Positions 1 through 64,000 of a stretch of DNA of 64,000 bases are shown here, one piece after another (positions within the stretch are counted from its first letter, which is position 1; each line of letters opens with the position of its first letter). The position numbers and the translations under genes were made by a program. The DNA comes from an uncultured Candidatus Saccharibacteria bacterium. GTDB taxonomy: Bacteria; Patescibacteriota; Saccharimonadia; Saccharimonadales; Saccharimonadaceae. The stretch lies in contig OY969928.1 of NCBI GenBank assembly GCA_963704675.1, positions 631,539 to 695,538 of the forward strand. The letters are read 5' to 3'. The notes below the pieces were generated by a model that was not told where the DNA came from, did not search any database, and saw only the letters and a program-made list of their open reading frames with translations.

Positions 1-233
1 CGCAGCCACTGTTCTTTCTTTGGTTCTATTTCACCCTCAGTTTTGCGCGCTGCTTCTGGATATAAAGCTTTTATGGTATTAACAAATAGCCGATCATCCC
101 TTCGAATACGATCACTCCGATAGAAGTGGCGACTGCTTTCTATTGTCGTATCAGGCGGTGGAGACTCTGCGATAAACAGAATTTTTATTCGTTTTGGTCT
201 ATATTGTTCCCGCAGGGTATTGTATGTACTCAC
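1..233 (-). CDS. hypothetical protein, 3' end cut by the window edge
   Basis: An open minus-strand frame runs from a GTG at 233-231 off the left edge (..KILFIAESPPPDTTIESSRHFYRSD..). It is absent from the ORF track because there is no stop in the window. The start is uncertain. Confidence 0.3.
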   Translation of the reverse strand, partial: MSTYNTLREQYRPKRIKILFIAESPPPDTTIESSRHFYRSDRIRRDDRLFVNTIKALYPEAARKTEGEIEPKKEQWL

Positions 234-888
234 TGTAACTCTCTCTATAGCCAGTAAACTGGTCGGTTTTGATTAAATGGGGTGGCACGCCTAATTCATC
301 TAATAAAAGATCTTCTGTTTTTGTTACCATCAAAGCCGGGCCTGATATATAAATGTAGCCACCTGTTGTGTTAATATCACCTACCTGTAATCGCCTTTCT
401 CTTTGAGTAGCTTTGAAGTTGATGTATTCTTGTTGCCATAACTCTATATGATGTAAAAAAGGCAATACATTTGATAAACCGTTGTAAATTAAATGTACAT
501 TAAGGGGTAGCTTTTTATGGAGGCGATCTTTTAACATGGCATAGAATGGCGTAATTCCTATGCCACCTGCTATGAAAAGGTGCGGCCTGTCATATTCTTT
601 CCATAAGAAATCACCTTCAATAGCATCTGCATTTATGATATCCCCTTTCTCTAAGTGGAAAAGGCTACGCTTAAAAGCACTGTCTGTGGTCCGTGTGGTA
701 ATTGCGACATGACCTTCGTAAGGCGCCGATGAAATAGTAAAGCGATGTTCATCGGTGTCATACGCCCCCACAGGAAGCTCAAGCTTAATCGATTGGCCAG
801 CCTCCCAAAAAATCGGTTCTTCAGGAATAAAGACAAATGTGAAAACACTGTCCGCTTCTTGCCTTCTATCTTGCAGTCTCAATCTCAT
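199..888 (-). CDS. ferredoxin-NADP reductase-like (FNR family) FAD/NAD(P)-binding oxidoreductase
   Basis: 229-aa ORF. It has the flavin-binding motif HRFTISS and the NAD(P)-binding motif GGIGITP, at the spacing typical of FNR-like modules. Confidence 0.65.
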   Translation of the reverse strand: MRLRLQDRRQEADSVFTFVFIPEEPIFWEAGQSIKLELPVGAYDTDEHRFTISSAPYEGHVAITTRTTDSAFKRSLFHLEKGDIINADAIEGDFLWKEYDRPHLFIAGGIGITPFYAMLKDRLHKKLPLNVHLIYNGLSNVLPFLHHIELWQQEYINFKATQRERRLQVGDINTTGGYIYISGPALMVTKTEDLLLDELGVPPHLIKTDQFTGYRESYSEYIQYPAGTI

Positions 889-890
889 AT

Positions 891-1955
891 TTATTCAGAA
901 GTAATAGTAATGGACTTCGGTACATCAATATATTCTTGAATCTTTCCGGTACGCTGAAGTTCTGCAAAATCTTTTTTAAAGGCTTCGAACGGGATATATA
1001 ATCGTGCAAATCGAATTGCATCTGTTCTTTTCTCAAGAGTTTTTACAATATAAAGACCGTTAGCACCGGTTATAATCTCTGAGATCTGATTTGGTTGCAA
1101 ACTGTTGGCCGCATTAATAATACCGTCTGGATCTTCGCTACTAAGACTCACGAAACCAACATCACCACCCGCAAGATTGATTGCATCGTCTGCAGCATTT
1201 TGTTTTGTCAGTGTCGCGAAATCTGCGCCTTGTTTCAATTGCGCTAATAGAGTTTCGGCCTTTTGCCTTGCCGGTTCGTCAACGGCGGCCATCACTTTAT
1301 GACGCAAGAGTTGATCCTTGACTAATCTATGAGTGTCTTCGGCAGTCCAACCATAAAACTCTTGAATAATCTTTTTATAATCAGCTTCGCTGGCAATGCT
1401 TTCTTGTCCACTTACCTTCGTTTTGATGAAGCTGTTTACCTCTTCATCACTGATAGTAATATTTTTTTCTGTGGCTATCTTATCAATATACGCCTGCTCT
1501 AATACTGAATTCAGTGCACTACGCTTTTGATATTCAACTTGTCGTTTACCATCGTCGCTTGAGAGATTCACTGACTCAACAGTTTGTAAGTAGTATAGCG
1601 AACTACGCAGCTTAGTGAGGTAATCTCTGTAAGGAACGTCTGCGCCGTCCACTCGTGCCACTGGAAGCGGCAAAATTTGCGTAATTCGATAGAAGAAGTC
1701 TGAGGTCGCCTGTGCACGGTATAGCTGGAACCACGTAAATATACTGAGACTAGCAACCAAAAGCACAAGAATAATACTTGAAATAATGACAATCCGGTGC
1801 TTTGTTTGCTGCATCGGATACTTATAACGTTTACCTTTGGCAATAACCGCCTCGCGATGCTCCGCCAAGGTGTCGTTGGTAATTCGCGGCACTTCTTTCG
1901 TACCCTTTTTGACTTGCTTATGCTTCGGTGATATTTTCTGGAATAGTTGCTTCAT
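891..1955 (-). CDS. membrane-anchored PpiC/parvulin-type peptidyl-prolyl isomerase (PrsA/SurA-like)
   Basis: 354 aa with an N-terminal TM helix (IVIISSIILVLLVASLSIF) and a C-terminal parvulin-like block (FATLTKQNA..GGDVGFV..GLYIVKTLEKR). It overlaps the upstream gene by 38 nt, so the true start may be the Met at 1817. Confidence 0.65.
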   Translation of the reverse strand: MKQLFQKISPKHKQVKKGTKEVPRITNDTLAEHREAVIAKGKRYKYPMQQTKHRIVIISSIILVLLVASLSIFTWFQLYRAQATSDFFYRITQILPLPVARVDGADVPYRDYLTKLRSSLYYLQTVESVNLSSDDGKRQVEYQKRSALNSVLEQAYIDKIATEKNITISDEEVNSFIKTKVSGQESIASEADYKKIIQEFYGWTAEDTHRLVKDQLLRHKVMAAVDEPARQKAETLLAQLKQGADFATLTKQNAADDAINLAGGDVGFVSLSSEDPDGIINAANSLQPNQISEIITGANGLYIVKTLEKRTDAIRFARLYIPFEAFKKDFAELQRTGKIQEYIDVPKSITITSE

Positions 1956-2466
1956 TATTACTTATATTTCCTTGGGCATACGTGTTGACAATGTCGAGCA
2001 GCGATTCGTAAATCTTTTCAGGATGCTCAACACGATCAAGCACAAGATCACCCACATAGGTTTGCACTACTATTGTACCAAATCCGAACATGGCTGCGCT
2101 AAAACCAGGCACATTAACGGTTATATTTTGAACTTTGTTGAGGCCAAGGTCTATAATACTTCTTGAAAATAAGCCTTTTTGTGAAATCTGCCTAAGCCGC
2201 TTATTTGTTATTATAAAAACGCTAAAATACCAACTCATCCAGTGATAAAAGAAGCCAGTTATACCCAGAACAAAGCCTACCGCTGGAAACCATAAATTAT
2301 TCAGATTGTCTGGCCAGATAAGTACTGGCATTGCACTTAAAGCAAACGGTATTAAGAAAAAGTAAAAGCCTTTACGCATCGCAATAAGATGCCGACGAAA
2401 TACAAGCAGTACCTCTTCATCTTCATATTGGCCCTTAAAGGTTTGCATCTTGTTGTAATTATACAT
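1918..2466 (-). CDS. membrane protein with bacterial PH (bPH_2/YdbS-like) domain
   Basis: 182 aa. Two TM helices are followed by a small soluble domain. The family assignment is from memory of the YdbS/YdbT pattern. Confidence 0.45.
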   Translation of the reverse strand: MYNYNKMQTFKGQYEDEEVLLVFRRHLIAMRKGFYFFLIPFALSAMPVLIWPDNLNNLWFPAVGFVLGITGFFYHWMSWYFSVFIITNKRLRQISQKGLFSRSIIDLGLNKVQNITVNVPGFSAAMFGFGTIVVQTYVGDLVLDRVEHPEKIYESLLDIVNTYAQGNISNNEATIPENITEA

Positions 2467-2556
2467 TTATGAAGCATTAATTACAGCTCGTGGGCTCAGG
2501 TTTGTCGTATGCTAGGAGTAAACAATCAATAATAAACAGTTGAATGCCGGATGCTA

Positions 2557-3048
2557 TTAGTTTTTAAATGAAATGGTCGGTCCGATTTTTCTCTGATAAC
2601 CATCTTGGTTAGGAAACATGTCGAGAAGTGTAAGGCTATTAATTTGAATAGTTTCTCCCAGATATAAACGAGCATGTTTTTGAATCGTACTATGTGGAAC
2701 GTATCCCTCGCCTTCGAACTCAGGCTGATTAAACTTTGCTCCTGACTGCAATAGCAATTTATGTACTTCTTGATGCAAATTAGTAATCGCAGGAGTTTTT
2801 TCTAGTAGCATTACATGATACTGCCCCTTGTCACCCCAGTACCCCTCTTGCACGGCTCTTGTTGTAACCGCTTTTTTATTTGCCAGTAATACAGTGAGTT
2901 TCTTCAGTAAATCTGTATCGTCCCATTCCACCGCAAATACTGACGCCAGTGTTACGTGTAAGGGGTAATCTTTCCAAAAAAACTCGTAACCTTCAGCTAC
3001 GGGCTCAAGGAGCGATATGAGTGACCACTTTTGAGTAAGTTTTTGCAT
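2557..3048 (-). CDS. 2H phosphoesterase superfamily protein (LigT / 2'-5' RNA ligase-like)
   Basis: 163 aa with two H-x-[TS]-x motifs (HVTL and HSTI) at the expected spacing. Confidence 0.5.
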   Translation of the reverse strand: MQKLTQKWSLISLLEPVAEGYEFFWKDYPLHVTLASVFAVEWDDTDLLKKLTVLLANKKAVTTRAVQEGYWGDKGQYHVMLLEKTPAITNLHQEVHKLLLQSGAKFNQPEFEGEGYVPHSTIQKHARLYLGETIQINSLTLLDMFPNQDGYQRKIGPTISFKN

Positions 3049-3053
3049 ACAAT

Positions 3054-3167
3054 TTATTTACGATACACTCGCGCGATATAGCATGTAAGAAACCAATCTT
3101 TATTTTTTGGTTCAAGCATTTCTATGCTGAAGTTGTCGCCATAATACTCTCTCAGGAATGCTCGCAT
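3054..3167 (-). CDS. small ORF (37 aa) translationally coupled to the upstream 69-aa ORF
   Basis: Its ATG overlaps the TAA of ORF 3167..3376 as TAATG. It is not in the track because it is under 60 aa. It could be the tail of a frameshifted gene. Confidence 0.2.
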   Translation of the reverse strand: MRAFLREYYGDNFSIEMLEPKNKDWFLTCYIARVYRK

Positions 3168-3376
3168 TACATCTTCAGGCCGTTCATAGGCCCTCCGCTT
3201 GAGTGACCCTCCATGTCAAAGCAACAGTAAAGGTCGTTATTACTAATATCCTGAGTCAAGTAGAGATCCTCGGGCTCATGAGTTTCAATTGTTGCACGTT
3301 TCAACACCTTTAACTCACCGAGCAAATTAGGGTCAAGGTATTTACCAAAAGGTAAACTGAATAGGTTTGTTGGCAT
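3167..3376 (-). CDS. small hypothetical protein
   Basis: 69-aa ORF with no recognisable motif. Confidence 0.3.
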   Translation of the reverse strand: MPTNLFSLPFGKYLDPNLLGELKVLKRATIETHEPEDLYLTQDISNNDLYCCFDMEGHSSGGPMNGLKM

Positions 3377-3430
3377 GTAGTTAGAATATCAGAGATTCGT
3401 ACAAAAAAGATAATTACCTATTACATATGC

Positions 3431-3448
3431 TGGTACCCCGGGTAGGAC
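3431..3448. repeat. 18-nt direct copy of the tRNA-Arg 3' end (att-like)
   Basis: tggtaccccgggtaggac at 3431-3448 is identical to 3578-3595, which is the T-arm 3' half, acceptor 3' strand and CCA of the tRNA. Confidence 0.8.
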
Positions 3449-3540
3449 AGCGCTTCCCTCGCCTATGGCTCGTCGCTTCTCCGTTCGCTAGCTCACTACA
3501 CCGAACCTTGACGGTTCGAAACTCGCTACGCGAGTCTACC

Positions 3541-3578
3541 AAGTTAAATACCAACCCTTGCAGGTTGGTATTTAACTT
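3541..3578. terminator. perfect 16-bp hairpin immediately downstream of tRNA-Arg
   Basis: aagttaaataccaacc / ggttggtatttaactt with a 6-nt loop. It abuts the tRNA 3' end. Confidence 0.5.
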
Positions 3579-3654
3579 GGTACCCCGGGTAGGACTCGAA
3601 CCTACAACCTCTTCCTTAGGACGGAACTGCTCTATCCAATTGAGCTACCGAGGC
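3578..3654 (-). tRNA. tRNA-Arg (anticodon CCU), CCA encoded
   Basis: The reverse complement folds as a cloverleaf: acceptor GCCTCGG/CCGGGGT, D arm GCTC..GAGC, anticodon loop GT-CCT-AA, T arm GTAGG-TTCGAGT-CCTAC, then ACCA. Confidence 0.85.
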
Positions 3655-3713
3655 AAAATGGGTGATGCAATTGCATCACCCATAGTGTACGATAGATTTT
3701 CAATTACAGCGAG

Positions 3714-4244
3714 TTAGGCTCCTTCAGGTACTCGGCCCCTTACTGTTGTCTGGTGTGGAGTATTGTAATCAAGGATCTCATCTTTCGCGAACCATAACTC
3801 AATTTCCTGAGCAGCTTCTTTAGGATCAGCCGATGCATGCAATAGGTTCGGCAATGTACGGCCGCGTTCGACCGCATATTTGCGGCTAATATGTGTATAA
3901 TCGCCACGAATTGTACCTGGTGCTGCTTCTTTGGGATCGGTAGCACCAACCATCTTACGTACATGCTCGATTGCATCAACTCCTTCAAGCACCATTGCTA
4001 ACACTGGTGATTCAGCCATTGCCGCAAGTGTAACGTTATAAATCTCCTCACCACGTCGAGAAATTAGTGTGCCAATCTCTTCATAATGTTTATGGAAATG
4101 TTCATCACTTGGTGCAACGAGTTTCATTGCTACAATTTTTAAACCTGCTCGTTCAAAGCGAGTTATAATCTCACCAACTATGCCACGCTGGACAGTATCA
4201 GGCTTTAATACTACAAGCGTTTTTTGAATATCGTTTTCGCTCAC
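3714..4244 (-). CDS. ndk: nucleoside diphosphate kinase
   Basis: LVVLKPDTVQRGIVGEIITRFERAGLKIVAMKL and the active-site region NLLHASAD. Confidence 0.9.
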   Translation of the reverse strand: MSENDIQKTLVVLKPDTVQRGIVGEIITRFERAGLKIVAMKLVAPSDEHFHKHYEEIGTLISRRGEEIYNVTLAAMAESPVLAMVLEGVDAIEHVRKMVGATDPKEAAPGTIRGDYTHISRKYAVERGRTLPNLLHASADPKEAAQEIELWFAKDEILDYNTPHQTTVRGRVPEGA

Positions 4245-4337
4245 GTTCTTCCTTATTAATACTTAGGTTTTATACATTGTATCAGAAATAAACGACTGTA
4301 GATATTGTCAAAGTGTTAAAAAGGTTATAATAAAATT

Positions 4338-5243
4338 ATGTTTATTTCTGAGCTTATTGTTGATTTTATTGAACACGTTGAGGTTGAACGAGGACGATCG
4401 CAAAAGACAGCTGAAAATTATCATCTTTATCTTATGAGACTCGTAGAGTTTGCCGGAGACATTGATGTAAAAAAGATTGATAGCGAGCTTGTGCGTAAAT
4501 GGCGGCTTTGGCTTAATCGCTATAGGAACGACAACAATGGAGAGCTAGCAACTATTACACAAGGCTACCACCTTATCGCTCTTCGAAGTTTTTTGACCTA
4601 CTGCTCTAAACGAGATATTAAAACATTAACTCCAGAGAAAATTGAACTACCTAAAGTAAAACGAAAACAGGTTAGCTTCTTGCAGACTGAAGAAGTTGAA
4701 CGCCTACTAAATGCTATTAAAACCGACACTATCATTGGTCTTCGCGATAAGGCTATTGTTGAGCTGCTTTACTCAAGTGGCCTACGCGTTTCTGAGCTTA
4801 TTAATTTAAATCGCGATCACATTAACCTAAAGCGACGTGAATTTATGGTGCGTGGTAAGGGAGGGAAAGATCGGCCTGTCTTTATAAGCCAGCGTGCCGC
4901 GGCAGTGGTCACTGAATATCTAGAGAAGCGCCACGATACTATGCCCTCTTTATTTATTCGGTATAGCGGCAACGAGACAATTGATAACACGGGTGATTTT
5001 AAACGTTTGACCGCTCGCAGTATACAACGGTTAGTTGCTCGATATGCACTGTTAGCGGGGATTACGAAGCATGTTTCACCCCACACCCTACGCCATTCAT
5101 TTGCAACAAGTCTGCTAACGAATGGTGCGGATTTGCGATCAGTACAAGCTATGCTTGGGCACAGTAATATCGCCACAACCCAAATTTATACGCATGTTAC
5201 CGACCCACACCTCAAAGAAGTTTACGAAAAATTCCACGCCTAG
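4338..5243 (+). CDS. site-specific tyrosine recombinase, XerC/XerD family
   Basis: 301 aa with an N-terminal SAM-like domain. The catalytic region has ..GLRVSEL.., HTLRHSFATSLL and LGHSNIATTQIYTHV. Confidence 0.85.
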   Translation: MFISELIVDFIEHVEVERGRSQKTAENYHLYLMRLVEFAGDIDVKKIDSELVRKWRLWLNRYRNDNNGELATITQGYHLIALRSFLTYCSKRDIKTLTPEKIELPKVKRKQVSFLQTEEVERLLNAIKTDTIIGLRDKAIVELLYSSGLRVSELINLNRDHINLKRREFMVRGKGGKDRPVFISQRAAAVVTEYLEKRHDTMPSLFIRYSGNETIDNTGDFKRLTARSIQRLVARYALLAGITKHVSPHTLRHSFATSLLTNGADLRSVQAMLGHSNIATTQIYTHVTDPHLKEVYEKFHA

Positions 5244-6448
5244 GGATTATCCGAACACTCACTGCTATTGTCAACGAAGTCGGCAGGGTTTGTTGTAATA
5301 AAGAAGTCCTTACATACGCTATCAGCAACTTCAAAGCCATAACGGCTTATATCAAAGGTTTGCCCTGGAAATGTTGTACGAGCTACAATACGTCGATAAA
5401 CGTCTGATGCTGACCCCGTTGAATCAATGGCCGGCTGTACTTCATTGAAATTCACAATACTACCGGCATTCTGTAACTCTAACCTAAAGTGTGTTTTGCG
5501 ATAGAGCGGTGTAATTCTTAGATAGTAATTATTAGTATTAGTGTCAAGTGCTCCTGAGGGTAAGCTAAGCGTTGCTTTACAGGCATAATTACCAACGTTA
5601 GCAGCAGATGCTACTGCATCCATGCAGCGAACAGCATATGGAGAAGCTTTTGTTTGATTAAAGCCACGCGGGTCACCTGCTTGCATTGTTACATTAGTTG
5701 GAGATGGAACCGCACCACTACCAGTTGGACCAAGTGGAGTTAGAAATGCGGTAAAACTGCGTTGATCAAGCGCAGCTCGGTCAAAACTACCAGATTTAGG
5801 TACACCAAATAACTGCAAGCGCACGTAGGCTGGCGGCGACTGGCCATCTTTAGAAAAGTTATTGATTGATGGTAGATAACGACTATCGAGTGGCCAAGCC
5901 GCCGCACCAAAGTCTGGCGTTAAACCATCCTCATCATTTGTTTGGGTCAGACTATTTAGATGCCATGAGAGGTTAACCATATTAAAACTTGATGCACCCC
6001 TTAGTGGTACAATTTGACTTTTATCAGCATCGAGTGAACCAATAAAATCAGCGGTATTAAGCTGTACTGTTAAGCATTTATAGTAAAGGTTCTGCTGGTC
6101 AACGGGTGATATCTCACCATCTGGCTTCAGACCTATGGCAGCAGCAACTGGTGATCCTGCGCCGAACAAGGCGTCGCACTGGTTGCTGTTAAGCGCAGTA
6201 CGAAAGGCTGTCTTACTAGGATCAGTTTCAGCAAGTTTAGAATAAGCGAGAATAGCACGCTTACCATCTTCAATGCCAGCTTCTGCCGCCGAAAAGGCGC
6301 GCGCAGTAAGATCATTATTGATCGCTTGTCGTTGTTCAATTGTCATAATCCTTAGGAAGCCTACGGTAATGACCGTTGCAAGTAATGCAAAGAATACGAC
6401 GGTGAAGAGAGATACGAAGCCTTGTTGGTTTTGCCGTAATTTATACAT
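5240..6448 (-). CDS. PilX-like pilus-associated protein, last gene of the pilus operon
   Basis: The likely start is MYKLRQNQQGFVSLFTVVFFALLATVI at 6448. The longer track ORF would overlap the upstream gene. The protein has a hydrophobic PilX_N-like N-terminus. Confidence 0.45.
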   Translation of the reverse strand: MYKLRQNQQGFVSLFTVVFFALLATVITVGFLRIMTIEQRQAINNDLTARAFSAAEAGIEDGKRAILAYSKLAETDPSKTAFRTALNSNQCDALFGAGSPVAAAIGLKPDGEISPVDQQNLYYKCLTVQLNTADFIGSLDADKSQIVPLRGASSFNMVNLSWHLNSLTQTNDEDGLTPDFGAAAWPLDSRYLPSINNFSKDGQSPPAYVRLQLFGVPKSGSFDRAALDQRSFTAFLTPLGPTGSGAVPSPTNVTMQAGDPRGFNQTKASPYAVRCMDAVASAANVGNYACKATLSLPSGALDTNTNNYYLRITPLYRKTHFRLELQNAGSIVNFNEVQPAIDSTGSASDVYRRIVARTTFPGQTFDISRYGFEVADSVCKDFFITTNPADFVDNSSECSDNP

Positions 6449-6449
6449 T

Positions 6450-7073
6450 TTAATTCCCCCTATTCCTTGTCGTAACCGTTGTGGATAAGTCTGCAACAGC
6501 ACAGAACTCGCCTGCATTACCTGCTGGACAAATGATCTCACCTGCTTCGGAGGTAGGGGCATTTTCGCCTGCTGTTGAAAGGAACATCGTGATAATAGAG
6601 ATATTACCATTGTCTGCTTGCTGCAAGCTAAAGCGTTGCATCTGAACGGCGCCTCCGGCGAGCTCTGTTGTCTGATCTCTTGGGATATCTACAAGTGTAC
6701 CACCCGGTTTAGCACACATCTCTTTGGCGGTATCAACAACTCGGACAATGCCAACAATAGGCGTTCTATCAACTGCATAACGGTTCATGTCTGAACCAGG
6801 AGAGTTCCATACATATGCCTGGCCGCCTAAACAGATTCTTCCTTCCGTTTGCAATTGAATATTAACCGATCCGGGTTTAGCAGTACGTAGATTACGAGTC
6901 AACTCTTCGCTTATTGTACGGCCTGCTTGATTAATCTCTTTATACACTAAACCCTTGTTATATGTTCGCATCATCTGCAATAGCGCTGTCACCACAAATA
7001 ATAATACGAAGGCCAAGAATGCCATTGCAAGCATTAACTCTATAACCGTAAAACCGTCTTTTCTATTGAACAT
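6450..7073 (-). CDS. type IV minor pilin (PilW-like), prepilin-type N-terminus
   Basis: N-terminus MFNRKDGFTVIELMLAMAFLAFVLL, which is the G|FTxxE class III signal. Confidence 0.6.
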   Translation of the reverse strand: MFNRKDGFTVIELMLAMAFLAFVLLFVVTALLQMMRTYNKGLVYKEINQAGRTISEELTRNLRTAKPGSVNIQLQTEGRICLGGQAYVWNSPGSDMNRYAVDRTPIVGIVRVVDTAKEMCAKPGGTLVDIPRDQTTELAGGAVQMQRFSLQQADNGNISIITMFLSTAGENAPTSEAGEIICPAGNAGEFCAVADLSTTVTTRNRGN

Positions 7074-7623
7074 ATAACCTCACGACACTGTTTGATTGCT
7101 GTGATGTACTAGTGCCGAGCCCTCCCCAACAAGCACGGAGATAGAAATCAATATAAGCCGGGTTAATGACAGCCGGTGAACGAACTGCCTCCACCCACAT
7201 ACCACGGCCTGGTGTTGCAAAGGTTTCAGGCAGATTGCTCGTTGAGTAATCTTTTGGCGTTATTGTTGGCGGTTGGCTGGCTGTTACAAATGTTGTTTCA
7301 AGATAAAACGCACGCTTGCCGGCAACGGGCACACAGCTATCGACACTTCCAGGGGGGTTCGTATTTGTATAATCACTCTGTATCTTTCGCCATGTTTCAA
7401 GCGCAGCGCCAGAAGTCGTCGCTTGAGCAGTATCTCGTAGGTAGCGCAGCGCTTCTCCTTGACTGGCAATGACGTTACGAACTTGCGTATGCTCAACAGC
7501 ATTAATTGCATTACGTAGGCCTACGTTAATAATGAGACTAGAACCAACAACAACGATACTTAAAACCACCATCGCCAATAAGACTTCGACCAATGTGTCG
7601 CCGCGTTGTTTGCTATACACCAT
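7063..7623 (-). CDS. type IV minor pilin (PilV-like)
   Basis: From Met10, MVYSKQRGDTLVEVLLAMVVLSIVVV gives a prepilin-like G|DTLVE N-terminus. Confidence 0.55.
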   Translation of the reverse strand: MVYSKQRGDTLVEVLLAMVVLSIVVVGSSLIINVGLRNAINAVEHTQVRNVIASQGEALRYLRDTAQATTSGAALETWRKIQSDYTNTNPPGSVDSCVPVAGKRAFYLETTFVTASQPPTITPKDYSTSNLPETFATPGRGMWVEAVRSPAVINPAYIDFYLRACWGGLGTSTSQQSNSVVRLYVQ

Positions 7624-8404
7624 CACATACCCCTTCGTTAGCCACGTCAAATGCTACTTTGATTGCGTTTTGGCCTTGACCATCACCGACCGTCAGAGCT
7701 ACTCGGTTAACAGGAACTTCAACAGTTTCTATACAGTAGTTGGTCGCTTTTTCGGCTGCAGCAGATGTCAACACTGAAGATAAAAAGGTTGTACTTGCAA
7801 AATTAGCTGATTGGATATTCATATTATATGACACTAAACGAGAAGAACGAGGGCTACGCAGCAAGATATATGTGTTAGAGACAACACCATCACTTCGACG
7901 GCTTCCATTCAATGTTGCACCCCAAGGGATAGTATATTCCGAACGAGTCTCTTTCACGATATAAGGGTTAACCGATCTGATAAGCTCTTCGTCGCTTAAG
8001 GTAGAATCGGGTGCGATAGACAGGTTAGGAATACGAGTAGCAACAACATAGTATGAGTCAATGTGCTCACTTCCTTGCTCTAAACGAAGTAATTTACCGA
8101 GCAGTAAACAACCACTCGCACCGGGTTGATTACCAGTGGCTACTGGATCAGTGATTGCTTGAACGCCACTACTGTTACAGATTTGCTGACTATCACGCGG
8201 GTTAACACCATTCAAAATTTCATCATACTGCTGTTGAACGAAGGCGTGCGTGCTACGTCCAGTGTCCGAGAAACGAATCGAACGCATGACATTACCCGTA
8301 CCGATGATGGCGATCATGAATAAGAGCCCACTTATTGCTAAGAACAAAGAGACTTCTATTACCGTATAGCCAGCCATCCGAGCAGCATTCATCTTGAGGC
8401 TCAT
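7613..8404 (-). CDS. type IV minor pilin (FimT/GspH-like)
   Basis: The N-terminus ..ARMAGYTVIEVSLFLAISGLLFMIAII has a prepilin-type cleavage/methylation motif. Confidence 0.55.
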   Translation of the reverse strand: MSLKMNAARMAGYTVIEVSLFLAISGLLFMIAIIGTGNVMRSIRFSDTGRSTHAFVQQQYDEILNGVNPRDSQQICNSSGVQAITDPVATGNQPGASGCLLLGKLLRLEQGSEHIDSYYVVATRIPNLSIAPDSTLSDEELIRSVNPYIVKETRSEYTIPWGATLNGSRRSDGVVSNTYILLRSPRSSRLVSYNMNIQSANFASTTFLSSVLTSAAAEKATNYCIETVEVPVNRVALTVGDGQGQNAIKVAFDVANEGVCDGV

Positions 8405-8424
8405 TATAGCATAAGCGTCATAGT

Positions 8425-9282
8425 TTAGAGACCGCTACCAAGTGATAAATACCAAGAAACGATGCGGTCACCAAATAAGCCAGCGATGAAAAAACCAATA
8501 ATTAAAAAGGGGCCAAATGGAATTCGACTTTTACGCTGCAACCTACCGGCGAACAAAAGTGGTAATACCACGAGTGTGCCGAGTATGTTGGCAAGCAAAA
8601 ACGTTAGGAAGGCATTTTGCCATCCAAGAGCTAAGCCCATGAATATTCCAAGCTTTACATCACCAAAACCAACTAGCTTACCTTTTGAGAAAATATAAAT
8701 GAGCCAATAAACGCCAGCAATTGGCAGCAACCCATAAAGGTAAAACGACGCCGTTTCAAAGACCGAACCATAAGGCTGCCATGTGAAGAATTGAATGAGC
8801 GCATTGAGGATAGCCAAGCCAATAAGGGGCCAAACGATCTTATCGGGCAAGATGTACCATTTCAAGTCGTACACAAAGAGCGCTACTAAACCTACCGTAT
8901 ATGCTAACCAAATACCAAAGTTGACCCAGTCGAACCAAGTTACGATTGCGTTAGGCCATAGTAGGTATGAAGTCACGAACAGTAACGGCATAACAGCTTC
9001 AACAATTGGGCTGTCTTCGATTGGTTTTTTACAGTAGCGACACTTGCCTTTAAGAAGAAGCCAACTAAAAAGAGGTATGAGATCGGCGGCGGCTAACTTA
9101 TGGTGACAGTGTGGACATTCTGAACGATCATTCACTATTGATTTTTTCTCATGTAAACGCCACACTAAAGCGTTTATAAAGCTACCGAGGCAGAGGCCAA
9201 GCAGTGTCAACCCAACAATCACACTAATCATAAGCATTACTATAACCGAAGTATTTATAATAAAGAAACGAGCAAATTCCAT
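8425..9282 (-). CDS. pilD: prepilin peptidase / N-methyltransferase (A24 family)
   Basis: Polytopic membrane protein with paired Cys motifs CPHCHHKL..CRYCKKPI and A24-type Asp-containing loops. Confidence 0.85.
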   Translation of the reverse strand: MEFARFFIINTSVIVMLMISVIVGLTLLGLCLGSFINALVWRLHEKKSIVNDRSECPHCHHKLAAADLIPLFSWLLLKGKCRYCKKPIEDSPIVEAVMPLLFVTSYLLWPNAIVTWFDWVNFGIWLAYTVGLVALFVYDLKWYILPDKIVWPLIGLAILNALIQFFTWQPYGSVFETASFYLYGLLPIAGVYWLIYIFSKGKLVGFGDVKLGIFMGLALGWQNAFLTFLLANILGTLVVLPLLFAGRLQRKSRIPFGPFLIIGFFIAGLFGDRIVSWYLSLGSGL

Positions 9283-9308
9283 TGCCCGTTTCTTTATTTA
9301 CAAAGATA

Positions 9309-9782
9309 CTAATTATTATTACTCTGGCAGGTAAATTGGCCTTGCTCTACATAAACCGCTGCAGCCACACTTCGGCTACCAGTAGCGTCATCAATGTCCC
9401 CATCACCACATTTAGCGTTTTGGTAATAGAATAGCTGGCCAACTTCAGCTGGAACAACTGTCTTATTGTTTTGATATGTTACGTTATAAGTTGAACCGGT
9501 AGAAGGGTCATTAAAAGTTTGACCGCCGTTTGTTAAGTAGCCTGAAACGAAACTACCAAGTGTTGTGGTGCTATTTGGAACGGCACCGTTTCTATTACTA
9601 CTGTAATTTGTGAGCTGGCTCATAAAACGAGAGAGATCTTGTTTACGCTGAGTATCGCGTTGTGATCGTTGTAAAGCTGGCAACGCCAAAAAGACAATCA
9701 AGAAGATTAGCCCGGCAATTGCTAACACGAGCACGACCTCGATCAGCGTAAAGCCCTTTTTCTGTTGTAACGTTGTGTTCAT
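9309..9782 (-). CDS. pilA: type IV major pilin
   Basis: MNTTLQQKKGFTLIEVVLVLAIAGLIFLIVFLALP (G|FTLIE). 157 aa with a C-terminal Cys pair. Confidence 0.8.
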   Translation of the reverse strand: MNTTLQQKKGFTLIEVVLVLAIAGLIFLIVFLALPALQRSQRDTQRKQDLSRFMSQLTNYSSNRNGAVPNSTTTLGSFVSGYLTNGGQTFNDPSTGSTYNVTYQNNKTVVPAEVGQLFYYQNAKCGDGDIDDATGSRSVAAAVYVEQGQFTCQSNNN

Positions 9783-9826
9783 ACCACCCTTCCTCTGTTG
9801 TTTGGAATGCTTATGTTTATAATCTG

Positions 9827-9854
9827 ATTATAGTGATATTTGCAGCTTTCGCAA
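9827..9854 (-). promoter_or_regulatory. candidate sigma70-type promoter for pilA
   Basis: On the minus strand the pattern is TTGCGA, a 16-nt spacer, then TATAAT, located upstream of pilA. Confidence 0.4.
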
Positions 9855-9869
9855 GCGCTTCCCATAGCT

Positions 9870-11084
9870 CTATGTAATGGTTCCGCCGTTAATAAGACCG
9901 TATACTGGTAATAGAATAGCCGCTACAAGACCACCGGCCACAATTGCTAGCACAACCATTAAAACCGGTTCGATAGCAGTTGAAAGTGAGCGAACAGTAT
10001 TTTCAAGTTCATTCTCATAAAAAGTTGCGGCTTTACCCATCATTTTATCAATACCGCCAGATTGTTCACCAATACTAATCATTTGTGGCACAAGTGAAGC
10101 AATCATGTTTTCGTTCTTCAAAGCTGACGAGAGCGATTTGCCACCACGAACTTTTTCGGCTGCACGGTTAATCGCATTAGTAACCAGCACGTTATTGGCA
10201 GATTTTGAAGAGATTTCGAGCATTTGCAGCATCGGTACACCGGATGAGAGTAGTGTTTCAGCCGTGCGGGTAAACCGCGCCATATAGAGTTTTTCGAGCA
10301 GTGGCCCCACGAGTGGTAAGCGTAGTTTAAAGGTATCCCAAGCGCGTCGGCCATTATTGGTAGCGATATAGCGACGCAAGAAATATATAGCCGCAACAAT
10401 AAGAATAAGAATAAGCCACCAGAAACGTCCAATGAAATTGGCCGTACTAACCATAACTTGAGTAATAAATGGCAATTCTTGGCGCAGATCTTTAAACAAG
10501 CGCTCAATCTGTGGCACAACGGTGGTAAGCATGAAAACGATCACACCAACAATCACCACCATAACGATAGCCGGATACACCATGGCACCGCGAACCTTAC
10601 TGAGCAGTTCAGCATCCTTTTCTTGTTGGTCGGCAATGCGCTCTAACGACTTATCGAGGGTACCAGAAACTTCACCGGCAGCAATTAGTGCAACGTAAAC
10701 TTCATTAAAAACGTCTTTGTGCCGGCGAAAAGCATCAGCTAAGGTACTGCCACCTTCGATAGTGGTAATTACATCAAGGACAACACTTTTCAATTTTTTA
10801 TTATCAGTCTGTTCAGCAACGCTCCGAAGCGCTTGGGCAAGCGGCAAGCCAGCATTAATAAGCGTTGAAAGCTGGCGGGTAAAGATGACTCGATCTTTAG
10901 TACTCACTCGATTACGAAGCCGGCCAAGCAGACTTTCACTTTCATTTAGTTCTTTGATATCAAGCGGCACAATACCCTGAGCCATTAAGAGCTTAGCGGC
11001 AGCCCGCTCTGATTCGGCCTGAACTGCTGATTTAACAATCTTATTGCTAGCAATATCGCGGGCAGTGTAGGTAAAGGTTATCAT
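9870..11084 (-). CDS. pilC: type IV pilus platform protein (GspF/PilC family)
   Basis: 404 aa with two T2SSF repeats and three TM segments. Confidence 0.9.
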   Translation of the reverse strand: MITFTYTARDIASNKIVKSAVQAESERAAAKLLMAQGIVPLDIKELNESESLLGRLRNRVSTKDRVIFTRQLSTLINAGLPLAQALRSVAEQTDNKKLKSVVLDVITTIEGGSTLADAFRRHKDVFNEVYVALIAAGEVSGTLDKSLERIADQQEKDAELLSKVRGAMVYPAIVMVVIVGVIVFMLTTVVPQIERLFKDLRQELPFITQVMVSTANFIGRFWWLILILIVAAIYFLRRYIATNNGRRAWDTFKLRLPLVGPLLEKLYMARFTRTAETLLSSGVPMLQMLEISSKSANNVLVTNAINRAAEKVRGGKSLSSALKNENMIASLVPQMISIGEQSGGIDKMMGKAATFYENELENTVRSLSTAIEPVLMVVLAIVAGGLVAAILLPVYGLINGGTIT

Positions 11085-11086
11085 GC

Positions 11087-12160
11087 CTAACCTCGTATCA
11101 TCCTATCAAATTCAGTAGTATCAACCGCGTAGTTACGAGCTTCATCATAGGTAATCGTGCCCGACTGCACCAAGTTAACAAGCGTTTTATCCATAGACTG
11201 CATACCGAGGTCAGCACCGGTTTGAATAACGGCATCGAGTTGATGGCTTTTACCTTCGCGAATAATATTACGAACAGCGGGGTTCGCTACTAAAATCTCT
11301 GCCGCCACCACACGACCACCGCCAATGACCGGAATTAAGCGTTGCGATACGATTGATTGCAAAATATTAGCCAATTGTGAACGAATTTGTGGTTGCTGAT
11401 GCGGCGGAAAGACATCAATCATACGATCAATCGACTGCGAAGCAGAGTTAGTATGAAGCGTTGCAAACACAAGGTGACCGGTCTCGGCAATCGTAATAGC
11501 AGCGGAAATAGTCTCAAGGTCACGCATTTCACCGATTAATACAACATCCGGGTCCTGGCGCAAGCTTGAACGAAGAGCCGCTGAAAACGAATAAGTATCA
11601 TAATGTACTTCACGTTGCACCACAACCGACTTTTTTGATTTATGCGTAAATTCAATTGGATCTTCAATAGTAATAATATGATGCGCTTTAGTGTCGTTAA
11701 TTTGATCAACTATCGCCGCAAGGGTGGTTGACTTACCCGAGCCAGTTGGACCAGTAACAAGCACGAGACCACGCGGGAAATTCGCAAATGTACTGACTAT
11801 TTGGGGCATACCTAATTCTGCCACGCTCTTGATCTCATTGGGAATCAAGCGAAGAGCTGCCGCCAAATTACCGCGCTCGTGAAAGGCATTAACACGGAAA
11901 CGGCCGAGATCGCCAAAGGCAAAGCTAAAGTCAAATTCTTTATCTTTTAAAAGGATTTGTTTTTGATCTTCGTCGAGAATTGAAAATACTAACTGCTCAA
12001 CGGTTTCTTCATTCAAGGCTTCATAACCAGGTACCGGTACCAAAGCACCGTCAATTCTGAGCATTGGCGGTAAGCTAATTTGTAAATGAAGATCACTCGC
12101 TCGTTTACGAATAACTTCTTCGAGTAACAGTTCAATTCTGAGTTCTTGTGTATCGCTCAT
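11087..12160 (-). CDS. pilT: twitching-motility retraction ATPase
   Basis: Walker A GPTGSGKSTT, the AIRNIIREGK-like motif (AVRNIIREGK), and a 357-aa size typical of PilT. Confidence 0.9.
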   Translation of the reverse strand: MSDTQELRIELLLEEVIRKRASDLHLQISLPPMLRIDGALVPVPGYEALNEETVEQLVFSILDEDQKQILLKDKEFDFSFAFGDLGRFRVNAFHERGNLAAALRLIPNEIKSVAELGMPQIVSTFANFPRGLVLVTGPTGSGKSTTLAAIVDQINDTKAHHIITIEDPIEFTHKSKKSVVVQREVHYDTYSFSAALRSSLRQDPDVVLIGEMRDLETISAAITIAETGHLVFATLHTNSASQSIDRMIDVFPPHQQPQIRSQLANILQSIVSQRLIPVIGGGRVVAAEILVANPAVRNIIREGKSHQLDAVIQTGADLGMQSMDKTLVNLVQSGTITYDEARNYAVDTTEFDRMIRG

Positions 12161-12173
12161 TCCCCACCTTTCA

Positions 12174-13949
12174 CTACGCCATATTTGCCGCCACGCGGTT
12201 TACTTCATCAAGTGTCGTAAGACCTTGCAGTGCCTTGAGATATCCGTCGCGACGCATGGTAATCATGCCTTCTTCAACCGCTTTTTTCTGAATCTCAGCA
12301 CTAGTTGCACGCTTTACGATAAGGTTTTGGATGTTTTCAGTTATATCCATTACTTCATAGAGACCCATGCGACCCTTGAAACCCCTGGGGGTAGCTGGCG
12401 TATCCTTCCCCTTCACTAAAGTATAAGCTTTTTGGCCACTGAGCGGCAAGTCTTTATAACCTAAGTCTTCAGAAACTTTGGCGACTGATGCTTTATCTTT
12501 CGGTAATATATCGCCAAGTGTTTCATGGATAGTCTGAGTCTCAAGCGGGTTAGACTGATAGGTTTCGCGTTCCTCGCCTACTCGACGCACTAAACGTTGA
12601 CCAATGACGGTATTGACAGTGCTGGCAATTAAGAAAGGTTCAATGCCCATGTCGAGCAATCGTGGAAGCACTCCAGCCGCTGAGTTAGTATGAAGTGTCG
12701 AGAATACTAGGTGACCCGTTAGAGCGGCTTGCACGGCCAAGTTAGCGGTTTCACGATCACGAATCTCACCCACCATAATAACATTCGGGTCTTGGCGAAG
12801 AATTGAACGAAGACCATTTGCAAATGTCAGCCCAACTTCAGTATTAACCTGAATTTGGTTAACCCCTGATATTTTATATTCAACAGGGTCTTCAAGCGTA
12901 ACAATATTAATTTCATCGCTCTTAATCTCTTGAATGAGCGCATAAAGGCTGGTTGACTTACCAGAACCAGTTGGGCCAGAAGTAAGCACCATGCCATTCG
13001 GCTTGCGGATACCCTTACGAACCATGCGGAGCGCCCGGCCAGCATATCCCATATCTTCAAGCCTAAAGTTGGTGCCAGTCTTATCCAGCAGACGAATAAC
13101 AACTTGCTCACCCCACACCACTGGGCTGATAGCGATACGAAGGTCGATATCGCTCCCGGCAACATGCACTGTAAATTGTCCATCCTGAGGAATGCGATGC
13201 TCGTCAATTTTGAGATTCGAGAGAATTTTTACGCGTGAGATAAGAGCCGGCTCGATACTTTTTGGCAACTTCATAATCTCACGTAGCACGCCATCAACAC
13301 GAGCACGGATCTTCAAGGCATCCTCAAGTGGCTCAATATGAATGTCTGAGGCACGAGAACGGGCGGCGTATTCTAAAATTGTACTGAGTGCTCGGCTAAT
13401 TGGTGAATCTTGCACGATCGTTTTAATATCGGCATTTTGACGATCCTTTTCTTGCTTGGCGCCCTCTTCAGCAGAGCTAATAGCAGCGCTTACTCCCTGC
13501 TGAAGATCAGTATGGTACTGATCGAGTACGTGATTAATACCTTCCTCTGAAGCCATGTAAACTTTCAGCGGTCTTGCGATACGATTCGAAAGGTAATCAA
13601 CCGCCTGAACATTATTAGCATCAAGCATAGCCACTGCAAGACGATTCTGCACTTCACCAAGCGGTACAGCCATAAAGTGTTCTGCCACATCTCTTGGAAG
13701 CAGCCGAAGTACTGACTGATCAATATTCGCCTCAAGCAGATTCACATAGGGTACGCCCGAAACAGATGCCATCAAGCGAGTTAAAGCCTCGTTACCTACT
13801 AGCTTATGTTCAACGAGGTAGCTAATGAGAGGCTTGTTCTCTTTTTCGGCCTCTTTTTTATATTTCGCCAGATCCTCTTTAGTAATGACTCTCTCTTCAA
13901 CTAAGAGAATTTCGAGCTTTTTTTGACTGTCATCAGTTAGCAAACCCAT
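12174..13949 (-). CDS. pilB: type IV pilus assembly ATPase (GspE/PilB family)
   Basis: N-terminal T2SSE_N domain, Walker A GPTGSGKSTS, and Asp/His boxes. Confidence 0.9.
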   Translation of the reverse strand: MGLLTDDSQKKLEILLVEERVITKEDLAKYKKEAEKENKPLISYLVEHKLVGNEALTRLMASVSGVPYVNLLEANIDQSVLRLLPRDVAEHFMAVPLGEVQNRLAVAMLDANNVQAVDYLSNRIARPLKVYMASEEGINHVLDQYHTDLQQGVSAAISSAEEGAKQEKDRQNADIKTIVQDSPISRALSTILEYAARSRASDIHIEPLEDALKIRARVDGVLREIMKLPKSIEPALISRVKILSNLKIDEHRIPQDGQFTVHVAGSDIDLRIAISPVVWGEQVVIRLLDKTGTNFRLEDMGYAGRALRMVRKGIRKPNGMVLTSGPTGSGKSTSLYALIQEIKSDEINIVTLEDPVEYKISGVNQIQVNTEVGLTFANGLRSILRQDPNVIMVGEIRDRETANLAVQAALTGHLVFSTLHTNSAAGVLPRLLDMGIEPFLIASTVNTVIGQRLVRRVGEERETYQSNPLETQTIHETLGDILPKDKASVAKVSEDLGYKDLPLSGQKAYTLVKGKDTPATPRGFKGRMGLYEVMDITENIQNLIVKRATSAEIQKKAVEEGMITMRRDGYLKALQGLTTLDEVNRVAANMA

Positions 13950-13964
13950 ATATGCTAACTCATC

Positions 13965-14207
13965 CTACTGATCAAATGGTTGTTGATTTGCTGGATTACC
14001 AATTTCAATCACTACAGTTGGATCGATTGCTTGGTCGTTAAAAATCTTTTTGCTTGGTTCTGGTAATTCTGCCGAGATTGGCTCAACGACTTCAACTGTT
14101 TGGCGCTGACTACCAGGCTGACCAATTATTGCACTTAATGCAAAATAAGATACTAAAAGTGTCACTGAAACAATCAAAACGATGATTGCTATGTCGTTTT
14201 TTTTCAT
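13965..14207 (-). CDS. small single-pass membrane protein in the pilus operon
   Basis: 80 aa with one TM helix. It sits between the pilO-like gene and pilB. Confidence 0.4.
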   Translation of the reverse strand: MKKNDIAIIVLIVSVTLLVSYFALSAIIGQPGSQRQTVEVVEPISAELPEPSKKIFNDQAIDPTVVIEIGNPANQQPFDQ

Positions 14208-14845
14208 GACTTGACGACCTCTTTCTTTATCTCAACACCTTTAGCTGGTTGCCAGTAAGCCGTTATATCGAGTGCCAAGCGAGTATTCTTATCTGAGCCA
14301 GTCACGTTCATTGTATTAATAGTAATGGGCCGAATAACCCGTTCTAAATCGCGCACAAAGGCTAGAACTTGTTCATAGCTACCGCTTACAGTAATACTCG
14401 CATTGATAGGCTGTGGGCCACTAGCTTCATCAGATGGCTCTACGTCTTCTGCTTGGCTCTCGATCGACACACTTTCAAGCGTTACACCTGAAAGTGGTGT
14501 AATGACCTGCTGAATTGAAGTACCGAATGCACTTGTATCTTTTTCGCGAGGCAAGGCATTCAAAATCTTAGTTGAGCTCACGTTTTTATCGGTTCCTGCG
14601 TCAAGTGGCCCAAAGGCTTCTTTAAGCTTCACGATATTATTTTGATTTTCGGCTAAGGTGCTTGCGGCTTTAGATTTAGCGCTATATACATTGTTGTTAT
14701 ATAAAAATTGCTTATATAAGAATTGAGCCGCAACAAGCAAAATCGAGATTGCAATTGAAGCAATTGCGACCCAGGCAAACATTGTACGATTAGCACTACT
14801 AATTGCTTGGCGTTTCTTAAGACCAGTTGCACGTTTCAGTTCCAT
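14204..14845 (-). CDS. PilO-like pilus assembly protein
   Basis: 213 aa with a single TM followed by coiled coil. It follows pilN with overlapping stop and start. Confidence 0.5.
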   Translation of the reverse strand: MELKRATGLKKRQAISSANRTMFAWVAIASIAISILLVAAQFLYKQFLYNNNVYSAKSKAASTLAENQNNIVKLKEAFGPLDAGTDKNVSSTKILNALPREKDTSAFGTSIQQVITPLSGVTLESVSIESQAEDVEPSDEASGPQPINASITVSGSYEQVLAFVRDLERVIRPITINTMNVTGSDKNTRLALDITAYWQPAKGVEIKKEVVKS

Positions 14846-15576
14846 TAGTCATCTCCTTGGTCGCCTGAAGGATTGGCATTTTCGTCAAATATTGTATTGG
14901 CGCGCGATGGTGCACCAGTAATCGATTGTGTCGTTTGAATATTAGGTATATTTAATTTTACATCTTCAATGTTAGGATCAAATGCAAACTCGTTATAAGT
15001 TGCACGAACAATAAAACCTAACTCCTGCCTGCCTTGATTACGAGTAAGATTTTGGCTTTCAATTACAACACTATCAAACAGTTTGCCCGTCTGTTCTTCA
15101 TCATCTTCTTTATAAGTAAGCTCGGCATTAACAAGTGTGTCTTTAAAAATAGTGAAAGCTTGGAAATTACCAGCCACGCCATTAAACACAATTTCTTTAT
15201 TCTCTTGATCTGTTTGCAAACTTGAAAGCCGAATATTATTGGGTGGTGCTGGGTTTAAAACCTTAAGATATTCAAAAAGCCGTGAATATATGACTTTTTG
15301 ATCGTATAATTCTGGCAGTGCAATGAGTTGATTTTGAATAGTAAGGTATTTATCAATATCTTCTACCGACTTTAGGTCTTCTGTGCGTGTGTCAATTTCA
15401 GTTTGCTTACTAGCAATAAGTAGTGGCTGCCCCGCATAAACAGTCAGGAACAAGAAGACTGTCAAGCCAACTGCGCCTAGTGTGACTAAAATTGAAATAC
15501 CGATGACAGTCGTTTTTGTCCGCTGCGCCTGCAGAAACTCTTTTTTTACATCTGGTAGGAGATTTAACTGAATCAT
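14845..15576 (-). CDS. PilN-like pilus assembly protein
   Basis: N-terminal MIQLNLLPDVKKE (INLLP motif) followed by a TM helix. Confidence 0.6.
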   Translation of the reverse strand: MIQLNLLPDVKKEFLQAQRTKTTVIGISILVTLGAVGLTVFLFLTVYAGQPLLIASKQTEIDTRTEDLKSVEDIDKYLTIQNQLIALPELYDQKVIYSRLFEYLKVLNPAPPNNIRLSSLQTDQENKEIVFNGVAGNFQAFTIFKDTLVNAELTYKEDDEEQTGKLFDSVVIESQNLTRNQGRQELGFIVRATYNEFAFDPNIEDVKLNIPNIQTTQSITGAPSRANTIFDENANPSGDQGDD

Positions 15577-16610
15577 GCCGCTCTCTCCGCCAGACCAACA
15601 GCTACAGCGAATCTAGGTGCTAGCTGAAGCAGCGTTTGTTGATCGCCGCCAGCACGCACTCTTTGCCAGGGATTACCCGCCACTACCTGCAATCCGGTTT
15701 TGGTACTGACAAAATCATTAAATGCTGGCACCGAAACACCGTAACCCGTTAAAACAGCATTTTGAATAGGGAGGCTTGGATATCGTGTTTGAAAGAACTT
15801 TATCGTTTTTGTTAACTCTAAAACAAATTGCTCTAAAGTTGGTTCAAGCGATTTATAAATTTGACCCTCAAGCCTATCAGGATAAAGACCAAACTTCAGA
15901 ATAAATTGCATCGCCTGGTTCTGGTCAATACTAAGGTTTTGCTGAGCTGCTTTTACAAGTGTTTGCATGCCAGTTGGCAACGAACGCACAAGTCGGGGCG
16001 TATCACCAACAACCGCTACAATATCAGTTGAGAAATCTCCAAGATCAACAATTAATAAACCGTTTTGATTATCTTCAGGAGTAAGAGAACGCACAAGCGC
16101 TAATGGATCAGGCTCTAATGCAATAACATTGAGCCCCAAACCTTCAATAAGATCAAGGCGATCTTCGCTAAATTTATTAGCAACACTGGCGAGCAGTACT
16201 TCAATTTTATTCTCGTCTCTCAGTGATTTGCCCAAGACCGCCCAATCTATTTTTGCTTCTTCAATAGACATTGGAATATATTGCTCAGCTTGATATTTAA
16301 TTGTACTGGCTAATTCTTGTGGCGGTACATCTGGTAGATCAACAACTGTTACGAATGTTTTATTCGAAGGAACACCTACCACAACGTTTTTCGAAGTAAT
16401 ACCCGTTTGAGCAATAAGGTTCGTAATAACCTCACCTAATCGTTTTCGATCTTCGGGTGAGTCACTTGTAGCAACTTTCATATCAACAGGAGCTGAACCA
16501 TATCGAGCTAAGACCCAAGATCCTGGTGTACCTTTAAGTTCAATCGCTCGTACAGCGGTTGTGCCGATATCAAGTGCGAAGAAGTCGCCCACCGATTGAA
16601 ATAACTTCAT
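15573..16610 (-). CDS. pilM: type IV pilus assembly ATPase-like protein PilM (actin fold)
   Basis: 345 aa. ALDIGTTAVRAIEL and further actin-like phosphate motifs. It lies upstream of pilN. Confidence 0.8.
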   Translation of the reverse strand: MKLFQSVGDFFALDIGTTAVRAIELKGTPGSWVLARYGSAPVDMKVATSDSPEDRKRLGEVITNLIAQTGITSKNVVVGVPSNKTFVTVVDLPDVPPQELASTIKYQAEQYIPMSIEEAKIDWAVLGKSLRDENKIEVLLASVANKFSEDRLDLIEGLGLNVIALEPDPLALVRSLTPEDNQNGLLIVDLGDFSTDIVAVVGDTPRLVRSLPTGMQTLVKAAQQNLSIDQNQAMQFILKFGLYPDRLEGQIYKSLEPTLEQFVLELTKTIKFFQTRYPSLPIQNAVLTGYGVSVPAFNDFVSTKTGLQVVAGNPWQRVRAGGDQQTLLQLAPRFAVAVGLAERAA

Positions 16611-16668
16611 ACTTATGCTTGATTATAGCATAAGTACCTTACTTGTGAAGTAGTTTTCGCCCTTCAAA

Positions 16669-19005
16669 TTAGTAACGTGGTGGCAAGTCTTGTTCTTCAA
16701 TCGTATTGATGATCTCTTGATTGTTACTACTGCCCATCAATACGTTATTGAAGAATAATTCAGAACCATAAAAGAAACGCTCTGCCGGATCGCTGCTCGT
16801 CACTGGATCTGACCCCGCTGTTCGACGTAACGACACTGTATCGGCAATGACAAGCCCGTTAGCTAACAGTGGGGTGCTACACGTTCCTGCTGTCAATGCG
16901 CCTGGTGTATCACACGTTGAAAAGTTTTTCAGCGTAAAGAAAGCACCATCCATTTGCGAGACATTACCATTTACTATAATGTTACCTCTTGCAACAATAG
17001 CAAGCGACGGTATCTCGCTCGTCGTATTATATGGCCCAGCATAGGTGATGGTGTCAGTAATAGTAACGTCGCCATCAACAACAAGTAATAGTTGAGCACC
17101 CTTAGGAATAGTTGATTTTGCAATCGTCAAGTTACCACTGTAATGAACTTTAGTAACGCCATTTGTCGCTACTAAACTGCCAATATCCTGCGTGCCAGCT
17201 GGTGATGCGCTTACAGGCACCTGGGCTGCATATTGTGCATAATAATCTGTTATACAATGCGGATTATCGCCAAAGTGGCCAGGATTCGTGAGCGGAACAT
17301 TCGAGAACATAAGAGCTGTTGCTAAAAAGTGTTGCGCAGACGTATCAGGCTTACTTGCTGTACCAAATTGCTGAACCTTGCCGCGAGCAACGGCGGCATA
17401 CTCAACAACCGAACCATTCGCATCCGTATTTGCTGTTGTAAAGATGTTCCCTGAATTGGTTGCTTCGGTGCAAATACCGCTACTATTTGCAAAACCGCCG
17501 CCAACACTAATATCTCCACCTATAAAGTGCACTGTTGGGCGTTTTCCAACTGTCACACAACTTGGTGCACTCCATCGGTGACGTGGTGCAGCACCATGAG
17601 TAGGCGGATCAACAGCAAGCATACGACAGATGCGCGTACCTGTCGGGTAATTACCGACAACGAAATTACTCCCTGGATTGTTCGGCAATGAGGTTGTGTT
17701 ATTAGTAAATACCGTTGTACTAGGCGCAACATAGATATCGCGACAAACGACCCCTGGCACGCTAAATCGGGCACAGGTAAAGTTATTGTCAGTATAAGGC
17801 GCAGTAAGATCTATAGATACTCCTGGCTGAACGATCAATTCTTTAACCGCCCATGCAGTTGGACGACTTACTGTAATGCCCGACTTATTAACCGTATAGT
17901 TCACATTAACTGTTTCGTTTGCCGAAGCCGTCGTTTGCGACACTTGAGCACTTGGTGACAACGAATAACTATAGGCAACTATCACGCAAGCTGCCGCTCC
18001 AAGGCCAATGCCACCATTCGTAGAGGAAGCTGGCCGGAAGCTTATATATTGACAGTATTGCGTACCCGGCGGCGCCGTCAGTGGAATAGCAAGTTGACTA
18101 CGAACAACCTCAAGCTGTGTATTAGGCGCCAAGACTACATTACCAGGGTTCGCACGCGGCAAAGAGTTATTCGTAACCGGCTGATCAGGAGTGCCGGGAT
18201 ACACCCTTCGAGCCGTGTAGTCAATTGACTGTTGAGTTGAGCCCCCGTTCAACCGTAAAACGTGCGAAAATGTGACAGTTTGGCCTGGTACGGAGGTAAT
18301 ACTATTACGGCCACTAACTGGGCCGTCGTTTTGATCATTACCAGAGACAGTCGTGGAACCAGCAACTTGCCAAGGATCTGGAAGTGGTGCAAAGTTATGG
18401 CCAACTGGGTTACCGCAAGCCCTGCGAATAGCATAAATAATATTGCCGGCCTGATCCCTAAAAGTAATTGAATTGCCAACGACACCGTTATCAACAGTCC
18501 AGGGGTACCAAATAAATGTACCGTGATCACGACTGTAAAAGGCATTGTCACCATGCGCATCTTGATAATAACTATTGTATCGATACGATATACCCTCATC
18601 AAGGTTAACGCCCCCATATGTGGCAACGCCCCGAACTTTCCGTTCCCAGTCGTCCACATCAGCGGCTGACGGGAAGGTATGACCACCCGTACGCATGGTT
18701 TGCACAATGAATTGTGCACCTCGGATATCTTGAAGTGACCAGCCTCCGCCTTGATTTAAGGCGCGCGAACGAATCGCATTAATAAATTGGTCAAGATTAG
18801 CAGGAAATAAACCTCCTGGAATTACTATTCTTCCGGCAGGATCAAGACGACCATAGAAATAACCATGGTTCAGCGGTCGCCCATACGGACCAGGCTCACC
18901 CGGTTCGGCTTGAGCTGGCGGCATATATGAAAATAGCTGGCCAATAACAGCCACAACTATCATTACTACATGTATCCAGCGATGCTTATTCAGCAGGCGT
19001 GACAC
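16669..19005 (-). CDS. large secreted protein of unknown function, upstream of pilM
   Basis: 778 aa with a signal/anchor (VVMIVVAVIGQLFSYMPPAQA). It is Gly/Asn/Thr-rich, suggesting a beta-rich fold. No catalytic motif was recognised. Confidence 0.45.
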   Translation of the reverse strand: MSRLLNKHRWIHVVMIVVAVIGQLFSYMPPAQAEPGEPGPYGRPLNHGYFYGRLDPAGRIVIPGGLFPANLDQFINAIRSRALNQGGGWSLQDIRGAQFIVQTMRTGGHTFPSAADVDDWERKVRGVATYGGVNLDEGISYRYNSYYQDAHGDNAFYSRDHGTFIWYPWTVDNGVVGNSITFRDQAGNIIYAIRRACGNPVGHNFAPLPDPWQVAGSTTVSGNDQNDGPVSGRNSITSVPGQTVTFSHVLRLNGGSTQQSIDYTARRVYPGTPDQPVTNNSLPRANPGNVVLAPNTQLEVVRSQLAIPLTAPPGTQYCQYISFRPASSTNGGIGLGAAACVIVAYSYSLSPSAQVSQTTASANETVNVNYTVNKSGITVSRPTAWAVKELIVQPGVSIDLTAPYTDNNFTCARFSVPGVVCRDIYVAPSTTVFTNNTTSLPNNPGSNFVVGNYPTGTRICRMLAVDPPTHGAAPRHRWSAPSCVTVGKRPTVHFIGGDISVGGGFANSSGICTEATNSGNIFTTANTDANGSVVEYAAVARGKVQQFGTASKPDTSAQHFLATALMFSNVPLTNPGHFGDNPHCITDYYAQYAAQVPVSASPAGTQDIGSLVATNGVTKVHYSGNLTIAKSTIPKGAQLLLVVDGDVTITDTITYAGPYNTTSEIPSLAIVARGNIIVNGNVSQMDGAFFTLKNFSTCDTPGALTAGTCSTPLLANGLVIADTVSLRRTAGSDPVTSSDPAERFFYGSELFFNNVLMGSSNNQEIINTIEEQDLPPRY

Positions 19006-19558
19006 CCTGAGCCTCCAGTTCTTTTATTTTGGTATCGAGATATTGAATATTTTGCTCACTGAGCGGGTCTTCATTTTTCTGCTGCTCGGTGAGGGCTCTG
19101 GCCTCTTTAAAATACTTTAGCGCCTGAGATTTGTCATTCAACTTCTCAAGATATAAAACACCAATATTTTGCACCAACAACCCCACCTTTACACCTGCTT
19201 GATAAGCCTGTTCAAGATATGAAACGGCTGCTTTAAAATCACCGCGCCGCTGTGCGTCGTCTGCTAAGAACTGCAAAAGCTGCTGTTTTTCCTCAGTATT
19301 GGGGTTTTTACTGAGTGCTTCTTTCAGTGTTGCTTCACCAGGAGTCTTACCAGTATCAAGTGCCTCTTTGATGGTACCACTCGGCGTTACCTCTTTAGCC
19401 TGTTCGGTCTGCGTGGAGTTACGCGTTTGTAAAAATATAACTGCTACTAAAGCTGCGCCGGCCGCTATAACAATTACAGCAATTGTTATCCACATTGTCA
19501 TCGTGGAAGCTTTTTTAGCCTGCTTTTTTTCACTTGTATCAATAATTTTTTTAGCCAT
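18986..19558 (-). CDS. membrane-anchored TPR-repeat protein
   Basis: 190 aa with an N-terminal TM and TPR-like helical repeats (..AVSYLEQAYQAG..ALKYFKEARAL..). Confidence 0.5.
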   Translation of the reverse strand: MAKKIIDTSEKKQAKKASTMTMWITIAVIVIAAGAALVAVIFLQTRNSTQTEQAKEVTPSGTIKEALDTGKTPGEATLKEALSKNPNTEEKQQLLQFLADDAQRRGDFKAAVSYLEQAYQAGVKVGLLVQNIGVLYLEKLNDKSQALKYFKEARALTEQQKNEDPLSEQNIQYLDTKIKELEAQGVTPAE

Positions 19559-19624
19559 AGAAAATGTCCATTGCAGTTAAGTATAAACCGGTTATGCTCT
19601 ATCGGCAATGCTCTTCTAAAAGTG

Positions 19625-21391
19625 CTAACGATTAAAAAAATTGTATACACGGCGAGATAAATTGGCAAAAACAGGATCAGAACCACCACGGCTCATAATT
19701 CCCAAGATGTACGTTGCTTTTGGTGAGTAGATAATGCCAATGTCATGCACATAGCCATTATAAAAACCTACTTTATTTGCCACCACTGTGCCTCGCGGTA
19801 CGCCAGCTGGAATACCACCTCGCCAGACCTGTCGTTTAAACAAATTAAGCAGACGTTCAGTGTGTTCATCATTTAATAGAGTGCCGGCCTGCAGACGCAA
19901 CATAAAGTTTGTTTCATCCCTTACTGTTGAGTATTTGTCACCGCCATTTAAATTATTAACATGAGTATCTAAAAAGCCCGCTTCATGAATCATATCCTCA
20001 GAGGTTTGCCAACCAAGCCAATTCTGAAAGGCTATTGCACACGGATTTGTTGAGTGAAGGATCATCTCATTCATGCAAGCATTAACCGTCCAGCCATTAT
20101 CAAGTACCGTTTCATTCGTTATCTCGGCCCGTTCCATTTTAGTGAATATGTCGTAGGCGATAAACATCTTATAAGTGCTTGAGGTTACAAATGCTCGATC
20201 GGGTTGGAATTCGGCATAACGATTTTGGCCACCAATTTCACGTACGATAATACCGTACGTACCATAAGTATCAGCTTCCCAGTCGCGAATAAGCGCCAGC
20301 AAACCAATATCTCCTTTAGAATATGTGCGTGTATAGCTAAGCGATGGTGCTTGCTCTATAAGCGTCATCGCAACAGAAGCAGAAGCCTTAGGGTCAAAAA
20401 GCGCTTTTTCAATCATTTGCATGGCGGTGGCTATATTAATACTTTTACCGCTCGTACCATTCACCCGTTCTACCTCTTGTCCGTCAAGTAGGGTAATCTT
20501 AGTAACGCCAGCCGGCATTGCTATTTGCGCACTAATATCTGTTAAATACTTCTCAAGAGTATCCTTTTTAAGCTGCACGGTCATAACGTGCGAGATAGGG
20601 TCTTCACCCACCTGAAGCCACCCACCTTGGGTCGTGGCATCGGGTTTAAATGTTTTGTCTTCAATCGTTAACGTTAATGCCCGAGTAACAATCTGTTCAG
20701 TACGAACCTTCGTCGCAATTAATTCTTCGTAATTTACATCGGCTGTGACAATTCGAGGCTGTAAGGTGATTTCACTATTTACCTGAAAAGGCCTCGCCTG
20801 CAATTGATACTCAATGTCATCAACCGTAAACGCAAACCCACCTTTCCCCTCTTGCAAGATAACTTTGCCGTTTTGAATCACAATATCTGCTTCAGTTGCA
20901 GTTTGCTTGTTTTCTGCAGCGATTTTATCGGCAAAAGCACGAAGGCGCTCTTTATTAACAATAATAATTGACGTTGCGTTGGCAGTCTGCAGGGTTCGTA
21001 CAAATGATGAGAATGGAATTAATCGTTCCCAAAATGAATACATAGCTGCTGCTCGTGCCGTTGCCGAGTCATCAATCGTTAAGCCAATACTTGCCCATTT
21101 AGTTTCGTATATTTTTTGTGGTGTCTTTATTTTTAAGGTGGCGTCACCAGCCGTTGTTCCAAGTTTTTGTTCAATTTCGTCAAGCGTTAGTCCGCCTATT
21201 TCAAGTGTGTCGACTTTCGCAAATGGCAAAGCACGATCAGCCGGATAAAGAAGCTGGCCTATTATACTGAGCGCCGCCAAAATCCCAACAACTATCATGA
21301 GAGTATGAAACGTAAAAACGGCACGCCGAACATGTTTATGGCGAGCAATGCGCCACGCATGCTGTTTTAAGCGATCTGTTGTTTTATTCAT
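19625..21391 (-). CDS. membrane-anchored serine hydrolase, class A beta-lactamase/PBP-like C-terminal domain
   Basis: 588 aa. It has S-x-x-K (STYK), an S-x-N-like motif (STN) and a KTG-like motif (KVG) in the correct order. The N-terminal domain is of unknown type. Confidence 0.55.
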   Translation of the reverse strand: MNKTTDRLKQHAWRIARHKHVRRAVFTFHTLMIVVGILAALSIIGQLLYPADRALPFAKVDTLEIGGLTLDEIEQKLGTTAGDATLKIKTPQKIYETKWASIGLTIDDSATARAAAMYSFWERLIPFSSFVRTLQTANATSIIIVNKERLRAFADKIAAENKQTATEADIVIQNGKVILQEGKGGFAFTVDDIEYQLQARPFQVNSEITLQPRIVTADVNYEELIATKVRTEQIVTRALTLTIEDKTFKPDATTQGGWLQVGEDPISHVMTVQLKKDTLEKYLTDISAQIAMPAGVTKITLLDGQEVERVNGTSGKSINIATAMQMIEKALFDPKASASVAMTLIEQAPSLSYTRTYSKGDIGLLALIRDWEADTYGTYGIIVREIGGQNRYAEFQPDRAFVTSSTYKMFIAYDIFTKMERAEITNETVLDNGWTVNACMNEMILHSTNPCAIAFQNWLGWQTSEDMIHEAGFLDTHVNNLNGGDKYSTVRDETNFMLRLQAGTLLNDEHTERLLNLFKRQVWRGGIPAGVPRGTVVANKVGFYNGYVHDIGIIYSPKATYILGIMSRGGSDPVFANLSRRVYNFFNR

Positions 21392-21517
21392 ATATTTTTG
21401 TTTTATTTTTGAATACTAATAGTATAGCATCTACTGCTAGCATCGTTTACAAAATCTTCTCTAAAGGCCAAGCTTTGACTACCCGCCGCATTAACAGTTA
21501 AGCTGACTATGCTAGGG

Positions 21518-22771
21518 TTAGTTTTCTTTCGTAAAGACAGACTGGGTACGCTGTAACGTTCCATCTTCTTCTATTGTAACCGCCGGCAATTCACTCCGAT
21601 ACGGACGTTCTATAAAAGTTAAAGGCGGCATTGGCAGGTATGTATCGCTGGCTGCGATAGCAAATCTAATTGTTTCTTCAAATCCCCAGTCCATAGACGA
21701 ATGCGCTGATGTTGTACGCACATGGCCTTCAACCTCATGATTTTTGTAGTAGGCCTTGACCTGCACCCGAGTTTGCTGACCTGCGGCATCTAGATAAACC
21801 TGAAAACCATGCTCTAGTAATTTGCCAGGTGCGGCTAATAAATTAATCTCGACCGACTTTAGATATATCTCGTCTTCCCACTCATGCTTTACCTTGGCTA
21901 ATCCCAAGTATGGCGCCATCTCTGGTGTATCCATTTCTCGAAGTATGTCTTTTAATTGACTACCACTTATAGTGCTGTCATCAACAGCAATAATACGTGT
22001 ATAGTTTGGGTCAACGCCGAGCTCAGGTAGTTTAAGCGGGTCATCAATAATCCTGCCCTTGTAGGCTGCAAGCTCCTCATCGGTAAAGTTATCTAGTATC
22101 TTACCTATAATATACGGACCGCTTTTGAGCCGTGTGTTTTCTCCCTCGTTGGTTTTGTGTAGGGTTGTCAGGCATAGCACGTTTTTCGGGTCTTCTTCTA
22201 AAAAGTTTCTCCAAAGTACCGCCATGCCGGGAGTACTCTTGCGCACTTCCTTATCACCAAGAAACGTTAAGTTATTACGTATATCTTCTATCTCATGCCG
22301 ATGCTCGTCTGGTAAGCTAGAGGCAAGTAATCTGTCCAGGGTTTGACGAAGTTGATTGAGGGCCTCGTGTTCGGTTATGGCTATCGGGTTACTATCGATA
22401 TAAGGCCGATATTTTAATATATTCGTTCGGCTCGAATCTTTAGCCTGCTCGATAAAACGTGGTGTTTGACGAGCATAATGCTGCAATTCAATCGCTTGAG
22501 CGATAGCTTCCGGATGCTTGATTTGTTCATCACTTAGATTAATGCCAGCATCCGGAGTTGGCTGAATTATCGGAAGTGATTCTTCTTCTAATTCAAATGC
22601 TGATTCCGGTATTGCCGGTGCCTGATTGGCTACGAATAAGTCCAGCGCTCCATGGCCTAATGACGATATCTGTGGATCATCATAGGTAAGAAAATCAAAG
22701 TGCTGTTTAGTGATTTCCGGCTCTGGTGTTTCAACGTATGTAAAACGCCCAGAAGTTGCATTTGTTTTCAT
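21518..22771 (-). CDS. hypothetical protein with a possible phosphoribosyltransferase-like motif
   Basis: The start is probably MKTNATS at 22771. RIIAVDDSTISGSQL resembles a PRTase PRPP-binding loop, but only partly matches the consensus. Confidence 0.35.
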   Translation of the reverse strand: MKTNATSGRFTYVETPEPEITKQHFDFLTYDDPQISSLGHGALDLFVANQAPAIPESAFELEEESLPIIQPTPDAGINLSDEQIKHPEAIAQAIELQHYARQTPRFIEQAKDSSRTNILKYRPYIDSNPIAITEHEALNQLRQTLDRLLASSLPDEHRHEIEDIRNNLTFLGDKEVRKSTPGMAVLWRNFLEEDPKNVLCLTTLHKTNEGENTRLKSGPYIIGKILDNFTDEELAAYKGRIIDDPLKLPELGVDPNYTRIIAVDDSTISGSQLKDILREMDTPEMAPYLGLAKVKHEWEDEIYLKSVEINLLAAPGKLLEHGFQVYLDAAGQQTRVQVKAYYKNHEVEGHVRTTSAHSSMDWGFEETIRFAIAASDTYLPMPPLTFIERPYRSELPAVTIEEDGTLQRTQSVFTKEN

Positions 22772-22888
22772 TTTTTTGTGCTTAATATTACCACATATAT
22801 TATAGCATTGTCGAAGCATATAGTCAATATACTACGAATTCTGAAACTTTTACTACAATACTTAACCTGTCTCTGTTAATATATTGTC

Positions 22889-23977
22889 ATGAGCTCTCTA
22901 CAAATCGGCATTGTCGGCCTCCCAAACGTTGGCAAATCTACCCTTTTTAATGCCCTGACAAATAATAATATTTTGGCGGCTAATTATCCGTTTGCAACAA
23001 TTGAGCCAAATACTGGTATTGTGCCGGTGCCCGACCATCGGCTTGAAGCGCTTGGCAAACTTTATAATACCCAAAAAATCATACCGGCCACGGTCACGTT
23101 TGTTGATATTGCCGGCCTGGTTGCTGGCGCAAGCCAGGGCGAAGGGCTTGGTAATAAATTCTTAGCAAATATTCGCAGTTGTGATGCTATCTGCCATGTG
23201 GTACGAGCTTTTGCAAATGATGATGTGTTGCACGTTGCAAATCGGGTTGACCCAACTGAAGATGTAGCTATTATTAACACCGAGTTAGTGCTGGCCGATT
23301 TACAGACACTTGAAAATCGCCTCCCAAAACTACAAAAAGAAGCCAAGGCAAACCCAAAACTGCGCACTAGCATTGAGGCACTTGGCGAATTACAAAAACG
23401 TCTTGAAAATAATCAACCACTCTGGCAATTTCCAGCGCTCCTCGAAGCAAATCAGGAACTCCTGCGTGATTTACATCTGCTTACCGCAAAAGAAGTCATT
23501 TACGTATTCAATGTTGATGAAACAACTTTAAGCGATGAGACTCGCAAACAAGAATTAGCCGCCATTACTGCACCGAACCAAGCATTATTTTTATGTGCTG
23601 CGCTTGAAGATGAGTTACGTGGGCTCGAACTGGCAGACGCCGCCGAACTACTTGAGAGCTATGGCCAGCACGAATCAGGTTTAAGCCAGCTAATTCGTGC
23701 GGCTTACGATACCTTAGGATTACAAAGCTTTTTAACCGCCGGACCGAAAGAAGTTCGCGCCTGGACAATCAAAAAAGGCTCCACTGCCCCTGAAGCTGCT
23801 GGCGCTATTCATACTGACTTTCAAAAAGGTTTTATTGCCGCCCAAGCTGTCGATTTTCACGATTTAATCGAAGCTGGTTCAGAAACAGCCGCCAAAGCTG
23901 CCGGTAAAGTACGTACTGAAGGCAAAACATATATTATGCGACCAAACGACGTGATTGAATTCAGGTTTAATGTCTAA
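22889..23977 (+). CDS. ychF: redox-regulated ATPase YchF (Obg-like)
   Basis: GIVGLPNVGKSTLFNALT, the full-length 362-aa architecture, and a C-terminal TGS-like end ..IMRPNDVIEFRFNV. Confidence 0.9.
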   Translation: MSSLQIGIVGLPNVGKSTLFNALTNNNILAANYPFATIEPNTGIVPVPDHRLEALGKLYNTQKIIPATVTFVDIAGLVAGASQGEGLGNKFLANIRSCDAICHVVRAFANDDVLHVANRVDPTEDVAIINTELVLADLQTLENRLPKLQKEAKANPKLRTSIEALGELQKRLENNQPLWQFPALLEANQELLRDLHLLTAKEVIYVFNVDETTLSDETRKQELAAITAPNQALFLCAALEDELRGLELADAAELLESYGQHESGLSQLIRAAYDTLGLQSFLTAGPKEVRAWTIKKGSTAPEAAGAIHTDFQKGFIAAQAVDFHDLIEAGSETAAKAAGKVRTEGKTYIMRPNDVIEFRFNV

Positions 23978-24044
23978 GTTTTAGATAAAAATAAAAACGC
24001 CCTCAGGCGTTCTCGCAGATCAGCCTTCACTGTGTACTTTCCTA

Positions 24045-24091
24045 CCTGGAGCGTACGGGGGTGGCTGGCTGCCACTCACCGTACGTCCAGG
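24045..24091 (-). terminator. GC-rich hairpin downstream of the LAETG gene
   Basis: cctggagcgtacgg / ccgtacgtccagg form a 13-bp stem with one bulge. It lies 35 nt past the stop codon. Confidence 0.5.
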
Positions 24092-24125
24092 TTGGCGATG
24101 CGGGGTCAGGGCATCACCGGGTCAT

Positions 24126-25154
24126 TCAGTTGTTCTGCAACCTGCCACGCCGTCGGTAAATGAACAACAACACACCACCAGCGATCAGCAGCAGGGCAGC
24201 GATGCCCAGCGGCCAGCCAATGCTGGCACCGGTCTCAGCCAGCTCCTCACCACCGGGCGTGTTGTTGCCCACCGGCACGATGCCAGGTGTGGTTGTGCTG
24301 GTGGTCGGAACGGTGGTGTCCGTCGTCGTGGTCGGGACCGTAGTGGTCGTGGTCGGCGGCGAGCACTCCTCGACCACCACCGTAGTGGTGGTTCCATTGT
24401 GCTTGTCACTGACGGTGAGCTTGTACTCACCGGCCGCGAGACCCGAGAAGACGACCTCGCCGCTTGCGTTGCCGGCGATCTCGAGCTTCTTGGGCTCCAG
24501 CCCACCGAGCTTGACCCCGTAGGTGACCTTGTAGTGGTTCGGGTTGGTGATCGTGACGGTCACCTCACCGTCCTTGTCACCCTCGGCGACACAGGCCTTG
24601 ACCTCGGCGCTGACTTCAGGCTTCGCCGGCTTGCACTTCTTGGCATCGTCGAAGCTCCACGGCTTCGGCCCGCTGAAGTAGTGCCACAGCAGGTGCGGCT
24701 CGTCCGGGTCGCCCAGCTTGTCCAGCGTGCCGGGAACGTTCGGCTTGACGCCCTTCTCGACGTACCCGTCGGTTTGCCCGCACACCTTGCGCGGCGGTGC
24801 CGCCACGGTATACTGGCCGGGCTGCTTGATCTCGATGGACTCGCCCGTACCCACCAGGGTCTGGGGCCACATCTCGCCCAGCTTGTCATAGCGCCAGGTC
24901 GCACCGACCGCAATGTACTTGTCGCAGAGCGGCAGCTTGCCGCCGACCGTGACGACCCACGTGAAGGGGTCCTTGGCGACGTAGCTGACGACCTTCTTGA
25001 CGGCCTCGTGGCCTTCGACGCACCTGGTGGTGGTCTTGACCTCGGGACCGCCCGGAACCGGCAATTCGGGTTGCGCCATCGCCGGCGTCCCGGCGAACAC
25101 CATGGCAATCATGGCCGAAGCCACGCCTGCCACAGCAAGAGATCTCTTGATCAT
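24126..25154 (-). CDS. sortase-anchored surface protein (LAETG motif) with Thr-rich linker; high-GC islet
   Basis: Signal peptide MIKRSLAVAGVASAMIAMVFAGTPAMAQP. Thr-rich run PPTTTTTVPTTTTDTTVPTTSTTTPG. C-terminal LAETG followed by a hydrophobic helix and an RRRGR tail. Confidence 0.8.
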   Translation of the reverse strand: MIKRSLAVAGVASAMIAMVFAGTPAMAQPELPVPGGPEVKTTTRCVEGHEAVKKVVSYVAKDPFTWVVTVGGKLPLCDKYIAVGATWRYDKLGEMWPQTLVGTGESIEIKQPGQYTVAAPPRKVCGQTDGYVEKGVKPNVPGTLDKLGDPDEPHLLWHYFSGPKPWSFDDAKKCKPAKPEVSAEVKACVAEGDKDGEVTVTITNPNHYKVTYGVKLGGLEPKKLEIAGNASGEVVFSGLAAGEYKLTVSDKHNGTTTTVVVEECSPPTTTTTVPTTTTDTTVPTTSTTTPGIVPVGNNTPGGEELAETGASIGWPLGIAALLLIAGGVLLFIYRRRGRLQNN

Positions 25155-25306
25155 TTTTCCCTTTTCTGGAAAACTCGCCTTCGGAACAACTGAAACCGTA
25201 AAGACCCAGCACTACTGTGCTAGGCCTTCTTCATGTACCTCCTAAAGGTTTGTGTACAAGACAAAGATAATAATGCTAAAAAAATCATGAAAAGTAAAGA
25301 CTTTTA

Positions 25307-26050
25307 CTACTTTTTTATAGGAACAAGTAAATAAAAGCGTTCGTGGTTGCCTTTTGCACCTGCTATATCGCTGTCGGCCTTGGCGCTCACAAGCACATAT
25401 TGTTTCACCCATGATTCAAAATCTTTTAAAATCCGGCGGCGAACTGTATCATTTTTGATAATGCCTTTGTTTATCTGGTGCTTACCAGCTTCAAATTGCG
25501 GCTTAACCATAGCGACGATTTGCGTTGAAGGCTTTACAAGATAAGTGCAAAGATGCGGAATAATTTCACGCAAACTAATGAAACTTACATCAATAACAAT
25601 TATGTCCGGCAGAACCTCAAGTTCCTTGATATGCCGAATATCTGTCTTTTCATGTAAATCTACTCGAGAATCAGTGCGCAGGCTTGGATGAAGTTGGTTT
25701 GTGCCAACATCAACCGCAATCACTTTTTTTGCACCGTGTTGCAAAGCATAGTCAGTGAAACCTCCAGTCGAAGAGCCAACATCGAGTACCACTTCCCCCT
25801 GAAAACGTAGCCCGAGCACCTCGGCAACACTCGCTAGCTTAAGGCCGGCTCGGCTAACATATTGTGCATCTGTTTTCAAAGAAAGCTGTGCATTCTCATC
25901 CGCTAAGAAGCCGGGCTTTGTGATAATTTTGCCATTAACACTTACTTTTGCAAGCTTTATCCAGCTCTCTGCTTGCGAACGGGTTGGAACAATTCCTTTT
26001 TTTACCATTAATAGATCGATACGATACTTCACTCTTGACATTATACACAT
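25307..26050 (-). CDS. tlyA: TlyA-family rRNA 2'-O-methyltransferase (S4 + FtsJ domains)
   Basis: RIDLLMVKKGIVPTRSQAESWI (S4-like) and VLDVGSSTGGFTDYALQHGAKKV (SAM motif). The start may be Met4 at 26041. Confidence 0.8.
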   Translation of the reverse strand: MCIMSRVKYRIDLLMVKKGIVPTRSQAESWIKLAKVSVNGKIITKPGFLADENAQLSLKTDAQYVSRAGLKLASVAEVLGLRFQGEVVLDVGSSTGGFTDYALQHGAKKVIAVDVGTNQLHPSLRTDSRVDLHEKTDIRHIKELEVLPDIIVIDVSFISLREIIPHLCTYLVKPSTQIVAMVKPQFEAGKHQINKGIIKNDTVRRRILKDFESWVKQYVLVSAKADSDIAGAKGNHERFYLLVPIKK

Positions 26051-26098
26051 GATATTTTAGAGTCTCAATGAGTTTACCCGTTCGCAAGTAGGAGTGTC

Positions 26099-26578
26099 AT
26101 GATGCCAACAGCCAGGTACAGCAACTACGAGCTCATTATCGAGCTAGAGAACTGCAACATTGACCTGGACGTATTCCGAGCAACACCAGAAGATTTCCTT
26201 GCACAGCTACGAGAACGCCGACGAATTCCCGATGGGCTGCGAGTGCTCATCGCCAAGCTGTTCCAGCAGAGGGTGATCACAGGCTGCGTCATTACTTATG
26301 GCAAGACAATGACGCTCCGGCTATCGCCGATTTGCCCGTCTGGCCACGATTTGCTACTGGATGGGGCTCTTGAGAAGTTTAAGGAGGTATACACCAGCAT
26401 TACCAAACAGCCAATCACGGTAGGCTGGGAAAGCTCAAGTAAAAAACGTTTTCTTTCGCGCAGGTCGCGGCGTGACTGTAGTGGAATCCTGGGAGGCATC
26501 GTTCAGATTGTTGACCTGGCCGCTGATGCAGTTGTTGCCGCTGCTGCCCTCAAGGAACTATTCGGCGATTCAGAGTGA
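26099..26578 (+). CDS. orphan hypothetical protein, moderately GC-enriched islet
   Basis: 159-aa ORF with an AGGAG RBS. No motif was recognised. Confidence 0.45.
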   Translation: MMPTARYSNYELIIELENCNIDLDVFRATPEDFLAQLRERRRIPDGLRVLIAKLFQQRVITGCVITYGKTMTLRLSPICPSGHDLLLDGALEKFKEVYTSITKQPITVGWESSSKKRFLSRRSRRDCSGILGGIVQIVDLAADAVVAAAALKELFGDSE

Positions 26579-26583
26579 ACTCT

Positions 26584-26615
26584 TGCGAGGGGCGGTCAGC
26601 TGACCGCCCCTCGCA
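26584..26615 (+). terminator. perfect 16+16 palindrome after the orphan ORF
   Basis: tgcgaggggcggtcag|ctgaccgcccctcgca with no loop spacer and no U-tract. Confidence 0.6.
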
Positions 26616-26662
26616 GAGCCCTGTCAGAAAGTTAATATTTCTATTAATTATCATTATTTAAT

Positions 26663-26703
26663 AAATGAAAAGATCCGGTCCGAAGAGCCAGGTCTTTTCA
26701 TTT
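26663..26703 (-). terminator. efp terminator hairpin
   Basis: aaatgaaaagatc / ggtcttttcattt arms lie just downstream of the efp stop. Confidence 0.5.
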
Positions 26704-26711
26704 ACTACCAT

Positions 26712-27278
26712 CTAATCTTTTCGTCGTTCTAAATATTCACCAGTGCGGGTATCTACTTTGATTTCATCACCAGTCTTAATAAAAGCTGGCACCCTAATAA
26801 TGTGATCCGTTTCAAGCGTGACATCTTTTTGCACACTATTTGTCGTATCACCTTTGACGACATTCTCGGCATAGGTCACTTTTAAATACAGGTTTTTCGG
26901 CAATTCAATATTAATGACACGCCCATCAAAGAACTGCATATCAACATTGTCGCCCTCTTTTAAAAATGGCCTGGCGGTTTCAACAAGATCACTTGAAAGC
27001 TGAAACTGCTCAAAGCTTCCAGGGTCCATAAAGTGATAATCATCGCTATCTGCATACAAGAATTGTACGGTTCGGTGCTCAACAGTTGCGGGCTCGATTT
27101 TATCAGCACCTTTAAAGGTTTTTGGCAAAACACTGCCATCAATCAAATTCTTCAAACGAACGTTTACAATACTACCACCGCGGCCCATCACTTTTTGCGA
27201 ATATTCAATCACACGAAACGGTTTGCCGTCCAGTTCAATTACTTGCCCTTTTTTAAGATCAGTTACACCAAGTGCCAC
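26712..27278 (-). CDS. efp: elongation factor P
   Basis: 188 aa. ..DLKKGQVIELDGKPFRVIEYSQKVMGRGGSIVNVRLKNL.. is the typical EF-P N-terminus. Confidence 0.9.
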   Translation of the reverse strand: MALGVTDLKKGQVIELDGKPFRVIEYSQKVMGRGGSIVNVRLKNLIDGSVLPKTFKGADKIEPATVEHRTVQFLYADSDDYHFMDPGSFEQFQLSSDLVETARPFLKEGDNVDMQFFDGRVINIELPKNLYLKVTYAENVVKGDTTNSVQKDVTLETDHIIRVPAFIKTGDEIKVDTRTGEYLERRKD

Positions 27279-27291
27279 TCATTACTCCAAA

Positions 27292-27588
27292 TTACATGTG
27301 TTTAAATGTTTCGTGTATATCACGATAATGGTCACGGAAGGCCACTAAGTCGTTCGAGCTTATGATGTTCGTGCCGTTGTGGCTCAGCTCCTCTAACCGC
27401 CTATGAAGCCCCTCCGCGCGAACCGCAAGCTGGCCTGGGTTTTCCCCTGATTCTATTGCTTCACGAAAGCTTTTCGCACTCTGCTGTATTTGAGAAGCCA
27501 CAGGGTCGTGCGGTACATCCCACGATCCATGCATGCGGTCTTCCAGCTGCCGCGCTTGTTGACGTAACTGTGAGTATTGCGAATTCAT
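27292..27588 (-). CDS. small helical hypothetical protein
   Basis: 98-aa ORF between efp and rpsR, with no motif. GC is slightly elevated (hand counts 30/60 and 33/60). Confidence 0.4.
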   Translation of the reverse strand: MNSQYSQLRQQARQLEDRMHGSWDVPHDPVASQIQQSAKSFREAIESGENPGQLAVRAEGLHRRLEELSHNGTNIISSNDLVAFRDHYRDIHETFKHM

Positions 27589-27639
27589 ATTATCCTCCTT
27601 GCTTAATTTCAGTTTACTGGGGCGAGCAGTGCAAGCAAA

Positions 27640-27843
27640 CTAGCTTGCCACGAAAGGAAGTAAAGCCAGGTGGCGTGCACGTTTAATAGCAACGGCAAGT
27701 TGACGTTGTTGCTTGGCGCTTAAACCTGTTTTAGTAGCCGGTTCAATCTGGGCATACATATTAATAAATCGCTGCAGAGTTTTGACATCTCTATAGTCAA
27801 AATATGCAGGTGTATCCTTGCGGAAACGGTTAGTTGGTTTCAT
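27640..27843 (-). CDS. rpsR: 30S ribosomal protein S18
   Basis: ..[39 protein letters not shown]. Confidence 0.9.
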
Positions 27844-27864
27844 TAGTTATCCTTTGTTCAGTAA

Positions 27865-28344
27865 TTAGAATGGGATCTCTGAGAGATCAATTGGTTTATC
27901 GTCGATGTCTTCAATGACGACATCGTCGTTCTTTTTCTTTTGGCTTGAAGTGTTACTACCGCCAGCGTTGCCGTAAGAGCCAGCATTACCACCGCCACTA
28001 CCGCCGTCACCACCAGCACCATCAAGGAAGGTAACGTCGCTAGCAATAACCTCAACTTTGCTACGTTTTTGCCCCTCTTGTTCCCAGCTACGTTGGCTAA
28101 GGCGGCCTTGCACAAGACAGCGGCGGCCTTTGCTTAAGTATTGCGCGACGCGGTCACCTAGCTGTGCCCAGGCGACAATATCGATATAATCAGTATCTTC
28201 TTGCCAGTTACCGCTTTGATCTTTGTAACTGCGGTTTAAGGCCAAGCTGAAACTCGTAACATTTTGACCGTTTGGTGTTGTGCGCGTTTCAGGGTCACGT
28301 GTCAGGTTGCCCATTAAAATAACCTGATTGATACTTCGAGCCAT
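27865..28344 (-). CDS. ssb: single-stranded DNA-binding protein
   Basis: OB-fold N-terminus MARSINQVILMGNLTRDPE, a Gly-rich linker, and an acidic tip DLSEIPF. Confidence 0.9.
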   Translation of the reverse strand: MARSINQVILMGNLTRDPETRTTPNGQNVTSFSLALNRSYKDQSGNWQEDTDYIDIVAWAQLGDRVAQYLSKGRRCLVQGRLSQRSWEQEGQKRSKVEVIASDVTFLDGAGGDGGSGGGNAGSYGNAGGSNTSSQKKKNDDVVIEDIDDKPIDLSEIPF

Positions 28345-28347
28345 AGC

Positions 28348-28683
28348 TTAGTCCTCCTTTAGTTCGTCTTCTTTTGCTTCGTCAGTTTCGCTTGGACGTT
28401 TTGGATCGTTTGAAACCAGTAAGTGGCGAAGCACTTCATCGGTAATATTCAGCGTGCTATCAATTTTTTTAACAGCTTCAGCTGGCAATTCGAGCTCAAA
28501 ATATACGTAAGTTGCAAAATCTTCGTCTTTGATACGATACGCAAGCTTCTTCTTGCCCCAGTTGTCTTCTTTAGTAATTGAACCGCCATTATTCGTGATA
28601 ATATCGCGAACTTTTTTGAGCGGCTTTTCCAGATCAATTTCAAGATCTGGATGAATAAGTATGGTTAATTCATACTGTCGCAT
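28348..28683 (-). CDS. rpsF: 30S ribosomal protein S6
   Basis: MRQYELTILIHPDLE.. and the conserved rpsF-ssb-rpsR order. Confidence 0.9.
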   Translation of the reverse strand: MRQYELTILIHPDLEIDLEKPLKKVRDIITNNGGSITKEDNWGKKKLAYRIKDEDFATYVYFELELPAEAVKKIDSTLNITDEVLRHLLVSNDPKRPSETDEAKEDELKED

Positions 28684-28698
28684 AGTTCCTCCTATGGA

Positions 28699-28716
28699 TC
28701 CTGCTCACACGCAGGA
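28699..28716 (-). promoter_or_regulatory. hairpin in the rpsF 5' UTR (possible S6:S18 autoregulatory leader)
   Basis: tcctgc-tcacac-gcagga lies between the candidate promoter and the rpsF RBS. The family assignment is speculative. Confidence 0.25.
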
Positions 28717-28752
28717 GCGCTTTTTGTTAGCGCAGGTTAATTTACAGGTGTA

Positions 28753-28781
28753 ATTGTATCATGATCCTACCGTTTTTACAA
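28753..28781 (-). promoter_or_regulatory. candidate promoter of the rpsF-ssb-rpsR operon
   Basis: Minus strand: TTGTAA, a 17-nt spacer, then TACAAT. Confidence 0.45.
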
Positions 28782-28874
28782 TTCTGGCAGCTTACAACCT
28801 CAATCCACTAATCAGAAGAAATACTGTTGTAATTTTAGGGTTTACTCATAAAATTTATTTGCTATACTGCTTAT

Positions 28875-29056
28875 GTCTACACTTAGTCTTGTGCTGAGAA
28901 TTTGTTAGCTATTTTCTCTATTCTTTATCCACTGGCCGAAATGGGTAGCGATTAATAATGCAGTGGATAACCCTGCTAGGTGTAGACACCTTGCAATCGC
29001 TACCCTCACGGATAACTAATAACACAACACACGATAGAGTATCGGTGTTTTTATTT
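28875..29056 (+). promoter_or_regulatory. structured leader: three nested/pseudoknotted perfect stems plus a weak hairpin with T-run, upstream of the tail-fibre-like operon
   Basis: Stem A is 28875-86/28976-87 (12 bp, one G-U). Stem B is 28925-34/28961-70 (10 bp). Stem C is 28943-53/28995-29005 (11 bp). These are followed by acacgat..atcggtgt and ttttattt. Confidence 0.4.
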
Positions 29057-29077
29057 GACGCAAAAAAATGGAGGAAT

Positions 29078-29704
29078 ATGTCAAGACTACCAATACCCGG
29101 CGCAGACTTTGGAGACTGGGGAGAAATATTAAATGACTTTTTAAAACGCGAGCATACATCAGACGGTGCTTTAAAGATACGTGCTGACGGAACATTAAGT
29201 GGTTTATATAAAAAACCATCAAGCGGCATACCCGAAAACGATCTTGATAGCATTATTCAAAACAAACTGAACACCACTCTGCCCGCATCTACAAGCAGCC
29301 TTGGGGGGATTCAACTATCTGGTGATCTTGCAGGAAGCGCCACTACACCTGTTGTGCCGGCACTTAATACTAAGGCAGATATTGTCGAAGCTGTGAATAT
29401 CATAACTACTAGTAATAGTACCTTGACACTCCCAGATGTAACAACCGCTACCGTTCACGACGTTACACTTACTACCGATCTTATCATTACGCTGCCGACC
29501 CCTAGTGCCGGTAAAAGCTTGACACTTATCGTACGCCAAGATAGCAGTGGAGGACATAGTATTACTTGGCCTCCGGCGGTGAAATGGCCAAGCGGCATCC
29601 CAATGGAATTAACACCTACCGCAAATGCTATTGATGTTATCACATTTCTAGGGTTAAGTTCATCAGCGTGGCTTGGTTTTCAATCAGGATACGATCTACG
29701 ATGA
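29078..29704 (+). CDS. phage tail-fibre/receptor-binding-like protein
   Basis: The start MSRLPIPGADFGDWGEILNDFLKREHTSDGALK follows a GGAGG RBS. In my memory the N-terminal D-x-WG-x-ILN-x-FL..H..DG motif resembles actinophage minor tail proteins. The track ORF start at 28958 is less likely. Confidence 0.5.
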   Translation: MSRLPIPGADFGDWGEILNDFLKREHTSDGALKIRADGTLSGLYKKPSSGIPENDLDSIIQNKLNTTLPASTSSLGGIQLSGDLAGSATTPVVPALNTKADIVEAVNIITTSNSTLTLPDVTTATVHDVTLTTDLIITLPTPSAGKSLTLIVRQDSSGGHSITWPPAVKWPSGIPMELTPTANAIDVITFLGLSSSAWLGFQSGYDLR

Positions 29705-30873
29705 AAGCTGCTGTACGCATGAAGCAGCCGAGTTCAGTGCAGCAAGACTTAGTGATCCGTCGTGTCACCAACGAGCTCGCAATCTTTGGCCAGTGGTTAA
29801 ACAGAAATAACGTTAGAGGAGTTATCTCTGAAATTGGATGGCCTAACAACGCTTATCCTCAACTTTGGAATAATGTCGCTAAAGCATGGTATAGAGAAGC
29901 AAATAAATGGCACCTGCCCGTCCTTGCCTTTACCGCACAAGGCCCTGGCACGAATGTAGCGCAACTCACTATGTACAGCAGGAGTAATGGATCTGTTAGC
30001 GGCGGGCAATCTATAGATAAAGCAAATCAGCAGGCAAAAGTGAGCGAAGCATTTCAAACTACACCAGAATACTGGAGAGGCATTGATATATTCGGCGGTG
30101 CTGCCAACGATGGTGGCGGAGATGGTAACCCCTCTATCATGAATAATGTGCAGCAAAACACCTGGTGGTATGAAACGCCCGGCACATATACCTATTTAGC
30201 GAGTAGAGGTTATAAGGTTGCTCGTATAGGATTTCGATGGGAACGACTCCAACCAACACTAGGAGCTGCTCTCGACACTACAGAGGTAAACCGACTGCAG
30301 AATACTATTTCAAATGCTCAAAACGCTGGCATGCAGGTAGTGCTCGATCTACATAACTATAGTCGCTACGTGACTCCTAGTGGAGTCACTATACTTGGCA
30401 CAGCTCAACTACCGATAAGCGCCTTCATTGACGTATGGAGCCGCATTGCCACCACTTTTCAATCAAATACGGGTGTACTTGCCTACTCATTAATGAACGA
30501 GCCACATGATATGCCTCGAACGCCTCTGGGAGAGCCCTCTGCTAAGCACTGGGAGGCAGCGGCCCAATCAGCAGTCAATACAATTCGCCAAGCTGGAGAT
30601 ACTCACGAAATTCATGTTTCAGTTTATGAATGGGGGCGTGCACAAAACACTCCTCTTCACCATGCCACTGCATGGATCGTAGATCCAGCTAGCAATATAC
30701 GCTACGAAGCCCATCATTATCTCTACTTGCATCACGCTACGGCCATTAATTACCCAGATAGCTTCCAAACAGAGCTGCAAGATGCAAGTGGTATCTGGAC
30801 ACAAGAGATGACTCCAGGAAAACAGTGGGCCAATTACGCCAATTTAACATGGAATCAACTAATAGGAGCTTAG
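29701..30873 (+). CDS. glycoside hydrolase family 5 (cellulase-like)
   Basis: Acid/base region VLAYSLMNEPHD (NEP) and nucleophile region VSVYEWG. There is an ATGA overlap with the upstream stop. Confidence 0.65.
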   Translation: MKAAVRMKQPSSVQQDLVIRRVTNELAIFGQWLNRNNVRGVISEIGWPNNAYPQLWNNVAKAWYREANKWHLPVLAFTAQGPGTNVAQLTMYSRSNGSVSGGQSIDKANQQAKVSEAFQTTPEYWRGIDIFGGAANDGGGDGNPSIMNNVQQNTWWYETPGTYTYLASRGYKVARIGFRWERLQPTLGAALDTTEVNRLQNTISNAQNAGMQVVLDLHNYSRYVTPSGVTILGTAQLPISAFIDVWSRIATTFQSNTGVLAYSLMNEPHDMPRTPLGEPSAKHWEAAAQSAVNTIRQAGDTHEIHVSVYEWGRAQNTPLHHATAWIVDPASNIRYEAHHYLYLHHATAINYPDSFQTELQDASGIWTQEMTPGKQWANYANLTWNQLIGA

Positions 30874-30877
30874 AAAT

Positions 30878-31522
30878 ATGGCAACCTTTACACCAAACCT
30901 CGAATTAAAACAACATAACCCCAACGATCCTATTGACCCCGTTGATGCCTTTGCAAGTAACTTCGGTAAGATATCTGGGCTATATCAAGACGGCAATTCA
31001 ATATCAAATGGCATTTCGACATGTGACCGACGATTTGCAGATGGAACTATTACCCCGATCTCGGGCGAAATATACTTTTCTTATTTTACCTCGCCTCGAG
31101 GTAGCTTGAGCGGCGGCATTGTTTCTAAAATCGAATTAAGAACTGGTTCCCAGATTGCCAGTGGAGTAACCCTTGCACGTATTGGGCTTTATACTGTCAA
31201 TTCCGGTGATCAAGCATTAGCTCTCGTTGCCAGTACCGCAAATGAAACCAGCGGCTGGACAACTACTTTCACTGGTGTTGTTAAAAATCTTTCTGCTACC
31301 TATACGCTACAAGTTGGCAAACGCTATGCTCTAGGGGTTCTATTTGTGGCAACAACACCACCCAGCTACGTCCGCTACAAATGTAGCACCGATTTCGCTC
31401 TCAATGCTGTTCCCCCTCGCTTATGCGGCAAATTAGCCAGTCAATCTGACCTGCCTACCAACATCGCAGATAATATACTTGCGACAACTAGCGGAGGAGG
31501 CTTTGTTAGCCTTTTGCCATAA
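30878..31522 (+). CDS. hypothetical protein with phage tail-fibre-like N-terminus
   Basis: MATFTPNLELKQHNPNDPIDPVDAFASNFGKI resembles the TPNLGL..P...D......N...ID motif seen at N-termini of tail-fibre-type proteins. This is from memory. Confidence 0.4.
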   Translation: MATFTPNLELKQHNPNDPIDPVDAFASNFGKISGLYQDGNSISNGISTCDRRFADGTITPISGEIYFSYFTSPRGSLSGGIVSKIELRTGSQIASGVTLARIGLYTVNSGDQALALVASTANETSGWTTTFTGVVKNLSATYTLQVGKRYALGVLFVATTPPSYVRYKCSTDFALNAVPPRLCGKLASQSDLPTNIADNILATTSGGGFVSLLP

Positions 31523-31555
31523 GGATTTTATATCTGTTAAAATTATTAAAAAGTA

Positions 31556-31584
31556 TTGACATTACTCAATTATTATGTATAAAT
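31556..31584 (+). promoter_or_regulatory. near-consensus sigma70-type promoter in front of the glycosylation island
   Basis: TTGACA (31556-61), a 16-17 nt spacer, then TG-TATAAA(T). The context gtaTTGACa is shared with two other islet promoters. Confidence 0.5.
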
Positions 31585-31712
31585 GTAAGGAGCTTATAGA
31601 AGGCCAGCCCGAACAGGGCTGCTTTTTATGGGTGAAGGCGCTCTCGCTCAAAAAGCTAGGGGCCGCCTTTACAATTTGAAGTGTAGACAACGTTCTTTGA
31701 AAGGACTTCGTT

Positions 31713-34355
31713 TTGACGTCCCAGCAAGCCCCTGAGTATAGCGGCAAGAAGCGCAAGCTTCTGTTCGCTGCCGTGGGAATAACTGTAATGTTGCTCAGCT
31801 TTGTCGAGCTTTACGTCATGATCAGCATTTTCGGCATGGAAGCGTGGCTAGCCTACGCTATTCAGACAGTGCTGAGCGTGGAGCTCAACTTCGCGGGCAA
31901 CTGGATTCTCACTTTCCGTGACCGGAGACGCGAGAACAGCATCTGGAAGTCTTTACTGCTGTTTCACGCGACGCGAGTGTTCACCATCCCGTTCAACCAG
32001 GTCCTCTTCACCCTCCAGGTGTCGTGGGTACCGGTGTGGGAGTGGACAATCACAGCACCGTGGCCCATCAATCTCCTCGGAGAAAGCGGTCCGATCCTCA
32101 TTGCGCAAGCGGTGTGTATCGTCGCTACGACTGTTCTCAATTACGTCGCCGGTGACAAGCTGGCGTTCGGAGGAAAGTGGGCAAAAAAAGACTCAGCGCC
32201 GACGACATCACCGTTGCCGGCGCCAGAGTTGCCTGACAACCTTCCTTTCGTCAGCATCGTCATACCTGTTAAGAGCTCAGTGCCAACAGATACCCTGGAG
32301 GCACTTTGTCAGCAAACCTACCCCGGAGGCAACTTCGAGGTCATTGTGGTTGGCGACCTGGGCAGTCCAAGCCTTGCATCCATCAGGGAGCTGGACGTTC
32401 CATTCACTCTACAGGTACTCGAAGTTCAGGTTCGTACGCCGCGGCGTGATTCAAACGCCAAACGCGGGCGTGGTCTGAAAAAGGCGATCGGTGACATATT
32501 GGTCGTCATTGACGGTGACGTACTCCCTCGAAAGGAGTGGCTCTCACGAGTCGTCTCGCATCTTACCGTTGGCGGCCACCAGGCAGTCGCCGGCCCGCTC
32601 AGCGGGCACGGTGACTCTTGGTGGAATCGATACATCGACCACAATCGCATAGCCAGCAAAACACCTCGCATGACGACCGCTTATGAGGTCAACGGGTCAA
32701 ATACGCATCGCCGTAAGTTGCCCGTAACGGCTAATTTCGCGTGCCGCCGTGAGGTCTTCGAAAAAGTTGGCGGTCCGGATACTCGCTTCACCAATTCGTA
32801 CGAGGATTATTCGTGGTTCGAAACAATTGTGCAAAATGGCATAACCATTTACTGTGACCCGACGCTGGAAACCCCACGTCATCACCGAAGTGGGCTGTGG
32901 TCACTTCTCGACGAGTACAAGCGTTCAGGCATGGGCTGTGCTGACTTCATCGTCGCCTTCCCTTCCTCGCGCTTCGCTCGGAAACGAATTGTCCAGATCG
33001 TTTGCACAGCCGGTATCAGTATCGGCACCTTGGTGTGTGCATGGCTTAACCCCCTGCTGCTCACCGCGTTCGGTCCGTTCCTGGTACTAATCATGCTAGC
33101 CAACTGGGTCAACACAAAACGCACAGCAAGTCTCGCCTACCCGTTCGTGACCCTACTGCTTGCGAGCAGATTCCTACAAGGAGTATTCTCGCGCTTCCTG
33201 CGACAAGGCTTCCGTCACCCCACGGATTCCTATGTTGTTGAGGAACGATCATCGTTCACTGCCGGAGAAGCAGGCTGGCCATCAGTGAGCGTCGTAGTGC
33301 CCGTCAAGGATCGCCCTGGAACCATCCGCTCATTGGTTAACTCCTTGCTCGCCCAAGAATACAAGGGCGACATAGAGATTATCCTCGTGGGCGATGTGGG
33401 TGATACCACCTGGAATCCCATTCGATCCCTGATCGAGAAAGGGAAGATACGAGCCATAGAGGCTGATGTCGAATCCGCTGGACGTGATGCAAACGCCAAG
33501 CGTAATGTTGGTCTCACGGCTGCTAAGGGCGAGGTACTGATTCTCACCGACAGCGACATGGTTCTACCAAGTCACTGGCTTGAGAAGGGTGTCACGCTCA
33601 TGCGTCGGTCTGGCCACAAGATCGTGGCGGGGTCGATGCGAAGCGTAGAGGCAGCCGTCGAGAGCTCTTCGAGTTTTTGGGGGATGTACACCGATCTCAA
33701 TCCATTCGGAAGTAAAACCCCACGGATGGATCCAGCGTACGTCATTACGCCGCATAACCTCGGAAGGGGGAAAGAAAAGCCACCAATTACCGCGAGTATG
33801 TTCTTCGCACGCGAAGTGCTAGAAGCAACTGGCGGTCTCGATGCAAACTTTACCTCTCCGTACGAGGATTACCCCTTCGCCGATCAGATTATCGACGCAG
33901 GCTACTCGATCCTCTGCACGGATGAGCTGTCCGCCTACCACTACCATCGCGACGGCCTAAAGTCTCTCACCAAAGAGTACCTTCAGGCTGGTATCGGCTG
34001 TGCGGATTACATCCGCACATATCGCACCTCCCGATTTGCTGCAAAGCGTCTCGGGCAAGCGTTCGCGATGACTCTGTTCTTCATGACTGGCATTACGGCA
34101 ATGTGGCTGCTGCCCTTGGCAACAACGGCGGCTAGCTTCATCGGTATCACAGCGCTGGCTGGACTCAGCTGGCAGAAAACGAAACGCCCCATCGCGGCAA
34201 TCTTTCCGATCATCACAACTTACCTCGGCACTGTCTTCTACGTAGGGATAGTGACGGGAGCTGTAAGACGGTTTTGGTCAACCCAACCCGATACCCACAT
34301 CGTTGGAATACGGGAGATAACCGCAACGTTGGCACTGGAGGAAGACCATGTCTAA
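31713..34355 (+). CDS. fusion protein: GtrA-like N-terminal domain plus two tandem (GT2 glycosyltransferase + TM bundle) modules
   Basis: 880 aa with a TTG start. GtrA-like ..VLSVELNFAGNWILTFRDRR. GT2 module 1 is FVSIVIPVKS..VIDGDVLP. GT2 module 2 is VSVVVPVKDR..LTDSDMVLP. Each module is followed by GSKTPRM..YEDY..GCADF/Y..SRFA.KR and TM helices. Confidence 0.7.
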   Translation: MTSQQAPEYSGKKRKLLFAAVGITVMLLSFVELYVMISIFGMEAWLAYAIQTVLSVELNFAGNWILTFRDRRRENSIWKSLLLFHATRVFTIPFNQVLFTLQVSWVPVWEWTITAPWPINLLGESGPILIAQAVCIVATTVLNYVAGDKLAFGGKWAKKDSAPTTSPLPAPELPDNLPFVSIVIPVKSSVPTDTLEALCQQTYPGGNFEVIVVGDLGSPSLASIRELDVPFTLQVLEVQVRTPRRDSNAKRGRGLKKAIGDILVVIDGDVLPRKEWLSRVVSHLTVGGHQAVAGPLSGHGDSWWNRYIDHNRIASKTPRMTTAYEVNGSNTHRRKLPVTANFACRREVFEKVGGPDTRFTNSYEDYSWFETIVQNGITIYCDPTLETPRHHRSGLWSLLDEYKRSGMGCADFIVAFPSSRFARKRIVQIVCTAGISIGTLVCAWLNPLLLTAFGPFLVLIMLANWVNTKRTASLAYPFVTLLLASRFLQGVFSRFLRQGFRHPTDSYVVEERSSFTAGEAGWPSVSVVVPVKDRPGTIRSLVNSLLAQEYKGDIEIILVGDVGDTTWNPIRSLIEKGKIRAIEADVESAGRDANAKRNVGLTAAKGEVLILTDSDMVLPSHWLEKGVTLMRRSGHKIVAGSMRSVEAAVESSSSFWGMYTDLNPFGSKTPRMDPAYVITPHNLGRGKEKPPITASMFFAREVLEATGGLDANFTSPYEDYPFADQIIDAGYSILCTDELSAYHYHRDGLKSLTKEYLQAGIGCADYIRTYRTSRFAAKRLGQAFAMTLFFMTGITAMWLLPLATTAASFIGITALAGLSWQKTKRPIAAIFPIITTYLGTVFYVGIVTGAVRRFWSTQPDTHIVGIREITATLALEEDHV

Positions 34356-35832
34356 TATCAGACACCGCCACGCAGCAACCGTGGTAGGCAGTAAGGCGTT
34401 CTTACTCATCGGAGCAGTCATTGTCGTGCTCGGCGCTGCGCTCCGCTTCATCAACCTGTCCACTTGGCCGGGGGTGGAGTGGGACGAGAACGTCTACCGA
34501 GTAGTCGGTGAGCACGTCGCCCAGGCCGGTGACATCACCGCCAAAACCGAATACCTGGCCGCCGCTGAGCCGTACCTCTATCACCCGCCGTTCCACTTCG
34601 TGGTACTGGGCGGATGGTTCGAGATCTTTGGTTCATCGCTCCTGGCAGCTCGGGCACTTGCCGTTGTGGCATCTCTTGTCATGATGGTGGTGCTCAGTTA
34701 CTTCCTACGCTGGATGATCGGCAACTGGGCACTCCTGGCCGTCGGTCTCATCACCGTCGACGTGTGGATGATCTTCTCGAACCGCGTCTCGTGGATCGAG
34801 AACATCATGATCCCCGTGGGGATCATTGGCCTGTGGCTGTACCGTCGGGGCAGCGAGAAACATTCTTCTCGACTGTTCATCGCGGCCGGGATCGTACTTG
34901 GTCTGGCCGTCGCCTACAAGCACATCGGGCTCATTTTCCCGCTGGCTGTGGGCATCTGTTGGCTGCTCATGCGCAGACTTCACAACCTGCACGTGAAACT
35001 GTTCGCTGCTTTCGCGGCAACAAGTGGCCTCTACGTGGCTGCAATGGCACTGATCTTCGGCAAGGTGTACTTCGAGCAATCCGGCATCCAGTTCTTCCGT
35101 AGCACTGGAAGTCGCGAGTCTCGGGGTGCGCTCAACCTGAGCAACGTCATCACGCCGCTCGTCGATCAGTATGCCGTCTTCGTTGCAACCATGGTACTCG
35201 CGCTGGCGGCCGTGGTCCTGCTCCTGGTGCGCACTGCTCGAATCATCCAGCAGCGTAGCCTGGTCAGCCTGCAGCAGCACACGCTACTGTATGCTTGGGC
35301 AATGGCAGCACTGCTGTTCTTCCTGGTCCTCCAACTCCGTTTTCCCCACTACTTCATGCTCATGCTCATCCCACTGTTCTGCTATCTCGTCGCCGAGATC
35401 AAGTGGTTCAGCGAGAAGAGGCGTGCCAACGGCTCCAACCCCGCAGAGATGCGCAGGGTGATCGCGATCTGCGCCGTACTGGCGCTCGCGTTGAATGTCA
35501 ACGCCTTCATCCAGCGCTTCGTTACTCAAACCAGTGACGATGCGTTGACGGCAACGGCGAACTGGATGTCAGCAAACGCGCCGGCAGACGCCAAGGTTAT
35601 CACCGAAGAATCTGTCGGCTCCACCATCGGACAGCCTTACTGCAAGATCTGGAAGGGTGACGGCTGCGTCGGCGCCGAGTACGTGATTGTCTACACTTCG
35701 CACACGCAGAAGATCCCGGATAACCCCGGTCTTCGCCGCCTGATCGCCTCCGCTGGGTCCCCCGTCTTCACGACGCGGGGCTACAAGGAGATGATTACCG
35801 TGTACAAGCTGCCCTCTCCTGTGAGCGGCTAA
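34348..35832 (+). CDS. polytopic GT-C fold glycosyltransferase (PMT_2 / GT39 / ArnT-like)
   Basis: 494 aa with at least 10 TM segments. The first-loop acidic motif is EWDENVY (DE motif). It has a GGAGGA RBS and an 8-nt overlap with the upstream gene. Confidence 0.55.
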   Translation: MSNIRHRHAATVVGSKAFLLIGAVIVVLGAALRFINLSTWPGVEWDENVYRVVGEHVAQAGDITAKTEYLAAAEPYLYHPPFHFVVLGGWFEIFGSSLLAARALAVVASLVMMVVLSYFLRWMIGNWALLAVGLITVDVWMIFSNRVSWIENIMIPVGIIGLWLYRRGSEKHSSRLFIAAGIVLGLAVAYKHIGLIFPLAVGICWLLMRRLHNLHVKLFAAFAATSGLYVAAMALIFGKVYFEQSGIQFFRSTGSRESRGALNLSNVITPLVDQYAVFVATMVLALAAVVLLLVRTARIIQQRSLVSLQQHTLLYAWAMAALLFFLVLQLRFPHYFMLMLIPLFCYLVAEIKWFSEKRRANGSNPAEMRRVIAICAVLALALNVNAFIQRFVTQTSDDALTATANWMSANAPADAKVITEESVGSTIGQPYCKIWKGDGCVGAEYVIVYTSHTQKIPDNPGLRRLIASAGSPVFTTRGYKEMITVYKLPSPVSG

Positions 35833-35839
35833 CACGATC

Positions 35840-35885
35840 AAGGGCCCCGTGCGCATGCAATCAAATGCAAGCGTTCGGGGCCCTT
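35840..35885 (+). terminator. 10-bp perfect GC hairpin after the GT-C gene
   Basis: aagggccccg ... cggggccctt with a 26-nt loop. Confidence 0.4.
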
Positions 35886-35957
35886 TCAAATTGTATAACT
35901 TTAGCCGTTCTGGATTGGGTGTAATTTTCGAATAAAAAGTCTTCAGAAAAGCGCTCG

Positions 35958-35988
35958 CCTGGGGTCGTGGTTTGTCCACGACCCCAGG
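35958..35988 (-). terminator. 13-bp perfect GC hairpin after the Ppm1-like gene
   Basis: cctggggtcgtgg-tttgt-ccacgaccccagg, 12 nt past the stop codon. Confidence 0.6.
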
Positions 35989-36000
35989 CATTGACACCCT

Positions 36001-36774
36001 TTAGCTACTGGCGACCAGCGCACGCCTAGTAGCAAATCGCAACCGCAGCAATTGCCGCACGAATTTGAAGCCCGTGCGAATGTCGCTCTTTGTGTTACCG
36101 GCCGTTCGTTCACCGAACTGCATCGGTAGTTCCAGAATGCGCAGGCCGCGATGAGCACACAGCAGTTCGACCAAGATCTTGAATCCGTCAGACTTCAGAC
36201 GATCAATGTCAACAGCCGAACGACGAAATACGAAGTAACCGGTCATCGGATCGCTCACTTCGCCAAGCAGACGTGGGAACAATAACTTCGCCGCCAAGTT
36301 CGTGCCACGCGAAACAACGTGCCGCATGAACCCGTTCAACCCATCGGCACTGCCGCCACTGCGATAACGGCTCGTCGTGACTACGTCTACACACTCTGCT
36401 ATCTGGAATAGTAGCCTCGAGAGATAGGCGGGGTGTTGACCATCACCGTCAATGACACAAACGTATTCGTCAGTACTGCACATGCGAATACCGTGTACCA
36501 CCGCACCCGACAAGCCGTCGATGCGCTCCGCCCCCACCCGACGGAACCCCTCGACAACAAAACGCGACGTGCCAAACTCGGCAGCCGCGGTGGTAACAGC
36601 ATCTACCGTGGCAGTATTCTTGCTATCATCGATGACAAGCAGGCGAGTTACACCATCCAGCGGTGCCACCGCTTCTCTCAATAACTTCACCAGCAAGCTG
36701 ATGTTCTGGGCTTCATCGATTGTCGGCGCAATGATTGTACGTGTCGGAGCGTTGTGCTCGCGGACAGCAGACAT
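36001..36774 (-). CDS. polyprenol-phosphate glycosyltransferase (GT2; Ppm1/DPM1/GtrB-like)
   Basis: ..LLVIDDSKN..VCVIDGDGQHPP-like (DGDGQHPA)..SDPMTGYFVFRR..GFKILVELL..ERTAGNTK. The start at Met37 (36774) is preceded by GGAGG. Confidence 0.8.
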   Translation of the reverse strand: MSAVREHNAPTRTIIAPTIDEAQNISLLVKLLREAVAPLDGVTRLLVIDDSKNTATVDAVTTAAAEFGTSRFVVEGFRRVGAERIDGLSGAVVHGIRMCSTDEYVCVIDGDGQHPAYLSRLLFQIAECVDVVTTSRYRSGGSADGLNGFMRHVVSRGTNLAAKLLFPRLLGEVSDPMTGYFVFRRSAVDIDRLKSDGFKILVELLCAHRGLRILELPMQFGERTAGNTKSDIRTGFKFVRQLLRLRFATRRALVASS

Positions 36775-37056
36775 CAATACCTCCAAGAGAGCTATGTACT
36801 CCATGCAGCATCTTGACCGCTTTTGCGGATGTCGTCCTACATTATACATTAAACTAAATATTTTGTAAACTAATATATGCAAAAATTATTTCTAAAAGAC
36901 CAAACATATAACGTATTGATCAGCGCCGCGCAGAAAAAGGCCACCTCTATACTTACAGCCAGTATTACTCACAAGGGGCATGATTAAGCGCAACGACTAT
37001 TACGACAACGAGAGTCATATTTACGCCTCAGATGGCACTAACTGGTGTATCGCTGG

Positions 37057-37398
37057 TTAGACGCTTTGCTGCTCTAAGTAATGATGCTCGTTTGCCTTTT
37101 CGTCATCAAAAGCTCGTAAGTGTACGGCAATATAATGGTTTATTTGCTCAACAGCAATAGTGCCAAGCCCTTCAATAAGAACGTGAAGGCCCGGCGTCAC
37201 AGAAAGCTTCTCATTTTTAGGGGAATCACCAGCTGCTTCTCCGTAAACGGCGATCACGTTTTCTGGTAATTGCCCTTCTTTATAACCCATTAAAGCAGTT
37301 TGCGCTAAATCATATAATTCTTGGCCCCGATCGTCAGACTTTTCTCTGGTAGGCTCTTGGTCCAAAGGCCTAATGAGGCCCTCAACAGTTGCTGTCAT
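37057..37398 (-). CDS. hypothetical protein
   Basis: 113-aa ORF with no motif. Confidence 0.4.
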   Translation of the reverse strand: MTATVEGLIRPLDQEPTREKSDDRGQELYDLAQTALMGYKEGQLPENVIAVYGEAAGDSPKNEKLSVTPGLHVLIEGLGTIAVEQINHYIAVHLRAFDDEKANEHHYLEQQSV

Positions 37399-37560
37399 AG
37401 AAGTTCCTATTTACTTACAACAAGAGTAAATCAATAATATACACATATCAAGTGTATATTATTGTCATCTTAACAACAAGTTACGACGATTCCCCATTTA
37501 TTCTAGGCACTTGTTTTTAAAGTATTAACAATATAAAGATAAACCGTTAATAGATTGTTA

Positions 37561-39762
37561 CTATCCGTTGTTACTTGCTTGTGCAAGATCTTCGGCATTA
37601 TTAACTAATACATCGCGCGGGCGCGAGCCGTCGGCTGGGCCAATAATGCCCTGTTCTTCCATTTCTTCAATAATACGAGCGGCGCGTGAGTAGCCAATGC
37701 GTAAGCGGCGCTGCAATAAGCTGGTACTAGCTTTGCGGGCCTCAATAACAACACGCACCGCGTCTTTATACATATCGTCGTCACCGCCAACATCAAGATC
37801 TGAAACGATGCCACCCTTATTACCAATTTGCACTTGTTGAGCAACAACTTCATCATCATATTCTGGCGCGCGCTGCATACGCAGGTGATCTGTTATTTTC
37901 GTGACTTCTTCATCAGTCACCCACGCGCCCTGAATACGTTTTGGTTTATTCATGGCGGGAGTCAGCAGCAACATATCACCTTGGCCAAGCAGCTTTTCGG
38001 CACCAATCTGGTCAAGAATCGTGCGGCTATCTACCTGGCTAGCTACCGTAAAGGCAATGCGAGCAGGCACGTTGGCTTTAATAAGGCCGGTAATAACATC
38101 GACACTTGGGCGCTGCGTGGCAAGCACTAAGTGAATACCGACTGCACGGGCTTTTTGCGCTAGACGAACAACAAGGGCTTCAACATCGCGGGCAGCCAGC
38201 ATCATAAGATCAGCCAACTCATCAATGACGATCACGATATAAGGCATACTCTCGCCATCGGCGTGTTTGCGCTCGTTATAGCTTTTAATATCACGCACCT
38301 TTTCCTCTGCTAATAGGCTGTAGCGGCGTTCCATCTCATTCACCGCCCATTTGAGCGCACTAATACATTTTTCAGGCTGCGTGATAACAGGGGTTAGCAG
38401 ATGTGGAATATCTTCATAGGGCGCCATTTCAACTTGTTTTGGATCAACTAAAATCAGCTTCATATCAGCTGGTGAGTTGCGATAAAGTAAGCTGGTTAAC
38501 ACTGTATTAATCATAACTGACTTACCTGAACCAGTCTGGCCTGCAATTAAAAGATGCGGCATTTTGTTCAGCTCGCCTACCACCGCCTCACCAGCAATAT
38601 CTTTACCAATCGCAAAGCTTAAGGGTGCTGAAGATTGCTTCCAAGCTTTAGCACTTAAAATACCGTGCAAGCGCACATCAGCAGCTTTTCGGTTTGGCAC
38701 CTCAATACCAACCGCACGCTGGCCAGGAATCGGCGCTTCAATACGAATTGCTTGAGCCGCTAAGTTAAGTGCGATATTGGTTTCGAGCGCGGTAATACGG
38801 GTTAATTTTACACCAGCTGGTGGTTTGAGGGTATATTGCGTCACTTTCGGGCCAATATTTGCACCCTCCATCTCAACGTTAATATTAAATTCAGCCAAGG
38901 TATCTTGAATAACCTGGGCATTATATTTCACATCGCCTGCATCGGCCGGTGATTGCTTCTTCTCGAGTAAATCGAGACTCGGCGTTTGCCACTCGGGGTC
39001 GCTTTGTGTCGTGAGGGCCGATAATTCTTCGGCACCCTTATCTTGCTTAATACTATCGCGCAAGCTCGAAAGGCGTGAAGTTTTTTTATCATCTTCAGTC
39101 GAATCCAGCGTTGGCACACCCTGATTGAGCTTTAACTCACCAATGGGTGTACTTGGGCGGGGTTGATCCATCTTTGCCGCTTTACTCGCGATTTCTCGAT
39201 TGTGAGCTTCTTGCCCTAAATCGCGAGCGAATAGATTTTTAATGCCTTCAAGCAGCGTCTTCGGTGAAACACGCAAGACGAATAAAAGACTTATAAGGCT
39301 TAAGACTATCAAGAAAAAGCCAGCTGCGTTGGCATCGAACAAATTAAGCAAAAGCCTGTCGATACCATAGCCGATTAATCCACCGCCCTGCCCTGCAAGC
39401 GCTAGATTAGCATCGCGCGGCTCTGTGACAAATAAGTGTGCGAAACCAGCAATAAAGCCAATGCACAGAATCGATGAGGCAATTAACACCGGTGAAATAC
39501 GGTTCTCTTCTTCGCGAAACAGTTCAACCCCTATGTATATCAGCAATACTGGCAAAGCGTAGGCAATCATACCAATCATGACCTTGCTGGCCGTTAACAC
39601 CCATGCTAGCGCTGGGCCACCAGCGCCAAACGAGGCCACCGCCAGTAGTAACGCACATGCCACCAACAACACCGCCACGGCCTGACCCCAGAAACCGTTC
39701 GGTAATACATGTCGTGGCGCCGACTTAGCGGGCGCTTTCTTACGAGATTTTCGCTTTGCCAT
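37561..39762 (-). CDS. ftsK: DNA translocase FtsK/SpoIIIE
   Basis: N-terminal TM domain, motor domain Walker A GQTGSGKSV, and a C-terminal gamma (winged-helix) domain ..LLQRRLRIGYSRAARIIEEME. Confidence 0.9.
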   Translation of the reverse strand: MAKRKSRKKAPAKSAPRHVLPNGFWGQAVAVLLVACALLLAVASFGAGGPALAWVLTASKVMIGMIAYALPVLLIYIGVELFREEENRISPVLIASSILCIGFIAGFAHLFVTEPRDANLALAGQGGGLIGYGIDRLLLNLFDANAAGFFLIVLSLISLLFVLRVSPKTLLEGIKNLFARDLGQEAHNREIASKAAKMDQPRPSTPIGELKLNQGVPTLDSTEDDKKTSRLSSLRDSIKQDKGAEELSALTTQSDPEWQTPSLDLLEKKQSPADAGDVKYNAQVIQDTLAEFNINVEMEGANIGPKVTQYTLKPPAGVKLTRITALETNIALNLAAQAIRIEAPIPGQRAVGIEVPNRKAADVRLHGILSAKAWKQSSAPLSFAIGKDIAGEAVVGELNKMPHLLIAGQTGSGKSVMINTVLTSLLYRNSPADMKLILVDPKQVEMAPYEDIPHLLTPVITQPEKCISALKWAVNEMERRYSLLAEEKVRDIKSYNERKHADGESMPYIVIVIDELADLMMLAARDVEALVVRLAQKARAVGIHLVLATQRPSVDVITGLIKANVPARIAFTVASQVDSRTILDQIGAEKLLGQGDMLLLTPAMNKPKRIQGAWVTDEEVTKITDHLRMQRAPEYDDEVVAQQVQIGNKGGIVSDLDVGGDDDMYKDAVRVVIEARKASTSLLQRRLRIGYSRAARIIEEMEEQGIIGPADGSRPRDVLVNNAEDLAQASNNG

Positions 39763-39845
39763 ATCTTCAGTTTTTATTATATTGCTTTTGTTTTACATCT
39801 GTCGAGTAAATTGTAAATATATTGTAGCATTATTTACACTGAATA

Positions 39846-40562
39846 TCAAGTCGAGCTTTCTTCTAGATGCGCTGCATCAATAAACACTAGAGATCCAGGT
39901 TCTGACTGTACCGGAAATTTTTCTACAAGAATATTATGAAGCTCAAAATCATCATCATAATGTGGTTTAAGATTGGCTACTCCAAATCTCTCTAGAGCCA
40001 CATTAAACAATTGCCGCCTGGCTTCAGATGAAGGAAAATCAGTAGTTCTTGAAAGCCTACGCCTTTCTTCAATATCTAGTTTTATATGCTTGATACGCTC
40101 CATTGCCCAACGTGGTGTATTGAGCTCGTAATTCCCCTGCTCTTGTTCAAGGCGCCTTTCTGGCGTATCGTTGGGCAAAAAAGCACCGAACAATTCGGGT
40201 GATCTTATTCTCCATCGCCCGGCTTGCTGCATCCTATTCAGACCATAATATAAACCATAATTCACCTGCAGATCTTTAACAGTGCCCAACAGAAAGTTAT
40301 CTTGTTCCTCGTCTAAGAACACTCTTAAAGCAACGTTACCTCGTGACCTTACGCGCTGTTTAAAGATCTTGCTTTCATGCCCCTGCCCTAATGGCTTTTT
40401 TCTCTCTAGTTTTCGCAATGGTCGAAGCAATACTTCACCAAGTGCAAGAGATGCATCGTAAGGCAGAAGAAGCGTCCCTTCATGAGAGGTTACCTTCCAT
40501 GCACGCCACGATATCCCATCGCGTGTCATAGGAATTTCTCGCCCTAATTCATAGGTTGCCAT
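39846..40562 (-). CDS. hypothetical protein, possibly kinase-like fold
   Basis: The start is at MATYELG (40562). ..DDDFELHNILV..LVFIDA.. faintly resembles the APH/choline-kinase catalytic loop and DxG. Confidence 0.3.
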   Translation of the reverse strand: MATYELGREIPMTRDGISWRAWKVTSHEGTLLLPYDASLALGEVLLRPLRKLERKKPLGQGHESKIFKQRVRSRGNVALRVFLDEEQDNFLLGTVKDLQVNYGLYYGLNRMQQAGRWRIRSPELFGAFLPNDTPERRLEQEQGNYELNTPRWAMERIKHIKLDIEERRRLSRTTDFPSSEARRQLFNVALERFGVANLKPHYDDDFELHNILVEKFPVQSEPGSLVFIDAAHLEESST

Positions 40563-40584
40563 AATTCTGTTTAAGTCAGAATTA

Positions 40585-42690
40585 TTACGCGCCGACTTCG
40601 TGTTCGACTGGTTTTTCGTGACGCTGATAGAGCGGTTTGCGGCGTAAGGCTGGCGATGGGCGTGTATCACCCGCTACAACCGGTGCAGCTTGTGGCACAA
40701 TTTCGTTAACAACTGGAATAACAATTGGTGTGCGGCGAGTTTGGTCATAAAGAATATGTGTAATATCATCTTTAATTTCTTTTTTAACAATATCAAGGTC
40801 AACTTTGCGTGCAGCGCCAAAGCTGCGAGCAACTTTTTGTTTCAAATATTGGCGAATCAAGCCCATTAATTCTTCGGAGTCACGCAAATAAATAAACCCT
40901 CGGCTAATAATATCGGGGCTTGTGAGCAGCCGCCCGCTTTGCTTGTGTACCGTTAAGATAACAACAAACATGCCTTCGCTAGCCATGTGCACACGATCTT
41001 TTAAGACCACCTCAGTAACAATCGCGCCTGAATCGTCATACATAACACCACCAACTGGCACCCGGCCAATTTTCTGGGCCGTACCCTCATGCGTAAATTG
41101 CACGACATCGCCAGCGTCACACACAAAGATACGGTCTTTGCTGATACCGCATTCTTTTTCAGCTAGCTCAGCATTATGCACCAACATATGGAACTCACCA
41201 TGAATTGGCAGATAGTATTTAGGGTTAATTATATTAATAAGTTTAACGTGATCATCATAATAACCGTGACCCGAGAGGTGAATACGGCCAACGCCGTAGA
41301 GATGGGTCTTCTTATCTTGAATAACATCACCGCCTTCACGCATCAACCCATCAACAGTTCGAACAACATATTTATCGTTGCCCGGCACAACGCTTGAGCT
41401 GAACACAACGACATCCGTGCTCTTAATTTTCAAATGCTTATGAGCACCAGTGGCCATACGATTCAAAACAGCGTTAAATTCACCTTGGCTACCCGTACAA
41501 ATAACGACTGCTTTGCCATCAGGGTATTTTATCAAATCTTCCATTTTTACCACGACATCTTTTGGCACCTTAATGGTGCCGGTGCGCAACGCAACTTCCA
41601 TATTCTGTAACATGCTATAACCGGCAATGGCCACTTTGCGGCCACGTACTTTTGCTTCTTCAAGAATAATCTGAATACGGTGAATCTGACTTGAGAAGGT
41701 TGAAACCAGCACCCGGCTTTCAGAGTAATTATCCATGATCTGACCAATGCTCTGTTTAATGTCGTACTCACCATGCTGGTGCGTACCGGCATCTTCACAG
41801 TTGGTACTTTCATTCATCATCAGCAAAATACCTTCTTTGCTGGCAATTTCGCTGAGACGTTCAAGATCAAACTTCACACCATCAATCGGGTTTTCTTCAA
41901 AACGCCAGTCACCAGTATTCAATAACACGCCAATTGGGGTGCGAATCACAACTGCTGAAGCATCTGGGATCGAGTGACAAACCCTCACCAATTCAACGCC
42001 AAAGCTGTCGCCAATTTGTACGCGATCATGCGCTTCAGGGTTCATCTCAATATACTTTGGCTGGAAGTTATCGGTTGACTCTTCCATGATGCGCTGCACC
42101 ATCGCCAGCGTAAAGCGACTACCATACACCGGTGCATCAAGCTGTGCCAAAAGATGACGAGCAGCGCCAATATGATCAAGGTGACCGTGCGTAAAGACAA
42201 TACCACGAATTTTATGCTTGTTTTCAAGCAAATAAGTAATGTCAGGCACGATGTAATTAATGCCAGGATAATCAGAGCCCGGGAATAAAAAGCCCATATC
42301 AATGATGATAATGTCATTATCATATTCAATGGCCATCATGTTTTTGCCGATACCCATTTCGCCAAGACCGCCAATAGGAATGACCTTAAGGCTTGGCAAA
42401 CCCTTACCGCTTGCCTGTTGCATGCGCTTTTTTGCTTCAGTGTTCCAAATAAACTGTTTGCCATCAGAGCCATTAAATTTCGATTTATTAACCGGTACAC
42501 TAATAAGGTGCTGGCTGGCAGTCAGGTTAACGTTTTCGCTAACGCGTCGCGTCGCACGTTGAACTTCACCACGCCGGGTTTGAGTACGTGCAAGCACCGA
42601 GTTCTGCTGTTGGTTTTTATTATTTTCTTTATAGCCAGGTCGCTTGCTTACATCATCTGCTTGCGGCTTTGCTATTCTTCTTTGTCCCAT
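40585..42690 (-). CDS. rnj: ribonuclease J (metallo-beta-lactamase/beta-CASP)
   Basis: VIPIGGLGEMGKNM.., the HGHLDHIG motif (FTHGHLDHIG), and beta-CASP and C-terminal domains. There is a basic N-terminal extension of about 95 aa. Confidence 0.9.
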   Translation of the reverse strand: MGQRRIAKPQADDVSKRPGYKENNKNQQQNSVLARTQTRRGEVQRATRRVSENVNLTASQHLISVPVNKSKFNGSDGKQFIWNTEAKKRMQQASGKGLPSLKVIPIGGLGEMGIGKNMMAIEYDNDIIIIDMGFLFPGSDYPGINYIVPDITYLLENKHKIRGIVFTHGHLDHIGAARHLLAQLDAPVYGSRFTLAMVQRIMEESTDNFQPKYIEMNPEAHDRVQIGDSFGVELVRVCHSIPDASAVVIRTPIGVLLNTGDWRFEENPIDGVKFDLERLSEIASKEGILLMMNESTNCEDAGTHQHGEYDIKQSIGQIMDNYSESRVLVSTFSSQIHRIQIILEEAKVRGRKVAIAGYSMLQNMEVALRTGTIKVPKDVVVKMEDLIKYPDGKAVVICTGSQGEFNAVLNRMATGAHKHLKIKSTDVVVFSSSVVPGNDKYVVRTVDGLMREGGDVIQDKKTHLYGVGRIHLSGHGYYDDHVKLINIINPKYYLPIHGEFHMLVHNAELAEKECGISKDRIFVCDAGDVVQFTHEGTAQKIGRVPVGGVMYDDSGAIVTEVVLKDRVHMASEGMFVVILTVHKQSGRLLTSPDIISRGFIYLRDSEELMGLIRQYLKQKVARSFGAARKVDLDIVKKEIKDDITHILYDQTRRTPIVIPVVNEIVPQAAPVVAGDTRPSPALRRKPLYQRHEKPVEHEVGA

Positions 42691-42734
42691 ATATGTTTAT
42701 CTCCTTCTTTGGGAGGCCCGTCTGAACGGCACAT

Positions 42735-42811
42735 TTTGGGCGAAAGGCTGTGCTCCGTGCTCAGCGTACCATTTGTACGGCTGCGCGCGGTGCTTCGCCT
42801 TTCATCCCAAA
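42735..42811 (-). promoter_or_regulatory. long imperfect GC-rich hairpin in the rnj 5' leader
   Basis: tttggg/cccaaa and gaaaggc/gcctttc form the outer stems. They enclose cagcgtac..gtacggctg. The whole sits about 45-120 nt upstream of the rnj start. Confidence 0.4.
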
Positions 42812-42850
42812 CTGCACTCGTTCATACGAACCTTGTTTACCACATACTTG

Positions 42851-43441
42851 TTAATTACTATTTTTCTTCGCAAGTTCCACAATTTTTGGAATTCTTTCGA
42901 AATCGTCCAGTAGTGTTTGGCGCATATTGCCGTTATAAAGGGCTGCTGCCGGGTGAAACAGCGGCACAATTACTACTTTTCTCTCACCAAACTGAATCCG
43001 CTTTGGCTCACCATGAATCTGACTAATCTTCATGCCAGGCAAGAAATATTCCATGCTATGACGGCCAAGGGTCACAATAATGAGCGGCTCAATCACGTCG
43101 AGCTGTCGGATGAGAAACGGCCAAAACGCCTTTTTCTCATCTGGCAGCGGGTCACGATTGTTTGGTGGACGATACTTAACGATGTTTGTAATGTAAATAT
43201 CTTGCCGATCCAGCCCGATGCTCGCCAACATTTCGTTTAAAAACTTGCCAGCGGCACCAACAAACGGCAAGCCCTGTTCATCTTCATTCTTGCCGGGTGC
43301 TTCACCAATAAACACAATCTCGGCATTCACATTGCCATCACCCATTACTAAATTTGTCGCAGACTTGGCAAGCTCCGGACAAATATTTTGTTCCAGAATA
43401 GCTTTCTTAATTGCATCAAGCAGTGCTTGCTTTTGTTTCAT
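42851..43441 (-). CDS. uracil-DNA glycosylase, family 4
   Basis: FIGEAPGKNEDEQGLPFVGAAGKFL (GEAPG motif), ..HPAAALY.. The start is probably MKQKQALL. Confidence 0.8.
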   Translation of the reverse strand: MKQKQALLDAIKKAILEQNICPELAKSATNLVMGDGNVNAEIVFIGEAPGKNEDEQGLPFVGAAGKFLNEMLASIGLDRQDIYITNIVKYRPPNNRDPLPDEKKAFWPFLIRQLDVIEPLIIVTLGRHSMEYFLPGMKISQIHGEPKRIQFGERKVVIVPLFHPAAALYNGNMRQTLLDDFERIPKIVELAKKNSN

Positions 43442-43616
43442 TGACCCTCTAAAAGGTGTTAGGTGATACCACAAGATCGTTAAGCTGCTTAGAGTATAGC
43501 ATAGTTTACTATATTCTCCTATACGAGAATGCTCATCTAGCTAGCGCGATAACGACCAACTATACCTAACAGTGCACATATTCAATGACTTACAGAGAGT
43601 CATCGCCTGGCAAGTA

Positions 43617-43645
43617 TTGACTGATAGTTGTTCGGGTTGTATAGT
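43617..43645 (+). promoter_or_regulatory. near-consensus promoter upstream of the orphan gene 43771
   Basis: TTGACT, a 17-nt spacer, then TATAGT, in the context agtaTTGACt. Confidence 0.45.
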
Positions 43646-43710
43646 AATACAATTACAGCTGGTAGCTGCGTGGCAAGCTTCACCGATTTGGTGAAGATTT
43701 TTACGCAGCT

Positions 43711-43727
43711 TCTCGCTGTCGCACAGC
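43711..43727. repeat. left arm of the 17-bp inverted repeat bracketing ORF 43771..44322
   Basis: tctcgctgtcgcacagc is the reverse complement of 44337-44353. Each arm is itself a 5-bp stem with a 3-nt loop. Confidence 0.75.
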
Positions 43728-43770
43728 AAGTATTCGACCAGGAGCAAGGCCCGAGATAAGGAGATCACCC

Positions 43771-44322
43771 ATGCGGGTTCGATTCTACGTCAGCATGGAC
43801 AAAACCGGCTTCGAGAACGACGAAAACGACCCAGTCTACAAGATCATCCAGCGGATTCGCAACGATTTTGCCGCAAGAGAGGCAAGCTCGCACTACAGCT
43901 CAGAGCCGGTTCGCATCCAGGGCGTCGGCTTCTTCCAGAACGAGGAAGGAACGTATGCCGAGTTCGAGCACTTCTTGTTCGGCCTTCCAACTGCCATTGT
44001 CGACGAGCTCTACTTGAGCGTTCGCCGTGTCGAAATCCATGAGGAGTTTCCGCTGCCAAGCAGTGGCTTCTCGAAAGCGACCTTCACGATGCCCCAGGGG
44101 GACTACGAACACAATGGCGCCGAGGCCATCGTCTACGAAGCTCCAACTGCGGGCGGCGTATCGCGTCAGATTCGCGTTCGGGTAGTCGCTGAGACTCTCG
44201 ACAAGGCTGTCGAACTCTTCAACCTCATTCGCGAGGGCGAGGGCGAGCCGGTTCGCCACTGGATTGATCAGCCGAAGAAGAACGAGCAGAACGACGCGGT
44301 CCCCAGCGAGCAGCCGACATGA
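43771..44322 (+). CDS. orphan hypothetical protein (high-GC islet)
   Basis: 183-aa ORF with an AAGGAG RBS. No motif was recognised. Confidence 0.5.
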   Translation: MRVRFYVSMDKTGFENDENDPVYKIIQRIRNDFAAREASSHYSSEPVRIQGVGFFQNEEGTYAEFEHFLFGLPTAIVDELYLSVRRVEIHEEFPLPSSGFSKATFTMPQGDYEHNGAEAIVYEAPTAGGVSRQIRVRVVAETLDKAVELFNLIREGEGEPVRHWIDQPKKNEQNDAVPSEQPT

Positions 44323-44336
44323 CCACATAGTTTTCC

Positions 44337-44353
44337 GCTGTGCGACAGCGAGA
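44337..44353. repeat. right arm of the 17-bp inverted repeat
   Basis: gctgtgcgacagcgaga. Confidence 0.75.
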
Positions 44354-44360
44354 GCAAAAT

Positions 44361-44399
44361 GGCGGGTGACCTACGGGTTACCCGCCTGCTTTCGTTTTT
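44361..44399 (+). terminator. intrinsic terminator of ORF 43771
   Basis: ggcgggtgacc-tac-gggttacccgcc followed by tgctttcgttttt. Confidence 0.6.
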
Positions 44400-44452
44400 G
44401 ATCCTTTTCTTCTCCTATAGCTTCATGTATGACATGAAAATATAGGGGAATG

Positions 44453-44505
44453 CCCGTGCGTTCTGAAAATGTGAGAACACACGGGCCAGCCGGGGGTTGC
44501 CCGGC
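44453..44505 (-). terminator. two GC hairpins downstream of ORF 44523..45608
   Basis: cccgtgcgttct..agaacacacggg and gccggg-ggtt-gcccggc. Confidence 0.5.
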
Positions 44506-44522
44506 GAACTTGAAATTCCCTG

Positions 44523-45608
44523 TTAGCGAGCAGGAAGGTTGCGCAGTTGCGCCGCCAGAGCTTCGCCTTGGAAACCTTCGGCAGACTTCTGTTCACCTTC
44601 GATACGAATCCACCACTTGAGGTGGTCGTGTGGCAGCGCAGGCAAGAGACTGCCTTCTGCGACAGCGGCGATCAGCGCTCGCTTCCTTGCCTTCGCTTCT
44701 TCCCTGTCCTTCAACTTGGGGTTAAAAGCACTAAGAGGAATGACCACGCAAGCAGCAGCTTGCCGCTGCTCACCCTCGCCCTTGTAAGCGTAGTTGACCT
44801 TCAACTTCGGGTCAGCTTCGTTCTTCGGTGCCACGAGGCCATCAGGATACGGGATCTCCAGGGGTGCCCAGTCAATCTCCTCGTCACTTTCGGAGACAGC
44901 CGCGAAGTCCTCAAGCTTGAGATGCAAGTCAACGTCGCAGAACTCAGCGAGAGTCGTCACCTTGGCGGCCTTGAGTTTTTCTCGGTAGAACTCTTCGAGC
45001 GAAGGAACCTCCACGTACTCACCCGCACCGCGAAGCACAAGCAGCTCCAATTGCTCCAGCACGTCACGGTTGTGCGAGTGCAGACTCCACCCGCCCAACC
45101 TTTCGGCCAGAAGCTCTTCCAGGATGAGCTCCAGCGGATCGCTTATAGTGATGCGTTCAAATTCGGTGCACACCGCCTGTACCGCTTTTTTGATTGAAGC
45201 AAGCACGGTGGCATGTCTACTATACGAGTTATGGAGCCTTTCGTATGCCTTTTGGATTAGCGCATTGAGGTCGGCAGTCGGGAGTATGTTGACAAGTTTG
45301 TCTCGCTCCATCGAAAGCCGCCGCAACTCCTCTCTTGCATGGAGATTAACTAGAGCAGATGAAGCGTGTTCTAGACTAAGAATTCGCTGCCTTGATCCGC
45401 CACGCGTGGTAACATAAATGTCTCCCCGTGTCGCCGCTTTTATCTCAGGCCAAGTCAACAGTCTACCTTCAGCCTCGGGCATTAGCTCGAGGTTCGCAAA
45501 CAGATAGCCCCGACTAGTAGCATCATACTTTACCACACCGCACATCACACCATCAACGATGATGTCTTCGTCGGCGGGCATGGTGATCTGGGGCTCGGTG
45601 AAGCTCAT
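44523..45608 (-). CDS. orphan hypothetical protein (high-GC islet)
   Basis: 361-aa ORF with an AAGAGG RBS. No motif was recognised. It is convergent with ORF 43771. Confidence 0.5.
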   Translation of the reverse strand: MSFTEPQITMPADEDIIVDGVMCGVVKYDATSRGYLFANLELMPEAEGRLLTWPEIKAATRGDIYVTTRGGSRQRILSLEHASSALVNLHAREELRRLSMERDKLVNILPTADLNALIQKAYERLHNSYSRHATVLASIKKAVQAVCTEFERITISDPLELILEELLAERLGGWSLHSHNRDVLEQLELLVLRGAGEYVEVPSLEEFYREKLKAAKVTTLAEFCDVDLHLKLEDFAAVSESDEEIDWAPLEIPYPDGLVAPKNEADPKLKVNYAYKGEGEQRQAAACVVIPLSAFNPKLKDREEAKARKRALIAAVAEGSLLPALPHDHLKWWIRIEGEQKSAEGFQGEALAAQLRNLPAR

Positions 45609-45820
45609 GAGGTCGCCTCTTTCGGCAGTTGTAGGGTAATTTCAAGTTCAACCGCATATACGCGGGGATCTTTTTTAAAGCTCAAAAGAAATCTCCACGT
45701 ATATACTTGTGTAAAAATACAATTCAAATGAATCTTACATATTATAACATATGCGAATGCTAAAGTAAATTTAGAGCTATCCGTTTTACTACGAGATTAA
45801 CTTGATTTATAATCTACCAA

Positions 45821-47941
45821 TTAATCTTGTTTCGCTTCTTTCATACTAAGGTTGAGGCGACCTTGGTCGTCAATAGCAACTAATTTCACACGGACCTTAT
45901 CGCCTTCTTTCACAACATCGCTCACCTTTTCAACCCGCTGGTCAGACATTTGTGAAATGTGCACTAAGCCGTCGCGGCCAGGCATAATATTCACAAAAGC
46001 GCCGAACTCCATTAGTTTTACCACAATACCATCGTAAACTTTGCCAACTTCGGGCTCAGCCACGATCGCTTGAATCATTTGTATAGCTGCGGTAATGCTC
46101 TTGGTATCAATCGCCGAAACAGTTACCAGGCCGTCATCTTTAATATCAATTTCAGCACCGGTATCGGCGATGATCTTGTTGATCATCTCGCCGCCTTTAC
46201 CAATTACTTCGCGGATTTTCTCAGGCTTAATCATTAGTTTTTCAATACGCGGAGCGTAAGGACTTAGCTGTTCGCGCGGTGCGCTCAAGGTTTCAAGCAT
46301 GTGTTGCAAAATGTGCGCCCGGCCGGTTTTGCCCTGCATTAAGGCTTGACGCAAAATGTCCACCGGTAAACCATGCACCTTCATATCCATTTGGAGCGCT
46401 GTAATGCCCTTTTCAGTGCCAGCAACTTTGAAATCCATATCACCGGCAAAATCTTCGGCATCGGCAATATCACTCATAACATAAGGCGTGTCGCCATCCA
46501 TCATGAGGCCCATAGCAATGCCCGACACTGGAGCTTTCAATGGTACACCAGCATCCATTAGTGCTAAACAGCTCGAGCAGGCCGCAGCCATTGAGGTTGA
46601 GCCATTCTGGCTCATAATCTCAGTGACACTACGAATGGTGTACGGAAAGTCTTCAATTGATGGCAATACATTAAGTAATGCCCGTTCGGCGAGATAACCA
46701 TGACCAATCTCGCGACGACCCGCTGAACCAAGGCGGCGTACTTCGCCCACTGTATAACCAGGCGCGTTGTAATGGTGCATGTAACGCCGTTCGAAGTCGT
46801 TTTGCTCCATGGTATCTACCATCTGCGCATAGCTTAAAGGTGCGAGCGTCACAACGTTCATGCCCTGCGTAACTCCACGGGTGAATAAGCTTGAACCGTG
46901 CGTGCGTGGCAAAATACCAACTTCGCTTGAAAGCGGGCGAATTTCATCAAGCTTGCGGCCATCGGGGCGCAGGCCCTTTTCGACAATACCGCGGCGCACG
47001 TCTTTATGTAGCGCCGTAGTAAAAGCTTCGTCATATTCGCCGCGCAGCAGCTCGTATTCTTCACCAACACTCTCAGCCATGACTTCATGGAATTCACCAC
47101 GCAAAATCGTGATCATTTCATTGCGCTCTGGGTACGGACGTCGCAGATCTTCACTGAGTTTGTCGGCCATCCAAGCGTCAACAGATGTTTGAATCTCTTC
47201 ATTGGGCAATACAAGTTCATATTCAAGAGCTTCGACACCGATTTTTTCAGTCAGTTCTTTTTGCACGGCAATAGCTGGCTGGAAGGTTTCATGCGCCCAA
47301 GCAAGTGCATCAGCTACCACATCTTCGGCAACTTCTTTAGCACCAGCCTCAACCATAGTGATACCACTCTCAATACCAGCAACTACTAAATCAAGCTCAC
47401 TTTGTTCAATTTCTTCAGGGCTGGCAAACGCTTTGAACTCGCCATTTACTCGCGAAATGCGAAGCCCAGCTACTGGGCCGTCAAATGGCGCACCCGTTAA
47501 TGTCAACGCGGCGCTCGCAGCGATCATCGCTACCATATCTGGCCGGAAGTTCGGGTCCATTGAAAGCACTGTTGCGACCACCTGCACTTCTTGACGATAG
47601 CCTTTTGGAAAGAGTGGTCGAATTGGCCGGTCAATAATACGACCAATAAGAATCGCTTCGTCACTCGGGCGACCTTCACGTTTAATAAAACGTGAGCCAC
47701 TAATCTTACCGGCTGCATAAAACTTTTCTTCGTAATCAACACTGAGCGGGAAGTAATCCATACCACTAATTGGCTTGTTACCAACCATAGCCGTTCCAAG
47801 CACAACAGTGTCGCCATAGCGCACCAATACGCTCGCGGTAGTGCGAAAACCAACTCGCCCAACTTCTAGGGTAAGCGGCTTGCCGCATAACTCGACTTCA
47901 ACTTTAATAATATCTTTACCGAATGGGTTAATGGTGCCCAT
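45821..47941 (-). CDS. pnp: polynucleotide phosphorylase
   Basis: 706 aa with two RNase PH domains, KH and S1 (..GKVYDGIVVKLMEFGAFVNI..). Confidence 0.95.
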   Translation of the reverse strand: MGTINPFGKDIIKVEVELCGKPLTLEVGRVGFRTTASVLVRYGDTVVLGTAMVGNKPISGMDYFPLSVDYEEKFYAAGKISGSRFIKREGRPSDEAILIGRIIDRPIRPLFPKGYRQEVQVVATVLSMDPNFRPDMVAMIAASAALTLTGAPFDGPVAGLRISRVNGEFKAFASPEEIEQSELDLVVAGIESGITMVEAGAKEVAEDVVADALAWAHETFQPAIAVQKELTEKIGVEALEYELVLPNEEIQTSVDAWMADKLSEDLRRPYPERNEMITILRGEFHEVMAESVGEEYELLRGEYDEAFTTALHKDVRRGIVEKGLRPDGRKLDEIRPLSSEVGILPRTHGSSLFTRGVTQGMNVVTLAPLSYAQMVDTMEQNDFERRYMHHYNAPGYTVGEVRRLGSAGRREIGHGYLAERALLNVLPSIEDFPYTIRSVTEIMSQNGSTSMAAACSSCLALMDAGVPLKAPVSGIAMGLMMDGDTPYVMSDIADAEDFAGDMDFKVAGTEKGITALQMDMKVHGLPVDILRQALMQGKTGRAHILQHMLETLSAPREQLSPYAPRIEKLMIKPEKIREVIGKGGEMINKIIADTGAEIDIKDDGLVTVSAIDTKSITAAIQMIQAIVAEPEVGKVYDGIVVKLMEFGAFVNIMPGRDGLVHISQMSDQRVEKVSDVVKEGDKVRVKLVAIDDQGRLNLSMKEAKQD

Positions 47942-48082
47942 ATTTACTCCTTATTACTCGTTTATGAGCGGATAAGTAACGGGTATAACGCTTCTATTGA
48001 AAAACGTTATGTCCACCACTTACACCACTCCGTGAGCCAACGCCATTATAACGCATTTTTGAGCATCGTGATAGTGAAGGTA

Positions 48083-48111
48083 TTGACACTTTTAATCTAA
48101 CATTATATTAT
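48083..48111 (+). promoter_or_regulatory. near-consensus promoter of the WhiB-like gene
   Basis: TTGACA (48083-88), a 17-nt spacer, then TATTAT (48106-11), in the context ggtaTTGACa. Confidence 0.5.
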
Positions 48112-48159
48112 ATCTACCTGGTACACCTCAACCGGTCCCAAACCTCTGGAGGTAATGAC

Positions 48160-48414
48160 ATGGACTGGCGTTACAACAGTGCCTGCCGCGACGAGGACCC
48201 GGATCTGTTCTTTCCCGTGGGAACGAGCGGTCCGGCCATTTTGCAGACGGCGCAGGCCAAGTCGGTCTGCCACCGCTGCACCGTCGCGTCAGACTGCCTG
48301 ACCTGGGCGCTGCAGAGCGGCCAGGACAGCGGCGTCTGGGGCGGCATGAGTGAGGACGAGCGTCGCGCGCTCAAGCGGCGCAACGCGCGCGTTCGCACTC
48401 GCAGCAACGTCTGA
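48160..48414 (+). CDS. whiB: WhiB-like (Wbl) [4Fe-4S] transcription factor
   Basis: 84 aa. Cys pattern C9-x27-C37-x2-C40-x5-C46, GVWGG turn (SGVWGGMSEDER), basic tail RRNARVRTRSNV, and a GGAGG RBS. Confidence 0.85.
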   Translation: MDWRYNSACRDEDPDLFFPVGTSGPAILQTAQAKSVCHRCTVASDCLTWALQSGQDSGVWGGMSEDERRALKRRNARVRTRSNV

Positions 48415-48471
48415 TCACTGGGTGCGACCCGCTTGGCACACGCCACGCTTTCGCACCCATCAGTACCACCC

Positions 48472-48507
48472 GGGTTCGGAAGCTCCACTACTGGAGCTTC
48501 CGAACCC
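48472..48507 (+). terminator. 16-bp perfect hairpin terminator after whiB
   Basis: gggttcggaagctcca-ctac-tggagcttccgaaccc followed by ttttcgatttt. Confidence 0.7.
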
Positions 48508-48586
48508 TTTTCGATTTTAAACGAAAGTATCTTAATAAAAAATAACCCCCGAAACAGGAGCTATTCTTAGAAGATTACTTTAGTTA

Positions 48587-48853
48587 TTACTTACGCAGGC
48601 CAAGCTTTGCCACTGTCGCCTTGTATGTTTCAAAATCGGTTTTTTCGAGGTAGCGTAAAAGCTTCCTACGACGACCGACCATTTGTAGTAACCCACGGCG
48701 AGCCATAAAGTCATGCTTATTAACTTTTAAGTGTTCGGTAATTTCTTTAATGCGGGCTGTTAAAACAGCAATTTGCACCTCAGGAGAACCGACATCACCT
48801 TCATGGCGCTGGTTATCTGCAATAACCTTTGTTTTTACATCTTGTGCAATCAT
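48587..48853 (-). CDS. rpsO: 30S ribosomal protein S15
   Basis: ..[51 protein letters not shown].. Confidence 0.9.
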
Positions 48854-48898
48854 ATCTCAGAGATAGTAACAGATGACGAACCCTTTGGCAAGCGTTGC

Positions 48899-49627
48899 CT
48901 ATTTTTTTGCAATTATCGTTGTTTGCTTATCAAAGCCGAAGTTTTTATAAATAACACTCTTTAGCCCAAAACTTTGCTCGGTAGCACGAGCCGGAACAAC
49001 ATAGACCTCTTTAAAACCAGCTTCGTAAAACTTTGCGACTAAGTTTTTTGCATCTTCTGGATTCACAACAGCAATCTCTCTATCAATAAACAAGCCGCCG
49101 TCTTGAAGAGAGTTGTGTATGCTTTTAAGCATCGCGGCAGTTTCTTCAGGGGGGTGAGGTGTATAGATCGCATCTGAGGCGTATACTTCAGTTACTGTTC
49201 CCTCTTGGAATACATCTTTCGTTGCATCAGCAACTACAAAATTCACATTTTCTTGCCCCTGCGACTCCAGGAGCGCCTGCATATCGCTATATCGTTCGGC
49301 AGCAAGCATTGTTGTCGTTGCCATGTCAGGCGAACCTAAGCCCTGACGATCAAGCCGTTCAGCCTCTGCCACATCAGCCTTATTCTTACCATAATCAACT
49401 CCAACATAGACAGAATCCTCGGTATCAAATCGCCTTTGGCTTCCATACGCGTCAAGGATAATCGAAGAATTCAAATATGACCGGCTTCCGGGGCCAATCT
49501 CGACATATATACCATGCAAAGGAGCATCAATTTTCGCTTTTAAAGTCTCTGCCACTTCAGGGGTTAGTTCTTTGGCTTCCCTTTTAGGGAGGCCTTCTTG
49601 ATTGTCGTTTGGTATTTCAGAACTCAT
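48899..49627 (-). CDS. possible class I SAM-dependent methyltransferase-like protein
   Basis: 242 aa. It has a motif I-like VEIGPG, plus VVADA and LQDGG spacing. The evidence is weak. Confidence 0.35.
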   Translation of the reverse strand: MSSEIPNDNQEGLPKREAKELTPEVAETLKAKIDAPLHGIYVEIGPGSRSYLNSSIILDAYGSQRRFDTEDSVYVGVDYGKNKADVAEAERLDRQGLGSPDMATTTMLAAERYSDMQALLESQGQENVNFVVADATKDVFQEGTVTEVYASDAIYTPHPPEETAAMLKSIHNSLQDGGLFIDREIAVVNPEDAKNLVAKFYEAGFKEVYVVPARATEQSFGLKSVIYKNFGFDKQTTIIAKK

Positions 49628-49757
49628 AAACTTATTTTTGATTTACGCAGAGATATTACGCACTAAAAGTATCATGTTTAGCTGGTTGTGTCAAGGGTTA
49701 AATCAATTTGATACTTAATCTACCCTGTGTAGAATAGACGAATCTGCACCATGAACT

Positions 49758-50543
49758 TTAGTGTATTGCAATTGGTTGCACCGAAGGTACAACTCCCCTG
49801 AGATGTCTTGCATGGTGGAGCTCTGTAGCCAGTACATCTAAAACCAGCCGATCCTCTTGATTAATGCTTTCTGTTGCCGTAAAACCTTTTAAAAATCCAA
49901 GATATACTCGACGAGCAAAGTCTCCGGAGCGATCGGTAAAATGGTTAAGCTCAATTACGCCTATGCCATGCTCACATAACGACGATGGCACTGCGGCATG
50001 CATTAAAGTTAATCCTTCGGCAATCTAGTAGTAGCCTTTTACCTTTAAAGCAATAGTTTTGCCACTTAATTAAACTACTGATATACGTCAATCCAGCAGA
50101 TAGAATTTGCTATGCCATAAGTATGACGTGCCGATTAGATGCTTCTCTTATAATCGTTCCACCAACATCTGAGTCGTTTTCATCAACAAGCTGAGACATC
50201 ACAGCATAGGCAGTTTGCAGACTTTGTTCATACAGCGCATGCCTATGGCGAATGTGCGCTATGACTGCTTCTTCTTGAGCCTGTTTAAAACGCCGACTGC
50301 TTGAATGAGAGCTTCGTCAAGTTCGGGAAACAAGGCCCGAAAACGGCGAGCATGAAGTTGTTGACGATATCGCTTACCATGAAGAGATGCTGCGTCAAAA
50401 TGAACACTAAAGTTATTGCAACTATGATAGAAGACCTCATGAGATGGCCTAATGAGCATCTCTTTGCCAGTATCTTCATCCGTATGCCATACGTCAGACA
50501 CCAGATGAGCAGGCTCTTGTTCATTTTGCTCTGGTGAATGCAT
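49758..50543 (-). pseudogene. probable decayed gene, fragmented into short frames
   Basis: Only 81-aa and 94-aa fragments, plus an overlapping 115-aa alternative frame, are found in about 0.9 kb of an otherwise tightly packed genome. The minus-strand reading continues across frame changes. Confidence 0.3.
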
Positions 50544-51200
50544 CTATAACTCCTTTGCATTAGTAACACTATACTGTGCAATCTGTGTACGACGAAGCTG
50601 CGAGCAGTAGGCGCCAGTTTGTAACTGGGCACCTATATCTTCAGCCAACGTACGGATATAAGTACCGCTTGAGACATGGGTTCGAATTGTTACGTCTGGA
50701 TAAGTGTAATCAAGTAATTCCAAGGAATAAATATTTACTGTACGACTGGGCATTTCAACTGTCTCACCCTTTCGGGCAAGTTTATAGGCTCGCTGACCGT
50801 TAATCTTTATAGCACTATAGGCAGGCGGAGTTTGCTTAACTTCACCGGCAAACTCTTTTAAGACCGCCTTTATTTCTTTGTAATCTGGTACGCGGTCGTT
50901 AATTTTAGTAATCTCACCTTCAGGATCGCCAGTACTACTGATTTCGCCAAGGCGAATGGTAGCTTCATACATTTTATCGAGTTTTGAATATCGCTCGGCT
51001 TTTTTACATTCTTGGCCGATAACTAAAATCATTAAGCCGGTTGCAAATGGGTCTAGTGTGCCTGTATGACCGACTTTGACTTTTTTACCCGCTCGTTCAC
51101 TCAATACTCGCCGCACACGAGCAACAACACCAAAACTTGTCATATGCGGTGGTTTGTTAATAAGTAAAATACCATCTTGTATATCTGGGATATCGTTCAT
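50544..51200 (-). CDS. truB: tRNA pseudouridine(55) synthase
   Basis: GILLINKPPHMTSFGVV..VGHTGTLDPFATGLMIL (catalytic Asp motif). Confidence 0.9.
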   Translation of the reverse strand: MNDIPDIQDGILLINKPPHMTSFGVVARVRRVLSERAGKKVKVGHTGTLDPFATGLMILVIGQECKKAERYSKLDKMYEATIRLGEISSTGDPEGEITKINDRVPDYKEIKAVLKEFAGEVKQTPPAYSAIKINGQRAYKLARKGETVEMPSRTVNIYSLELLDYTYPDVTIRTHVSSGTYIRTLAEDIGAQLQTGAYCSQLRRTQIAQYSVTNAKEL

Positions 51201-51234
51201 TCTTTCTCCATAATGTCAGTATGGCATGTTTTGC

Positions 51235-51270
51235 GCGGGGCCAGAGACTCATCGCTAGCTCTGGCCCCGC
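51235..51270 (-). terminator. 12-bp perfect GC hairpin after the M23-like gene
   Basis: gcggggccagag..ctctggccccgc, 10 nt past the stop codon, with no U-tract. Confidence 0.5.
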
Positions 51271-51279
51271 GTATCTTAC

Positions 51280-52188
51280 CTACTCATCAGCGAAAAGCGC
51301 TTCGCCGCGCCGGTTGGTTAGCCACAAGGGGCGTGGTCCAACGCGAATCTTGCCCGGGCGCACGTTGTGAAGGCTGAACTCGGGATAATCCTGCCGTTCT
51401 TGGCCGTACAGGCCCGAGAGGCAGAGCCGGTTCTTACGAGCAAAACTCCGGCCGGGGTCGCGGCCACAGTTCGCCGCCATGTGCAGCTGCTGGGGGTCCC
51501 ACAGCGTCGTATCTTCGGGAATGATGACGGTGTGATTGGCCGGATTGAAGTGTTCCCGGCCGATACCTGTCGCCCCGAATGTGCCGATGACATCGCCGGC
51601 CCGCACTGGAATACCCAGCCGACGGAGCTCGTCTTGAGTTTTCATGACACCCGATGGATGCCAATCGAACTCATCCGTTTGAACGGCTGGCAAGTACGGA
51701 ATATCTTCCGCAACCGAGCCCAGGTGAATCAGCTGTGTGGTCAACTTACCGAAACCTGGCACATCAACGTGTTCGTGCTGGATTTCGACAAATAGCCCGG
51801 CACCGCCCCCATAGACAACATCATTCTCAATTCGAAGTGTCAAGAACTGGTAGCTGCACCAGGCGATGCCATCTGCCGGCGCCAGGATCGGTACCCCCAG
51901 CTCCAGACCTTCAAAGTCGAGCGCCTGGTGCGAGTTGTCGTCCCAGCCAATGAGCGGCATCTCGTCGGCAGCATCGAAGAAGCCATTCGTGACAGTCAGC
52001 TTGGAAGCGTCACACTTGCGGAATGGCTGCTTCAAGCATGGCGGTGGCACCACCCGCTCACGCGGTGTTGGGTCGAGTCGCGGACGATGATGCTGGTTTG
52101 ATGCGGCCATTGCCTCGTCAACGCTCACCGAGCCAACGGCTCCGACCGCCACAGCGCCCATGAGGACGCTCCTTCTAGAAGCACACAT
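51280..52188 (-). CDS. Tat-signal secreted M23/LytM-like metallopeptidase (high-GC islet)
   Basis: Twin-arginine N-terminus MCASRRSVLMGAVAVGA..AMAA. M23-like blocks are SHQALDF (HxxxD), GVPILAPADGIA, GLFVEIQH, TQLIHLGS and VRAGDVIGTFGATG. The terminal HxH is not obvious. Confidence 0.55.
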   Translation of the reverse strand: MCASRRSVLMGAVAVGAVGSVSVDEAMAASNQHHRPRLDPTPRERVVPPPCLKQPFRKCDASKLTVTNGFFDAADEMPLIGWDDNSHQALDFEGLELGVPILAPADGIAWCSYQFLTLRIENDVVYGGGAGLFVEIQHEHVDVPGFGKLTTQLIHLGSVAEDIPYLPAVQTDEFDWHPSGVMKTQDELRRLGIPVRAGDVIGTFGATGIGREHFNPANHTVIIPEDTTLWDPQQLHMAANCGRDPGRSFARKNRLCLSGLYGQERQDYPEFSLHNVRPGKIRVGPRPLWLTNRRGEALFADE

Positions 52189-52324
52189 CTCGCCACCCTT
52201 TCATGTGTAGGTACGTGGCATACTTAATGTACGCTATTTTGCAATCAAAAGTTATATCTGTTGTAGCTTTTGCACTATTTAATTTCAACCTCAATATAAG
52301 ACATAGCTTGCTATACTAGAATAT

Positions 52325-53035
52325 ATGCAAAAAGTTTTATTTGGTATTTTCGCCCACCCAGATGATGAAGCGTTTGGACCCAGCGGCACACTTATTAAAA
52401 TGGCCCGCGACGGCATAGATATTCATCTTATGTGCCTAACTCGTGGTGAAGCAGGCGTTAACCTCGATGGCTATGAAGATTTGGGTGCCATGCGAAGTCA
52501 CGAACGGCAAAAAGCTGGTGAAATTATCGGTGTTAAAAGCACGCAGCAATTTGATTTTGGTGACGGCCAGCTTTGCAACAACCAATATCACAAAATAGCC
52601 GCCGCGATTGAACAGCGCGTTAGTGAAAAGCTTAGTGAATATCAAGAGCCAGCCAAAGTAGAGTTTTTAACATTCGAACACGGCGGGCTAACCGGGCATC
52701 TCGATCATATCGCGGCCAGCATGATAACAAGTTATGTATTTTTGCGACTTTGCCAGCAGCCTAGCAAGCATCGTTTCACGCAAGTTCGTTATTTCTGTTT
52801 GCCACACAGCAACTTTGATAATGATGTCTCGTTTGTCTACTGGCCAGCCGGACGCTCACCAGAACAGATTGAAGAAATTGTTGATATCTCGGATGTAGCC
52901 GGCATAAAGCTTGCCGTTACACAGGCTCATCGCTCACAACGCAGCGATGCAAATATGTGGCTCGAGAAATTCGATAAATACCTACAACAAGAATCGTTTT
53001 GCTTCTTGAAATCGCCTACTGACCAGGAATCTTGA
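52325..53035 (+). CDS. PIG-L/LmbE family deacetylase
   Basis: LFGIFAHPDDEAFG (AHPDDE motif) and downstream HxDH-type His residues (HLDHIA). Confidence 0.75.
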   Translation: MQKVLFGIFAHPDDEAFGPSGTLIKMARDGIDIHLMCLTRGEAGVNLDGYEDLGAMRSHERQKAGEIIGVKSTQQFDFGDGQLCNNQYHKIAAAIEQRVSEKLSEYQEPAKVEFLTFEHGGLTGHLDHIAASMITSYVFLRLCQQPSKHRFTQVRYFCLPHSNFDNDVSFVYWPAGRSPEQIEEIVDISDVAGIKLAVTQAHRSQRSDANMWLEKFDKYLQQESFCFLKSPTDQES

Positions 53036-54929
53036 ACTGGGTCGGAGATGACGGTGCAGGCGGAGTTGGCCCTGCACCACCCACTGGCGGATTAGCCGGC
53101 GGCATATTATCAAACTGTAATGGTGGCGGACCATAAGGGTCAGGCTGAGGCGTATTATTGCTAGATGGAGCTGTATTATCACTTGTTGGTAGTGACGGCA
53201 TCGGTGGTAGATTATCCATTGGAGGAAGCGGGGGTGGTAATGGAGCATCAAAAGCCGGTGGCGGCGGTGGCACTAGTTGTGTCGATGAAGCCTGTATAGG
53301 AGGCTCCGGGTGAACATCAAGCGCCTGAGACGCGCCAACCGAAGCCAGTGGCTGGTTACTAGGGTCAAATGGCTGCGAATTCAATGCCGCTTCAACCGCT
53401 TGCCGGGCGTTATCAACGTGAGCCTGTGCTGGCGGCTCCGCTACTGGTGGTAGTTGATCAGCTAAGTTTGGTGCGCTAGCCTGCTCAGTCGGTGTGGGCA
53501 TAGCCGGCAGTTGCGGGAGTGGTGGAGTTGGTGCAGCTGGTGCAGTTGGCGGCGCTGGTACTGGCGCTAGTGCAGGTGCTGGTGGCAATACAGGCACCTG
53601 TGGCGGTTTATTGGCGAGCTTTTGGGCTTCAGCTTTTATAAGCTCTCGGTTATCAGGCTTTTGTTCAGCGATAGCTGTAGGATTATTGTGGCTAAGAATT
53701 GTTTTATTACGCTCTTCTTCCTCTGCTCGTTCTTTATCTTCAAAAGCTTGATCAGTTGTCGCATTGAGCGTGCCGCCGAGCGTTGGTGGTTCAATACGCT
53801 TCCCCATCCATGAAGGGTGACCTTCATGCTCAATTTTTGTTTCTTCTTTTTTGGCAGGGAGATTAGGTGCTTCTTCAAACTGTTTTGGCGCATCTGCCTC
53901 TTTTTTAACCTCAGCCTCAAGTTCGGCTAGTGTCGGTGCTTGTTTTGCCTCTGGCGCAGGAGGCTGCTTCGGAAGTACCCCGGCTAACGCTTCTTCAGCC
54001 GCCTTAACTGCATCTTGTTGCTTCTCTTTAGAAATTTGCTCAGGCGTTGGCGCCTTTTTAGTATGATCAATATCAATCTCACCATCAGCCTTCTTCTTTC
54101 TCTGTTTTTTAACCTTTGTCGAAGCATTTTCTTCTAAATTAGTACTACCGTCGTCATTAACTGATGGAATCGCATGACCCTGCTGCAGTTTAGTAGCAAT
54201 GAGTTGCTGATTAGCGCCGGCCGCCATTAGTTGCGCCGACATCGTCATGACGCGGGGTGTGGTGTGCTCATTACTAAAACGCTCAGTGGCAGCAACAATA
54301 CCTGTCAGTAAAGCAGTGGCAATTTGTTCATCAATTAAACCAGTTTGCAGCGCTTCGCTAAGGCTCATGAGCATTTCACACAGGCTCGAAGCATTCGGAT
54401 CCTGCCAATCAATAGAGCCAAGCGCGCCTTTGCCAGCCGCAGCATTAATAGTAATAACGGTGGCATCATGCAGGATACGACCGTGAGCAACAATTGCTTG
54501 ATCGAGCGCTTCGCGCTGCTCAACACCAAGTGCCACAATCACTTCAACGTTAAAATCACCTTGGCTAAATTCAAGATCTTTATTAGTGATGGTCGTGCGA
54601 TATGGTGTAATAAAAATCTTCACCATTTCACCTTCAACTTTATAGCGTAGACGATCAGCTTTTTCTTTATCAAGAGCAATAATAAAATCACGCAGGCTAT
54701 CAACCGCACCTTCAAAAGTTTTTTCAGGGTCTAAAAACTCAATTGCTGGTGGAATTGCACCACTAAAGACAGCCGTTGCATGCTTATCTAATTTATTAAG
54801 CATAAGTGTAAAAGCAAGTGCTGCTGAAAGTTCGTCAACCGAAGGATTATTGCTTACCGTTACCAAGATGTTAGTAGCGTTTTTGAGCTGTTCAACAATC
54901 TGTTGTTTTGCGTTCGGCCCGCTATCCAT
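53016..54929 (-). CDS. NrnA/DHH-like domain protein with degenerate catalytic motifs and a long Pro-rich C-terminal region
   Basis: The N-terminal ~330 aa follow DHH/DHHA1 architecture, but DHH-type Asp/His motifs are replaced (..VSNNPSVDELSAALA.., ..TGIVAATERFSN..). The C-terminal ~300 aa are low-complexity P/A/Q-rich. Confidence 0.5.
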   Translation of the reverse strand: MDSGPNAKQQIVEQLKNATNILVTVSNNPSVDELSAALAFTLMLNKLDKHATAVFSGAIPPAIEFLDPEKTFEGAVDSLRDFIIALDKEKADRLRYKVEGEMVKIFITPYRTTITNKDLEFSQGDFNVEVIVALGVEQREALDQAIVAHGRILHDATVITINAAAGKGALGSIDWQDPNASSLCEMLMSLSEALQTGLIDEQIATALLTGIVAATERFSNEHTTPRVMTMSAQLMAAGANQQLIATKLQQGHAIPSVNDDGSTNLEENASTKVKKQRKKKADGEIDIDHTKKAPTPEQISKEKQQDAVKAAEEALAGVLPKQPPAPEAKQAPTLAELEAEVKKEADAPKQFEEAPNLPAKKEETKIEHEGHPSWMGKRIEPPTLGGTLNATTDQAFEDKERAEEEERNKTILSHNNPTAIAEQKPDNRELIKAEAQKLANKPPQVPVLPPAPALAPVPAPPTAPAAPTPPLPQLPAMPTPTEQASAPNLADQLPPVAEPPAQAHVDNARQAVEAALNSQPFDPSNQPLASVGASQALDVHPEPPIQASSTQLVPPPPPAFDAPLPPPLPPMDNLPPMPSLPTSDNTAPSSNNTPQPDPYGPPPLQFDNMPPANPPVGGAGPTPPAPSSPTQFKIPGQ

Positions 54930-55103
54930 AGTGCCTTTTCTCTTTTTTGTTTTGTAGTTAGATTTTATTTCACTGTAGCACAAGCGTTTTTAGCAAGTCA
55001 ATAAAATAGCACAACTTCTTTACAGATATGTGGTTTTTCGCTATAATTACTCTTCGAAGTCAATAAATATATAACTTTTTGTAAGCAAGGATAAAAACAC
55101 CAT

Positions 55104-55502
55104 ATGCCACTTATTCAATCAGCCATTAAACGCATGCGTCAAACAGCCAAGCGACGCGCTCGCAACGTCAGCACTAAGCGTGATGTTAAAAGCGCCGTTA
55201 AAGCTTTTTTTGCCAAGCCAAGTGCTGAACTATTAAGTGCAGCTCAGTCAGAGATCGACACCGCTGTCAAAAAGAATATTTTAAAGAAAAACACTGCCGC
55301 TCGCCGCAAAGCAGCGTTAGCTAAAACCGCAAAAGAAGCTGGCGTGAAACTTGTTGCTGGCGCCAAAAAAACCGCCGCAAAACCAGCAACTGAGAAAAAA
55401 GCTCCAGCCAAAGCCACTACTGCAAAAAAGCCAGCGGCAAAGACAACAGCCAAGGCCCCCACAAAGAAACCTGCCGCCAAGAAATCAATCGCTAAAAAAT
55501 AA
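55104..55502 (+). CDS. rpsT: 30S ribosomal protein S20 with Lys/Ala-rich C-terminal extension
   Basis: MPLIQSAIKRMRQTAKRRARNVSTKRDVKSAVK.., then about 45 aa of AKK/PAAK repeats. Confidence 0.85.
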   Translation: MPLIQSAIKRMRQTAKRRARNVSTKRDVKSAVKAFFAKPSAELLSAAQSEIDTAVKKNILKKNTAARRKAALAKTAKEAGVKLVAGAKKTAAKPATEKKAPAKATTAKKPAAKTTAKAPTKKPAAKKSIAKK

Positions 55503-55510
55503 GATACCTC

Positions 55511-55553
55511 AATCATTAAGAATAGCCTCGTGAAGAGGCTATTCTTAATGATT
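55511..55553 (+). terminator. 19-bp perfect hairpin terminator of rpsT
   Basis: aatcattaagaatagcctc-gtgaa-gaggctattcttaatgatt. Confidence 0.7.
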
Positions 55554-55579
55554 GACAGATTATCATATATAGTTATAAA
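55552..55579 (+). promoter_or_regulatory. candidate promoter of the islet gene 55612; its -35 overlaps the rpsT terminator arm
   Basis: TTGACA (55552-57), a 16-nt spacer, then TATAAA (55574-79). Confidence 0.45.
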
Positions 55580-55611
55580 ATTTACTTACCTCGAACAACC
55601 TGGAGGAACTG

Positions 55612-55968
55612 GTGTTTGACGCAATAACTCGGGCAATCCTGATGATTACGTTCGCAAGCAATATCTACTTCATCCTGACTTTTGTCCCGGCCTTGCAAAA
55701 AAGCAGAGAGGCCCTCAGAACTGAGGAGCTGGGGCCGCGCGGCCGCGACTTCTCTCTGAGCGATTATTGGAAGTCCTGCGGGTTACTTTCACTCCACCTT
55801 GGAAGTGGCTTGGCGATACTCACGCTCATTGTCGTTGGCGTACCTCTTCTATTCCCAAGAGTGGGAGTGTGGATCGCCATAGCGCTGGCGGCAATCGGCT
55901 TTGCCGGTGCAGTTTTCAGCCAGAGACGCTACGCCAAGATCGAACGTCGCCTTATGCCCTCACCCTAA
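55612..55968 (+). CDS. small polytopic membrane protein (high-GC islet)
   Basis: 118 aa with a GTG start after GGAGGA and about 3 TM helices. No motif was recognised. Confidence 0.45.
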   Translation: MFDAITRAILMITFASNIYFILTFVPALQKSREALRTEELGPRGRDFSLSDYWKSCGLLSLHLGSGLAILTLIVVGVPLLFPRVGVWIAIALAAIGFAGAVFSQRRYAKIERRLMPSP

Positions 55969-55998
55969 CTCCAGGACGAGCTTCTGCGTGCGACAGAA

Positions 55999-56038
55999 AA
56001 GACGGTTCAGCACTACTCATGAAGTGCTGAACCGTCTT
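55999..56038. terminator. 15-bp perfect hairpin between the convergent genes 55612 and holA
   Basis: aagacggttcagcac-tactcatgaa-gtgctgaaccgtctt. Confidence 0.6.
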
Positions 56039-56058
56039 CGCACACCCCTAAAGATTCG

Positions 56059-56976
56059 TCATGAGCGAGCGACTATTTTCATAAGCGTTTGCTCAAGTAA
56101 AAGCCAAGGGTCAAGACCAGTTGACTTTAGTTGAGTATCAAGCATTGCCGTAGCCTCAATAATATCTTTTAATTCACCTGACGAGGTGCTACGTGCCAGC
56201 GGAGTCAGTTTTTTCAGCGGAAATGGGTGCGTGCCAAGTGTTTTAGCAATCTCCTCAGCGGAACGGCCCTGACCGTGTACTAAGGCCGCTAATTGTAAAA
56301 GTTGCGCGCCGAGCAATCCAAAAAGCATATAAGGGTCTTCGGTCGCTTTGGCGGTACTTATCTGTTGTTCGACTAAGGCACGTTTTTTATGTAACACGGC
56401 ATCGAGTAAGGCAAAAGCATTCGCCTGCGGAGTTGATTCAACTAGCACTTTGATCGCCTCTTTACTTACTCCGTGCGCTAATAATTTATCCAGCTCATTT
56501 GAGAGCCGCCATTGATCATTACCAGCCTGAGTAACTATTTGTTCAGCATCTTTAAGCGTTAAGTTCCCGCCGCGTTTTTTTGATTCTTCTCTAAGCCATG
56601 CGATTGCATCGGGTTCAGCTAAAGTTTTATATTCTTTGCCAACCGCATGTTTTTGCAAGAGTTTAAATGTTTTGGTACGCCTATCGGGCGCTGTTTCAAT
56701 CAACAAAAGATCCGTCCCTTCAGGAGCAGCTTCAGCCCACTTTTCTAACTCGTTCCACAAGACTTTGTTTTTGCTTGCTTCCGAAATGACAACCAACTTC
56801 TCGGTTGAAAATAACGAGACACCTTGCAGAATATTACCGAGTTGTCTTGAATCTAAGCTTTCACCATCAAAACGCTCAATTGATGGTATTTGAGATTTTT
56901 TTTGCGCAGCTTCAATAAGTTCCAGGCTGGCCTGGTGTTTTGCGTATGCATTGTCACCCCAAAAGAGATAGATCAT
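56059..56976 (-). CDS. holA: DNA polymerase III delta subunit
   Basis: 305 aa. MIYLFWGDNAYAKHQ.. and the overall length and helical C-terminus are typical of HolA. The sequence is only moderately distinctive. Confidence 0.6.
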   Translation of the reverse strand: MIYLFWGDNAYAKHQASLELIEAAQKKSQIPSIERFDGESLDSRQLGNILQGVSLFSTEKLVVISEASKNKVLWNELEKWAEAAPEGTDLLLIETAPDRRTKTFKLLQKHAVGKEYKTLAEPDAIAWLREESKKRGGNLTLKDAEQIVTQAGNDQWRLSNELDKLLAHGVSKEAIKVLVESTPQANAFALLDAVLHKKRALVEQQISTAKATEDPYMLFGLLGAQLLQLAALVHGQGRSAEEIAKTLGTHPFPLKKLTPLARSTSSGELKDIIEATAMLDTQLKSTGLDPWLLLEQTLMKIVARS

Positions 56977-57062
56977 AAATTTATTACTGTCTTTAAAAAA
57001 GTGTCAAGCCACGGTCGCTGCGTTTCATCTTCAGTCATAAAGCCTCTCGTTACTTTCATACT

Positions 57063-57785
57063 TCATGAGACAGGTACTACTACCTCGTAAAGCGATACCC
57101 CTGTGCGATATTTCGCCGCATCCTCCTCAGGCAAGCGAGTACCGAAAACATCACCTTCGGGCCATTGCTCTATTGATATACGTTGATTTTGATCAACCCT
57201 CGAAAGTGGTACGATAATTACTTGATCATTAGAAGGTGCTTGATCTGTGAGAGACGTTCTTGCTGCTTGCTCTAATCTTAAATATTGTGCATGGATATAT
57301 GTTCGACCGGCAACACTGCCAGGGCGACATTCATCAGATTCTGTCATTGCTCCAGGTTCGCCTGGCGTTCCTTTAGCACTACTAATTCTCCATCGAGCAG
57401 TCTTTAATTGACCCCGATCAAGTGGTACGACGCGAAAACCGTTAGCCTCAACGTCGAAGACTAACTCTTGGGCAGCTAAGATACTTGTTTGACCCAACTG
57501 AATAACTGGTTGCACAACAATATCGCCAGATTCGGGAAACTCAAGTGTACCCGGAAAGACGCTCACGGCTTCACCCTCACTAACCTTCAGTATAGTCGGA
57601 TCTGGATCGCCAGGGCGGGCGTTTAGTTCGCACTCAACAAGTTCTTTAGGGGCAGATGAAGGTGCTGGCTTTGGCGCGTAGCGACAACTTGCCAGCGTCG
57701 CAGTTATAGTGGCTATACCGACTGCTGCGACCGTCTTTTTGGCCGCTTTTCTCAACCGTTCCGAATAAGCTAACCTCTCAGCCAT
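57063..57785 (-). CDS. putative lipoprotein
   Basis: From Met35, ..AAVGIATITATLASCRY provides a lipobox (LASC). Confidence 0.45.
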   Translation of the reverse strand: MAERLAYSERLRKAAKKTVAAVGIATITATLASCRYAPKPAPSSAPKELVECELNARPGDPDPTILKVSEGEAVSVFPGTLEFPESGDIVVQPVIQLGQTSILAAQELVFDVEANGFRVVPLDRGQLKTARWRISSAKGTPGEPGAMTESDECRPGSVAGRTYIHAQYLRLEQAARTSLTDQAPSNDQVIIVPLSRVDQNQRISIEQWPEGDVFGTRLPEEDAAKYRTGVSLYEVVVPVS

Positions 57786-57805
57786 AAAAAACTCCTTTAG
57801 CCCTT

Positions 57806-58681
57806 CTACCCTATCAGTTTTTGGCAATGTGGGCAAAGATGAGTACCTCGCCCGGCAACGCGTGTTTTTACGATAATCGTCGCGCAACGCGGACAGGGCT
57901 TACCCTCACGACGAAAAACGCGTGCAAAACTGATATAACTTCCCTTCTTGCCTTCGGCGTTGACGTAGTTTCGGTCAGTTGAGCCGCCTTTTTCAATTGA
58001 GATAAGCAGCACTTCGCGAATCTCATTGAAAAGCTTTTTGAGCTTAGCATCACTTACATTTTTGACAAGAGTAGCTGGATGAATTTTAGCACCCCACAGC
58101 GACTCGTCAGCATAAATATTACCAATACCAGCAAGCACAGTTTGATCAAGCAATGCCGCTTTAATATTCGTGCCAGCCCGACGACGAATTCGCTGTATAA
58201 ATTGCCCGGGCGTAAACTCAGCATTCAAAGGTTCCGGGCCTACTTTCTGCATAAAGTTAATGTTCGGAATTTCTATTGTTGGCAGTAAACGTACCCACCC
58301 AAACTTGCGTTGATCATTAAAAAATAAATGGCTGTTGTCGCTAAATGTGAGGGTCACGCGTGTCGATCTATCAGGTAATTTGTGAATAAGGCTATCGGTT
58401 GGATGCCCGGCGCCAAAACGCGCATGATCATCAACATACACCAATTGCCCCGTCATCTTAAGGTGAACCATTAAACTATATTCATTATTCAAATCAACTA
58501 ATAGCACTTTGGCACGACGGCGAATAGCAATAATAGTAGTGTCATTTAAAAACAGTTCAACGTCGCGCTTAGCGTTAGGAAAACTTTTTGGGTTATCGTG
58601 CTCAACTTTGGCTACTGTTTTACCAATAATGAGCGCTTCTAAACCTCGTTTAACTGTTTCGACTTCTGGAAGCTCGGGCAT
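57806..58681 (-). CDS. mutM: formamidopyrimidine-DNA glycosylase
   Basis: N-terminal MPELPEVETV and a C-terminal zinc finger CPRCATIIVKTRVAGRGTHLCPHCQ. Confidence 0.9.
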   Translation of the reverse strand: MPELPEVETVKRGLEALIIGKTVAKVEHDNPKSFPNAKRDVELFLNDTTIIAIRRRAKVLLVDLNNEYSLMVHLKMTGQLVYVDDHARFGAGHPTDSLIHKLPDRSTRVTLTFSDNSHLFFNDQRKFGWVRLLPTIEIPNINFMQKVGPEPLNAEFTPGQFIQRIRRRAGTNIKAALLDQTVLAGIGNIYADESLWGAKIHPATLVKNVSDAKLKKLFNEIREVLLISIEKGGSTDRNYVNAEGKKGSYISFARVFRREGKPCPRCATIIVKTRVAGRGTHLCPHCQKLIG

Positions 58682-58686
58682 ATAAA

Positions 58687-59244
58687 TTATTGTAACAATT
58701 GTTTAATTGAACGAATATCCTTAAATTGCATTGTTTGCATACCAACTGATTCAGCGCCAGCACAATTTTCGGCTATGTCATCAATGAATAAACATTCATC
58801 CGGATAAACATCAAGACGCTGGGCAGTTCGTTCGAAGATTAGGGGGTTTGGTTTTGTGATACCTTCATCGCTTGAAAGTACAACGACGTCAAATAAACCA
58901 TGTAGCTGATGCTCATTGAAGAAATCTTGCAACCAATCGCGTCCAATATTTGATAGAAGGGCAACTTTAAAACGAGGTTTGATCTCACTTCGAATTAGCT
59001 CAATAAGCGGTTTATTGATAGTATGTTCTTTCTGAAAAGCCTTCTTGACTTCATTTATCGGTTCGCCAGTTATCTTACTGACAGCGTGTATATAATCATA
59101 TCGCTCAATAAACCCATGATTGCTCATTTTATCAAGATCATGCAGTTCTTCATATTTTTCTGAAAACTTTGAAAAATAAGCCTCGCTGGCATCAAGATAG
59201 AGCACACCGAAACAATCAAAGATAATTGCTTTAATATTCTGCAT
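58687..59244 (-). CDS. HAD-superfamily hydrolase
   Basis: Motif I IIFDCFGVL (DxF/DxxG variant), motif III/IV ..LFIDDIAENC. Confidence 0.7.
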   Translation of the reverse strand: MQNIKAIIFDCFGVLYLDASEAYFSKFSEKYEELHDLDKMSNHGFIERYDYIHAVSKITGEPINEVKKAFQKEHTINKPLIELIRSEIKPRFKVALLSNIGRDWLQDFFNEHQLHGLFDVVVLSSDEGITKPNPLIFERTAQRLDVYPDECLFIDDIAENCAGAESVGMQTMQFKDIRSIKQLLQ

Positions 59245-59860
59245 CAGCTAAAAGTTTGCCAAGTTTAGTCAGCTGATAAGATTGCGCACGCTCTAATCGT
59301 TGCTCACGCGGCAGCGATGGTGCTGTCGTGACCAGCCCGCGTGCAATATAGGTGTTCACGTAGCGCTCACCAATTTTCTTTTCGGGCAGAATAAGACTCT
59401 CGTGCGTAAATAAGCCTTTTAATTTTTGTAGATCAATCAAAGTTAATTGCGCCACGGTTTCAACAAGATCGTAGTAATCAGCCCGACGAATTTTGCCTTC
59501 AAGATAGTGAATCGTTAGTACACCGAGTATACGGCATTTTTCGCCATCTTCCTGTTTGTCTAAAATGAATAATAGTTTTTCAACAAAATCACGAGGCTTA
59601 GCTTGAAACTTCTCGTAAATAGCCTGCCGCTCGTTTTGATGAAGTGTTTCCCAGGCACTATAAAATTTTTGCACCTTGCGCGCCAGTAGATAGTCGCTCC
59701 AGGCATTGCCACTCTGGATGGCCGCAACGAGTGTTGAGAGTAATGGAATCTTGGCTAATCCCGGCACCGATTTCTCAAGTGCCTCATCTAGCAATGCTTC
59801 GCCGATTTCTTTAGCTGGATCTTGCCAAATTTCAAGCTGTTTCTGAACGTCTTTCGACAT
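59231..59860 (-). CDS. hypothetical protein
   Basis: 209-aa helical ORF with no firm motif. It overlaps the HAD gene start by 14 nt. Confidence 0.4.
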   Translation of the reverse strand: MSKDVQKQLEIWQDPAKEIGEALLDEALEKSVPGLAKIPLLSTLVAAIQSGNAWSDYLLARKVQKFYSAWETLHQNERQAIYEKFQAKPRDFVEKLLFILDKQEDGEKCRILGVLTIHYLEGKIRRADYYDLVETVAQLTLIDLQKLKGLFTHESLILPEKKIGERYVNTYIARGLVTTAPSLPREQRLERAQSYQLTKLGKLLADAEY

Positions 59861-59864
59861 GACG

Positions 59865-60659
59865 CTAACTCAAAACCTCTCTTAGTTCGGGATCTCCTTC
59901 GCGCAGGTAACGAGCCGAATCTTCATCTAGTTGACTGAGGAGTAATTTGAAGCGTTCTTTGCATTGCAGGGCTTGCTGATGATCGCCTTTTTGTTCGTAA
60001 ATGAGTGCTTTTAAGCCTTCGTATTCAGCTATCCTTCGAAGGTGCTTCTTTTCGCCGCCATCTGCTTGTAGAATCTCTTCAGCTTTATTTATCTCCGAAA
60101 GTGCACCATCGCTGTCGCTTGTTTGTAGCAGAAATACACTTAAGTGCATACGAGCTGTCGAAATATAAAAAGCTTGATTAGTCTTAAGGAGCCTCAATAA
60201 CCCCCGCCGCAGCCAAATCTCAGCTTGCTGCATGTCTTTTTGTAGCCTATAAAGATTGCCGAGTTTTACTTCAGAAATACCAAGCTCTGCTGCATCGTCA
60301 CTTTTTTCAAGTATATTAACACTTTGCTGCAGAAGCGGTAATGCATGATCATAGTCTTGTTTATACTGATAGGCAATCCCTTCATCACGCAATACTCGTC
60401 CAATACCCACCTCTTCACCAATTGCCGCATAGCGTTTCTTTGCTTCGACATATGCTTCGACTGCGGCTTCCGTGCGGTTTCCTACTTTGTTTGCAACGCC
60501 AATCATATGTTGCGCCCCAGCCGCACGTCTTTTATCACCAGCTTTTTCAGACTTTGTTATAAGCTCATAATACGCTTTAATGGCAGCATCAATCTGGCCA
60601 TTATTTCGTAAATTCGTTGCTTCAACTTCTAGTGCAGTTAACGGATCTAATCTTTCCAT
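59865..60659 (-). CDS. TPR-repeat protein
   Basis: 264 aa with repeated A..Y......G......A 34-aa periodicity. Confidence 0.6.
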   Translation of the reverse strand: MERLDPLTALEVEATNLRNNGQIDAAIKAYYELITKSEKAGDKRRAAGAQHMIGVANKVGNRTEAAVEAYVEAKKRYAAIGEEVGIGRVLRDEGIAYQYKQDYDHALPLLQQSVNILEKSDDAAELGISEVKLGNLYRLQKDMQQAEIWLRRGLLRLLKTNQAFYISTARMHLSVFLLQTSDSDGALSEINKAEEILQADGGEKKHLRRIAEYEGLKALIYEQKGDHQQALQCKERFKLLLSQLDEDSARYLREGDPELREVLS

Positions 60660-60678
60660 AAAATTATTATACCAATTA

Positions 60679-61119
60679 TTAACGACCCGTATGCCCTAAG
60701 CCGCCTTCGCCGCGCATTGTTTCGTCAAGTTCATCAACTGCTTGCCAGTTAACATGCTCGCATTTTGCAACAACCAGTTGAGCAATACGATCACCATCTT
60801 GCACTTCATAAGGTTCATTTGAAAGGTTCGCAAGTAAGATACTGAGCTCTCCGCGATAATCAGCGTCAATAGTACCCGGCGAGTTAATGCATACTATGCC
60901 GTATTTAAGCGAAAGGCCGCTCCGCGAACGAACCTGTAGTTCATATCCTTCGGGGATAGCCATATAGAGGCCAGTTCCAACCACCGTTCGCTCAAATGGC
61001 TGCATTGTTAGCGAGCCATCAGGCAAAAAAGCCCGAGCATCCATCGCTGCAGCATGCTCGGTATGATATTTCGGTGTCGGGTGGGTCGACTTGTTAATAA
61101 TGTGGATTTTCATACTCAT
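60679..61119 (-). CDS. dut: dUTP diphosphatase
   Basis: ..AAMDARA.., GLSLKYGI.., NSPGTIDADYRGEL.., GDRIAQLV.., C-terminal RGEGGLGHTGR. Confidence 0.9.
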   Translation of the reverse strand: MSMKIHIINKSTHPTPKYHTEHAAAMDARAFLPDGSLTMQPFERTVVGTGLYMAIPEGYELQVRSRSGLSLKYGIVCINSPGTIDADYRGELSILLANLSNEPYEVQDGDRIAQLVVAKCEHVNWQAVDELDETMRGEGGLGHTGR

Positions 61120-61137
61120 ACTCTAACAGAAGGCGGC

Positions 61138-61215
61138 GGACCGGATGAAGCATTTCACTTCACCCGGCCGCACACCAGTGCTTCGTCGTTAATGCGGTGT
61201 TGTTTCATCCGGTTC
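61138..61215 (+). other. GC-rich 15-bp stem with a large structured loop between dut and the upstream gene; the pairing favours the plus-strand transcript
   Basis: ggaccggatgaagca / tgtttcatccggttc have two positions that pair as G-U only in plus-strand RNA. A T-rich run follows (cctttttattgattttt). Confidence 0.3.
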
Positions 61216-61226
61216 TTCGGACCTTT

Positions 61227-61613
61227 TTATTGATTTTTCGACCTCTTTACTAGATCATCAATCAAACACGTGATCGCAGCGAGTTTTGACTCAGCATTGC
61301 TGAGCTTCTCAAGATCCATCTCATGATCAAGGTCGTCAAGCCAAGACTCAAGTTGTTTCAAGTTTTGGCTGATTCTCTGAGCCATTTGGGCAAGTTCTGG
61401 AGTTAGATCCGGTGCAGTACTCTTACCAAGCAGCACCTGTTCAAATGGCAAATATCGGGGCCGTTCCTCTTGAAGATTCAGATACACTCTGTCTTTCCGT
61501 CGCTGCAATCCCCTTCGTTCGAAATATTTCACAGTACAAAACGCGATAATTCCAACGAGGGCCACACAAACTGCGACTGCCAGGTAAAACATCACACTCA
61601 CCAACCTCATCAT
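61227..61613 (-). CDS. single-pass membrane protein, unknown function
   Basis: 128 aa with an N-terminal TM (VMFYLAVAVCVALVGIIAF) and a helical tail. Confidence 0.45.
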   Translation of the reverse strand: MMRLVSVMFYLAVAVCVALVGIIAFCTVKYFERRGLQRRKDRVYLNLQEERPRYLPFEQVLLGKSTAPDLTPELAQMAQRISQNLKQLESWLDDLDHEMDLEKLSNAESKLAAITCLIDDLVKRSKNQ

Positions 61614-61773
61614 CGTCGACTAGGCGGCCCTTATTATGCACATAGTGTGTGTACTATTGAAGGATTGTAGTTACTTTTACAATATTACATGAGTGTAGGA
61701 TTCACTAATATGTCTTAGTGTTGTGCGGGTATTCAATAGCATTTACAATAACAACGTAATTTAAAGGATAGTT

Positions 61774-62667
61774 ATGCAACCAAGGACGCCTCCAGATCAA
61801 GGGCCACAACAGCCCCTAGGGCCAACAGATCAAAATACACAACCCGCGCAGCCGCAGGGAGTCCGAAAAAATAGAAAGGCACTCATTATTTGGCTTATTG
61901 CAGGTGGTGTCGTACTGCTCGCAGCAATTGCTGTGCTTGTTATTTACTTAACAATGTTTAATATTTCTAAAGATGATTATAAAAAAGCGCTTGACACCAC
62001 TAAATCAGTGAACGAAAAGACTGAAGCTATTAACGGCATTGTTGTCGAACTCAGCTCAGACGATAATGAAAAGATTGCCGAGGCACAGCCAAAGGTACAT
62101 AAATCCATTGAAGACGCTCGAACCGAGATGGATAAGCTCCGCAAAGAGAAAGCTCTTAATGATAAAGATGTGAAAGAAAAGAGTGACGCCTATCTCACCA
62201 AACTAGATAAAACCATCACTTATCTAAGCAATTATGCAACCGATCTTGGAAGTTTGCGCATTATCATTAATGAATGTTCAGCTGCACTTGAAACAAAGCT
62301 TGGTAATGGCAGTGCTAGTGAACTCGCAGCCTCGCTTAATAAGATGGGCAACGATCTTACTGAGTGCACAAATAAATTAGAGCAAGCTCAAGAAAAAATG
62401 AAAAGTGACGATGCCCAAGCACTTGCCAACTCATTCGTTGGGCCTTACAAGACTCTGGCCCAGCAATCAAAGCTCGCCGGACAAGCAGCAAGCGCCGGTG
62501 ATTTCACAGCTTACGATCAAGCTTCGACTAAAATGAATCAAGCACTCGAAGAGATGACCACTAACAGTATCAAGGCATTAGAGCAAACTACCGATCATAT
62601 TAAGGCAATTGATCCTACTGAAGCATACGGTGCACTTGTTGCAGTGCTCGAAGGAAAAACTAAGTAA
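61774..62667 (+). CDS. single-pass membrane protein with a coiled-coil ectodomain
   Basis: 297 aa with a Pro/Gln-rich N-terminus and a TM (LIIWLIAGGVVLLAAIAVLVIYL). Confidence 0.45.
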   Translation: MQPRTPPDQGPQQPLGPTDQNTQPAQPQGVRKNRKALIIWLIAGGVVLLAAIAVLVIYLTMFNISKDDYKKALDTTKSVNEKTEAINGIVVELSSDDNEKIAEAQPKVHKSIEDARTEMDKLRKEKALNDKDVKEKSDAYLTKLDKTITYLSNYATDLGSLRIIINECSAALETKLGNGSASELAASLNKMGNDLTECTNKLEQAQEKMKSDDAQALANSFVGPYKTLAQQSKLAGQAASAGDFTAYDQASTKMNQALEEMTTNSIKALEQTTDHIKAIDPTEAYGALVAVLEGKTK

Positions 62668-62681
62668 TAAACTTGAGCTAA

Positions 62682-63224
62682 TTAAATATTTAGTTCCGCA
62701 ATTGTTGCATTTTTCTGATCTAAGGGAGTATCGAATTCGGCGACAGTTTTCTTGCCATTCGCTATCTGACGCAGATAAAAACCTGCGGTCGCATGGCCAA
62801 CAACCAACACTACCCCCTGTTCGTTAACGGTAATACGACGCAGTTTTGCAACACAGGCTTTCATTCGCTCTATGAGAGCCTGATGCGACTCGATACCATA
62901 TTTGTTATTGGTTAGGTAGTACCACGGTGTTTCATGATCTTTTGGCCCACCCTCTTTCTCACCAAAACCACGCTCACGTAATTCATCAATAACTTCAATT
63001 TTACCAGGGTCATAACTAATTTCTCGTGCAATAATTTCAGCAGTTTGTCGTGCTCGAATATAAGGTGAGCAAACTATTTTTGTGACCCCTCTGCCTTTCA
63101 GAGCCTGCCCGGTTTGAGAAGCTTGTAACTTACCGAGCTCACTTAGTGGGGTATTTGCGGTTGCGATCATTTTAGTAGCATTAGCTTCACTTTGACCGTG
63201 ACGAACAAAAAGCATTCTTGGCAT
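62682..63224 (-). CDS. histidine phosphatase family protein (phosphoglycerate mutase-like)
   Basis: LFVRHGQSEAN (RHG motif) and a downstream ..VVGHA.. His. Confidence 0.75.
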   Translation of the reverse strand: MPRMLFVRHGQSEANATKMIATANTPLSELGKLQASQTGQALKGRGVTKIVCSPYIRARQTAEIIAREISYDPGKIEVIDELRERGFGEKEGGPKDHETPWYYLTNNKYGIESHQALIERMKACVAKLRRITVNEQGVVLVVGHATAGFYLRQIANGKKTVAEFDTPLDQKNATIAELNI

Positions 63225-63226
63225 TA

Positions 63227-64000
63227 TTATAGCTCTCCCCAGTTTGCCCCTACTTTAATATCGACCTTAAGTTCAACTGGCAACTCGTAAATACGCTCCA
63301 TCGTTTGTTGCATAATATACGACGCCTCTTCAGCATTCTCTCTTGGTACTTCTACTAGGATTGAATCGTGTACCTGTAAAAGCTGTTCACCAAAGTTTAC
63401 TAAGCGCTCTTCAACTTGCAGCATGGCCATTTTCATTAAATCAGCCTCGGTGCCTTGAATCGGCATATTCATAGCGGCCCTTTTAGCAGCCTCTCGAACC
63501 ATAAAATTACTTGATTTCAAATCAGGAGTGGGCCGACGACGACCAAAGAGAGTTTGTACATAGCCATCGGTTAATGCCTGTTTAACGGTATTATCCATGT
63601 AATCACGAACTGGTTGACGAAGCGCAAAATATGCATCAATGAAAGCCTTGGCTTCATCTCGTGTCATGCCAGTAGCAACACTGAGACCATGCGGGCTCAT
63701 GCCATAAAGAATACCGAAATTCACTACTTTAGCATTACGACGCTGCTCTTTGCTAACTTGCTCGAGCGGCACGCCATAGACTTCGGCAGCGGTCGCCGTA
63801 TGAATATCAAGCCCTTCATTAAAATCCTCAATCATTTTCTTATCGCCGGCAAGAACGGCGGCCAATCGAAGCTCAAACTGGCTATAATCAGCACTAATAA
63901 ATACATTGCCCTCAGCCGGCACAAATGCTGCTCGAATAGCATTACCAATATCAGTTCGAGTCGGAATATTTTGCAAATTAGGATCTCTTGAGCTCAAGCG
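63227..64000 (-). CDS. polA: DNA polymerase I, C-terminal polymerase domain (5' part lies outside the window)
   Basis: ..DPNLQNIPTRTD.., ..DYSQFELRLAA.., ..RRNAKVVNFGILYGMS.., ..QVHDSILVE.. are family A motifs A, B and C. Confidence 0.9.
   Translation of the reverse strand, partial: RLSSRDPNLQNIPTRTDIGNAIRAAFVPAEGNVFISADYSQFELRLAAVLAGDKKMIEDFNEGLDIHTATAAEVYGVPLEQVSKEQRRNAKVVNFGILYGMSPHGLSVATGMTRDEAKAFIDAYFALRQPVRDYMDNTVKQALTDGYVQTLFGRRRPTPDLKSSNFMVREAAKRAAMNMPIQGTEADLMKMAMLQVEERLVNFGEQLLQVHDSILVEVPRENAEEASYIMQQTMERIYELPVELKVDIKVGANWGEL

Follow-up and report, generated by a model that had tools for sequence, protein, structure and literature searches.

What does a compact, GC-rich group of glycosyltransferase genes contribute to an uncultured Candidatus Saccharibacteria bacterium, and do these genes act together? 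The locus lies in the 64,000-nucleotide stretch of DNA analysed here (the window), and the original prediction read it as a complete three-component extracytoplasmic glycosylation system, possibly one that O-mannosylates a surface protein. An extracytoplasmic system is supported, but the two membrane GT2 modules of the cassette represent a fourth function. It is quite probable that the cassette belongs to the class of lipid-carrier-dependent extracytoplasmic glycosylation systems built around a GT-C enzyme.

Gene content, composition and signals of the island

Three intact genes are listed among the open reading frames within 31713-36774 (Table 1), in the arrangement originally described: an 880-aa fusion of GtrA with two GT2 modules (31713-34355, plus strand), which has a TTG start and a Shine-Dalgarno sequence (AAGGA) 7 nt upstream; a 494-aa GT-C protein (34348-35832, plus strand), the ATG of which overlaps the stop of the fusion gene by 8 nt; and, convergent with these, a DPMS-like GT2. 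The longest frame of the third gene (36001-36882, minus strand) encodes 293 aa, but the gene most likely starts at the ATG at 36774 and encodes 257 aa, because a GGAGG Shine-Dalgarno sequence lies 7 nt upstream of this ATG, the TTTACA-17-TATAAT element falls within the 293-aa frame, and public databases carry the 257-aa form (identical to P0039). The exact 880-aa protein is absent from a protein collection that has both neighbour proteins, and its gene may carry a pseudogene label in the source record.

The GC island is real (0.55-0.58 versus about 0.44), and the GC3 values of the three genes (0.63, 0.76 and 0.60) exceed the window median of 0.38 with robust z scores of 7-13; with at least five other high-GC3 genes (0.57-0.85) in the window, the cassette is not its sole GC-rich spot. 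The predicted left-hand promoter is present, unlisted by the consensus scan because the final base of its -10 hexamer is A, yet it is doubtful whether it drives the cassette, because a terminator-like hairpin stands between it and the start codon. This hairpin, which the scan places at 31605-31621 followed by CTTTTTATGG and whose region folds at -27.4 kcal/mol (z -2.7), is probably the end of the tail-fibre-like operon that precedes it, or else a leader attenuator. The hairpins predicted after both transcription units are indeed very stable, but only that of the convergent gene is perfect, the arms of the other (20 nt) being 85% complementary; a canonical T tail is missing from both.

Table 1. 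Features of the cassette and its flanks, in window coordinates.
Feature	Position	Strand	Basis
Promoter-like TTGACA-16-TATAAA	31556..31585	+	Direct reading of sequence
Terminator-like hairpin, GC stem, 5-nt loop, T5 run	31601..31630	+	Scan and folding
GtrA_DPMS_TM domain, aa 1-165 of 880-aa protein	31713..32207	+	Pfam and AF2 model
Membrane GT2 module a, aa 166-505, GT-A domain then C-terminal membrane helices	32208..33227	+	Pfam GT2 families
Membrane GT2 module b, aa 506-880, with stop codon	33228..34355	+	Glycos_transf_2
GT-C fold glycosyltransferase, 494 aa	34348..35832	+	PMT_2 and AF2/Foldseek
Stable hairpin 3' of GT-C gene	35840..35885	+	Folding -35.3 kcal/mol, z -7.0
Perfect 14-bp GC-rich hairpin 3' of convergent GT2 gene (repeat I4)	35957..35989	-	-37.7 kcal/mol, z -6.1
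Soluble DPMS/Ppm1-type GT2, 257 aa	36001..36774	-	Pfam Glycos_transf_2, phmmer
Promoter-like TTTACA-17-TATAAT, 11/12, for 257-aa gene	36841..36869	-	Upstream of ATG 36774

Families and folds of the encoded proteins

Sequence and fold searches bore out the families that had been proposed, namely a GtrA domain, two GT2 modules with membrane segments, a GT-C protein with D-E in its first loop and a DPM1/Ppm1-like synthase. The last of these, the 257-aa protein, contains the DGDGQH, SDPMTGYF and GFKIL motifs quoted originally and is predicted to be the catalytic subunit of a polyprenyl-phosphate hexose synthase. In phmmer searches it aligned with the Pyrococcus furiosus type III Dol-P-Man synthase (PDB 5MLZ; E 1.2e-26, residues 26-246 of the chain) over the whole catalytic domain, including the DxD...QHP and DP.(S/T)G(F/Y)F acceptor-loop region, and weakly with ArnC (E about 1e-3), while its NCBIfam matches (AglJ, Dol-P hexose transferase and ArnC) were all under their cut-offs. 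Its nearest homologues carry a GtrA-like membrane domain, and it shares 42-44% identity with actinobacterial GT2+GtrA_DPMS_TM fusions (e.g., Cryobacterium WP_280680367). The 257-aa protein, by contrast, lacks this domain and has no hydrophobic segment; relative to 5MLZ and the actinobacterial fusions the arrangement is split and rearranged, with the GtrA-like domain moved to the N-terminus of the 880-aa protein. There, GtrA_DPMS_TM (PF04138) scores 53.3 bits over residues 18-152 (cut-off 26.1), and the AF2 model contains four membrane helices (8-39, 44-67, 77-112 and 117-151), although the geometry between domains is uncertain in the GtrA-GT2 model (pTM 0.66). We propose that the GtrA domain is a flippase and/or a membrane partner for the soluble DPMS-like enzyme.

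The remainder of the 880-aa protein holds two Glycos_transf_2 stretches (that of module b at residues 526-648) in modules that are paralogues of 34% identity. Conserved residues of module a comprise VVGD218, R245-D246, D267xD269, Y363-E364-D365 and H391-R392, and module b has the same invariant motifs (alignment A4); the catalytic motifs are retained in both. Each module is a GT-A domain with 2-3 hydrophobic segments C-terminal to it, and neither contains QxxRW. Foldseek matched module a best to PcManGT (PDB 6YV7), BcsA and HAS, with no DPMS, GtrB or ArnC chain in the top 50; a profile of 25 modules searched against the PDB ranked DPMS, ArnC and GtrB under many sugar-acceptor GT2 enzymes and gave its longest coverage on GlcCer synthase; and the best NCBIfam matches were MftF (160 bits), EpsD, HpnI and AglG rather than ArnC or GtrB, every score lying far under the equivalog cut-off. 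The modules thus resemble GtrB, DPMS and ArnC in neither sequence nor fold. Their modelled fold is nearest that of PcManGT, a minimal cellulose-synthase-like mannosyltransferase of archaeal N-glycan assembly, which has the D, DxD and ED motifs in common with them and likewise has interface and membrane helices after its GT-A domain; nevertheless, identity is 17%, the cassette modules have HR(E/S)G instead of QxxRW, and here two copies of the module are joined to GtrA.

These properties bear on two other accounts of the modules. In a classical, self-contained three-component system, each module would be a GtrB-like polyprenyl-phosphate sugar synthase, such that the window would make two sugars to be flipped by GtrA and transferred singly by the GT-C, with the 257-aa enzyme as a third, separable donor synthase or part of another pathway. 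The GT-A domain with its trailing hydrophobic segments is laid out as in GtrB, but likeness to DPMS, GtrB and ArnC is seen in the 257-aa protein and not specially in the modules, whose ED and HR(E/S)G motifs are typical of the cellulose-synthase-like, GT21 and MftF branch. Alternatively, the modules may make the acceptor (a membrane glycolipid anchor or short polymer) and not the donor, and the GT-C would then extend or decorate their product outside the membrane with the Pren-P-sugar of the 257-aa enzyme, in parallel with lipoglycan/lipomannan pathways, MftF, HpnI and GlcCer synthase. We consider this unlikely. The modules do resemble lipid and small-molecule glycosyltransferases (MftF, HpnI and Glyco_transf_21, besides the GlcCer synthase coverage), the scheme needs all four functions and so matches the conserved four-gene operon, and the Microbacteriaceae-type DPMS P0043 occurs together with a PMT-like GT-C and a GH26 mannanase; on the other hand, the sub-threshold NCBIfam scores count against it, as does the combination of few hydrophobic segments and no QxxRW, which makes a secretion channel unlikely, and lipid-anchor biosynthesis genes are not conserved near the cassette in the neighbourhoods of related loci.

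Membership of the 494-aa protein in GT-C, as first proposed, was borne out by a PMT_2 match (39.7 bits against a cut-off of 26.1) and by Foldseek, which placed ArnT (5F15; E 1e-8) first, followed by STT3, ALG12, AftA and PglB, for an AF2 model with a pLDDT of 83.9. The protein has about 10-12 TM helices and a 100-aa C-terminal extracytoplasmic alpha/beta domain, with a basic N-terminus and an acidic first loop; the quoted EWDENVY motif occupies residues 44-50, and W45-D46-E47 is invariant across 17 homologues. Its family is small and uncharacterised (about 164 clusters at 50% identity, E <= 1e-30).

The original suggestion of actinobacterial-type Ppm1 plus Pmt protein O-mannosylation, acting on the Thr-rich LAETG sortase protein at 24126-25154, fared poorly and is now highly improbable. 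The first-loop D-E, the PMT_2 match, the 'GT39 family' name that NCBI gives to relatives, and the Thr-rich linker and high-GC origin (GC3 0.85) of the LAETG protein all speak for it. However, neither PF02366 nor PMT_4TMC was matched by Pfam in the cassette proteins, ArnT was the sole match in the profile-to-PDB search with the GT-C (yeast Pmt proteins were not recovered), Pmt4 ranked only 21st by fold, and Ppm1/Pmt systems leave GtrA and two extra membrane GT2 modules without a role. The LAETG gene itself lies 7 kb away beyond housekeeping genes, and a homologue accompanies the cassette in none of the related loci. Host-like glycosylation of the cell surface likewise lacks support and is speculative. 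A main function of the 494-aa protein as a flippase of lipid-linked glycans, rather than a transferase, has the least to recommend it: TIGR03663 (Agl23) is its sole NCBIfam match (residues 21-395), and in proteoliposomes Agl23 does flip such glycans (PMC11182771), but the match scores 32 bits where the cut-off is 126, the protein retains the outer-loop D-E and many of the invariant charged residues that are usual in catalytic GT-C enzymes, and the GtrA domain is already available for flipping.

Conserved clustering and a proposed four-step model

Of about 25 informative loci, 18 have a DPMS-like GT2 beside GtrA, membrane GT2 and GT-C, and they span Saccharibacteria, Solirubrobacterales, other Actinomycetota, Desulfobacterales and Rhizobiaceae. 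Many relatives have a GtrA-GT2 fusion and others encode GtrA separately, and single chains join GtrA-GT2-GT2-GT-C (P0086, 1544 aa), GtrA-GT2-GT-C (P0028, P0099, P0114 and P0117), GT2-GT-C (P0078 and P0080) or GtrA-GT-C (P0118). This clustering in several phyla, together with the fusions, indicates that the three genes form one functional unit.

The same comparison supplies arguments for the self-contained three-component system, which we nonetheless regard as doubtful. Besides the GtrA-GT2-GT-C polypeptides, six loci (L001, L004, L006, L007, L016 and L029) have GtrA-GT2 and GT-C but lack a DPMS-like gene within 8-10 kb, so the block may be self-sufficient, and lipid-sugar synthesis would then fall to the membrane GT2 itself. 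At the equivalent site of another Saccharibacterium (L003), the GtrA, GT2 and GT-C genes are just 31-35% identical to those of the cassette while the DPMS-like gene is 62% identical, so the block, replaced there with the DPMS-like gene retained, behaves as an independent unit. Against this, the DPMS-like gene sits tightly inside the operon at most loci outside Saccharibacteria.

The preferred reading is a specific four-step, polyprenyl-phosphate-dependent pathway that follows Gtr/Csb/Arn logic with an extra elaboration step at the cytoplasmic face, and we judge its chances to be even. The 257-aa GT2 would move a hexose from a nucleotide sugar to polyprenyl phosphate, probably acting at the membrane via the GtrA_DPMS_TM domain; the two membrane GT2 modules would extend the lipid-linked intermediate by at least one sugar at the cytoplasmic face; the glycan would then cross the membrane via the GtrA domain; and the ArnT-like GT-C would pass it to an acceptor outside (possibly a wall polymer, lipid or protein). 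The gene structure, the families and folds, the conserved motifs, the clustering and the fusions are shown directly, whereas the order of the steps, the role of the membrane modules, the docking on GtrA and the identity of sugar and acceptor are inferred. GT-C enzymes with polyprenyl-monophosphate donors normally transfer single sugars, which counts against this model, and precedent for a Pren-P-oligosaccharide donor comes mainly from archaeal AglB pathways.

Multi-component transmembrane glycosylation is known from GtrA/GtrB/Gtr(type) in Shigella and Salmonella phages, CsbB/GtcA/YfhO and GtlA/GtlB in Firmicutes, and PpgS/Rv3632/Rv3779 in mycobacteria (PMC8035078, PMC11127046). In common with these systems, the cassette clusters genes for a cytoplasmic-face DPMS/GtrB/ArnC-family GT2, a GtrA-family four-helix membrane element and a polytopic GT-C with an acidic motif in its first outer loop; it differs in that its synthase-like GT2 lacks a membrane anchor, its GtrA shares a chain with two additional membrane GT2 modules from a different, cellulose-synthase-like branch, and its GT-C belongs to the small family described above. 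The cassette is best regarded as a variant, so far uncharacterised, of a well-known system type, with similar cassettes in related Saccharibacteria and Actinomycetota. ArnT (GT83; PDB 5EZM/5F15) and ArnC provide a further parallel, although the TM-score to ArnT is only about 0.55 at 14% identity, no NCBIfam ArnT model matches the 494-aa protein, and no arnABDEF genes occur here; to our knowledge, a Gram-positive-type Saccharibacterium has no lipid A. Likewise, the weak best NCBIfam matches of the 257-, 880- and 494-aa proteins (AglJ, AglG and Agl23, respectively) recall the AglJ/AglG ... Agl22/Agl23 logic of haloarchaeal Dol-P glycosylation, wherein a monophosphate-lipid-linked glycan is built inside and used outside (PMC11182771); nevertheless, the scores are far under the cut-offs, the host is bacterial and an AglB-type oligosaccharyltransferase is lacking.

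The ftsK/rpsF locus in related genomes

Related Saccharibacteria carry the cassette at the same ftsK/rpsF locus with variable module content and alleles, and FtsK is 71-86% identical to that of two of them (L003 and L002). Cassette GC3 exceeds that of flanking genes in L001, L003 and L005, slightly so in L002, and is native in Actinomycetota; related Saccharibacteria thus have the island too, but away from native GC, in line with the original prediction. A recent one-off insertion fits poorly, and the island is not private to this genome, the same site being occupied, and GC-richer, in relatives too. The fixed ftsK-rpsF position, atypical GC and varying modules and alleles fit a surface-glycan locus that varies and has been exchanged with high-GC Actinomycetota. 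In the gene trees, a-type modules form a clade with bootstrap support of 92-99/100, whereas bootstraps place module b with module 2 of L002 in 95/100 cases and as sister to module a in 0/100; bootstraps for the DPMS-like gene range from 18 to 50/100, and the actinomycete Solihabitans is excluded from the Saccharibacteria GT-C clade in 0/100.

Gene structure and composition of the cassette

The cassette comprises three genes with intact reading frames, two of them overlapping on the forward strand and the third convergent (see the table). The 880-aa protein carries a GtrA_DPMS_TM domain (PF04138) at residues 18-152 (score 53.3 bits, cut-off 26.1), followed by two GT2 domains (modules a and b), each succeeded by two to three hydrophobic segments. 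For the convergent DPMS-like GT2, the ATG at 36774 is almost certainly the true start and the product 257 aa long, because a GGAGG motif lies 7 nt upstream, a promoter match falls within the 293-aa ORF and P0039, the form deposited in databases, likewise measures 257 aa; the 257-aa chain contains zero hydrophobic segments. That the 880-aa fusion stems from misassembly or a frameshift error was rejected, since both junctions recur in other genomes, the GtrA-GT2a junction being common to the window and P0021 (from related locus L001) and the GT2a-GT2b junction to the window and P0020 (from L002). The exact 880-aa protein was not found in a 5.8-billion-protein collection in which its neighbours P0001 and P0039, encoded on the same 1,264,584-bp contig, are present, and the gene may have been called a pseudogene or overlooked by the source annotation, though its reading frame is open.

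The flanking signals were found to be less tidy than the original prediction had suggested. A TTGACA promoter match does occur to the left of the cassette, but it is to be read as a mere consensus match, since a terminator-like hairpin follows almost immediately and precedes the start codon; likewise, the two hairpins between the convergent genes are both very stable, yet only one of them is perfect. No known RNA family was detected near the cassette at the Rfam gathering threshold.

Features of the cassette, its surroundings and related loci (window coordinates unless a locus is named)
Feature	Position	Strand	Remarks
TTGACA match	31556
Terminator-like hairpin with T run	31605-31630		between TTGACA match and 880-aa start codon
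880-aa protein gene	31713-34355	+	intact ORF; TTG start; AAGGA Shine-Dalgarno 7 nt upstream
494-aa GT-C gene	34348-35832	+	intact ORF; 8-nt overlap with 880-aa gene
Hairpin	35840-35885		between convergent genes; 20-nt arms, 85% complementary
Hairpin	35957-35989		between convergent genes; perfect, 14 bp
DPMS-like GT2 gene	start ATG 36774	convergent	257 aa; mechanical ORF 293 aa
Promoter match, 11/12	36869-36841		for 257-aa gene; inside 293-aa ORF
Type IV pilus cluster	12174-16610	-
LAETG protein gene	24126-25154	-	342 aa
GC3-rich ORF	26099-26578	+
GC3-rich ORF	43771-44322	+
GC3-rich ORF	44523-45608	-
GC3-rich ORF	51280-52188	-
Gene trio adjoining cassette	29078-31522		29078-29704, 29668-30873, 30878-31522
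Polymorphic family	L002 606-7047
Polymorphic family	L030 9641-13138
Polymorphic family	L029 11142-12683
Polymorphic family	L003 14282-16375
Further glycan genes	L003 12759-18449
P0043 and neighbours	L034 1708-5752		GCA_031365725.1, contig JANLYQ010000088.1

The window has a GC content of ~44% and housekeeping genes of the Saccharibacteria type. Against a window median GC3 of 0.38, the 880-aa, 494-aa and 257-aa genes reach 0.63, 0.76 and 0.60, respectively (robust z 7-13); as at least five further window genes show GC3 values of 0.57-0.85, the anomaly is real but not unique, and the predicted GC-rich island stands as a region of raised GC3 but not as the sole such spot of the window. Apart from the LAETG protein gene, GC3 is strongly raised (0.57-0.73) in four ORFs without a Pfam match, whose scattered positions between housekeeping genes hint that high-GC DNA was acquired several times independently. 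The extreme of the window is the gene of the LAETG protein (GC 0.64, GC3 0.85). Its secreted product has a signal peptide, a TM helix, a basic tail and, besides a Thr-rich linker, the LAETG sortase motif; it matches no Pfam family. Since the LAxTG motif is typical of actinobacterial class E sortases, this gene was probably acquired from Actinomycetota.

Comparison with known glycosylation systems

Multi-component systems of GtrA, GT2 and GT-C proteins occur widely and have been covered well in reviews (PMC8035078, PMC11127046). The cassette resembles the three-component Gtr system in possessing a PF04138 GtrA (here forming the N-terminal part of the 880-aa chain), a DPMS/GtrB/ArnC-family synthase (the 257-aa GT2, with its usual membrane anchor missing) and a polytopic GT-C with an acidic motif in the first extracytoplasmic loop.

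The 257-aa GT2 matches the whole catalytic domain of the Pyrococcus furiosus Dol-P-Man synthase (PfDPMS, PDB 5MLZ; E 1.2e-26) and is weakly similar to ArnC (E 1e-3). Whereas PfDPMS, a type III DPMS, unites a catalytic and a four-helix membrane domain in one chain, the 257-aa chain is catalytic only. Its closest homologues outside Saccharibacteria are actinobacterial (e.g., Cryobacterium; 42-44% identity) and belong to Microbacteriaceae-type fusions bearing a C-terminal GtrA_DPMS_TM domain; the 257-aa GT2 has lost this domain, and a GtrA_DPMS_TM domain is instead N-terminal in the 880-aa protein of the window, an arrangement that suggests a split DPMS. Identity to cassette genes of other phyla amounts to 30-36%; with these best-hit values, a separate, Microbacteriaceae-related origin is at most a possibility, the tree of the DPMS-like gene being poorly supported (18-50 out of 100). 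At locus L034, one of these closest homologues (P0043), a GT2+GtrA_DPMS_TM fusion, has its gene immediately after one for a PMT/PMT_2 GT-C and beside a GH26 (mannanase family) gene, in what looks like a simpler two-gene form of the cassette logic.

The membrane GT2 modules cannot be regarded as GtrB-like, on three counts. Their best NCBIfam models (MftF, EpsD, HpnI, and AglG) all score under cut-off, MftF (TIGR03965) reaching 160.5 bits against an equivalog cut-off of 280 with no mft genes nearby, and the NodC and CelA models likewise fall well under theirs. The nearest structural neighbours of a model of GtrA plus module a (pLDDT 83.4) are PcManGT, BcsA, and hyaluronan synthase, and no DPMS, GtrB, or ArnC chain occurs among its top 50 structural matches. 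Lastly, many sugar-acceptor GT2 enzymes outrank DPMS, ArnC, and GtrB in a profile of 25 GT2 modules. Both modules retain the D, DxD, and ED motifs common to BcsA, HAS, and NodC; in contrast to these enzymes, they carry HR(E/S)G in place of QxxRW and only the few hydrophobic segments noted for each, not a multi-helix translocation channel. It is possible, if unlikely, that the modules are lipid-sugar synthases in a self-contained three-component block, and rather improbable that they produce a glycolipid or polymer acceptor. Modules a and b share 34% identity and are sisters in 0 of 100 bootstraps, by which a recent tandem duplication within the 880-aa gene is excluded; they are old paralogues.

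The 494-aa protein is confirmed as a GT-C. It has a basic N-terminus and an acidic first loop containing E44-W-D-E-N-V-Y50, of which W45-D46-E47 are invariant among its homologues together with many other charged residues. An AlphaFold model built with 17 homologues as input (pLDDT 83.9) retrieved only GT-C enzymes from the PDB at E <= 0.001 (Foldseek), headed by ArnT (E 1e-8, TM ~0.55, 14% identity) and continuing with STT3, ALG12, AftA, PglB, DPY19, AftD, and, at rank 21, Pmt4; ArnT was also the sole PDB match of the sequence profile (E 8e-5). The protein differs from ArnT (GT83) in this low identity and modest profile score, in having no ArnT NCBIfam match and in the lack of arn genes in the window, and its sole NCBIfam match, TIGR03663/Agl23, attains 32.1 bits against a subfamily cut-off of 126.25. 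It is a GT-C outside every characterised family, and its own family is small: a search across 1.84 billion representatives gave 164 clusters (50% identity, E <= 1e-30).

These features also bear on the proposal that the locus performs Ppm1/Pmt-type protein O-mannosylation with the LAETG protein as substrate. The only Pfam match of the 494-aa protein is PF13231 (PMT_2), and a few relatives also show weak PF02366 matches. The protein itself nevertheless differs from PMT (GT39) in lacking both PF02366 and PMT_4TMC, and its nearest solved structures are not Pmt1, Pmt2, or Pmt4. Because these PMT-defining domains are missing, the extra cassette parts would have no function in a Ppm1/Pmt pathway and no homologue of the LAETG gene was found in the related loci, this proposal is very improbable.

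The cassette is new in three respects, namely an uncharacterised GT-C family, an apparently split DPMS and an extra cellulose-synthase-like membrane GT2 function that is joined to GtrA here and to GT-C elsewhere. The membrane GT2 modules, too, define a family yet to be characterised. A literature search returned no paper linking Saccharibacteria with GtrA, and the 'GtrA-dependent' gsf cluster of Actinoplanes has another gene set, without a GT-C (PMC13390465).

Distribution, fusions and exchange

Scanning the GT-C alignment against one genome per species yielded 25 loci, the genome of the window lying outside that set. When the ORFs of these loci were compared with the domains of the window, a combination of DPMS-like GT2, GtrA, membrane GT2, and GT-C was seen to recur. 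Its genes lie closely packed and co-directional, as an operon, in Solirubrobacterales (Baekduia, Conexibacter, and Solirubrobacter) and other Actinomycetota MAGs; the combination is further present in many Saccharibacteria, other Patescibacteria, and Desulfobacterales and, at greater distance, in Rhizobiaceae. GtrA is a gene of its own in L002 and L003 and is joined to GT2 in L001, L004, and L007, the GT2 modules number one or two (two in the window and L002), and GT2-GT-C fusions are present in Ktedonobacterales. An exhaustive search uncovered single chains of the types GtrA-GT2-GT2-GT-C (P0086, 1544 aa), GtrA-GT2-GT-C (P0099, P0114, P0117, and P0028), GT2-GT-C (P0078 and P0080), and GtrA-GT-C (P0118). 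Such fusions strongly indicate that GtrA, membrane GT2, and GT-C act together as a single machine. Of ~25 informative loci, 18 have the DPMS-like gene next to the others, and none was seen within 8-10 kb in L001, L004, L006, L007, L016, or L029.

The cassette is ancestral at the ftsK/rpsF site and not a private acquisition of this genome, because the same site is occupied in L002, L003, and L005. In L002 (FtsK 86% identical to that of the window), the cassette genes lie between ftsK and rpsF in rearranged order; in L003 (FtsK 71%, RNase J 72%), the cassette adjoins ftsK with the convergent layout kept; and in L005 it adjoins rpsF-ssb-efp. Within this fixed site, the GtrA/GT2/GT-C block has been replaced in L003, where the DPMS-like gene is 62% identical to that of the window but GT-C, GT2, and GtrA just 31-35%, and where the GT-C falls outside the main Saccharibacteria clade (unbootstrapped tree). 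The closest GT-C (58%) belongs to L001, at another chromosomal site. GC3 is elevated in the L001 cassette (0.79-0.88 against ~0.5-0.59 in its flanks) and also in L003 and L005, only slightly above the flanks in L002, and native in Actinomycetota cassettes. In 0 of 100 bootstraps does the Saccharibacteria clade exclude the GT-C of the actinomycete Solihabitans, and a Solirubrobacterales-type GT-C clade is separate in 100 of 100. This combination of a fixed site, atypical composition, variable content, and repeated exchange resembles O-antigen and capsule loci, and high-GC Actinomycetota are likely exchange partners. Insertion as a prophage or island was rejected, as there are no flanking direct repeats, no nearby tRNA, and no integrase (Pfam, neighbouring ORFs) and none of 50,697 phage records contains the GT-C.

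After the L003 cassette come genes for a UDP-glucose/GDP-mannose dehydrogenase, a polysaccharide deacetylase-domain protein, and an Acyl_transf_3/SGNH O-acyltransferase. As the dehydrogenase and acyltransferase genes are GC3-rich as well (0.81-0.88; deacetylase 0.51), some relatives may have a more extensive variable glycan locus.

Proposed assembly line and surface-related neighbours

The cassette probably belongs to the general class of polyprenyl-phosphate-dependent extracytoplasmic glycosylation lines; a specific four-step model is an even bet. In this model, the soluble DPMS-type enzyme would load a lipid carrier, probably on the GtrA_DPMS_TM domain, the PcManGT-like modules would extend the lipid-linked intermediate at the cytoplasmic face, the GtrA domain would flip it, and the ArnT-like GT-C would pass the glycan to an envelope acceptor. 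The role of the GT2 modules is the least secure of these steps; the extra membrane modules suggest an intermediate more elaborate than a single Pren-P-sugar.

A polymorphic protein family is encoded next to the cassette in many Saccharibacteria loci. Its N-terminus of ~35 aa is conserved (M(S/T/I)RLPxPGxDxGxWGxxLNx(F/Y)L...H..DG, with no obvious signal peptide) and recurs in the L003 deacetylase-domain protein, while members differ in their C-terminal domain (DUF5907/phiTE_241_C, pectate-lyase fold, polysaccharide deacetylase, or unassigned). The N-terminus is ~50% identical to Streptomyces phage proteins, the C-terminus matches Curtobacterium phage minor tail proteins and the PHROGs matches are tail-fibre. 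In the window, the family member heads a trio completed by a GH5 glycanase and a 214-aa ORF; this trio adjoins the cassette and is kept in L002. Proteins of the family may serve the episymbiont in recognising its host or degrading host glycans.

Saccharibacteria live attached to Actinomycetota. The GtrA-GT2(n)-GT-C block could be a swappable surface-glycan 'serotype' cassette traded between Saccharibacteria and their actinobacterial hosts. On the model of phage seroconversion modules, it might enable the episymbiont to imitate an envelope glycan of the host type, or shield its own wall from the glycanases that it directs at the host. In terms of mechanism, the block would be a bacterial assembly line in which a polyprenyl-monophosphate-linked oligosaccharide is made on one polypeptide and then transferred outside, a chemistry otherwise known from haloarchaeal glycosylation. 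The exchange pattern and the actinophage-like tail-fibre/glycanase neighbours (GH5, pectate-lyase fold, and polysaccharide deacetylase) hint at such host mimicry without demonstrating it, and the reading is decidedly speculative and improbable. To our knowledge, almost nothing has been established about the envelope glycans of Saccharibacteria, for which the cassette, conserved yet variable and common to Actinomycetota, offers a concrete and compact candidate for surface glycoconjugate synthesis. Working out the donor, the acceptor, and the order of action of the GT-C and membrane GT2 families would extend the three-component paradigm. As cultured Saccharibacteria are now genetically tractable, the hypothesis is testable if a cultured strain bears the cassette.

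Bearing no relation to the cassette, a type IV pilus cluster of the window (PilB-like T2SSE ATPase, PilO, and PilM) has downstream of it a 778-aa ORF lacking any Pfam match and a PG_binding_4/beta-lactamase-family protein, and represents typical Saccharibacteria surface machinery.

Follow-up and report, generated by a model that had tools for sequence, protein, structure and literature searches.

The locus analysed here raises the question of whether two convergent, GC-rich genes, lying between the genes for a uracil-DNA glycosylase superfamily protein (UDG) and polynucleotide phosphorylase (pnp) in a soil Saccharibacteria genome, make up one acquired module or reached the same spacer separately. 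The genomes of Saccharibacteria and other CPR bacteria are minimal, and their lineage-specific genes are mostly unannotated. The window, i.e. the whole stretch of 64,000 nucleotides that was analysed, belongs to a genome that we label G000, the genome of a sister species being G001. The initial annotation had described two open reading frames of 183 and 361 amino acids, on the plus and the minus strand respectively, and this description is borne out by their coordinates and ribosome-binding sites (AAGGAG at 43758-43763 with the ATG 7 nt further on for ORF183; AAGAGG at 45616-45621 on the minus strand for ORF361). Each gene has a promoter-like element of its own (for ORF361, TTTACT-17-TATAAT with a TG, read from 45769 to 45741 on the minus strand and kept in the sister species) as well as its own terminator hairpins (Table 1), and the two are separate transcription units rather than a single operon. 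Neither protein has a recognisable domain in Pfam, PHROGs, PADLOC or NCBIfam, and an Rfam search of the stretch returned no match. The compositional island is likewise real, with a GC content of 57.8% for ORF183 and 54.7% for ORF361 versus 46.1% for the window, and a GC3 of 0.74 (top 2.8%) and 0.60 (top 7%), respectively, versus a median of 0.41 over the roughly 1100 ORFs of the genome.

Table 1. Features of the pnp-UDG spacer and its borders, in window coordinates.
Feature	Position	Strand	Remarks
UDG superfamily gene	42851..43441	-	PF03167, E = 1.3e-35; left border of the slot, backbone gene
Direct repeat TTCTCCTATA, left copy	43514..43523		10 bp; target-site duplication or microhomology; alignments A1 and A3
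Segment found in the window genome alone	43524..44409	+	886 bp; ORF183 cassette; not in G001
Promoter-like site of ORF183	43617..43645	+	TTGACT-17-TATAGT; 10/12 positions in consensus scan; AT-rich left part of insert
Perfect inverted repeat, left arm	43711..43727	+	17 nt; brackets ORF183
ORF183	43771..44322	+	183 aa, 20.9 kDa, pI 4.9; predicted acidic, soluble orphan protein
Perfect inverted repeat, right arm	44337..44353	+	17 nt; brackets ORF183
Intrinsic-terminator-like hairpin of ORF183	44361..44386	+	11-bp stem, 8 GC pairs, then T-run
Direct repeat TTCTCCTATA, right copy	44410..44419		10 bp; alignments against sister species
Three stacked hairpins past the ORF361 stop	44410..44505	-	terminator region; fold z = -6.9; partly conserved in sister species
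ORF361	44523..45608	-	stand-alone X-family member; no J domain, no basic PPPW tail
Conserved non-coding leader of ORF361	45634..45769	-	promoter-like site 45741-45769; long hairpin 45654-45706, fold z = -4.3
pnp	45821..47941	-	translation; right border of the slot, backbone gene

Comparison with relatives bears out the description of the two genes as an insertion between UDG and pnp. Outside the genus, 20 of the 22 relatives have pnp, UDG and rnj side by side, separated by no more than short gaps; relatives that lack the family of ORF361 (family X, below) show the same adjacency, larger gaps being filled by unrelated ORFs, and in other genera the pnp-UDG spacer houses other accessory genes. 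Given the direct adjacency of these genes in most relatives, the spacer is a variable slot, and in the window genome it is occupied twice. Its borders belong to the backbone, the UDG protein being 96% identical between the window genome and the sister species and the pnp product 91% identical, with RNase_PH, KH and S1 domains in its syntenic homologues.

Alignments A1 and A3 place ORF183 within an 896-bp insertion that is present in the window genome only. Where the window genome has two copies of the 10-bp repeat TTCTCCTATA the sister species has one, and its X orthologue is separated from UDG by just 88 bp. With two genomes compared, the polarity may also be the reverse, the 896-bp segment having been deleted in the sister species instead of inserted in the window genome. 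The 886-bp segment is single-copy within its own genome, its ends form no terminal inverted repeats (end-to-end alignment score 10, against a shuffled mean of 12.3), and ORF183 aside it holds no ORF that could encode a recombinase or transposase. The 17-bp inverted repeat has its arms 187 bp and 56 bp inside the insert ends, and no separate duplication accompanies it; when the putative transcript is folded to minimum free energy, the two arms pair into a helix that encloses the entire ORF183 coding sequence (z = -4.9).

GC by codon position in ORF183 (0.62/0.38/0.73) bears a coding signature. Homologues were absent from 300 genomes of the family, where matches at E = 0.01-0.05 were judged noise, and from phages, plasmids, viral contigs, metagenome contigs and 10 actinomycete genomes; a word-indexed search of 5.8 billion proteins returned the protein itself and nothing else, and comparison with the PDB gave coiled-coil or chance matches only. 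ORF183 is a plain orphan, most likely a self-contained foreign cassette. Its acidic product, encoded beside UDG, was also considered as a UDG inhibitor, a candidate that we rejected as unsupported because the adjacency results from the insertion event and the UDG in question does not belong to family 1.

These observations bear directly on the proposal that ORF183 and ORF361 are one acquired functional pair that works together in a toxin/immunity, host-interaction or phage-derived role. The two genes are indeed adjacent, GC-rich, devoid of known domains and equipped with expression signals of their own, but we regard such a partnership as highly improbable. Homologues of ORF361 lie at this position in the sister species and in six or more further Saccharibacteria contigs, all of which lack a homologue of ORF183, and X is found without an ORF183 homologue at no fewer than ten other loci, so that the two never co-occur outside the window and the two-gene reading is refuted. 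ORF183, moreover, lies in a separately bounded insertion, the sister's ORF361 orthologue abuts UDG without it, and the GC3 values of the two genes differ. Nor is the GC excess a sign of recent joint acquisition, since it is common to the whole X family, whose GC3 exceeds that of the neighbouring genes at every locus examined. What survives of the acquired module is that the stretch is extra DNA with respect to most relatives and compositionally foreign; a module it is not, its two genes having separate histories, and the pair does not in itself amount to a new system. The suggested toxin, immunity or defence roles are unsupported, PADLOC being blank for both proteins and for full-length relatives of ORF361 alike, and a phage-derived role found no backing in the phage and plasmid searches with ORF183, which gave no match.

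Judging from sequence comparison, ORF361 is a member of an undescribed protein family, here named X and defined by alignment A2 and the derived Xdom profile, of which about 25 members were found. A phmmer search of 1.8 billion representatives yielded 20 matches to ORF361, the G001 orthologue at E = 4.7e-49 and 18 others at 1e-10 to 7e-4, while in the 5.8 billion proteins the word-indexed search returned ORF361 alone and the family profile just three proteins. The X profile matches ORF361 with E = 4.8e-97 over model positions 1-349, and ORF361 keeps the invariant columns of A2 (L105, R152, N180, R193, L212, L228, A248, P249, Y273 and P323) together with the core motifs H-N..VL, IRSGG-like, FY..L, AP, Y.Y and LP.LPH. 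X proteins begin at the N terminus with a beta-rich module, which is followed by a coiled coil and a helical module (H-N..VL..L..IRSGG..L..FY), then by another beta-rich module (AP..IEL..Y.V.Y.Y..DG..VAVG.V.VPL ... LP.LPH) and, as a rule, by a basic tail with the C-terminal motif PPPW..G(R/K).R, which neither ORF361 nor its G001 orthologue has. The family has no match in Pfam, NCBIfam, PHROGs or PADLOC, sequence and profile searches of the PDB gave only coiled-coil or chance matches (e.g., troponin I and M-CSF), and single-sequence AlphaFold2 models reached a pLDDT of 40-41, unfit for a fold search.

X comes in three forms: alone, behind a DnaJ J domain (P0010 and P0012, PF00226 at E of about 1e-21; also G216 and G099), or at the C terminus of HrpA-like DEAH helicases (P0005, P0008, P0020 and G497). 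ORF361 is of the first form, as no J domain is matched in it by Pfam (PF00226) and its 212-bp AT-rich upstream spacer is too small for one. The C-terminal region of HrpA attaches to collided ribosomes and is required for splitting them, its parts (DUF3418, PF11898) being HB2 (741-850), alpha+beta-1 (851-996), alpha+beta-2 and the Hook (PMC11419001). X occupies the corresponding end of the HrpA/HrpB-like helicase cores, and these fusions carry a second X helical module upstream (domain E 1e-10 to 1e-6), placed exactly where HB2 begins, directly after an ALVEG motif that aligns with the onset of this part in E. coli HrpA. Comparison by hhalign makes X colinear with the HrpA C-terminal region, helical module first, over about 200 columns and HrpA residues 747-1030 (E/P = 0.001-0.004, but a probability of just 8-21%), the alignment continuing through a beta hairpin, L.L.Y.F..DGV.V.IPL, and then ..P.HL.I.F.V....K...G..L..L; with an HMM built to bridge the CPR helicases and HrpA, the match at the expected position was weak (P of about 0.02-0.06).

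X also departs from HrpA in several respects. PF11898 found nothing in 10 X members at E <= 10 and misses the CPR helicase fusions too; in a six-frame search of the X-bearing genomes it had no match, against E = 1e-176 to 1e-233 in actinomycete controls, and the X profiles matched no HrpA chain in the PDB. X lacks a Hook domain, while its N-terminal beta module, its coiled coil and the PPPW tail are additional to the HrpA layout; ORF361 stands alone in a genome without any HrpA-like helicase. Tentatively, we infer from these comparisons that X is most likely an RNA- or ribosome-docking module related to the C-terminal region of HrpA.

The distribution of X is compatible with more than one interpretation. 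X is rare (6/301 genomes in the taxonomic family and 6/401 in the phylum) and patchy (4 of 95 genera), and in eight of the 11 contexts, window included, it sits in the pnp-(UDG)-RNase J cluster (G000, G001, G216, G099, G090, L010, L117 and L115). Such an address might be taken as a functional hint; the spacer being a general variable slot, however, the position of X next to pnp may reflect its transfer route instead. X could be cast as a conflict gene, one part of a system that is directed against phages or hosts or belongs to a mobile element; its helicase and J-domain fusions would then be variants acting as effectors or sensors, and it would sit near pnp only because that spacer is an integration hotspot. 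Its patchy occurrence, consistently deviant GC3, very fast protein evolution and apparently HGT-like phylogeny would fit that interpretation as well as they fit a docking module, and so would the other accessory genes in the same spacer and the fact that two species of one genus have X of different clades at different loci. Cas3 and SngC models even match the helicase cores weakly, but the Cas3-like matches amount to generic SF2 similarity in cores that are clearly of the HrpA/HrpB type (E = 7e-93). Neither X itself nor its J-domain fusions match PADLOC or PHROGs, no nuclease, toxin or other effector domain accompanies them, X neighbourhoods consist of housekeeping genes rather than defence islands, and the dN of X, set against the dS of its neighbours, stays below 1. 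We consider this explanation unlikely, albeit the least unlikely of the alternatives.

The tempo of X evolution invites a further alternative. With respect to the sister species, X has a dN of 0.59, 10-24 times that of its neighbours (0.025-0.06, with dS 0.7-1.7); the G000 and G001 proteins are sisters with 100/100 support and long branches, and ORF361 is only 37-41% identical to the syntenic G001 gene. ORF361 might be a decaying, functionless remnant of a J-domain-bearing X protein, and ORF183 non-functional foreign DNA, both of them neutral cargo in a tolerant spacer. Loss of the J domain and of the conserved tail in both species would agree with decay: ORF361 ends in ...QLRNLPAR, short of the family tail, and the unrelated C terminus of the G001 orthologue reads through into the terminator hairpins; the want of ORF183 relatives in the searched resources agrees with it as well. 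Against this, frames of more than 360 codons stay open in both orthologues despite about 1.9 substitutions per site, X dN is lower than the dS of its neighbours, and the invariant core residues are retained. The ORF361 promoter and leader are 82% identical to G001, far above what neutral DNA would show where neighbouring genes have a dS of about 1.4 (the terminator-hairpin region, 44410-44505, has 68% DNA identity), and ORF183 has a strong Shine-Dalgarno sequence, coding-type codon-position GC and its own terminator. Neutral cargo is, in our estimation, somewhat less plausible still than a conflict gene. A 15-nt inverted repeat around ORF361 (44506-44520 / 45635-45649) was examined separately and discarded as a feature, given that the sister sequence is complementary at only 11/15 positions, with one compensatory and two disruptive changes.

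Taken together, we read the 1.9-kb GC-rich stretch, with a probability of roughly 0.6, as two nested and unrelated gene gains in the variable slot of the pnp-UDG-rnj backbone, ORF361 being the older one, a putative X docking module, and ORF183 a younger foreign cassette. The older occupant belongs to a rare Saccharibacteria/Patescibacteria family outside Pfam that would dock on an RNA-protein particle (the ribosome or the RNA-decay machinery) and thereby position a helicase or DnaK, and that may be a remote relative of the part of HrpA (HB2/alpha+beta) that contacts the ribosome. In this genus the X copy has lost the J domain and the tail and is under strongly relaxed constraint; as its frame, its promoter and leader, and its terminator have nonetheless been kept, the solo X is probably a partner-less, regulatory or degenerating version. 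The younger occupant, made up of a promoter-like site, a coding sequence set within the predicted 17-bp 5'/3' closing helix, and a terminator, would have entered through illegitimate recombination or in a transposition-like manner, leaving the 10-bp duplication behind, and its product is predicted to be a small acidic cytoplasmic protein of foreign, moderately high-GC origin. One "orphan" can hence be defined as a family with HrpA-like helicase and J-domain fusions and a recurrent address by pnp and RNase J, which provides a testable hypothesis on how CPR bacteria may carry out quality control of ribosomes or RNA, and the variable slot with its recent 0.9-kb gene gain, documented to the base pair, bears on how reduced-genome episymbionts acquire genes.

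Among known systems, the ORF183 cassette resembles phage morons and other self-contained cassettes in having its own promoter-like site, a terminator and a deviant GC content, and in its placement between two unrelated genes; it departs from morons in that it has neither phage homologues nor a prophage context, and in that its 10-bp direct duplication and the 17-bp inverted repeat bracketing its coding sequence are not moron features. The flanking direct repeat, of the kind expected of a target-site duplication, is instead shared with MITEs and IS-derived elements, from which the insert differs by its lack of terminal inverted repeats and transposase and by its single genomic copy.

For X, the closest functional analogy is the eukaryotic ribosome-associated Zuotin/RAC type, J-domain proteins specialised in tethering Hsp70 to a particle. 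There is no sequence kinship beyond the J domain, ORF361 itself lacks that domain, and ribosome binding by X is putative; many X proteins, on the other hand, likewise have an N-terminal J domain (with its HPD motif) and, after it, a putative docking domain followed by a basic tail. A bolder proposal, which we hold to be doubtful, is that X is a Patescibacteria-specific, portable particle-docking module, derived from a duplicated HrpA HB2/alpha+beta unit, that would bring three engines (a DEAH helicase, DnaK via the J domain, or nothing) to stalled ribosomes or to the PNPase/RNase J decay machinery. If so, the J-domain form would be the first J-protein in bacteria to serve a ribosome or RNA-decay particle specifically, and the tail-less solo X of this genus would act as its competitor or regulator.

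The minus-strand gene ORF361, one of two convergent GC-rich genes between the uracil-DNA glycosylase (UDG) gene and pnp, is, on sequence comparison, a member of a definable new protein family, X, with informative fusions, a moderately interesting outcome; its plus-strand partner, ORF183, remains a plain orphan. A word-indexed search with ORF361 returned its self-match alone, an exhaustive phmmer search of 1.8 billion representative proteins recovered 20 relatives, and six-frame profile searches of whole genomes contributed 5 further members. The family is alignable over its whole length (alignment A2) and comprises, from N to C terminus, a beta-rich module, a coiled coil, a helical module (H-N..VL..L..L.IRSGG..L..FY..L), a second beta-rich module (AP..IEL.GRKG..Y.V.Y.Y..DG..VAVG.V.VPL..YER...LP.LPH.I.L..EV) and usually a tail, which in typical members is rich in lysine and arginine and ends in PPPW..GR.R. 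Three architectures recur: X alone (370-420 aa); a J domain with X (460-500 aa), in which proteins P0010 and P0012 match PF00226 at E ~1e-21 with HPD present and to which the members in genomes G216 and G099 likewise belong; and an HrpA/HrpB-like DEAH helicase with X (~1100 aa; P0005, P0008, P0020 and genome G497; TIGR01967, E = 7e-93). Both the J domain and the basic tail are absent from ORF361 and from its orthologue in G001, the sister species of the same genus. In P0004, a protein of 4080 aa from the representative library, 9 separate stretches match the N-terminal beta module (query residues 23-68), so that this module also exists elsewhere as a tandem repeat.

The initial annotation had described convergent genes with ribosome-binding sites, promoter-like elements and hairpins, a GC content of roughly 55-60% and no recognizable domain in either protein, and all of this holds, the signals at consensus level. 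Both genes carry a Shine-Dalgarno sequence 7 nt 5' of the start codon, a stack of three hairpins lies downstream of ORF361 (z = -6.9), and ORF361 is co-directional with the genes of RNase J (rnj), UDG and pnp (coordinates are tabulated below). Pfam, PHROGs, PADLOC and NCBIfam yielded no match for either protein, both of which are acidic and without a hydrophobic segment. The GC-rich stretch is indeed extra DNA of deviant composition (57.8% for ORF183 and 54.7% for ORF361 versus 46.1% for the window; the home genome, a single contig of 1.26 Mb, has 45.8%), and GC3 reaches 0.74 (top 2.8%) and 0.60 (top 7%) against a genome median of 0.41 (~1100 ORFs); since about 7% of the home genome's genes exceed a GC3 of 0.6, GC-rich islets are common in it.

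Features between the UDG gene and the WhiB-family gene (window coordinates)
Feature	Position	Strand	Remark
UDG gene	42851-43441	-	
Direct repeat TTCTCCTATA	43514-43523 and 44410-44419		bounds insertion; single copy in G001
Extra segment relative to G001	43524-44419		896 bp
Promoter-like site, ORF183 side	43617-43645	+	consensus-level
17-nt inverted repeat	43711-43727 / 44337-44353		perfect; brackets ORF183 coding sequence
ORF183	43771-44322	+	between UDG gene and pnp
Terminator hairpin 3' of ORF183	44361-44386		
Promoter-like site upstream of insertion	44467-44439	-	
15-nt inverted repeat	44506-44520 / 45635-45649		14/15 complementary; around ORF361
ORF361	44523-45608	-	between UDG gene and pnp
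Conserved non-coding stretch	45634-45769	-	between pnp stop and ORF361 start; includes promoter-like site
Long leader hairpin	45654-45706	-	within conserved stretch 5' of ORF361
Promoter-like site, ORF361 side	45741-45769	-	consensus-level
pnp	45821-47941	-	
WhiB-family gene	48160-48414		PF02467, E = 9e-26

What did not survive is the proposal of an acquired two-gene module with a toxin, immunity or phage role: ORF183 and ORF361 never occur together elsewhere, the very outcome that the initial annotation had named as refuting the idea, the two entered at different times, and PHROGs, PADLOC and the phage searches disclosed no link to toxins, defence or phages. In the sister species a mere 88 bp separate the start of UDG from the stop of X, and the segment present solely in the window's genome is flanked by homologous sequence on both sides. 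The insert proper (886 bp) consists of an AT-rich part of 190 bp with the promoter-like site, the 17-nt repeat arms, which in the predicted fold close a helix around the whole ORF183 mRNA (z = -4.9), ORF183 itself and its terminator; terminal inverted repeats, a recombinase gene and a second genomic copy were sought and not found. No relative of ORF183 was detected among 5.8 billion proteins, in phages, plasmids, viral contigs or metagenome contigs, or in 10 actinomycete genomes, 300 genomes of the family and the PDB. Its codon-position GC (0.62/0.38/0.73) and strong Shine-Dalgarno sequence nevertheless indicate a real gene shaped in a moderately high-GC genome. Of the two genomes compared, the window's is the likelier to have changed, because the gene occurs in no other relative and insertion there is a simpler account than deletion in G001. 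ORF183 is best read as an ordinary strain-specific orphan, a gain separate from and younger than ORF361. At 43442-43523 and 44410-44470, where 82 bp lie between the UDG start codon and the insertion, UDG has been parted from the stretch that immediately precedes it in G001, with a minus-strand promoter-like site in that stretch; the window's genome may therefore transcribe UDG differently.

ORF361, for its part, occupies a recurrent address. The order in G001 is that of the window (RNase J, UDG, X, pnp, then WhiB and rpsO), and 8 of the 11 contexts place X inside the pnp-(UDG)-rnj cluster (the window, G001, G216, G099, G090, where it sits between UDG and rnj, and the contigs from metagenomes that encode P0022, P0012 and P0010); the remaining three are P0009, P0014 and G166, whose copy adjoins groEL. 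The family is scarce (6/301 genomes of the bacterial family, 6/401 of the phylum). Of 22 relatives from beyond the genus, 20 have pnp, UDG and rnj next to one another, with gaps of mostly 13-560 bp, and wider pnp-UDG gaps are filled by unrelated ORFs, methyltransferase-like (245 aa; L144 G011) or P-loop kinase-like (~196 aa; L147 G003, L142 G017), so that the spacer is a variable slot within an otherwise conserved, order-wide backbone, with X as its most recurrent occupant. Spacer content among these three loci, L151 G010 and L025 G216 also includes a proline-rich ORF (389 aa). In G216 (L025) an extra 434-aa ORF adjoins the J domain-X gene. Between pnp and WhiB, G001 carries two extra low-GC ORFs of 139 and 164 aa (L006 8623-9581, equivalent to window ~47942-48159) that the window's genome does not have, a second indel at the locus. 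The WhiB-family gene (GC 67%) encodes a protein 87% identical to WhiB of Actinophytocola and other Pseudonocardiaceae and is kept in the sister species (dN 0.05, dS 0.67). This similarity helps to place the home genome among soil Saccharibacteria that have taken up genes of Pseudonocardiaceae type.

At every locus examined the X gene exceeds its neighbours by 5-9 points in GC and 8-24 points in GC3, and this family-wide excess means that the GC island of ORF361 is no sign of recent acquisition by the home genome. Amino-acid identity to G001 is 91% for PNPase, 94% for RNase J and 96% for UDG, as against 37-41% for X, and dN is 0.59 for X versus 0.025-0.062 for the neighbours, so that the protein evolves 10-24 times faster than theirs, albeit with a dN still lower than the dS of the neighbours (0.7-1.7). 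In the family tree ORF361 and the G001 orthologue pair as sisters (100/100), each on a terminal branch of ~0.95; across all members the median for such branches is 0.93. G216 and G166, of one genus, hold X from different clades at different loci, which suggests lateral movement or old paralogy.

The 119 non-coding nucleotides 5' of X are 82% identical between the window's genome and G001, including uninterrupted matches longer than 20 bases, far above synonymous-site conservation. As this identity persists despite a dS of ~1.4 in neighbouring genes and a downstream protein only ~40% identical, the stretch, for which Rfam gave no match, is best regarded as a putative conserved regulatory or RNA element. 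Together with frames open for more than 360 codons in both species, it argues against a dead gene. The 15-nt repeat around ORF361 mirrors the 17-nt repeat of ORF183. A function for it is improbable, since in the sister species only 11/15 positions are complementary, one change being compensatory and two disruptive.

The helicase fusions contain two X-profile matches, a full C-terminal module and an extra upstream copy of the helical module (domain E 1e-10 to 1e-6), the latter following an ALVEG motif that aligns with the start of HB2, the second helical bundle of the HrpA C-terminal region (PF11898), in E. coli HrpA. Comparison of X (25 sequences) with that region (7 sequences) in hhalign gave one colinear alignment of ~200 columns with an E/P of 0.001-0.004, yet a probability of 8-21%, pairing the helical module with HrpA 767-804, the beta module with 'LKLRLSYQFEPG..DGVTVHIPLPLL' and 'LPHGI.L.IEV...K.IA.G.D...L' with 'VPDHLKITFRVVDDKNKKLKEGRSLQDL'. 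The relationship escapes HMMER: neither PF11898 against X nor X profiles against HrpA chains in the PDB produced a match, and a bridging HMM reached no more than P ~0.02-0.06.

Since an HrpA-like helicase is missing from the window's genome, and ORF361 has neither J domain nor tail, the window's X looks like a partner-less derivative under relaxed constraint. For the family as a whole, we would put at roughly 45% the reading of X as a module for docking on a particle, working alongside a helicase, through a J domain with DnaK, or by itself; it draws on the observed fusions, on the suggestive if weak HrpA similarity and on the pnp/rnj address, itself possibly a consequence of the slot. In E. 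coli HrpA, the closest known system, it is through the C-terminal region that the helicase docks on collided ribosomes, with HB2 and the alpha+beta domains touching h39 and uS10, and ribosome splitting is lost when the protein is truncated at residue 783 (PMC11419001).

Follow-up and report, generated by a model that had tools for sequence, protein, structure and literature searches.

The Wbl family of WhiB-like proteins was called exclusive to Actinobacteria and actinophages in a 2026 paper. A whiB gene in the spacer between rpsO and pnp of a Saccharibacteria genome therefore raises the question of whether the gene is genuine, how it came to be there, and whether a sigma-docking Fe-S sensor works with the RNA polymerase of Patescibacteria or is used against the host. 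The locus lies in a 64-kb stretch of DNA, referred to below as the window.

The open reading frame at 48160-48414 (+) encodes a protein of 84 amino acids (MDWRYNSACRDEDPDLFFPVGTSGPAILQTAQAKSVCHRCTVASDCLTWALQSGQDSGVWGGMSEDERRALKRRNARVRTRSNV). A first, sequence-only reading of the window had described it as an 84-aa ORF with the Wbl cysteine pattern, a GVWGG turn and a basic tail, and all of these features were found where it had placed them. The translation has cysteines at positions 9, 37, 40 and 46 in the expected pattern C-Xn-C-X2-C-X5-C, a turn of the form G[V/I]WGG at positions 58-62 (G58-V-W-G-G62), and a basic C-terminal tail after this turn (ERRALKRRNARVRTRSNV; also given as KRRNARVRTRSNV). 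The same reading had proposed a search with the Pfam Whib model PF02467 as a check. When this search was run, the whole 65-position model (1-65) was covered with a score of 90.6 bits (E = 9.3e-26), far above the cutoff of 23.6 bits, and the protein can be considered a genuine Wbl. A 105-aa ORF runs antisense to whiB at 48171-48488 (-). As the family match is carried by the whiB frame, the antisense ORF is most likely a shadow ORF, of a kind common in GC-rich DNA.

Comparison with Wbl proteins of known structure identified the class. The PDB entries for WhiB1 were matched with E = 7.5e-41 (5OAY) and E = 1.2e-38 (6ONO). The score was 141 bits for M. tuberculosis WhiB1, but only 59 bits for WhiB (WhiB2-class), 53 for WhiB3, 42 for WhiB4 and 34 for WhiB7. 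Since no other Wbl class exceeded 59 bits, the protein is, by sequence, a WhiB1 orthologue. Every sequence criterion that we applied places it in the Wbl family and in the WhiB1 class. It departs from the usual description of the family in its taxonomic position, a restriction of the literature that is descriptive and not biochemical, and in lacking the canonical whiB1 locus context.

The alignment to WhiB1 was then inspected at the positions with assigned roles in cluster binding or in contact with sigma region 4 (PMC6954389). The four cysteines of the protein align with those of M. tuberculosis WhiB1, and W3, F17, F18, W49, V59 and W60 are all present. The aromatic patch involved in sigma region 4 binding (W3, F17, F18 and W60 in WhiB1; PMC6954389, PMC13013590) is thus retained with all four residues. 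The single change within the listed contact set is E15D, and mutation at the E15 position was without effect (PMC6954389). As judged from the alignment, every residue known for holding the [4Fe-4S] cluster and for contacting sigma region 4 is retained.

The neighbors of the gene belong to a different kind of bacterium. On the minus strand, the cassette is flanked by rpsO, encoding ribosomal protein S15 (48587-48853; Pfam Ribosomal_S15, E = 2.4e-35; GC3 0.37), and by pnp, encoding polynucleotide phosphorylase (45821-47941; two Pfam RNase_PH domains, KH and S1). The whiB cassette occupies the spacer on the strand opposite to both genes, so that the antisense placement between rpsO and pnp was borne out by Pfam for both neighbors. 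The PNPase of the window matched 80 loci at 72-79% amino acid identity, nearly all of which carry the name Saccharibacteria or Saccharimonadales. By these relatives, the host genome is that of a Saccharimonadales (TM7) bacterium, and the suspicion of a non-actinobacterial setting that is unusual for a Wbl was correct. Immediately upstream of pnp, a native leader at 47965-48022 (-) contains a block of 14-21 nt that is conserved in many Saccharibacteria and lies within an imperfect inverted repeat. This leader marks the native side of the insertion. The structure may be autoregulatory for pnp; the block did not match any Rfam family.

The sequence-only reading had also stated that the gene splits the normally co-transcribed rpsO-pnp pair. 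The insert does lie between the two genes, but the spacer is variable in the phylum. In 71 Saccharibacteria loci its length varied from 125 to 5110 bp (median 851 bp), and it was 350 bp or shorter in only 24 of them, indicating that the pair is often interrupted in Saccharibacteria. None of the 80 other Saccharibacteria loci had a Wbl gene at a distance of up to 6 kb from pnp, suggesting that the trait is narrow. One further Wbl gene at rpsO-pnp, that of locus L175, is described below.

The insert is a compact cassette of 390 bp that is bordered by native sequence at either end. Its composition differs sharply from that of the surrounding DNA, in agreement with the GC-rich block noted before: the GC content is 67.5% in the coding sequence and 64.5% in the block 48119-48510, against 29-37% in the adjacent spacer and 42-48% in the 2-kb flanks. 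The GC3 value is 0.85 for whiB, compared to 0.37 for rpsO and 0.45 for pnp. The individual promoter, ribosome binding site and hairpin claimed for the gene were all confirmed. A predicted sigma-70-type promoter at 48083-48111 (+) consists of TTGACA (48083-48088), a 17-nt spacing and TATTAT (48106-48111). It matches 11 of 12 positions and is the best among 13 promoter-like sites in 6.5 kb, although the number of such sites in this region is not above that in shuffled sequences (13 vs 8.8 +/- 3.3). The GC-rich DNA begins at 48119, with a 5' UTR (48119-48159, +) that contains the block TGGTACACC, discussed below, and a Shine-Dalgarno sequence GGAGG at 48148-48152, 7 nt before the whiB ATG. Downstream of the gene, a first stem-loop in the 3' UTR (48419-48459, +) has perfect arms of 9 bp. 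It is followed by an intrinsic terminator (48472-48518, +) with a perfect 16-bp stem (48472-48507), a 4-nt loop and a T-run (TTTTCGATTTT). This terminator is stronger than any other terminator-like site of the region. The folding energy of the 3' region is -60.7 kcal/mol (z = -10.6 against shuffles). No known RNA family was matched in the rpsO-pnp spacer in an Rfam search, and flanking direct repeats or microhomology, which could have served as an insertion signature, were not present at the cassette.

The key comparison was provided by L175, a locus in assembly GCA_036378955.1, named Candidatus Saccharimonadales (contig DASUVM010000007.1). Its protein HEX6462393.1, annotated as [quoted passage not shown], falls into the same 90% cluster as the window WhiB. 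The two loci are syntenic over 20 kb (RNase J, UDG, pnp, whiB (+), rpsO (-), truB, PIG-L), and whiB occupies the same rpsO-pnp place on the same strand. The PNPases are 91% identical at the amino acid level and 81% at the nucleotide level, and the whiB genes are 85.7% identical at the nucleotide level. In a whiB tree, the two copies form a clade with 97.5-99% bootstrap support, next to an Actinophytocola-like clade. The homology extends to the non-coding flanks: the -35 box TTGACA is identical, the TGGTACACC block and GGAGG are conserved, and the -10 box is TAGACT in L175 and TATTAT in the window, both at 17-nt spacing. The terminator hairpin is homologous as well, with compensatory changes of stem pairs (GGGTTCGG/CCGAACCC vs GGATCCGG/CCGGATCC), whereas the first 3'-UTR stem-loop is absent from L175. 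The shared site, the homologous non-coding flanks and the whiB clade together indicate one ancestral insertion that was inherited by two species. L175 additionally has two low-GC ORFs (139 and 150 aa) between whiB and pnp (8979-9895, -) that the window does not have. They had no match in PHROGs and no Pfam hit is on record for them; their presence further supports the variability of the rpsO-pnp spacer.

These data bear on the possibility that the gene is an assembly chimera, or a contamination from co-assembled actinobacterial reads, as the sequence-only reading had allowed. The GC step is indeed sharp, and Actinophytocola MAGs occur in the same data series as the sister MAG (DASUVO and DASUVM, respectively). 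Against this stand the tidy cassette with native sequence on both sides, flanks that match no actinobacterial locus, and an independently assembled second species with a copy that is 14% diverged in nucleotide sequence, yet found at the same site with homologous flanks. Furthermore, the exact WhiB protein, the exact LAETG surface protein described below and two other window proteins are found on one NCBI/ENA contig of 1,264,584 bp. We therefore consider a chimeric origin extremely improbable.

The two copies also allowed us to ask about selection. For whiB, the comparison gave dN = 0.054, dS = 0.67 and an omega of 0.08; for pnp, dS was 1.41. The low omega shows, at the level of the sequences, that whiB is under strong purifying selection, and speaks against the earlier suggestion that the gene could be a relic. 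One could still regard it as a neutral passenger, host DNA that entered the epibiont, for instance by natural competence, and that is functionless there and has not yet decayed. The un-ameliorated composition of the window copy, the narrow distribution (none of the 80 relatives) and type IV pilus genes in the window, which are compatible with DNA uptake, would all fit such an account. It does not explain well, however, why the gene was retained with an intact reading frame and an omega of 0.08 in two species whose pnp genes have reached a dS of about 1.4, why -35 box, Shine-Dalgarno sequence and terminator are conserved, with compensatory changes in the stem, and why a second, independent acquisition (see below) is intact as well. 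In our view, it is quite unlikely that the gene is functionless.

The closest relatives of the window gene are chromosomal WhiB1 genes of Pseudonocardiaceae, mainly Actinophytocola-like, with 90-93% amino acid and 83-86% nucleotide identity. The best 120 homologues and all actinobacterial named members of the 90% cluster belong to this family, and the genera among the best protein matches include Actinophytocola, Actinokineospora, Amycolatopsis and others. M. tuberculosis WhiB1 (Rv3219) has the same length of 84 aa and is about 77% identical. The M. tuberculosis and Pseudonocardiaceae proteins share the four cysteines, the aromatic patch, the GVWGG turn and the basic tail with the window protein, but the window gene resides in a Patescibacteria (Saccharimonadales) genome. 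There, it is also without the neighborhood of the native genes: the closest actinobacterial whiB genes are embedded in a canonical DAGK-whiB1-pdtaS-rshA-sigH (anti-sigma-sigma) arrangement, which is missing from the window together with the native upstream region. Nucleotide similarity to the closest actinobacterial loci does not extend beyond the coding sequence, and the 5' UTR and terminator of the cassette had no match in these loci, including L176 and L177. Taken together, the comparisons show a foreign origin of whiB, with a Pseudonocardiaceae, Actinophytocola-like donor, as far as sequences can tell. Probably, this donor was also the host organism of the epibionts. The result amounts to a host prediction, Pseudonocardiaceae of Actinophytocola type, for an uncultured clade of soil Saccharimonadales. 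One of the closest WhiB1 genes is from an Actinophytocola MAG (L081, GCA_036378875.1, DASUVO) with an accession series adjacent to that of L175 (GCA_036378955.1, DASUVM). The two MAGs could stem from a common study or sample and might represent a host and its epibiont.

In place of the native upstream region, the window gene lies behind its predicted consensus sigma-70-type promoter in AT-rich DNA. A palindrome-like element GTGA-N6-TGACA at 48074-48088 (+; GTGAAGGTATTGACA) overlaps this promoter, its right half being the -35 box. The element is the sole match to GTGANNNNNNTSACA in the 64-kb window and is located 71 nt upstream of the whiB start codon. In actinobacterial whiB1 loci, the sequence GTGAaagcatTCACA, which was taken as their CRP site, is found 67 nt upstream of the start codon. 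Compared to this native site, the window thus has only a CRP-like sequence at an equivalent offset, and the element is without conservation in L175. It may be a relic of the CRP site or regulatory region of the donor, with the right half now serving as the -35 box.

A phage- or plasmid-borne Wbl gene, brought in by a mobile element, was another origin to be considered, and a phage-derived effector had been among the options raised earlier. Wbl genes are common in actinophages (PMC8612146), the PHROG WhiB families match the window protein at about 89 bits, and one close homologue (L176) is located outside the canonical whiB1 locus. At the DNA level, however, no phage sequence matched the cassette and plasmid matches reached at most 79%. 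Integrase, transposase or phage genes do not adjoin the cassette, direct repeats do not flank it, and the closest relatives are chromosomal WhiB1 orthologues in the canonical locus. Delivery by a mobile element thus appears very improbable, if somewhat less so than an assembly artefact.

A second case was found in a separate Saccharimonadia lineage, represented by a contig family of 53% GC with at least 24 contigs from JGI, ENA and Logan (L117/L165-170). In this lineage, a WhiB1 protein of 92 aa is encoded between a PrcB_C-domain gene and a CAP-domain gene, and UvrB shares 83-88% identity with proteins assigned by name to Candidatus Saccharimonadia or Saccharibacteria. In the tree, the whiB gene falls with Amycolatopsis-type WhiB1, at the end of a long branch and with a support of 53.5%. 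Its GC3 of 0.68 is between that of donors (0.80-0.86) and that of its neighbor genes (0.60-0.61), and in comparison with an Amycolatopsis-type gene (L171), pS was 0.78, which is saturated, and pN 0.06. The gene has its own Shine-Dalgarno sequence and terminator and an intact reading frame; the C-terminal tail of the protein has diverged and is less basic. Judging from these values, it looks like an older, partly ameliorated, but still intact acquisition. The sequences thus point to two independent acquisitions of WhiB1 in Saccharimonadia, at different loci and from different donors. Cluster mates of the L117 protein with a length of 90 aa (P0122 and others) were also considered as Saccharimonadia copies, but turned out to be Amycolatopsis genes with an upstream start codon, and ten more 90% clusters did not contain any further WhiB named Saccharimonadales. 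With two acquisitions, one of them conserved under selection, a Wbl is evidently able to endure in a phylum whose genomes are reduced and very different.

The best reading of these sequence data is, in our opinion, a host-to-epibiont transfer followed by domestication and expression. We propose that an ancestor shared by two or more soil Saccharimonadales species received a WhiB1-class gene from Pseudonocardiaceae, and that the gene was inserted into the rpsO-pnp spacer, a variable site, in opposite orientation to both neighbors. Its transcription would start at the gene's own sigma-70-type promoter and yield a monocistronic mRNA. In the cytoplasm, the protein would receive a [4Fe-4S] cluster, dock with its aromatic patch (W3, F17, F18, W60) on the C-terminal His-Pro loop of the epibiont's own primary sigma factor, and adjust transcription to NO, O2 or redox state in the manner of mycobacterial WhiB1. 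The E. coli sigma-70 factor also ends with ...RHPSRS.... Region 4 is highly conserved among bacterial primary sigma factors (PMC13013590). Horizontal transfer and retention of a WhiB1 gene in Saccharimonadales we regard as close to certain. For an action on the sigma factor of the epibiont itself our preference is modest, and the complete statement, a Pseudonocardiaceae gene transferred to an epibiont, retained there and acting on the epibiont's own sigma factor, appears moderately probable to us. A sigma-70 probe for rpoD found no match in the 64-kb window or in the 177 loci that were retrieved, and Fe-S assembly genes were not found within the window.

One result does not sit easily with a long residence in the epibiont genome. 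Three-point synonymous distances assigned a length of about 0.68 to the L175 whiB branch, but a value near zero to the window branch, while the PNPases of the two genomes have evolved at equal rates. The window copy has remained un-ameliorated with donor-level GC3. A branch length near zero is odd for a long-resident gene. It is possible that the window copy was kept frozen by gene conversion from host DNA, that the cassette spread laterally between related epibionts at a later time, or that the estimate is noise from only 84 codons. With repeated gene conversion, it would be understandable that the window copy has not moved towards the base composition of the epibiont although the insertion is older than a speciation event.

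A related idea is that the epibiont WhiB1 mimics the essential regulator of the host, either acting in the host on its principal sigma factor, or retaining its host-like sequence through recurrent gene conversion with host DNA taken up by the epibiont. As an effector, the near-copy of WhiB1 would be delivered into the actinomycete, compete there for the principal sigma factor and skew the stress and growth programme of the host, like actinophage WhiB-like proteins. The protein is still 90-93% identical to host-type WhiB1 and the window copy retains host-like codon usage (GC3 0.85). In the literature, Saccharibacteria are described as obligate epibionts of Actinobacteria. [quoted passage not shown] On the other hand, the 84-aa protein has no predicted signal peptide or recognisable secretion tag, no secretion system adjoins whiB, and a protein is poorly suited for export if its cluster is O2-labile. 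Moreover, the diverged, less basic tail of the older L117 copy suggests adaptation away from the donor form. Mimicry of the host regulator, in either version, is thus rather unlikely in our estimate, though less so than a gene without function.

The situation can be compared with known systems. Actinobacteriophage WhiB-like proteins (for example PHROG 14459 and 472) are likewise host-derived Wbl proteins in a parasite of Actinobacteria, and hijacking of sigma-dependent transcription is a possible role in common. In our case, however, the carrier is a cellular epibiont and not a virus, and the sequence is a near-orthologue of chromosomal WhiB1, unlike the divergent phage Wbl clades. Transfers from host to epibiont have been described in Saccharibacteria, for example for the arginine deiminase system (PMC8764695), likewise a foreign accessory gene kept in reduced genomes, but the cargo in the window is a predicted sigma-binding Fe-S transcription factor and not a metabolic pathway. 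Our literature search did not find a paper on a Wbl in Saccharibacteria or Patescibacteria; the papers found dealt with host WhiB genes or mentioned the subject in passing. As the NCBI annotation already names the sister MAG protein (L175) WhiB, the data on the Wbl of the sister genome are public, but, as far as we could find, discussed in no paper. The gene adds a new member to a known family, in an unexpected phylum.

Several other regions of the window deserve mention. A gene at 24126-25154 (-; 64% GC, GC3 0.85) encodes a secreted protein of 342 aa with an LAETG sortase anchor of the kind that is usual in Actinobacteria. The gene shows as little amelioration as whiB, the C-terminal anchor of its product resembles that of Actinophytocola LPXTG proteins, and the only full-length homologue of the protein (48% amino acid identity) is on the sister-MAG contig that carries whiB. 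A GC-rich glycosyltransferase island at 31713-36882 (55-59% GC, GC3 0.58-0.76) contains genes for an 880-aa GtrA-GT2-GT2 fusion, a PMT_2 mannosyltransferase-like membrane protein and a GT2 glycosyltransferase, and probably represents a further foreign block of greater age. Another three GC-rich ORFs (183, 361 and 302 aa; GC3 0.60-0.73) at 43771-45608 and 51280-52188 had no Pfam or NCBIfam match; the 302-aa product has a Tat-like N-terminus, and L175 has GC-rich ORFs at comparable positions.

The type IV pilus cluster of the window (7063-16610, -) looks complete, with PilM, PilO, two T2SSE ATPases, PilC, a prepilin peptidase and pilins. Such clusters are a common feature of Saccharibacteria genomes, and this one is plausible as a route for host attachment and DNA uptake. 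At 3578-5243, a tRNA-Arg(CCT) gene adjoins a gene for a tyrosine recombinase of the Phage_integrase family, which may be XerC/D or mark the edge of an integrated element.
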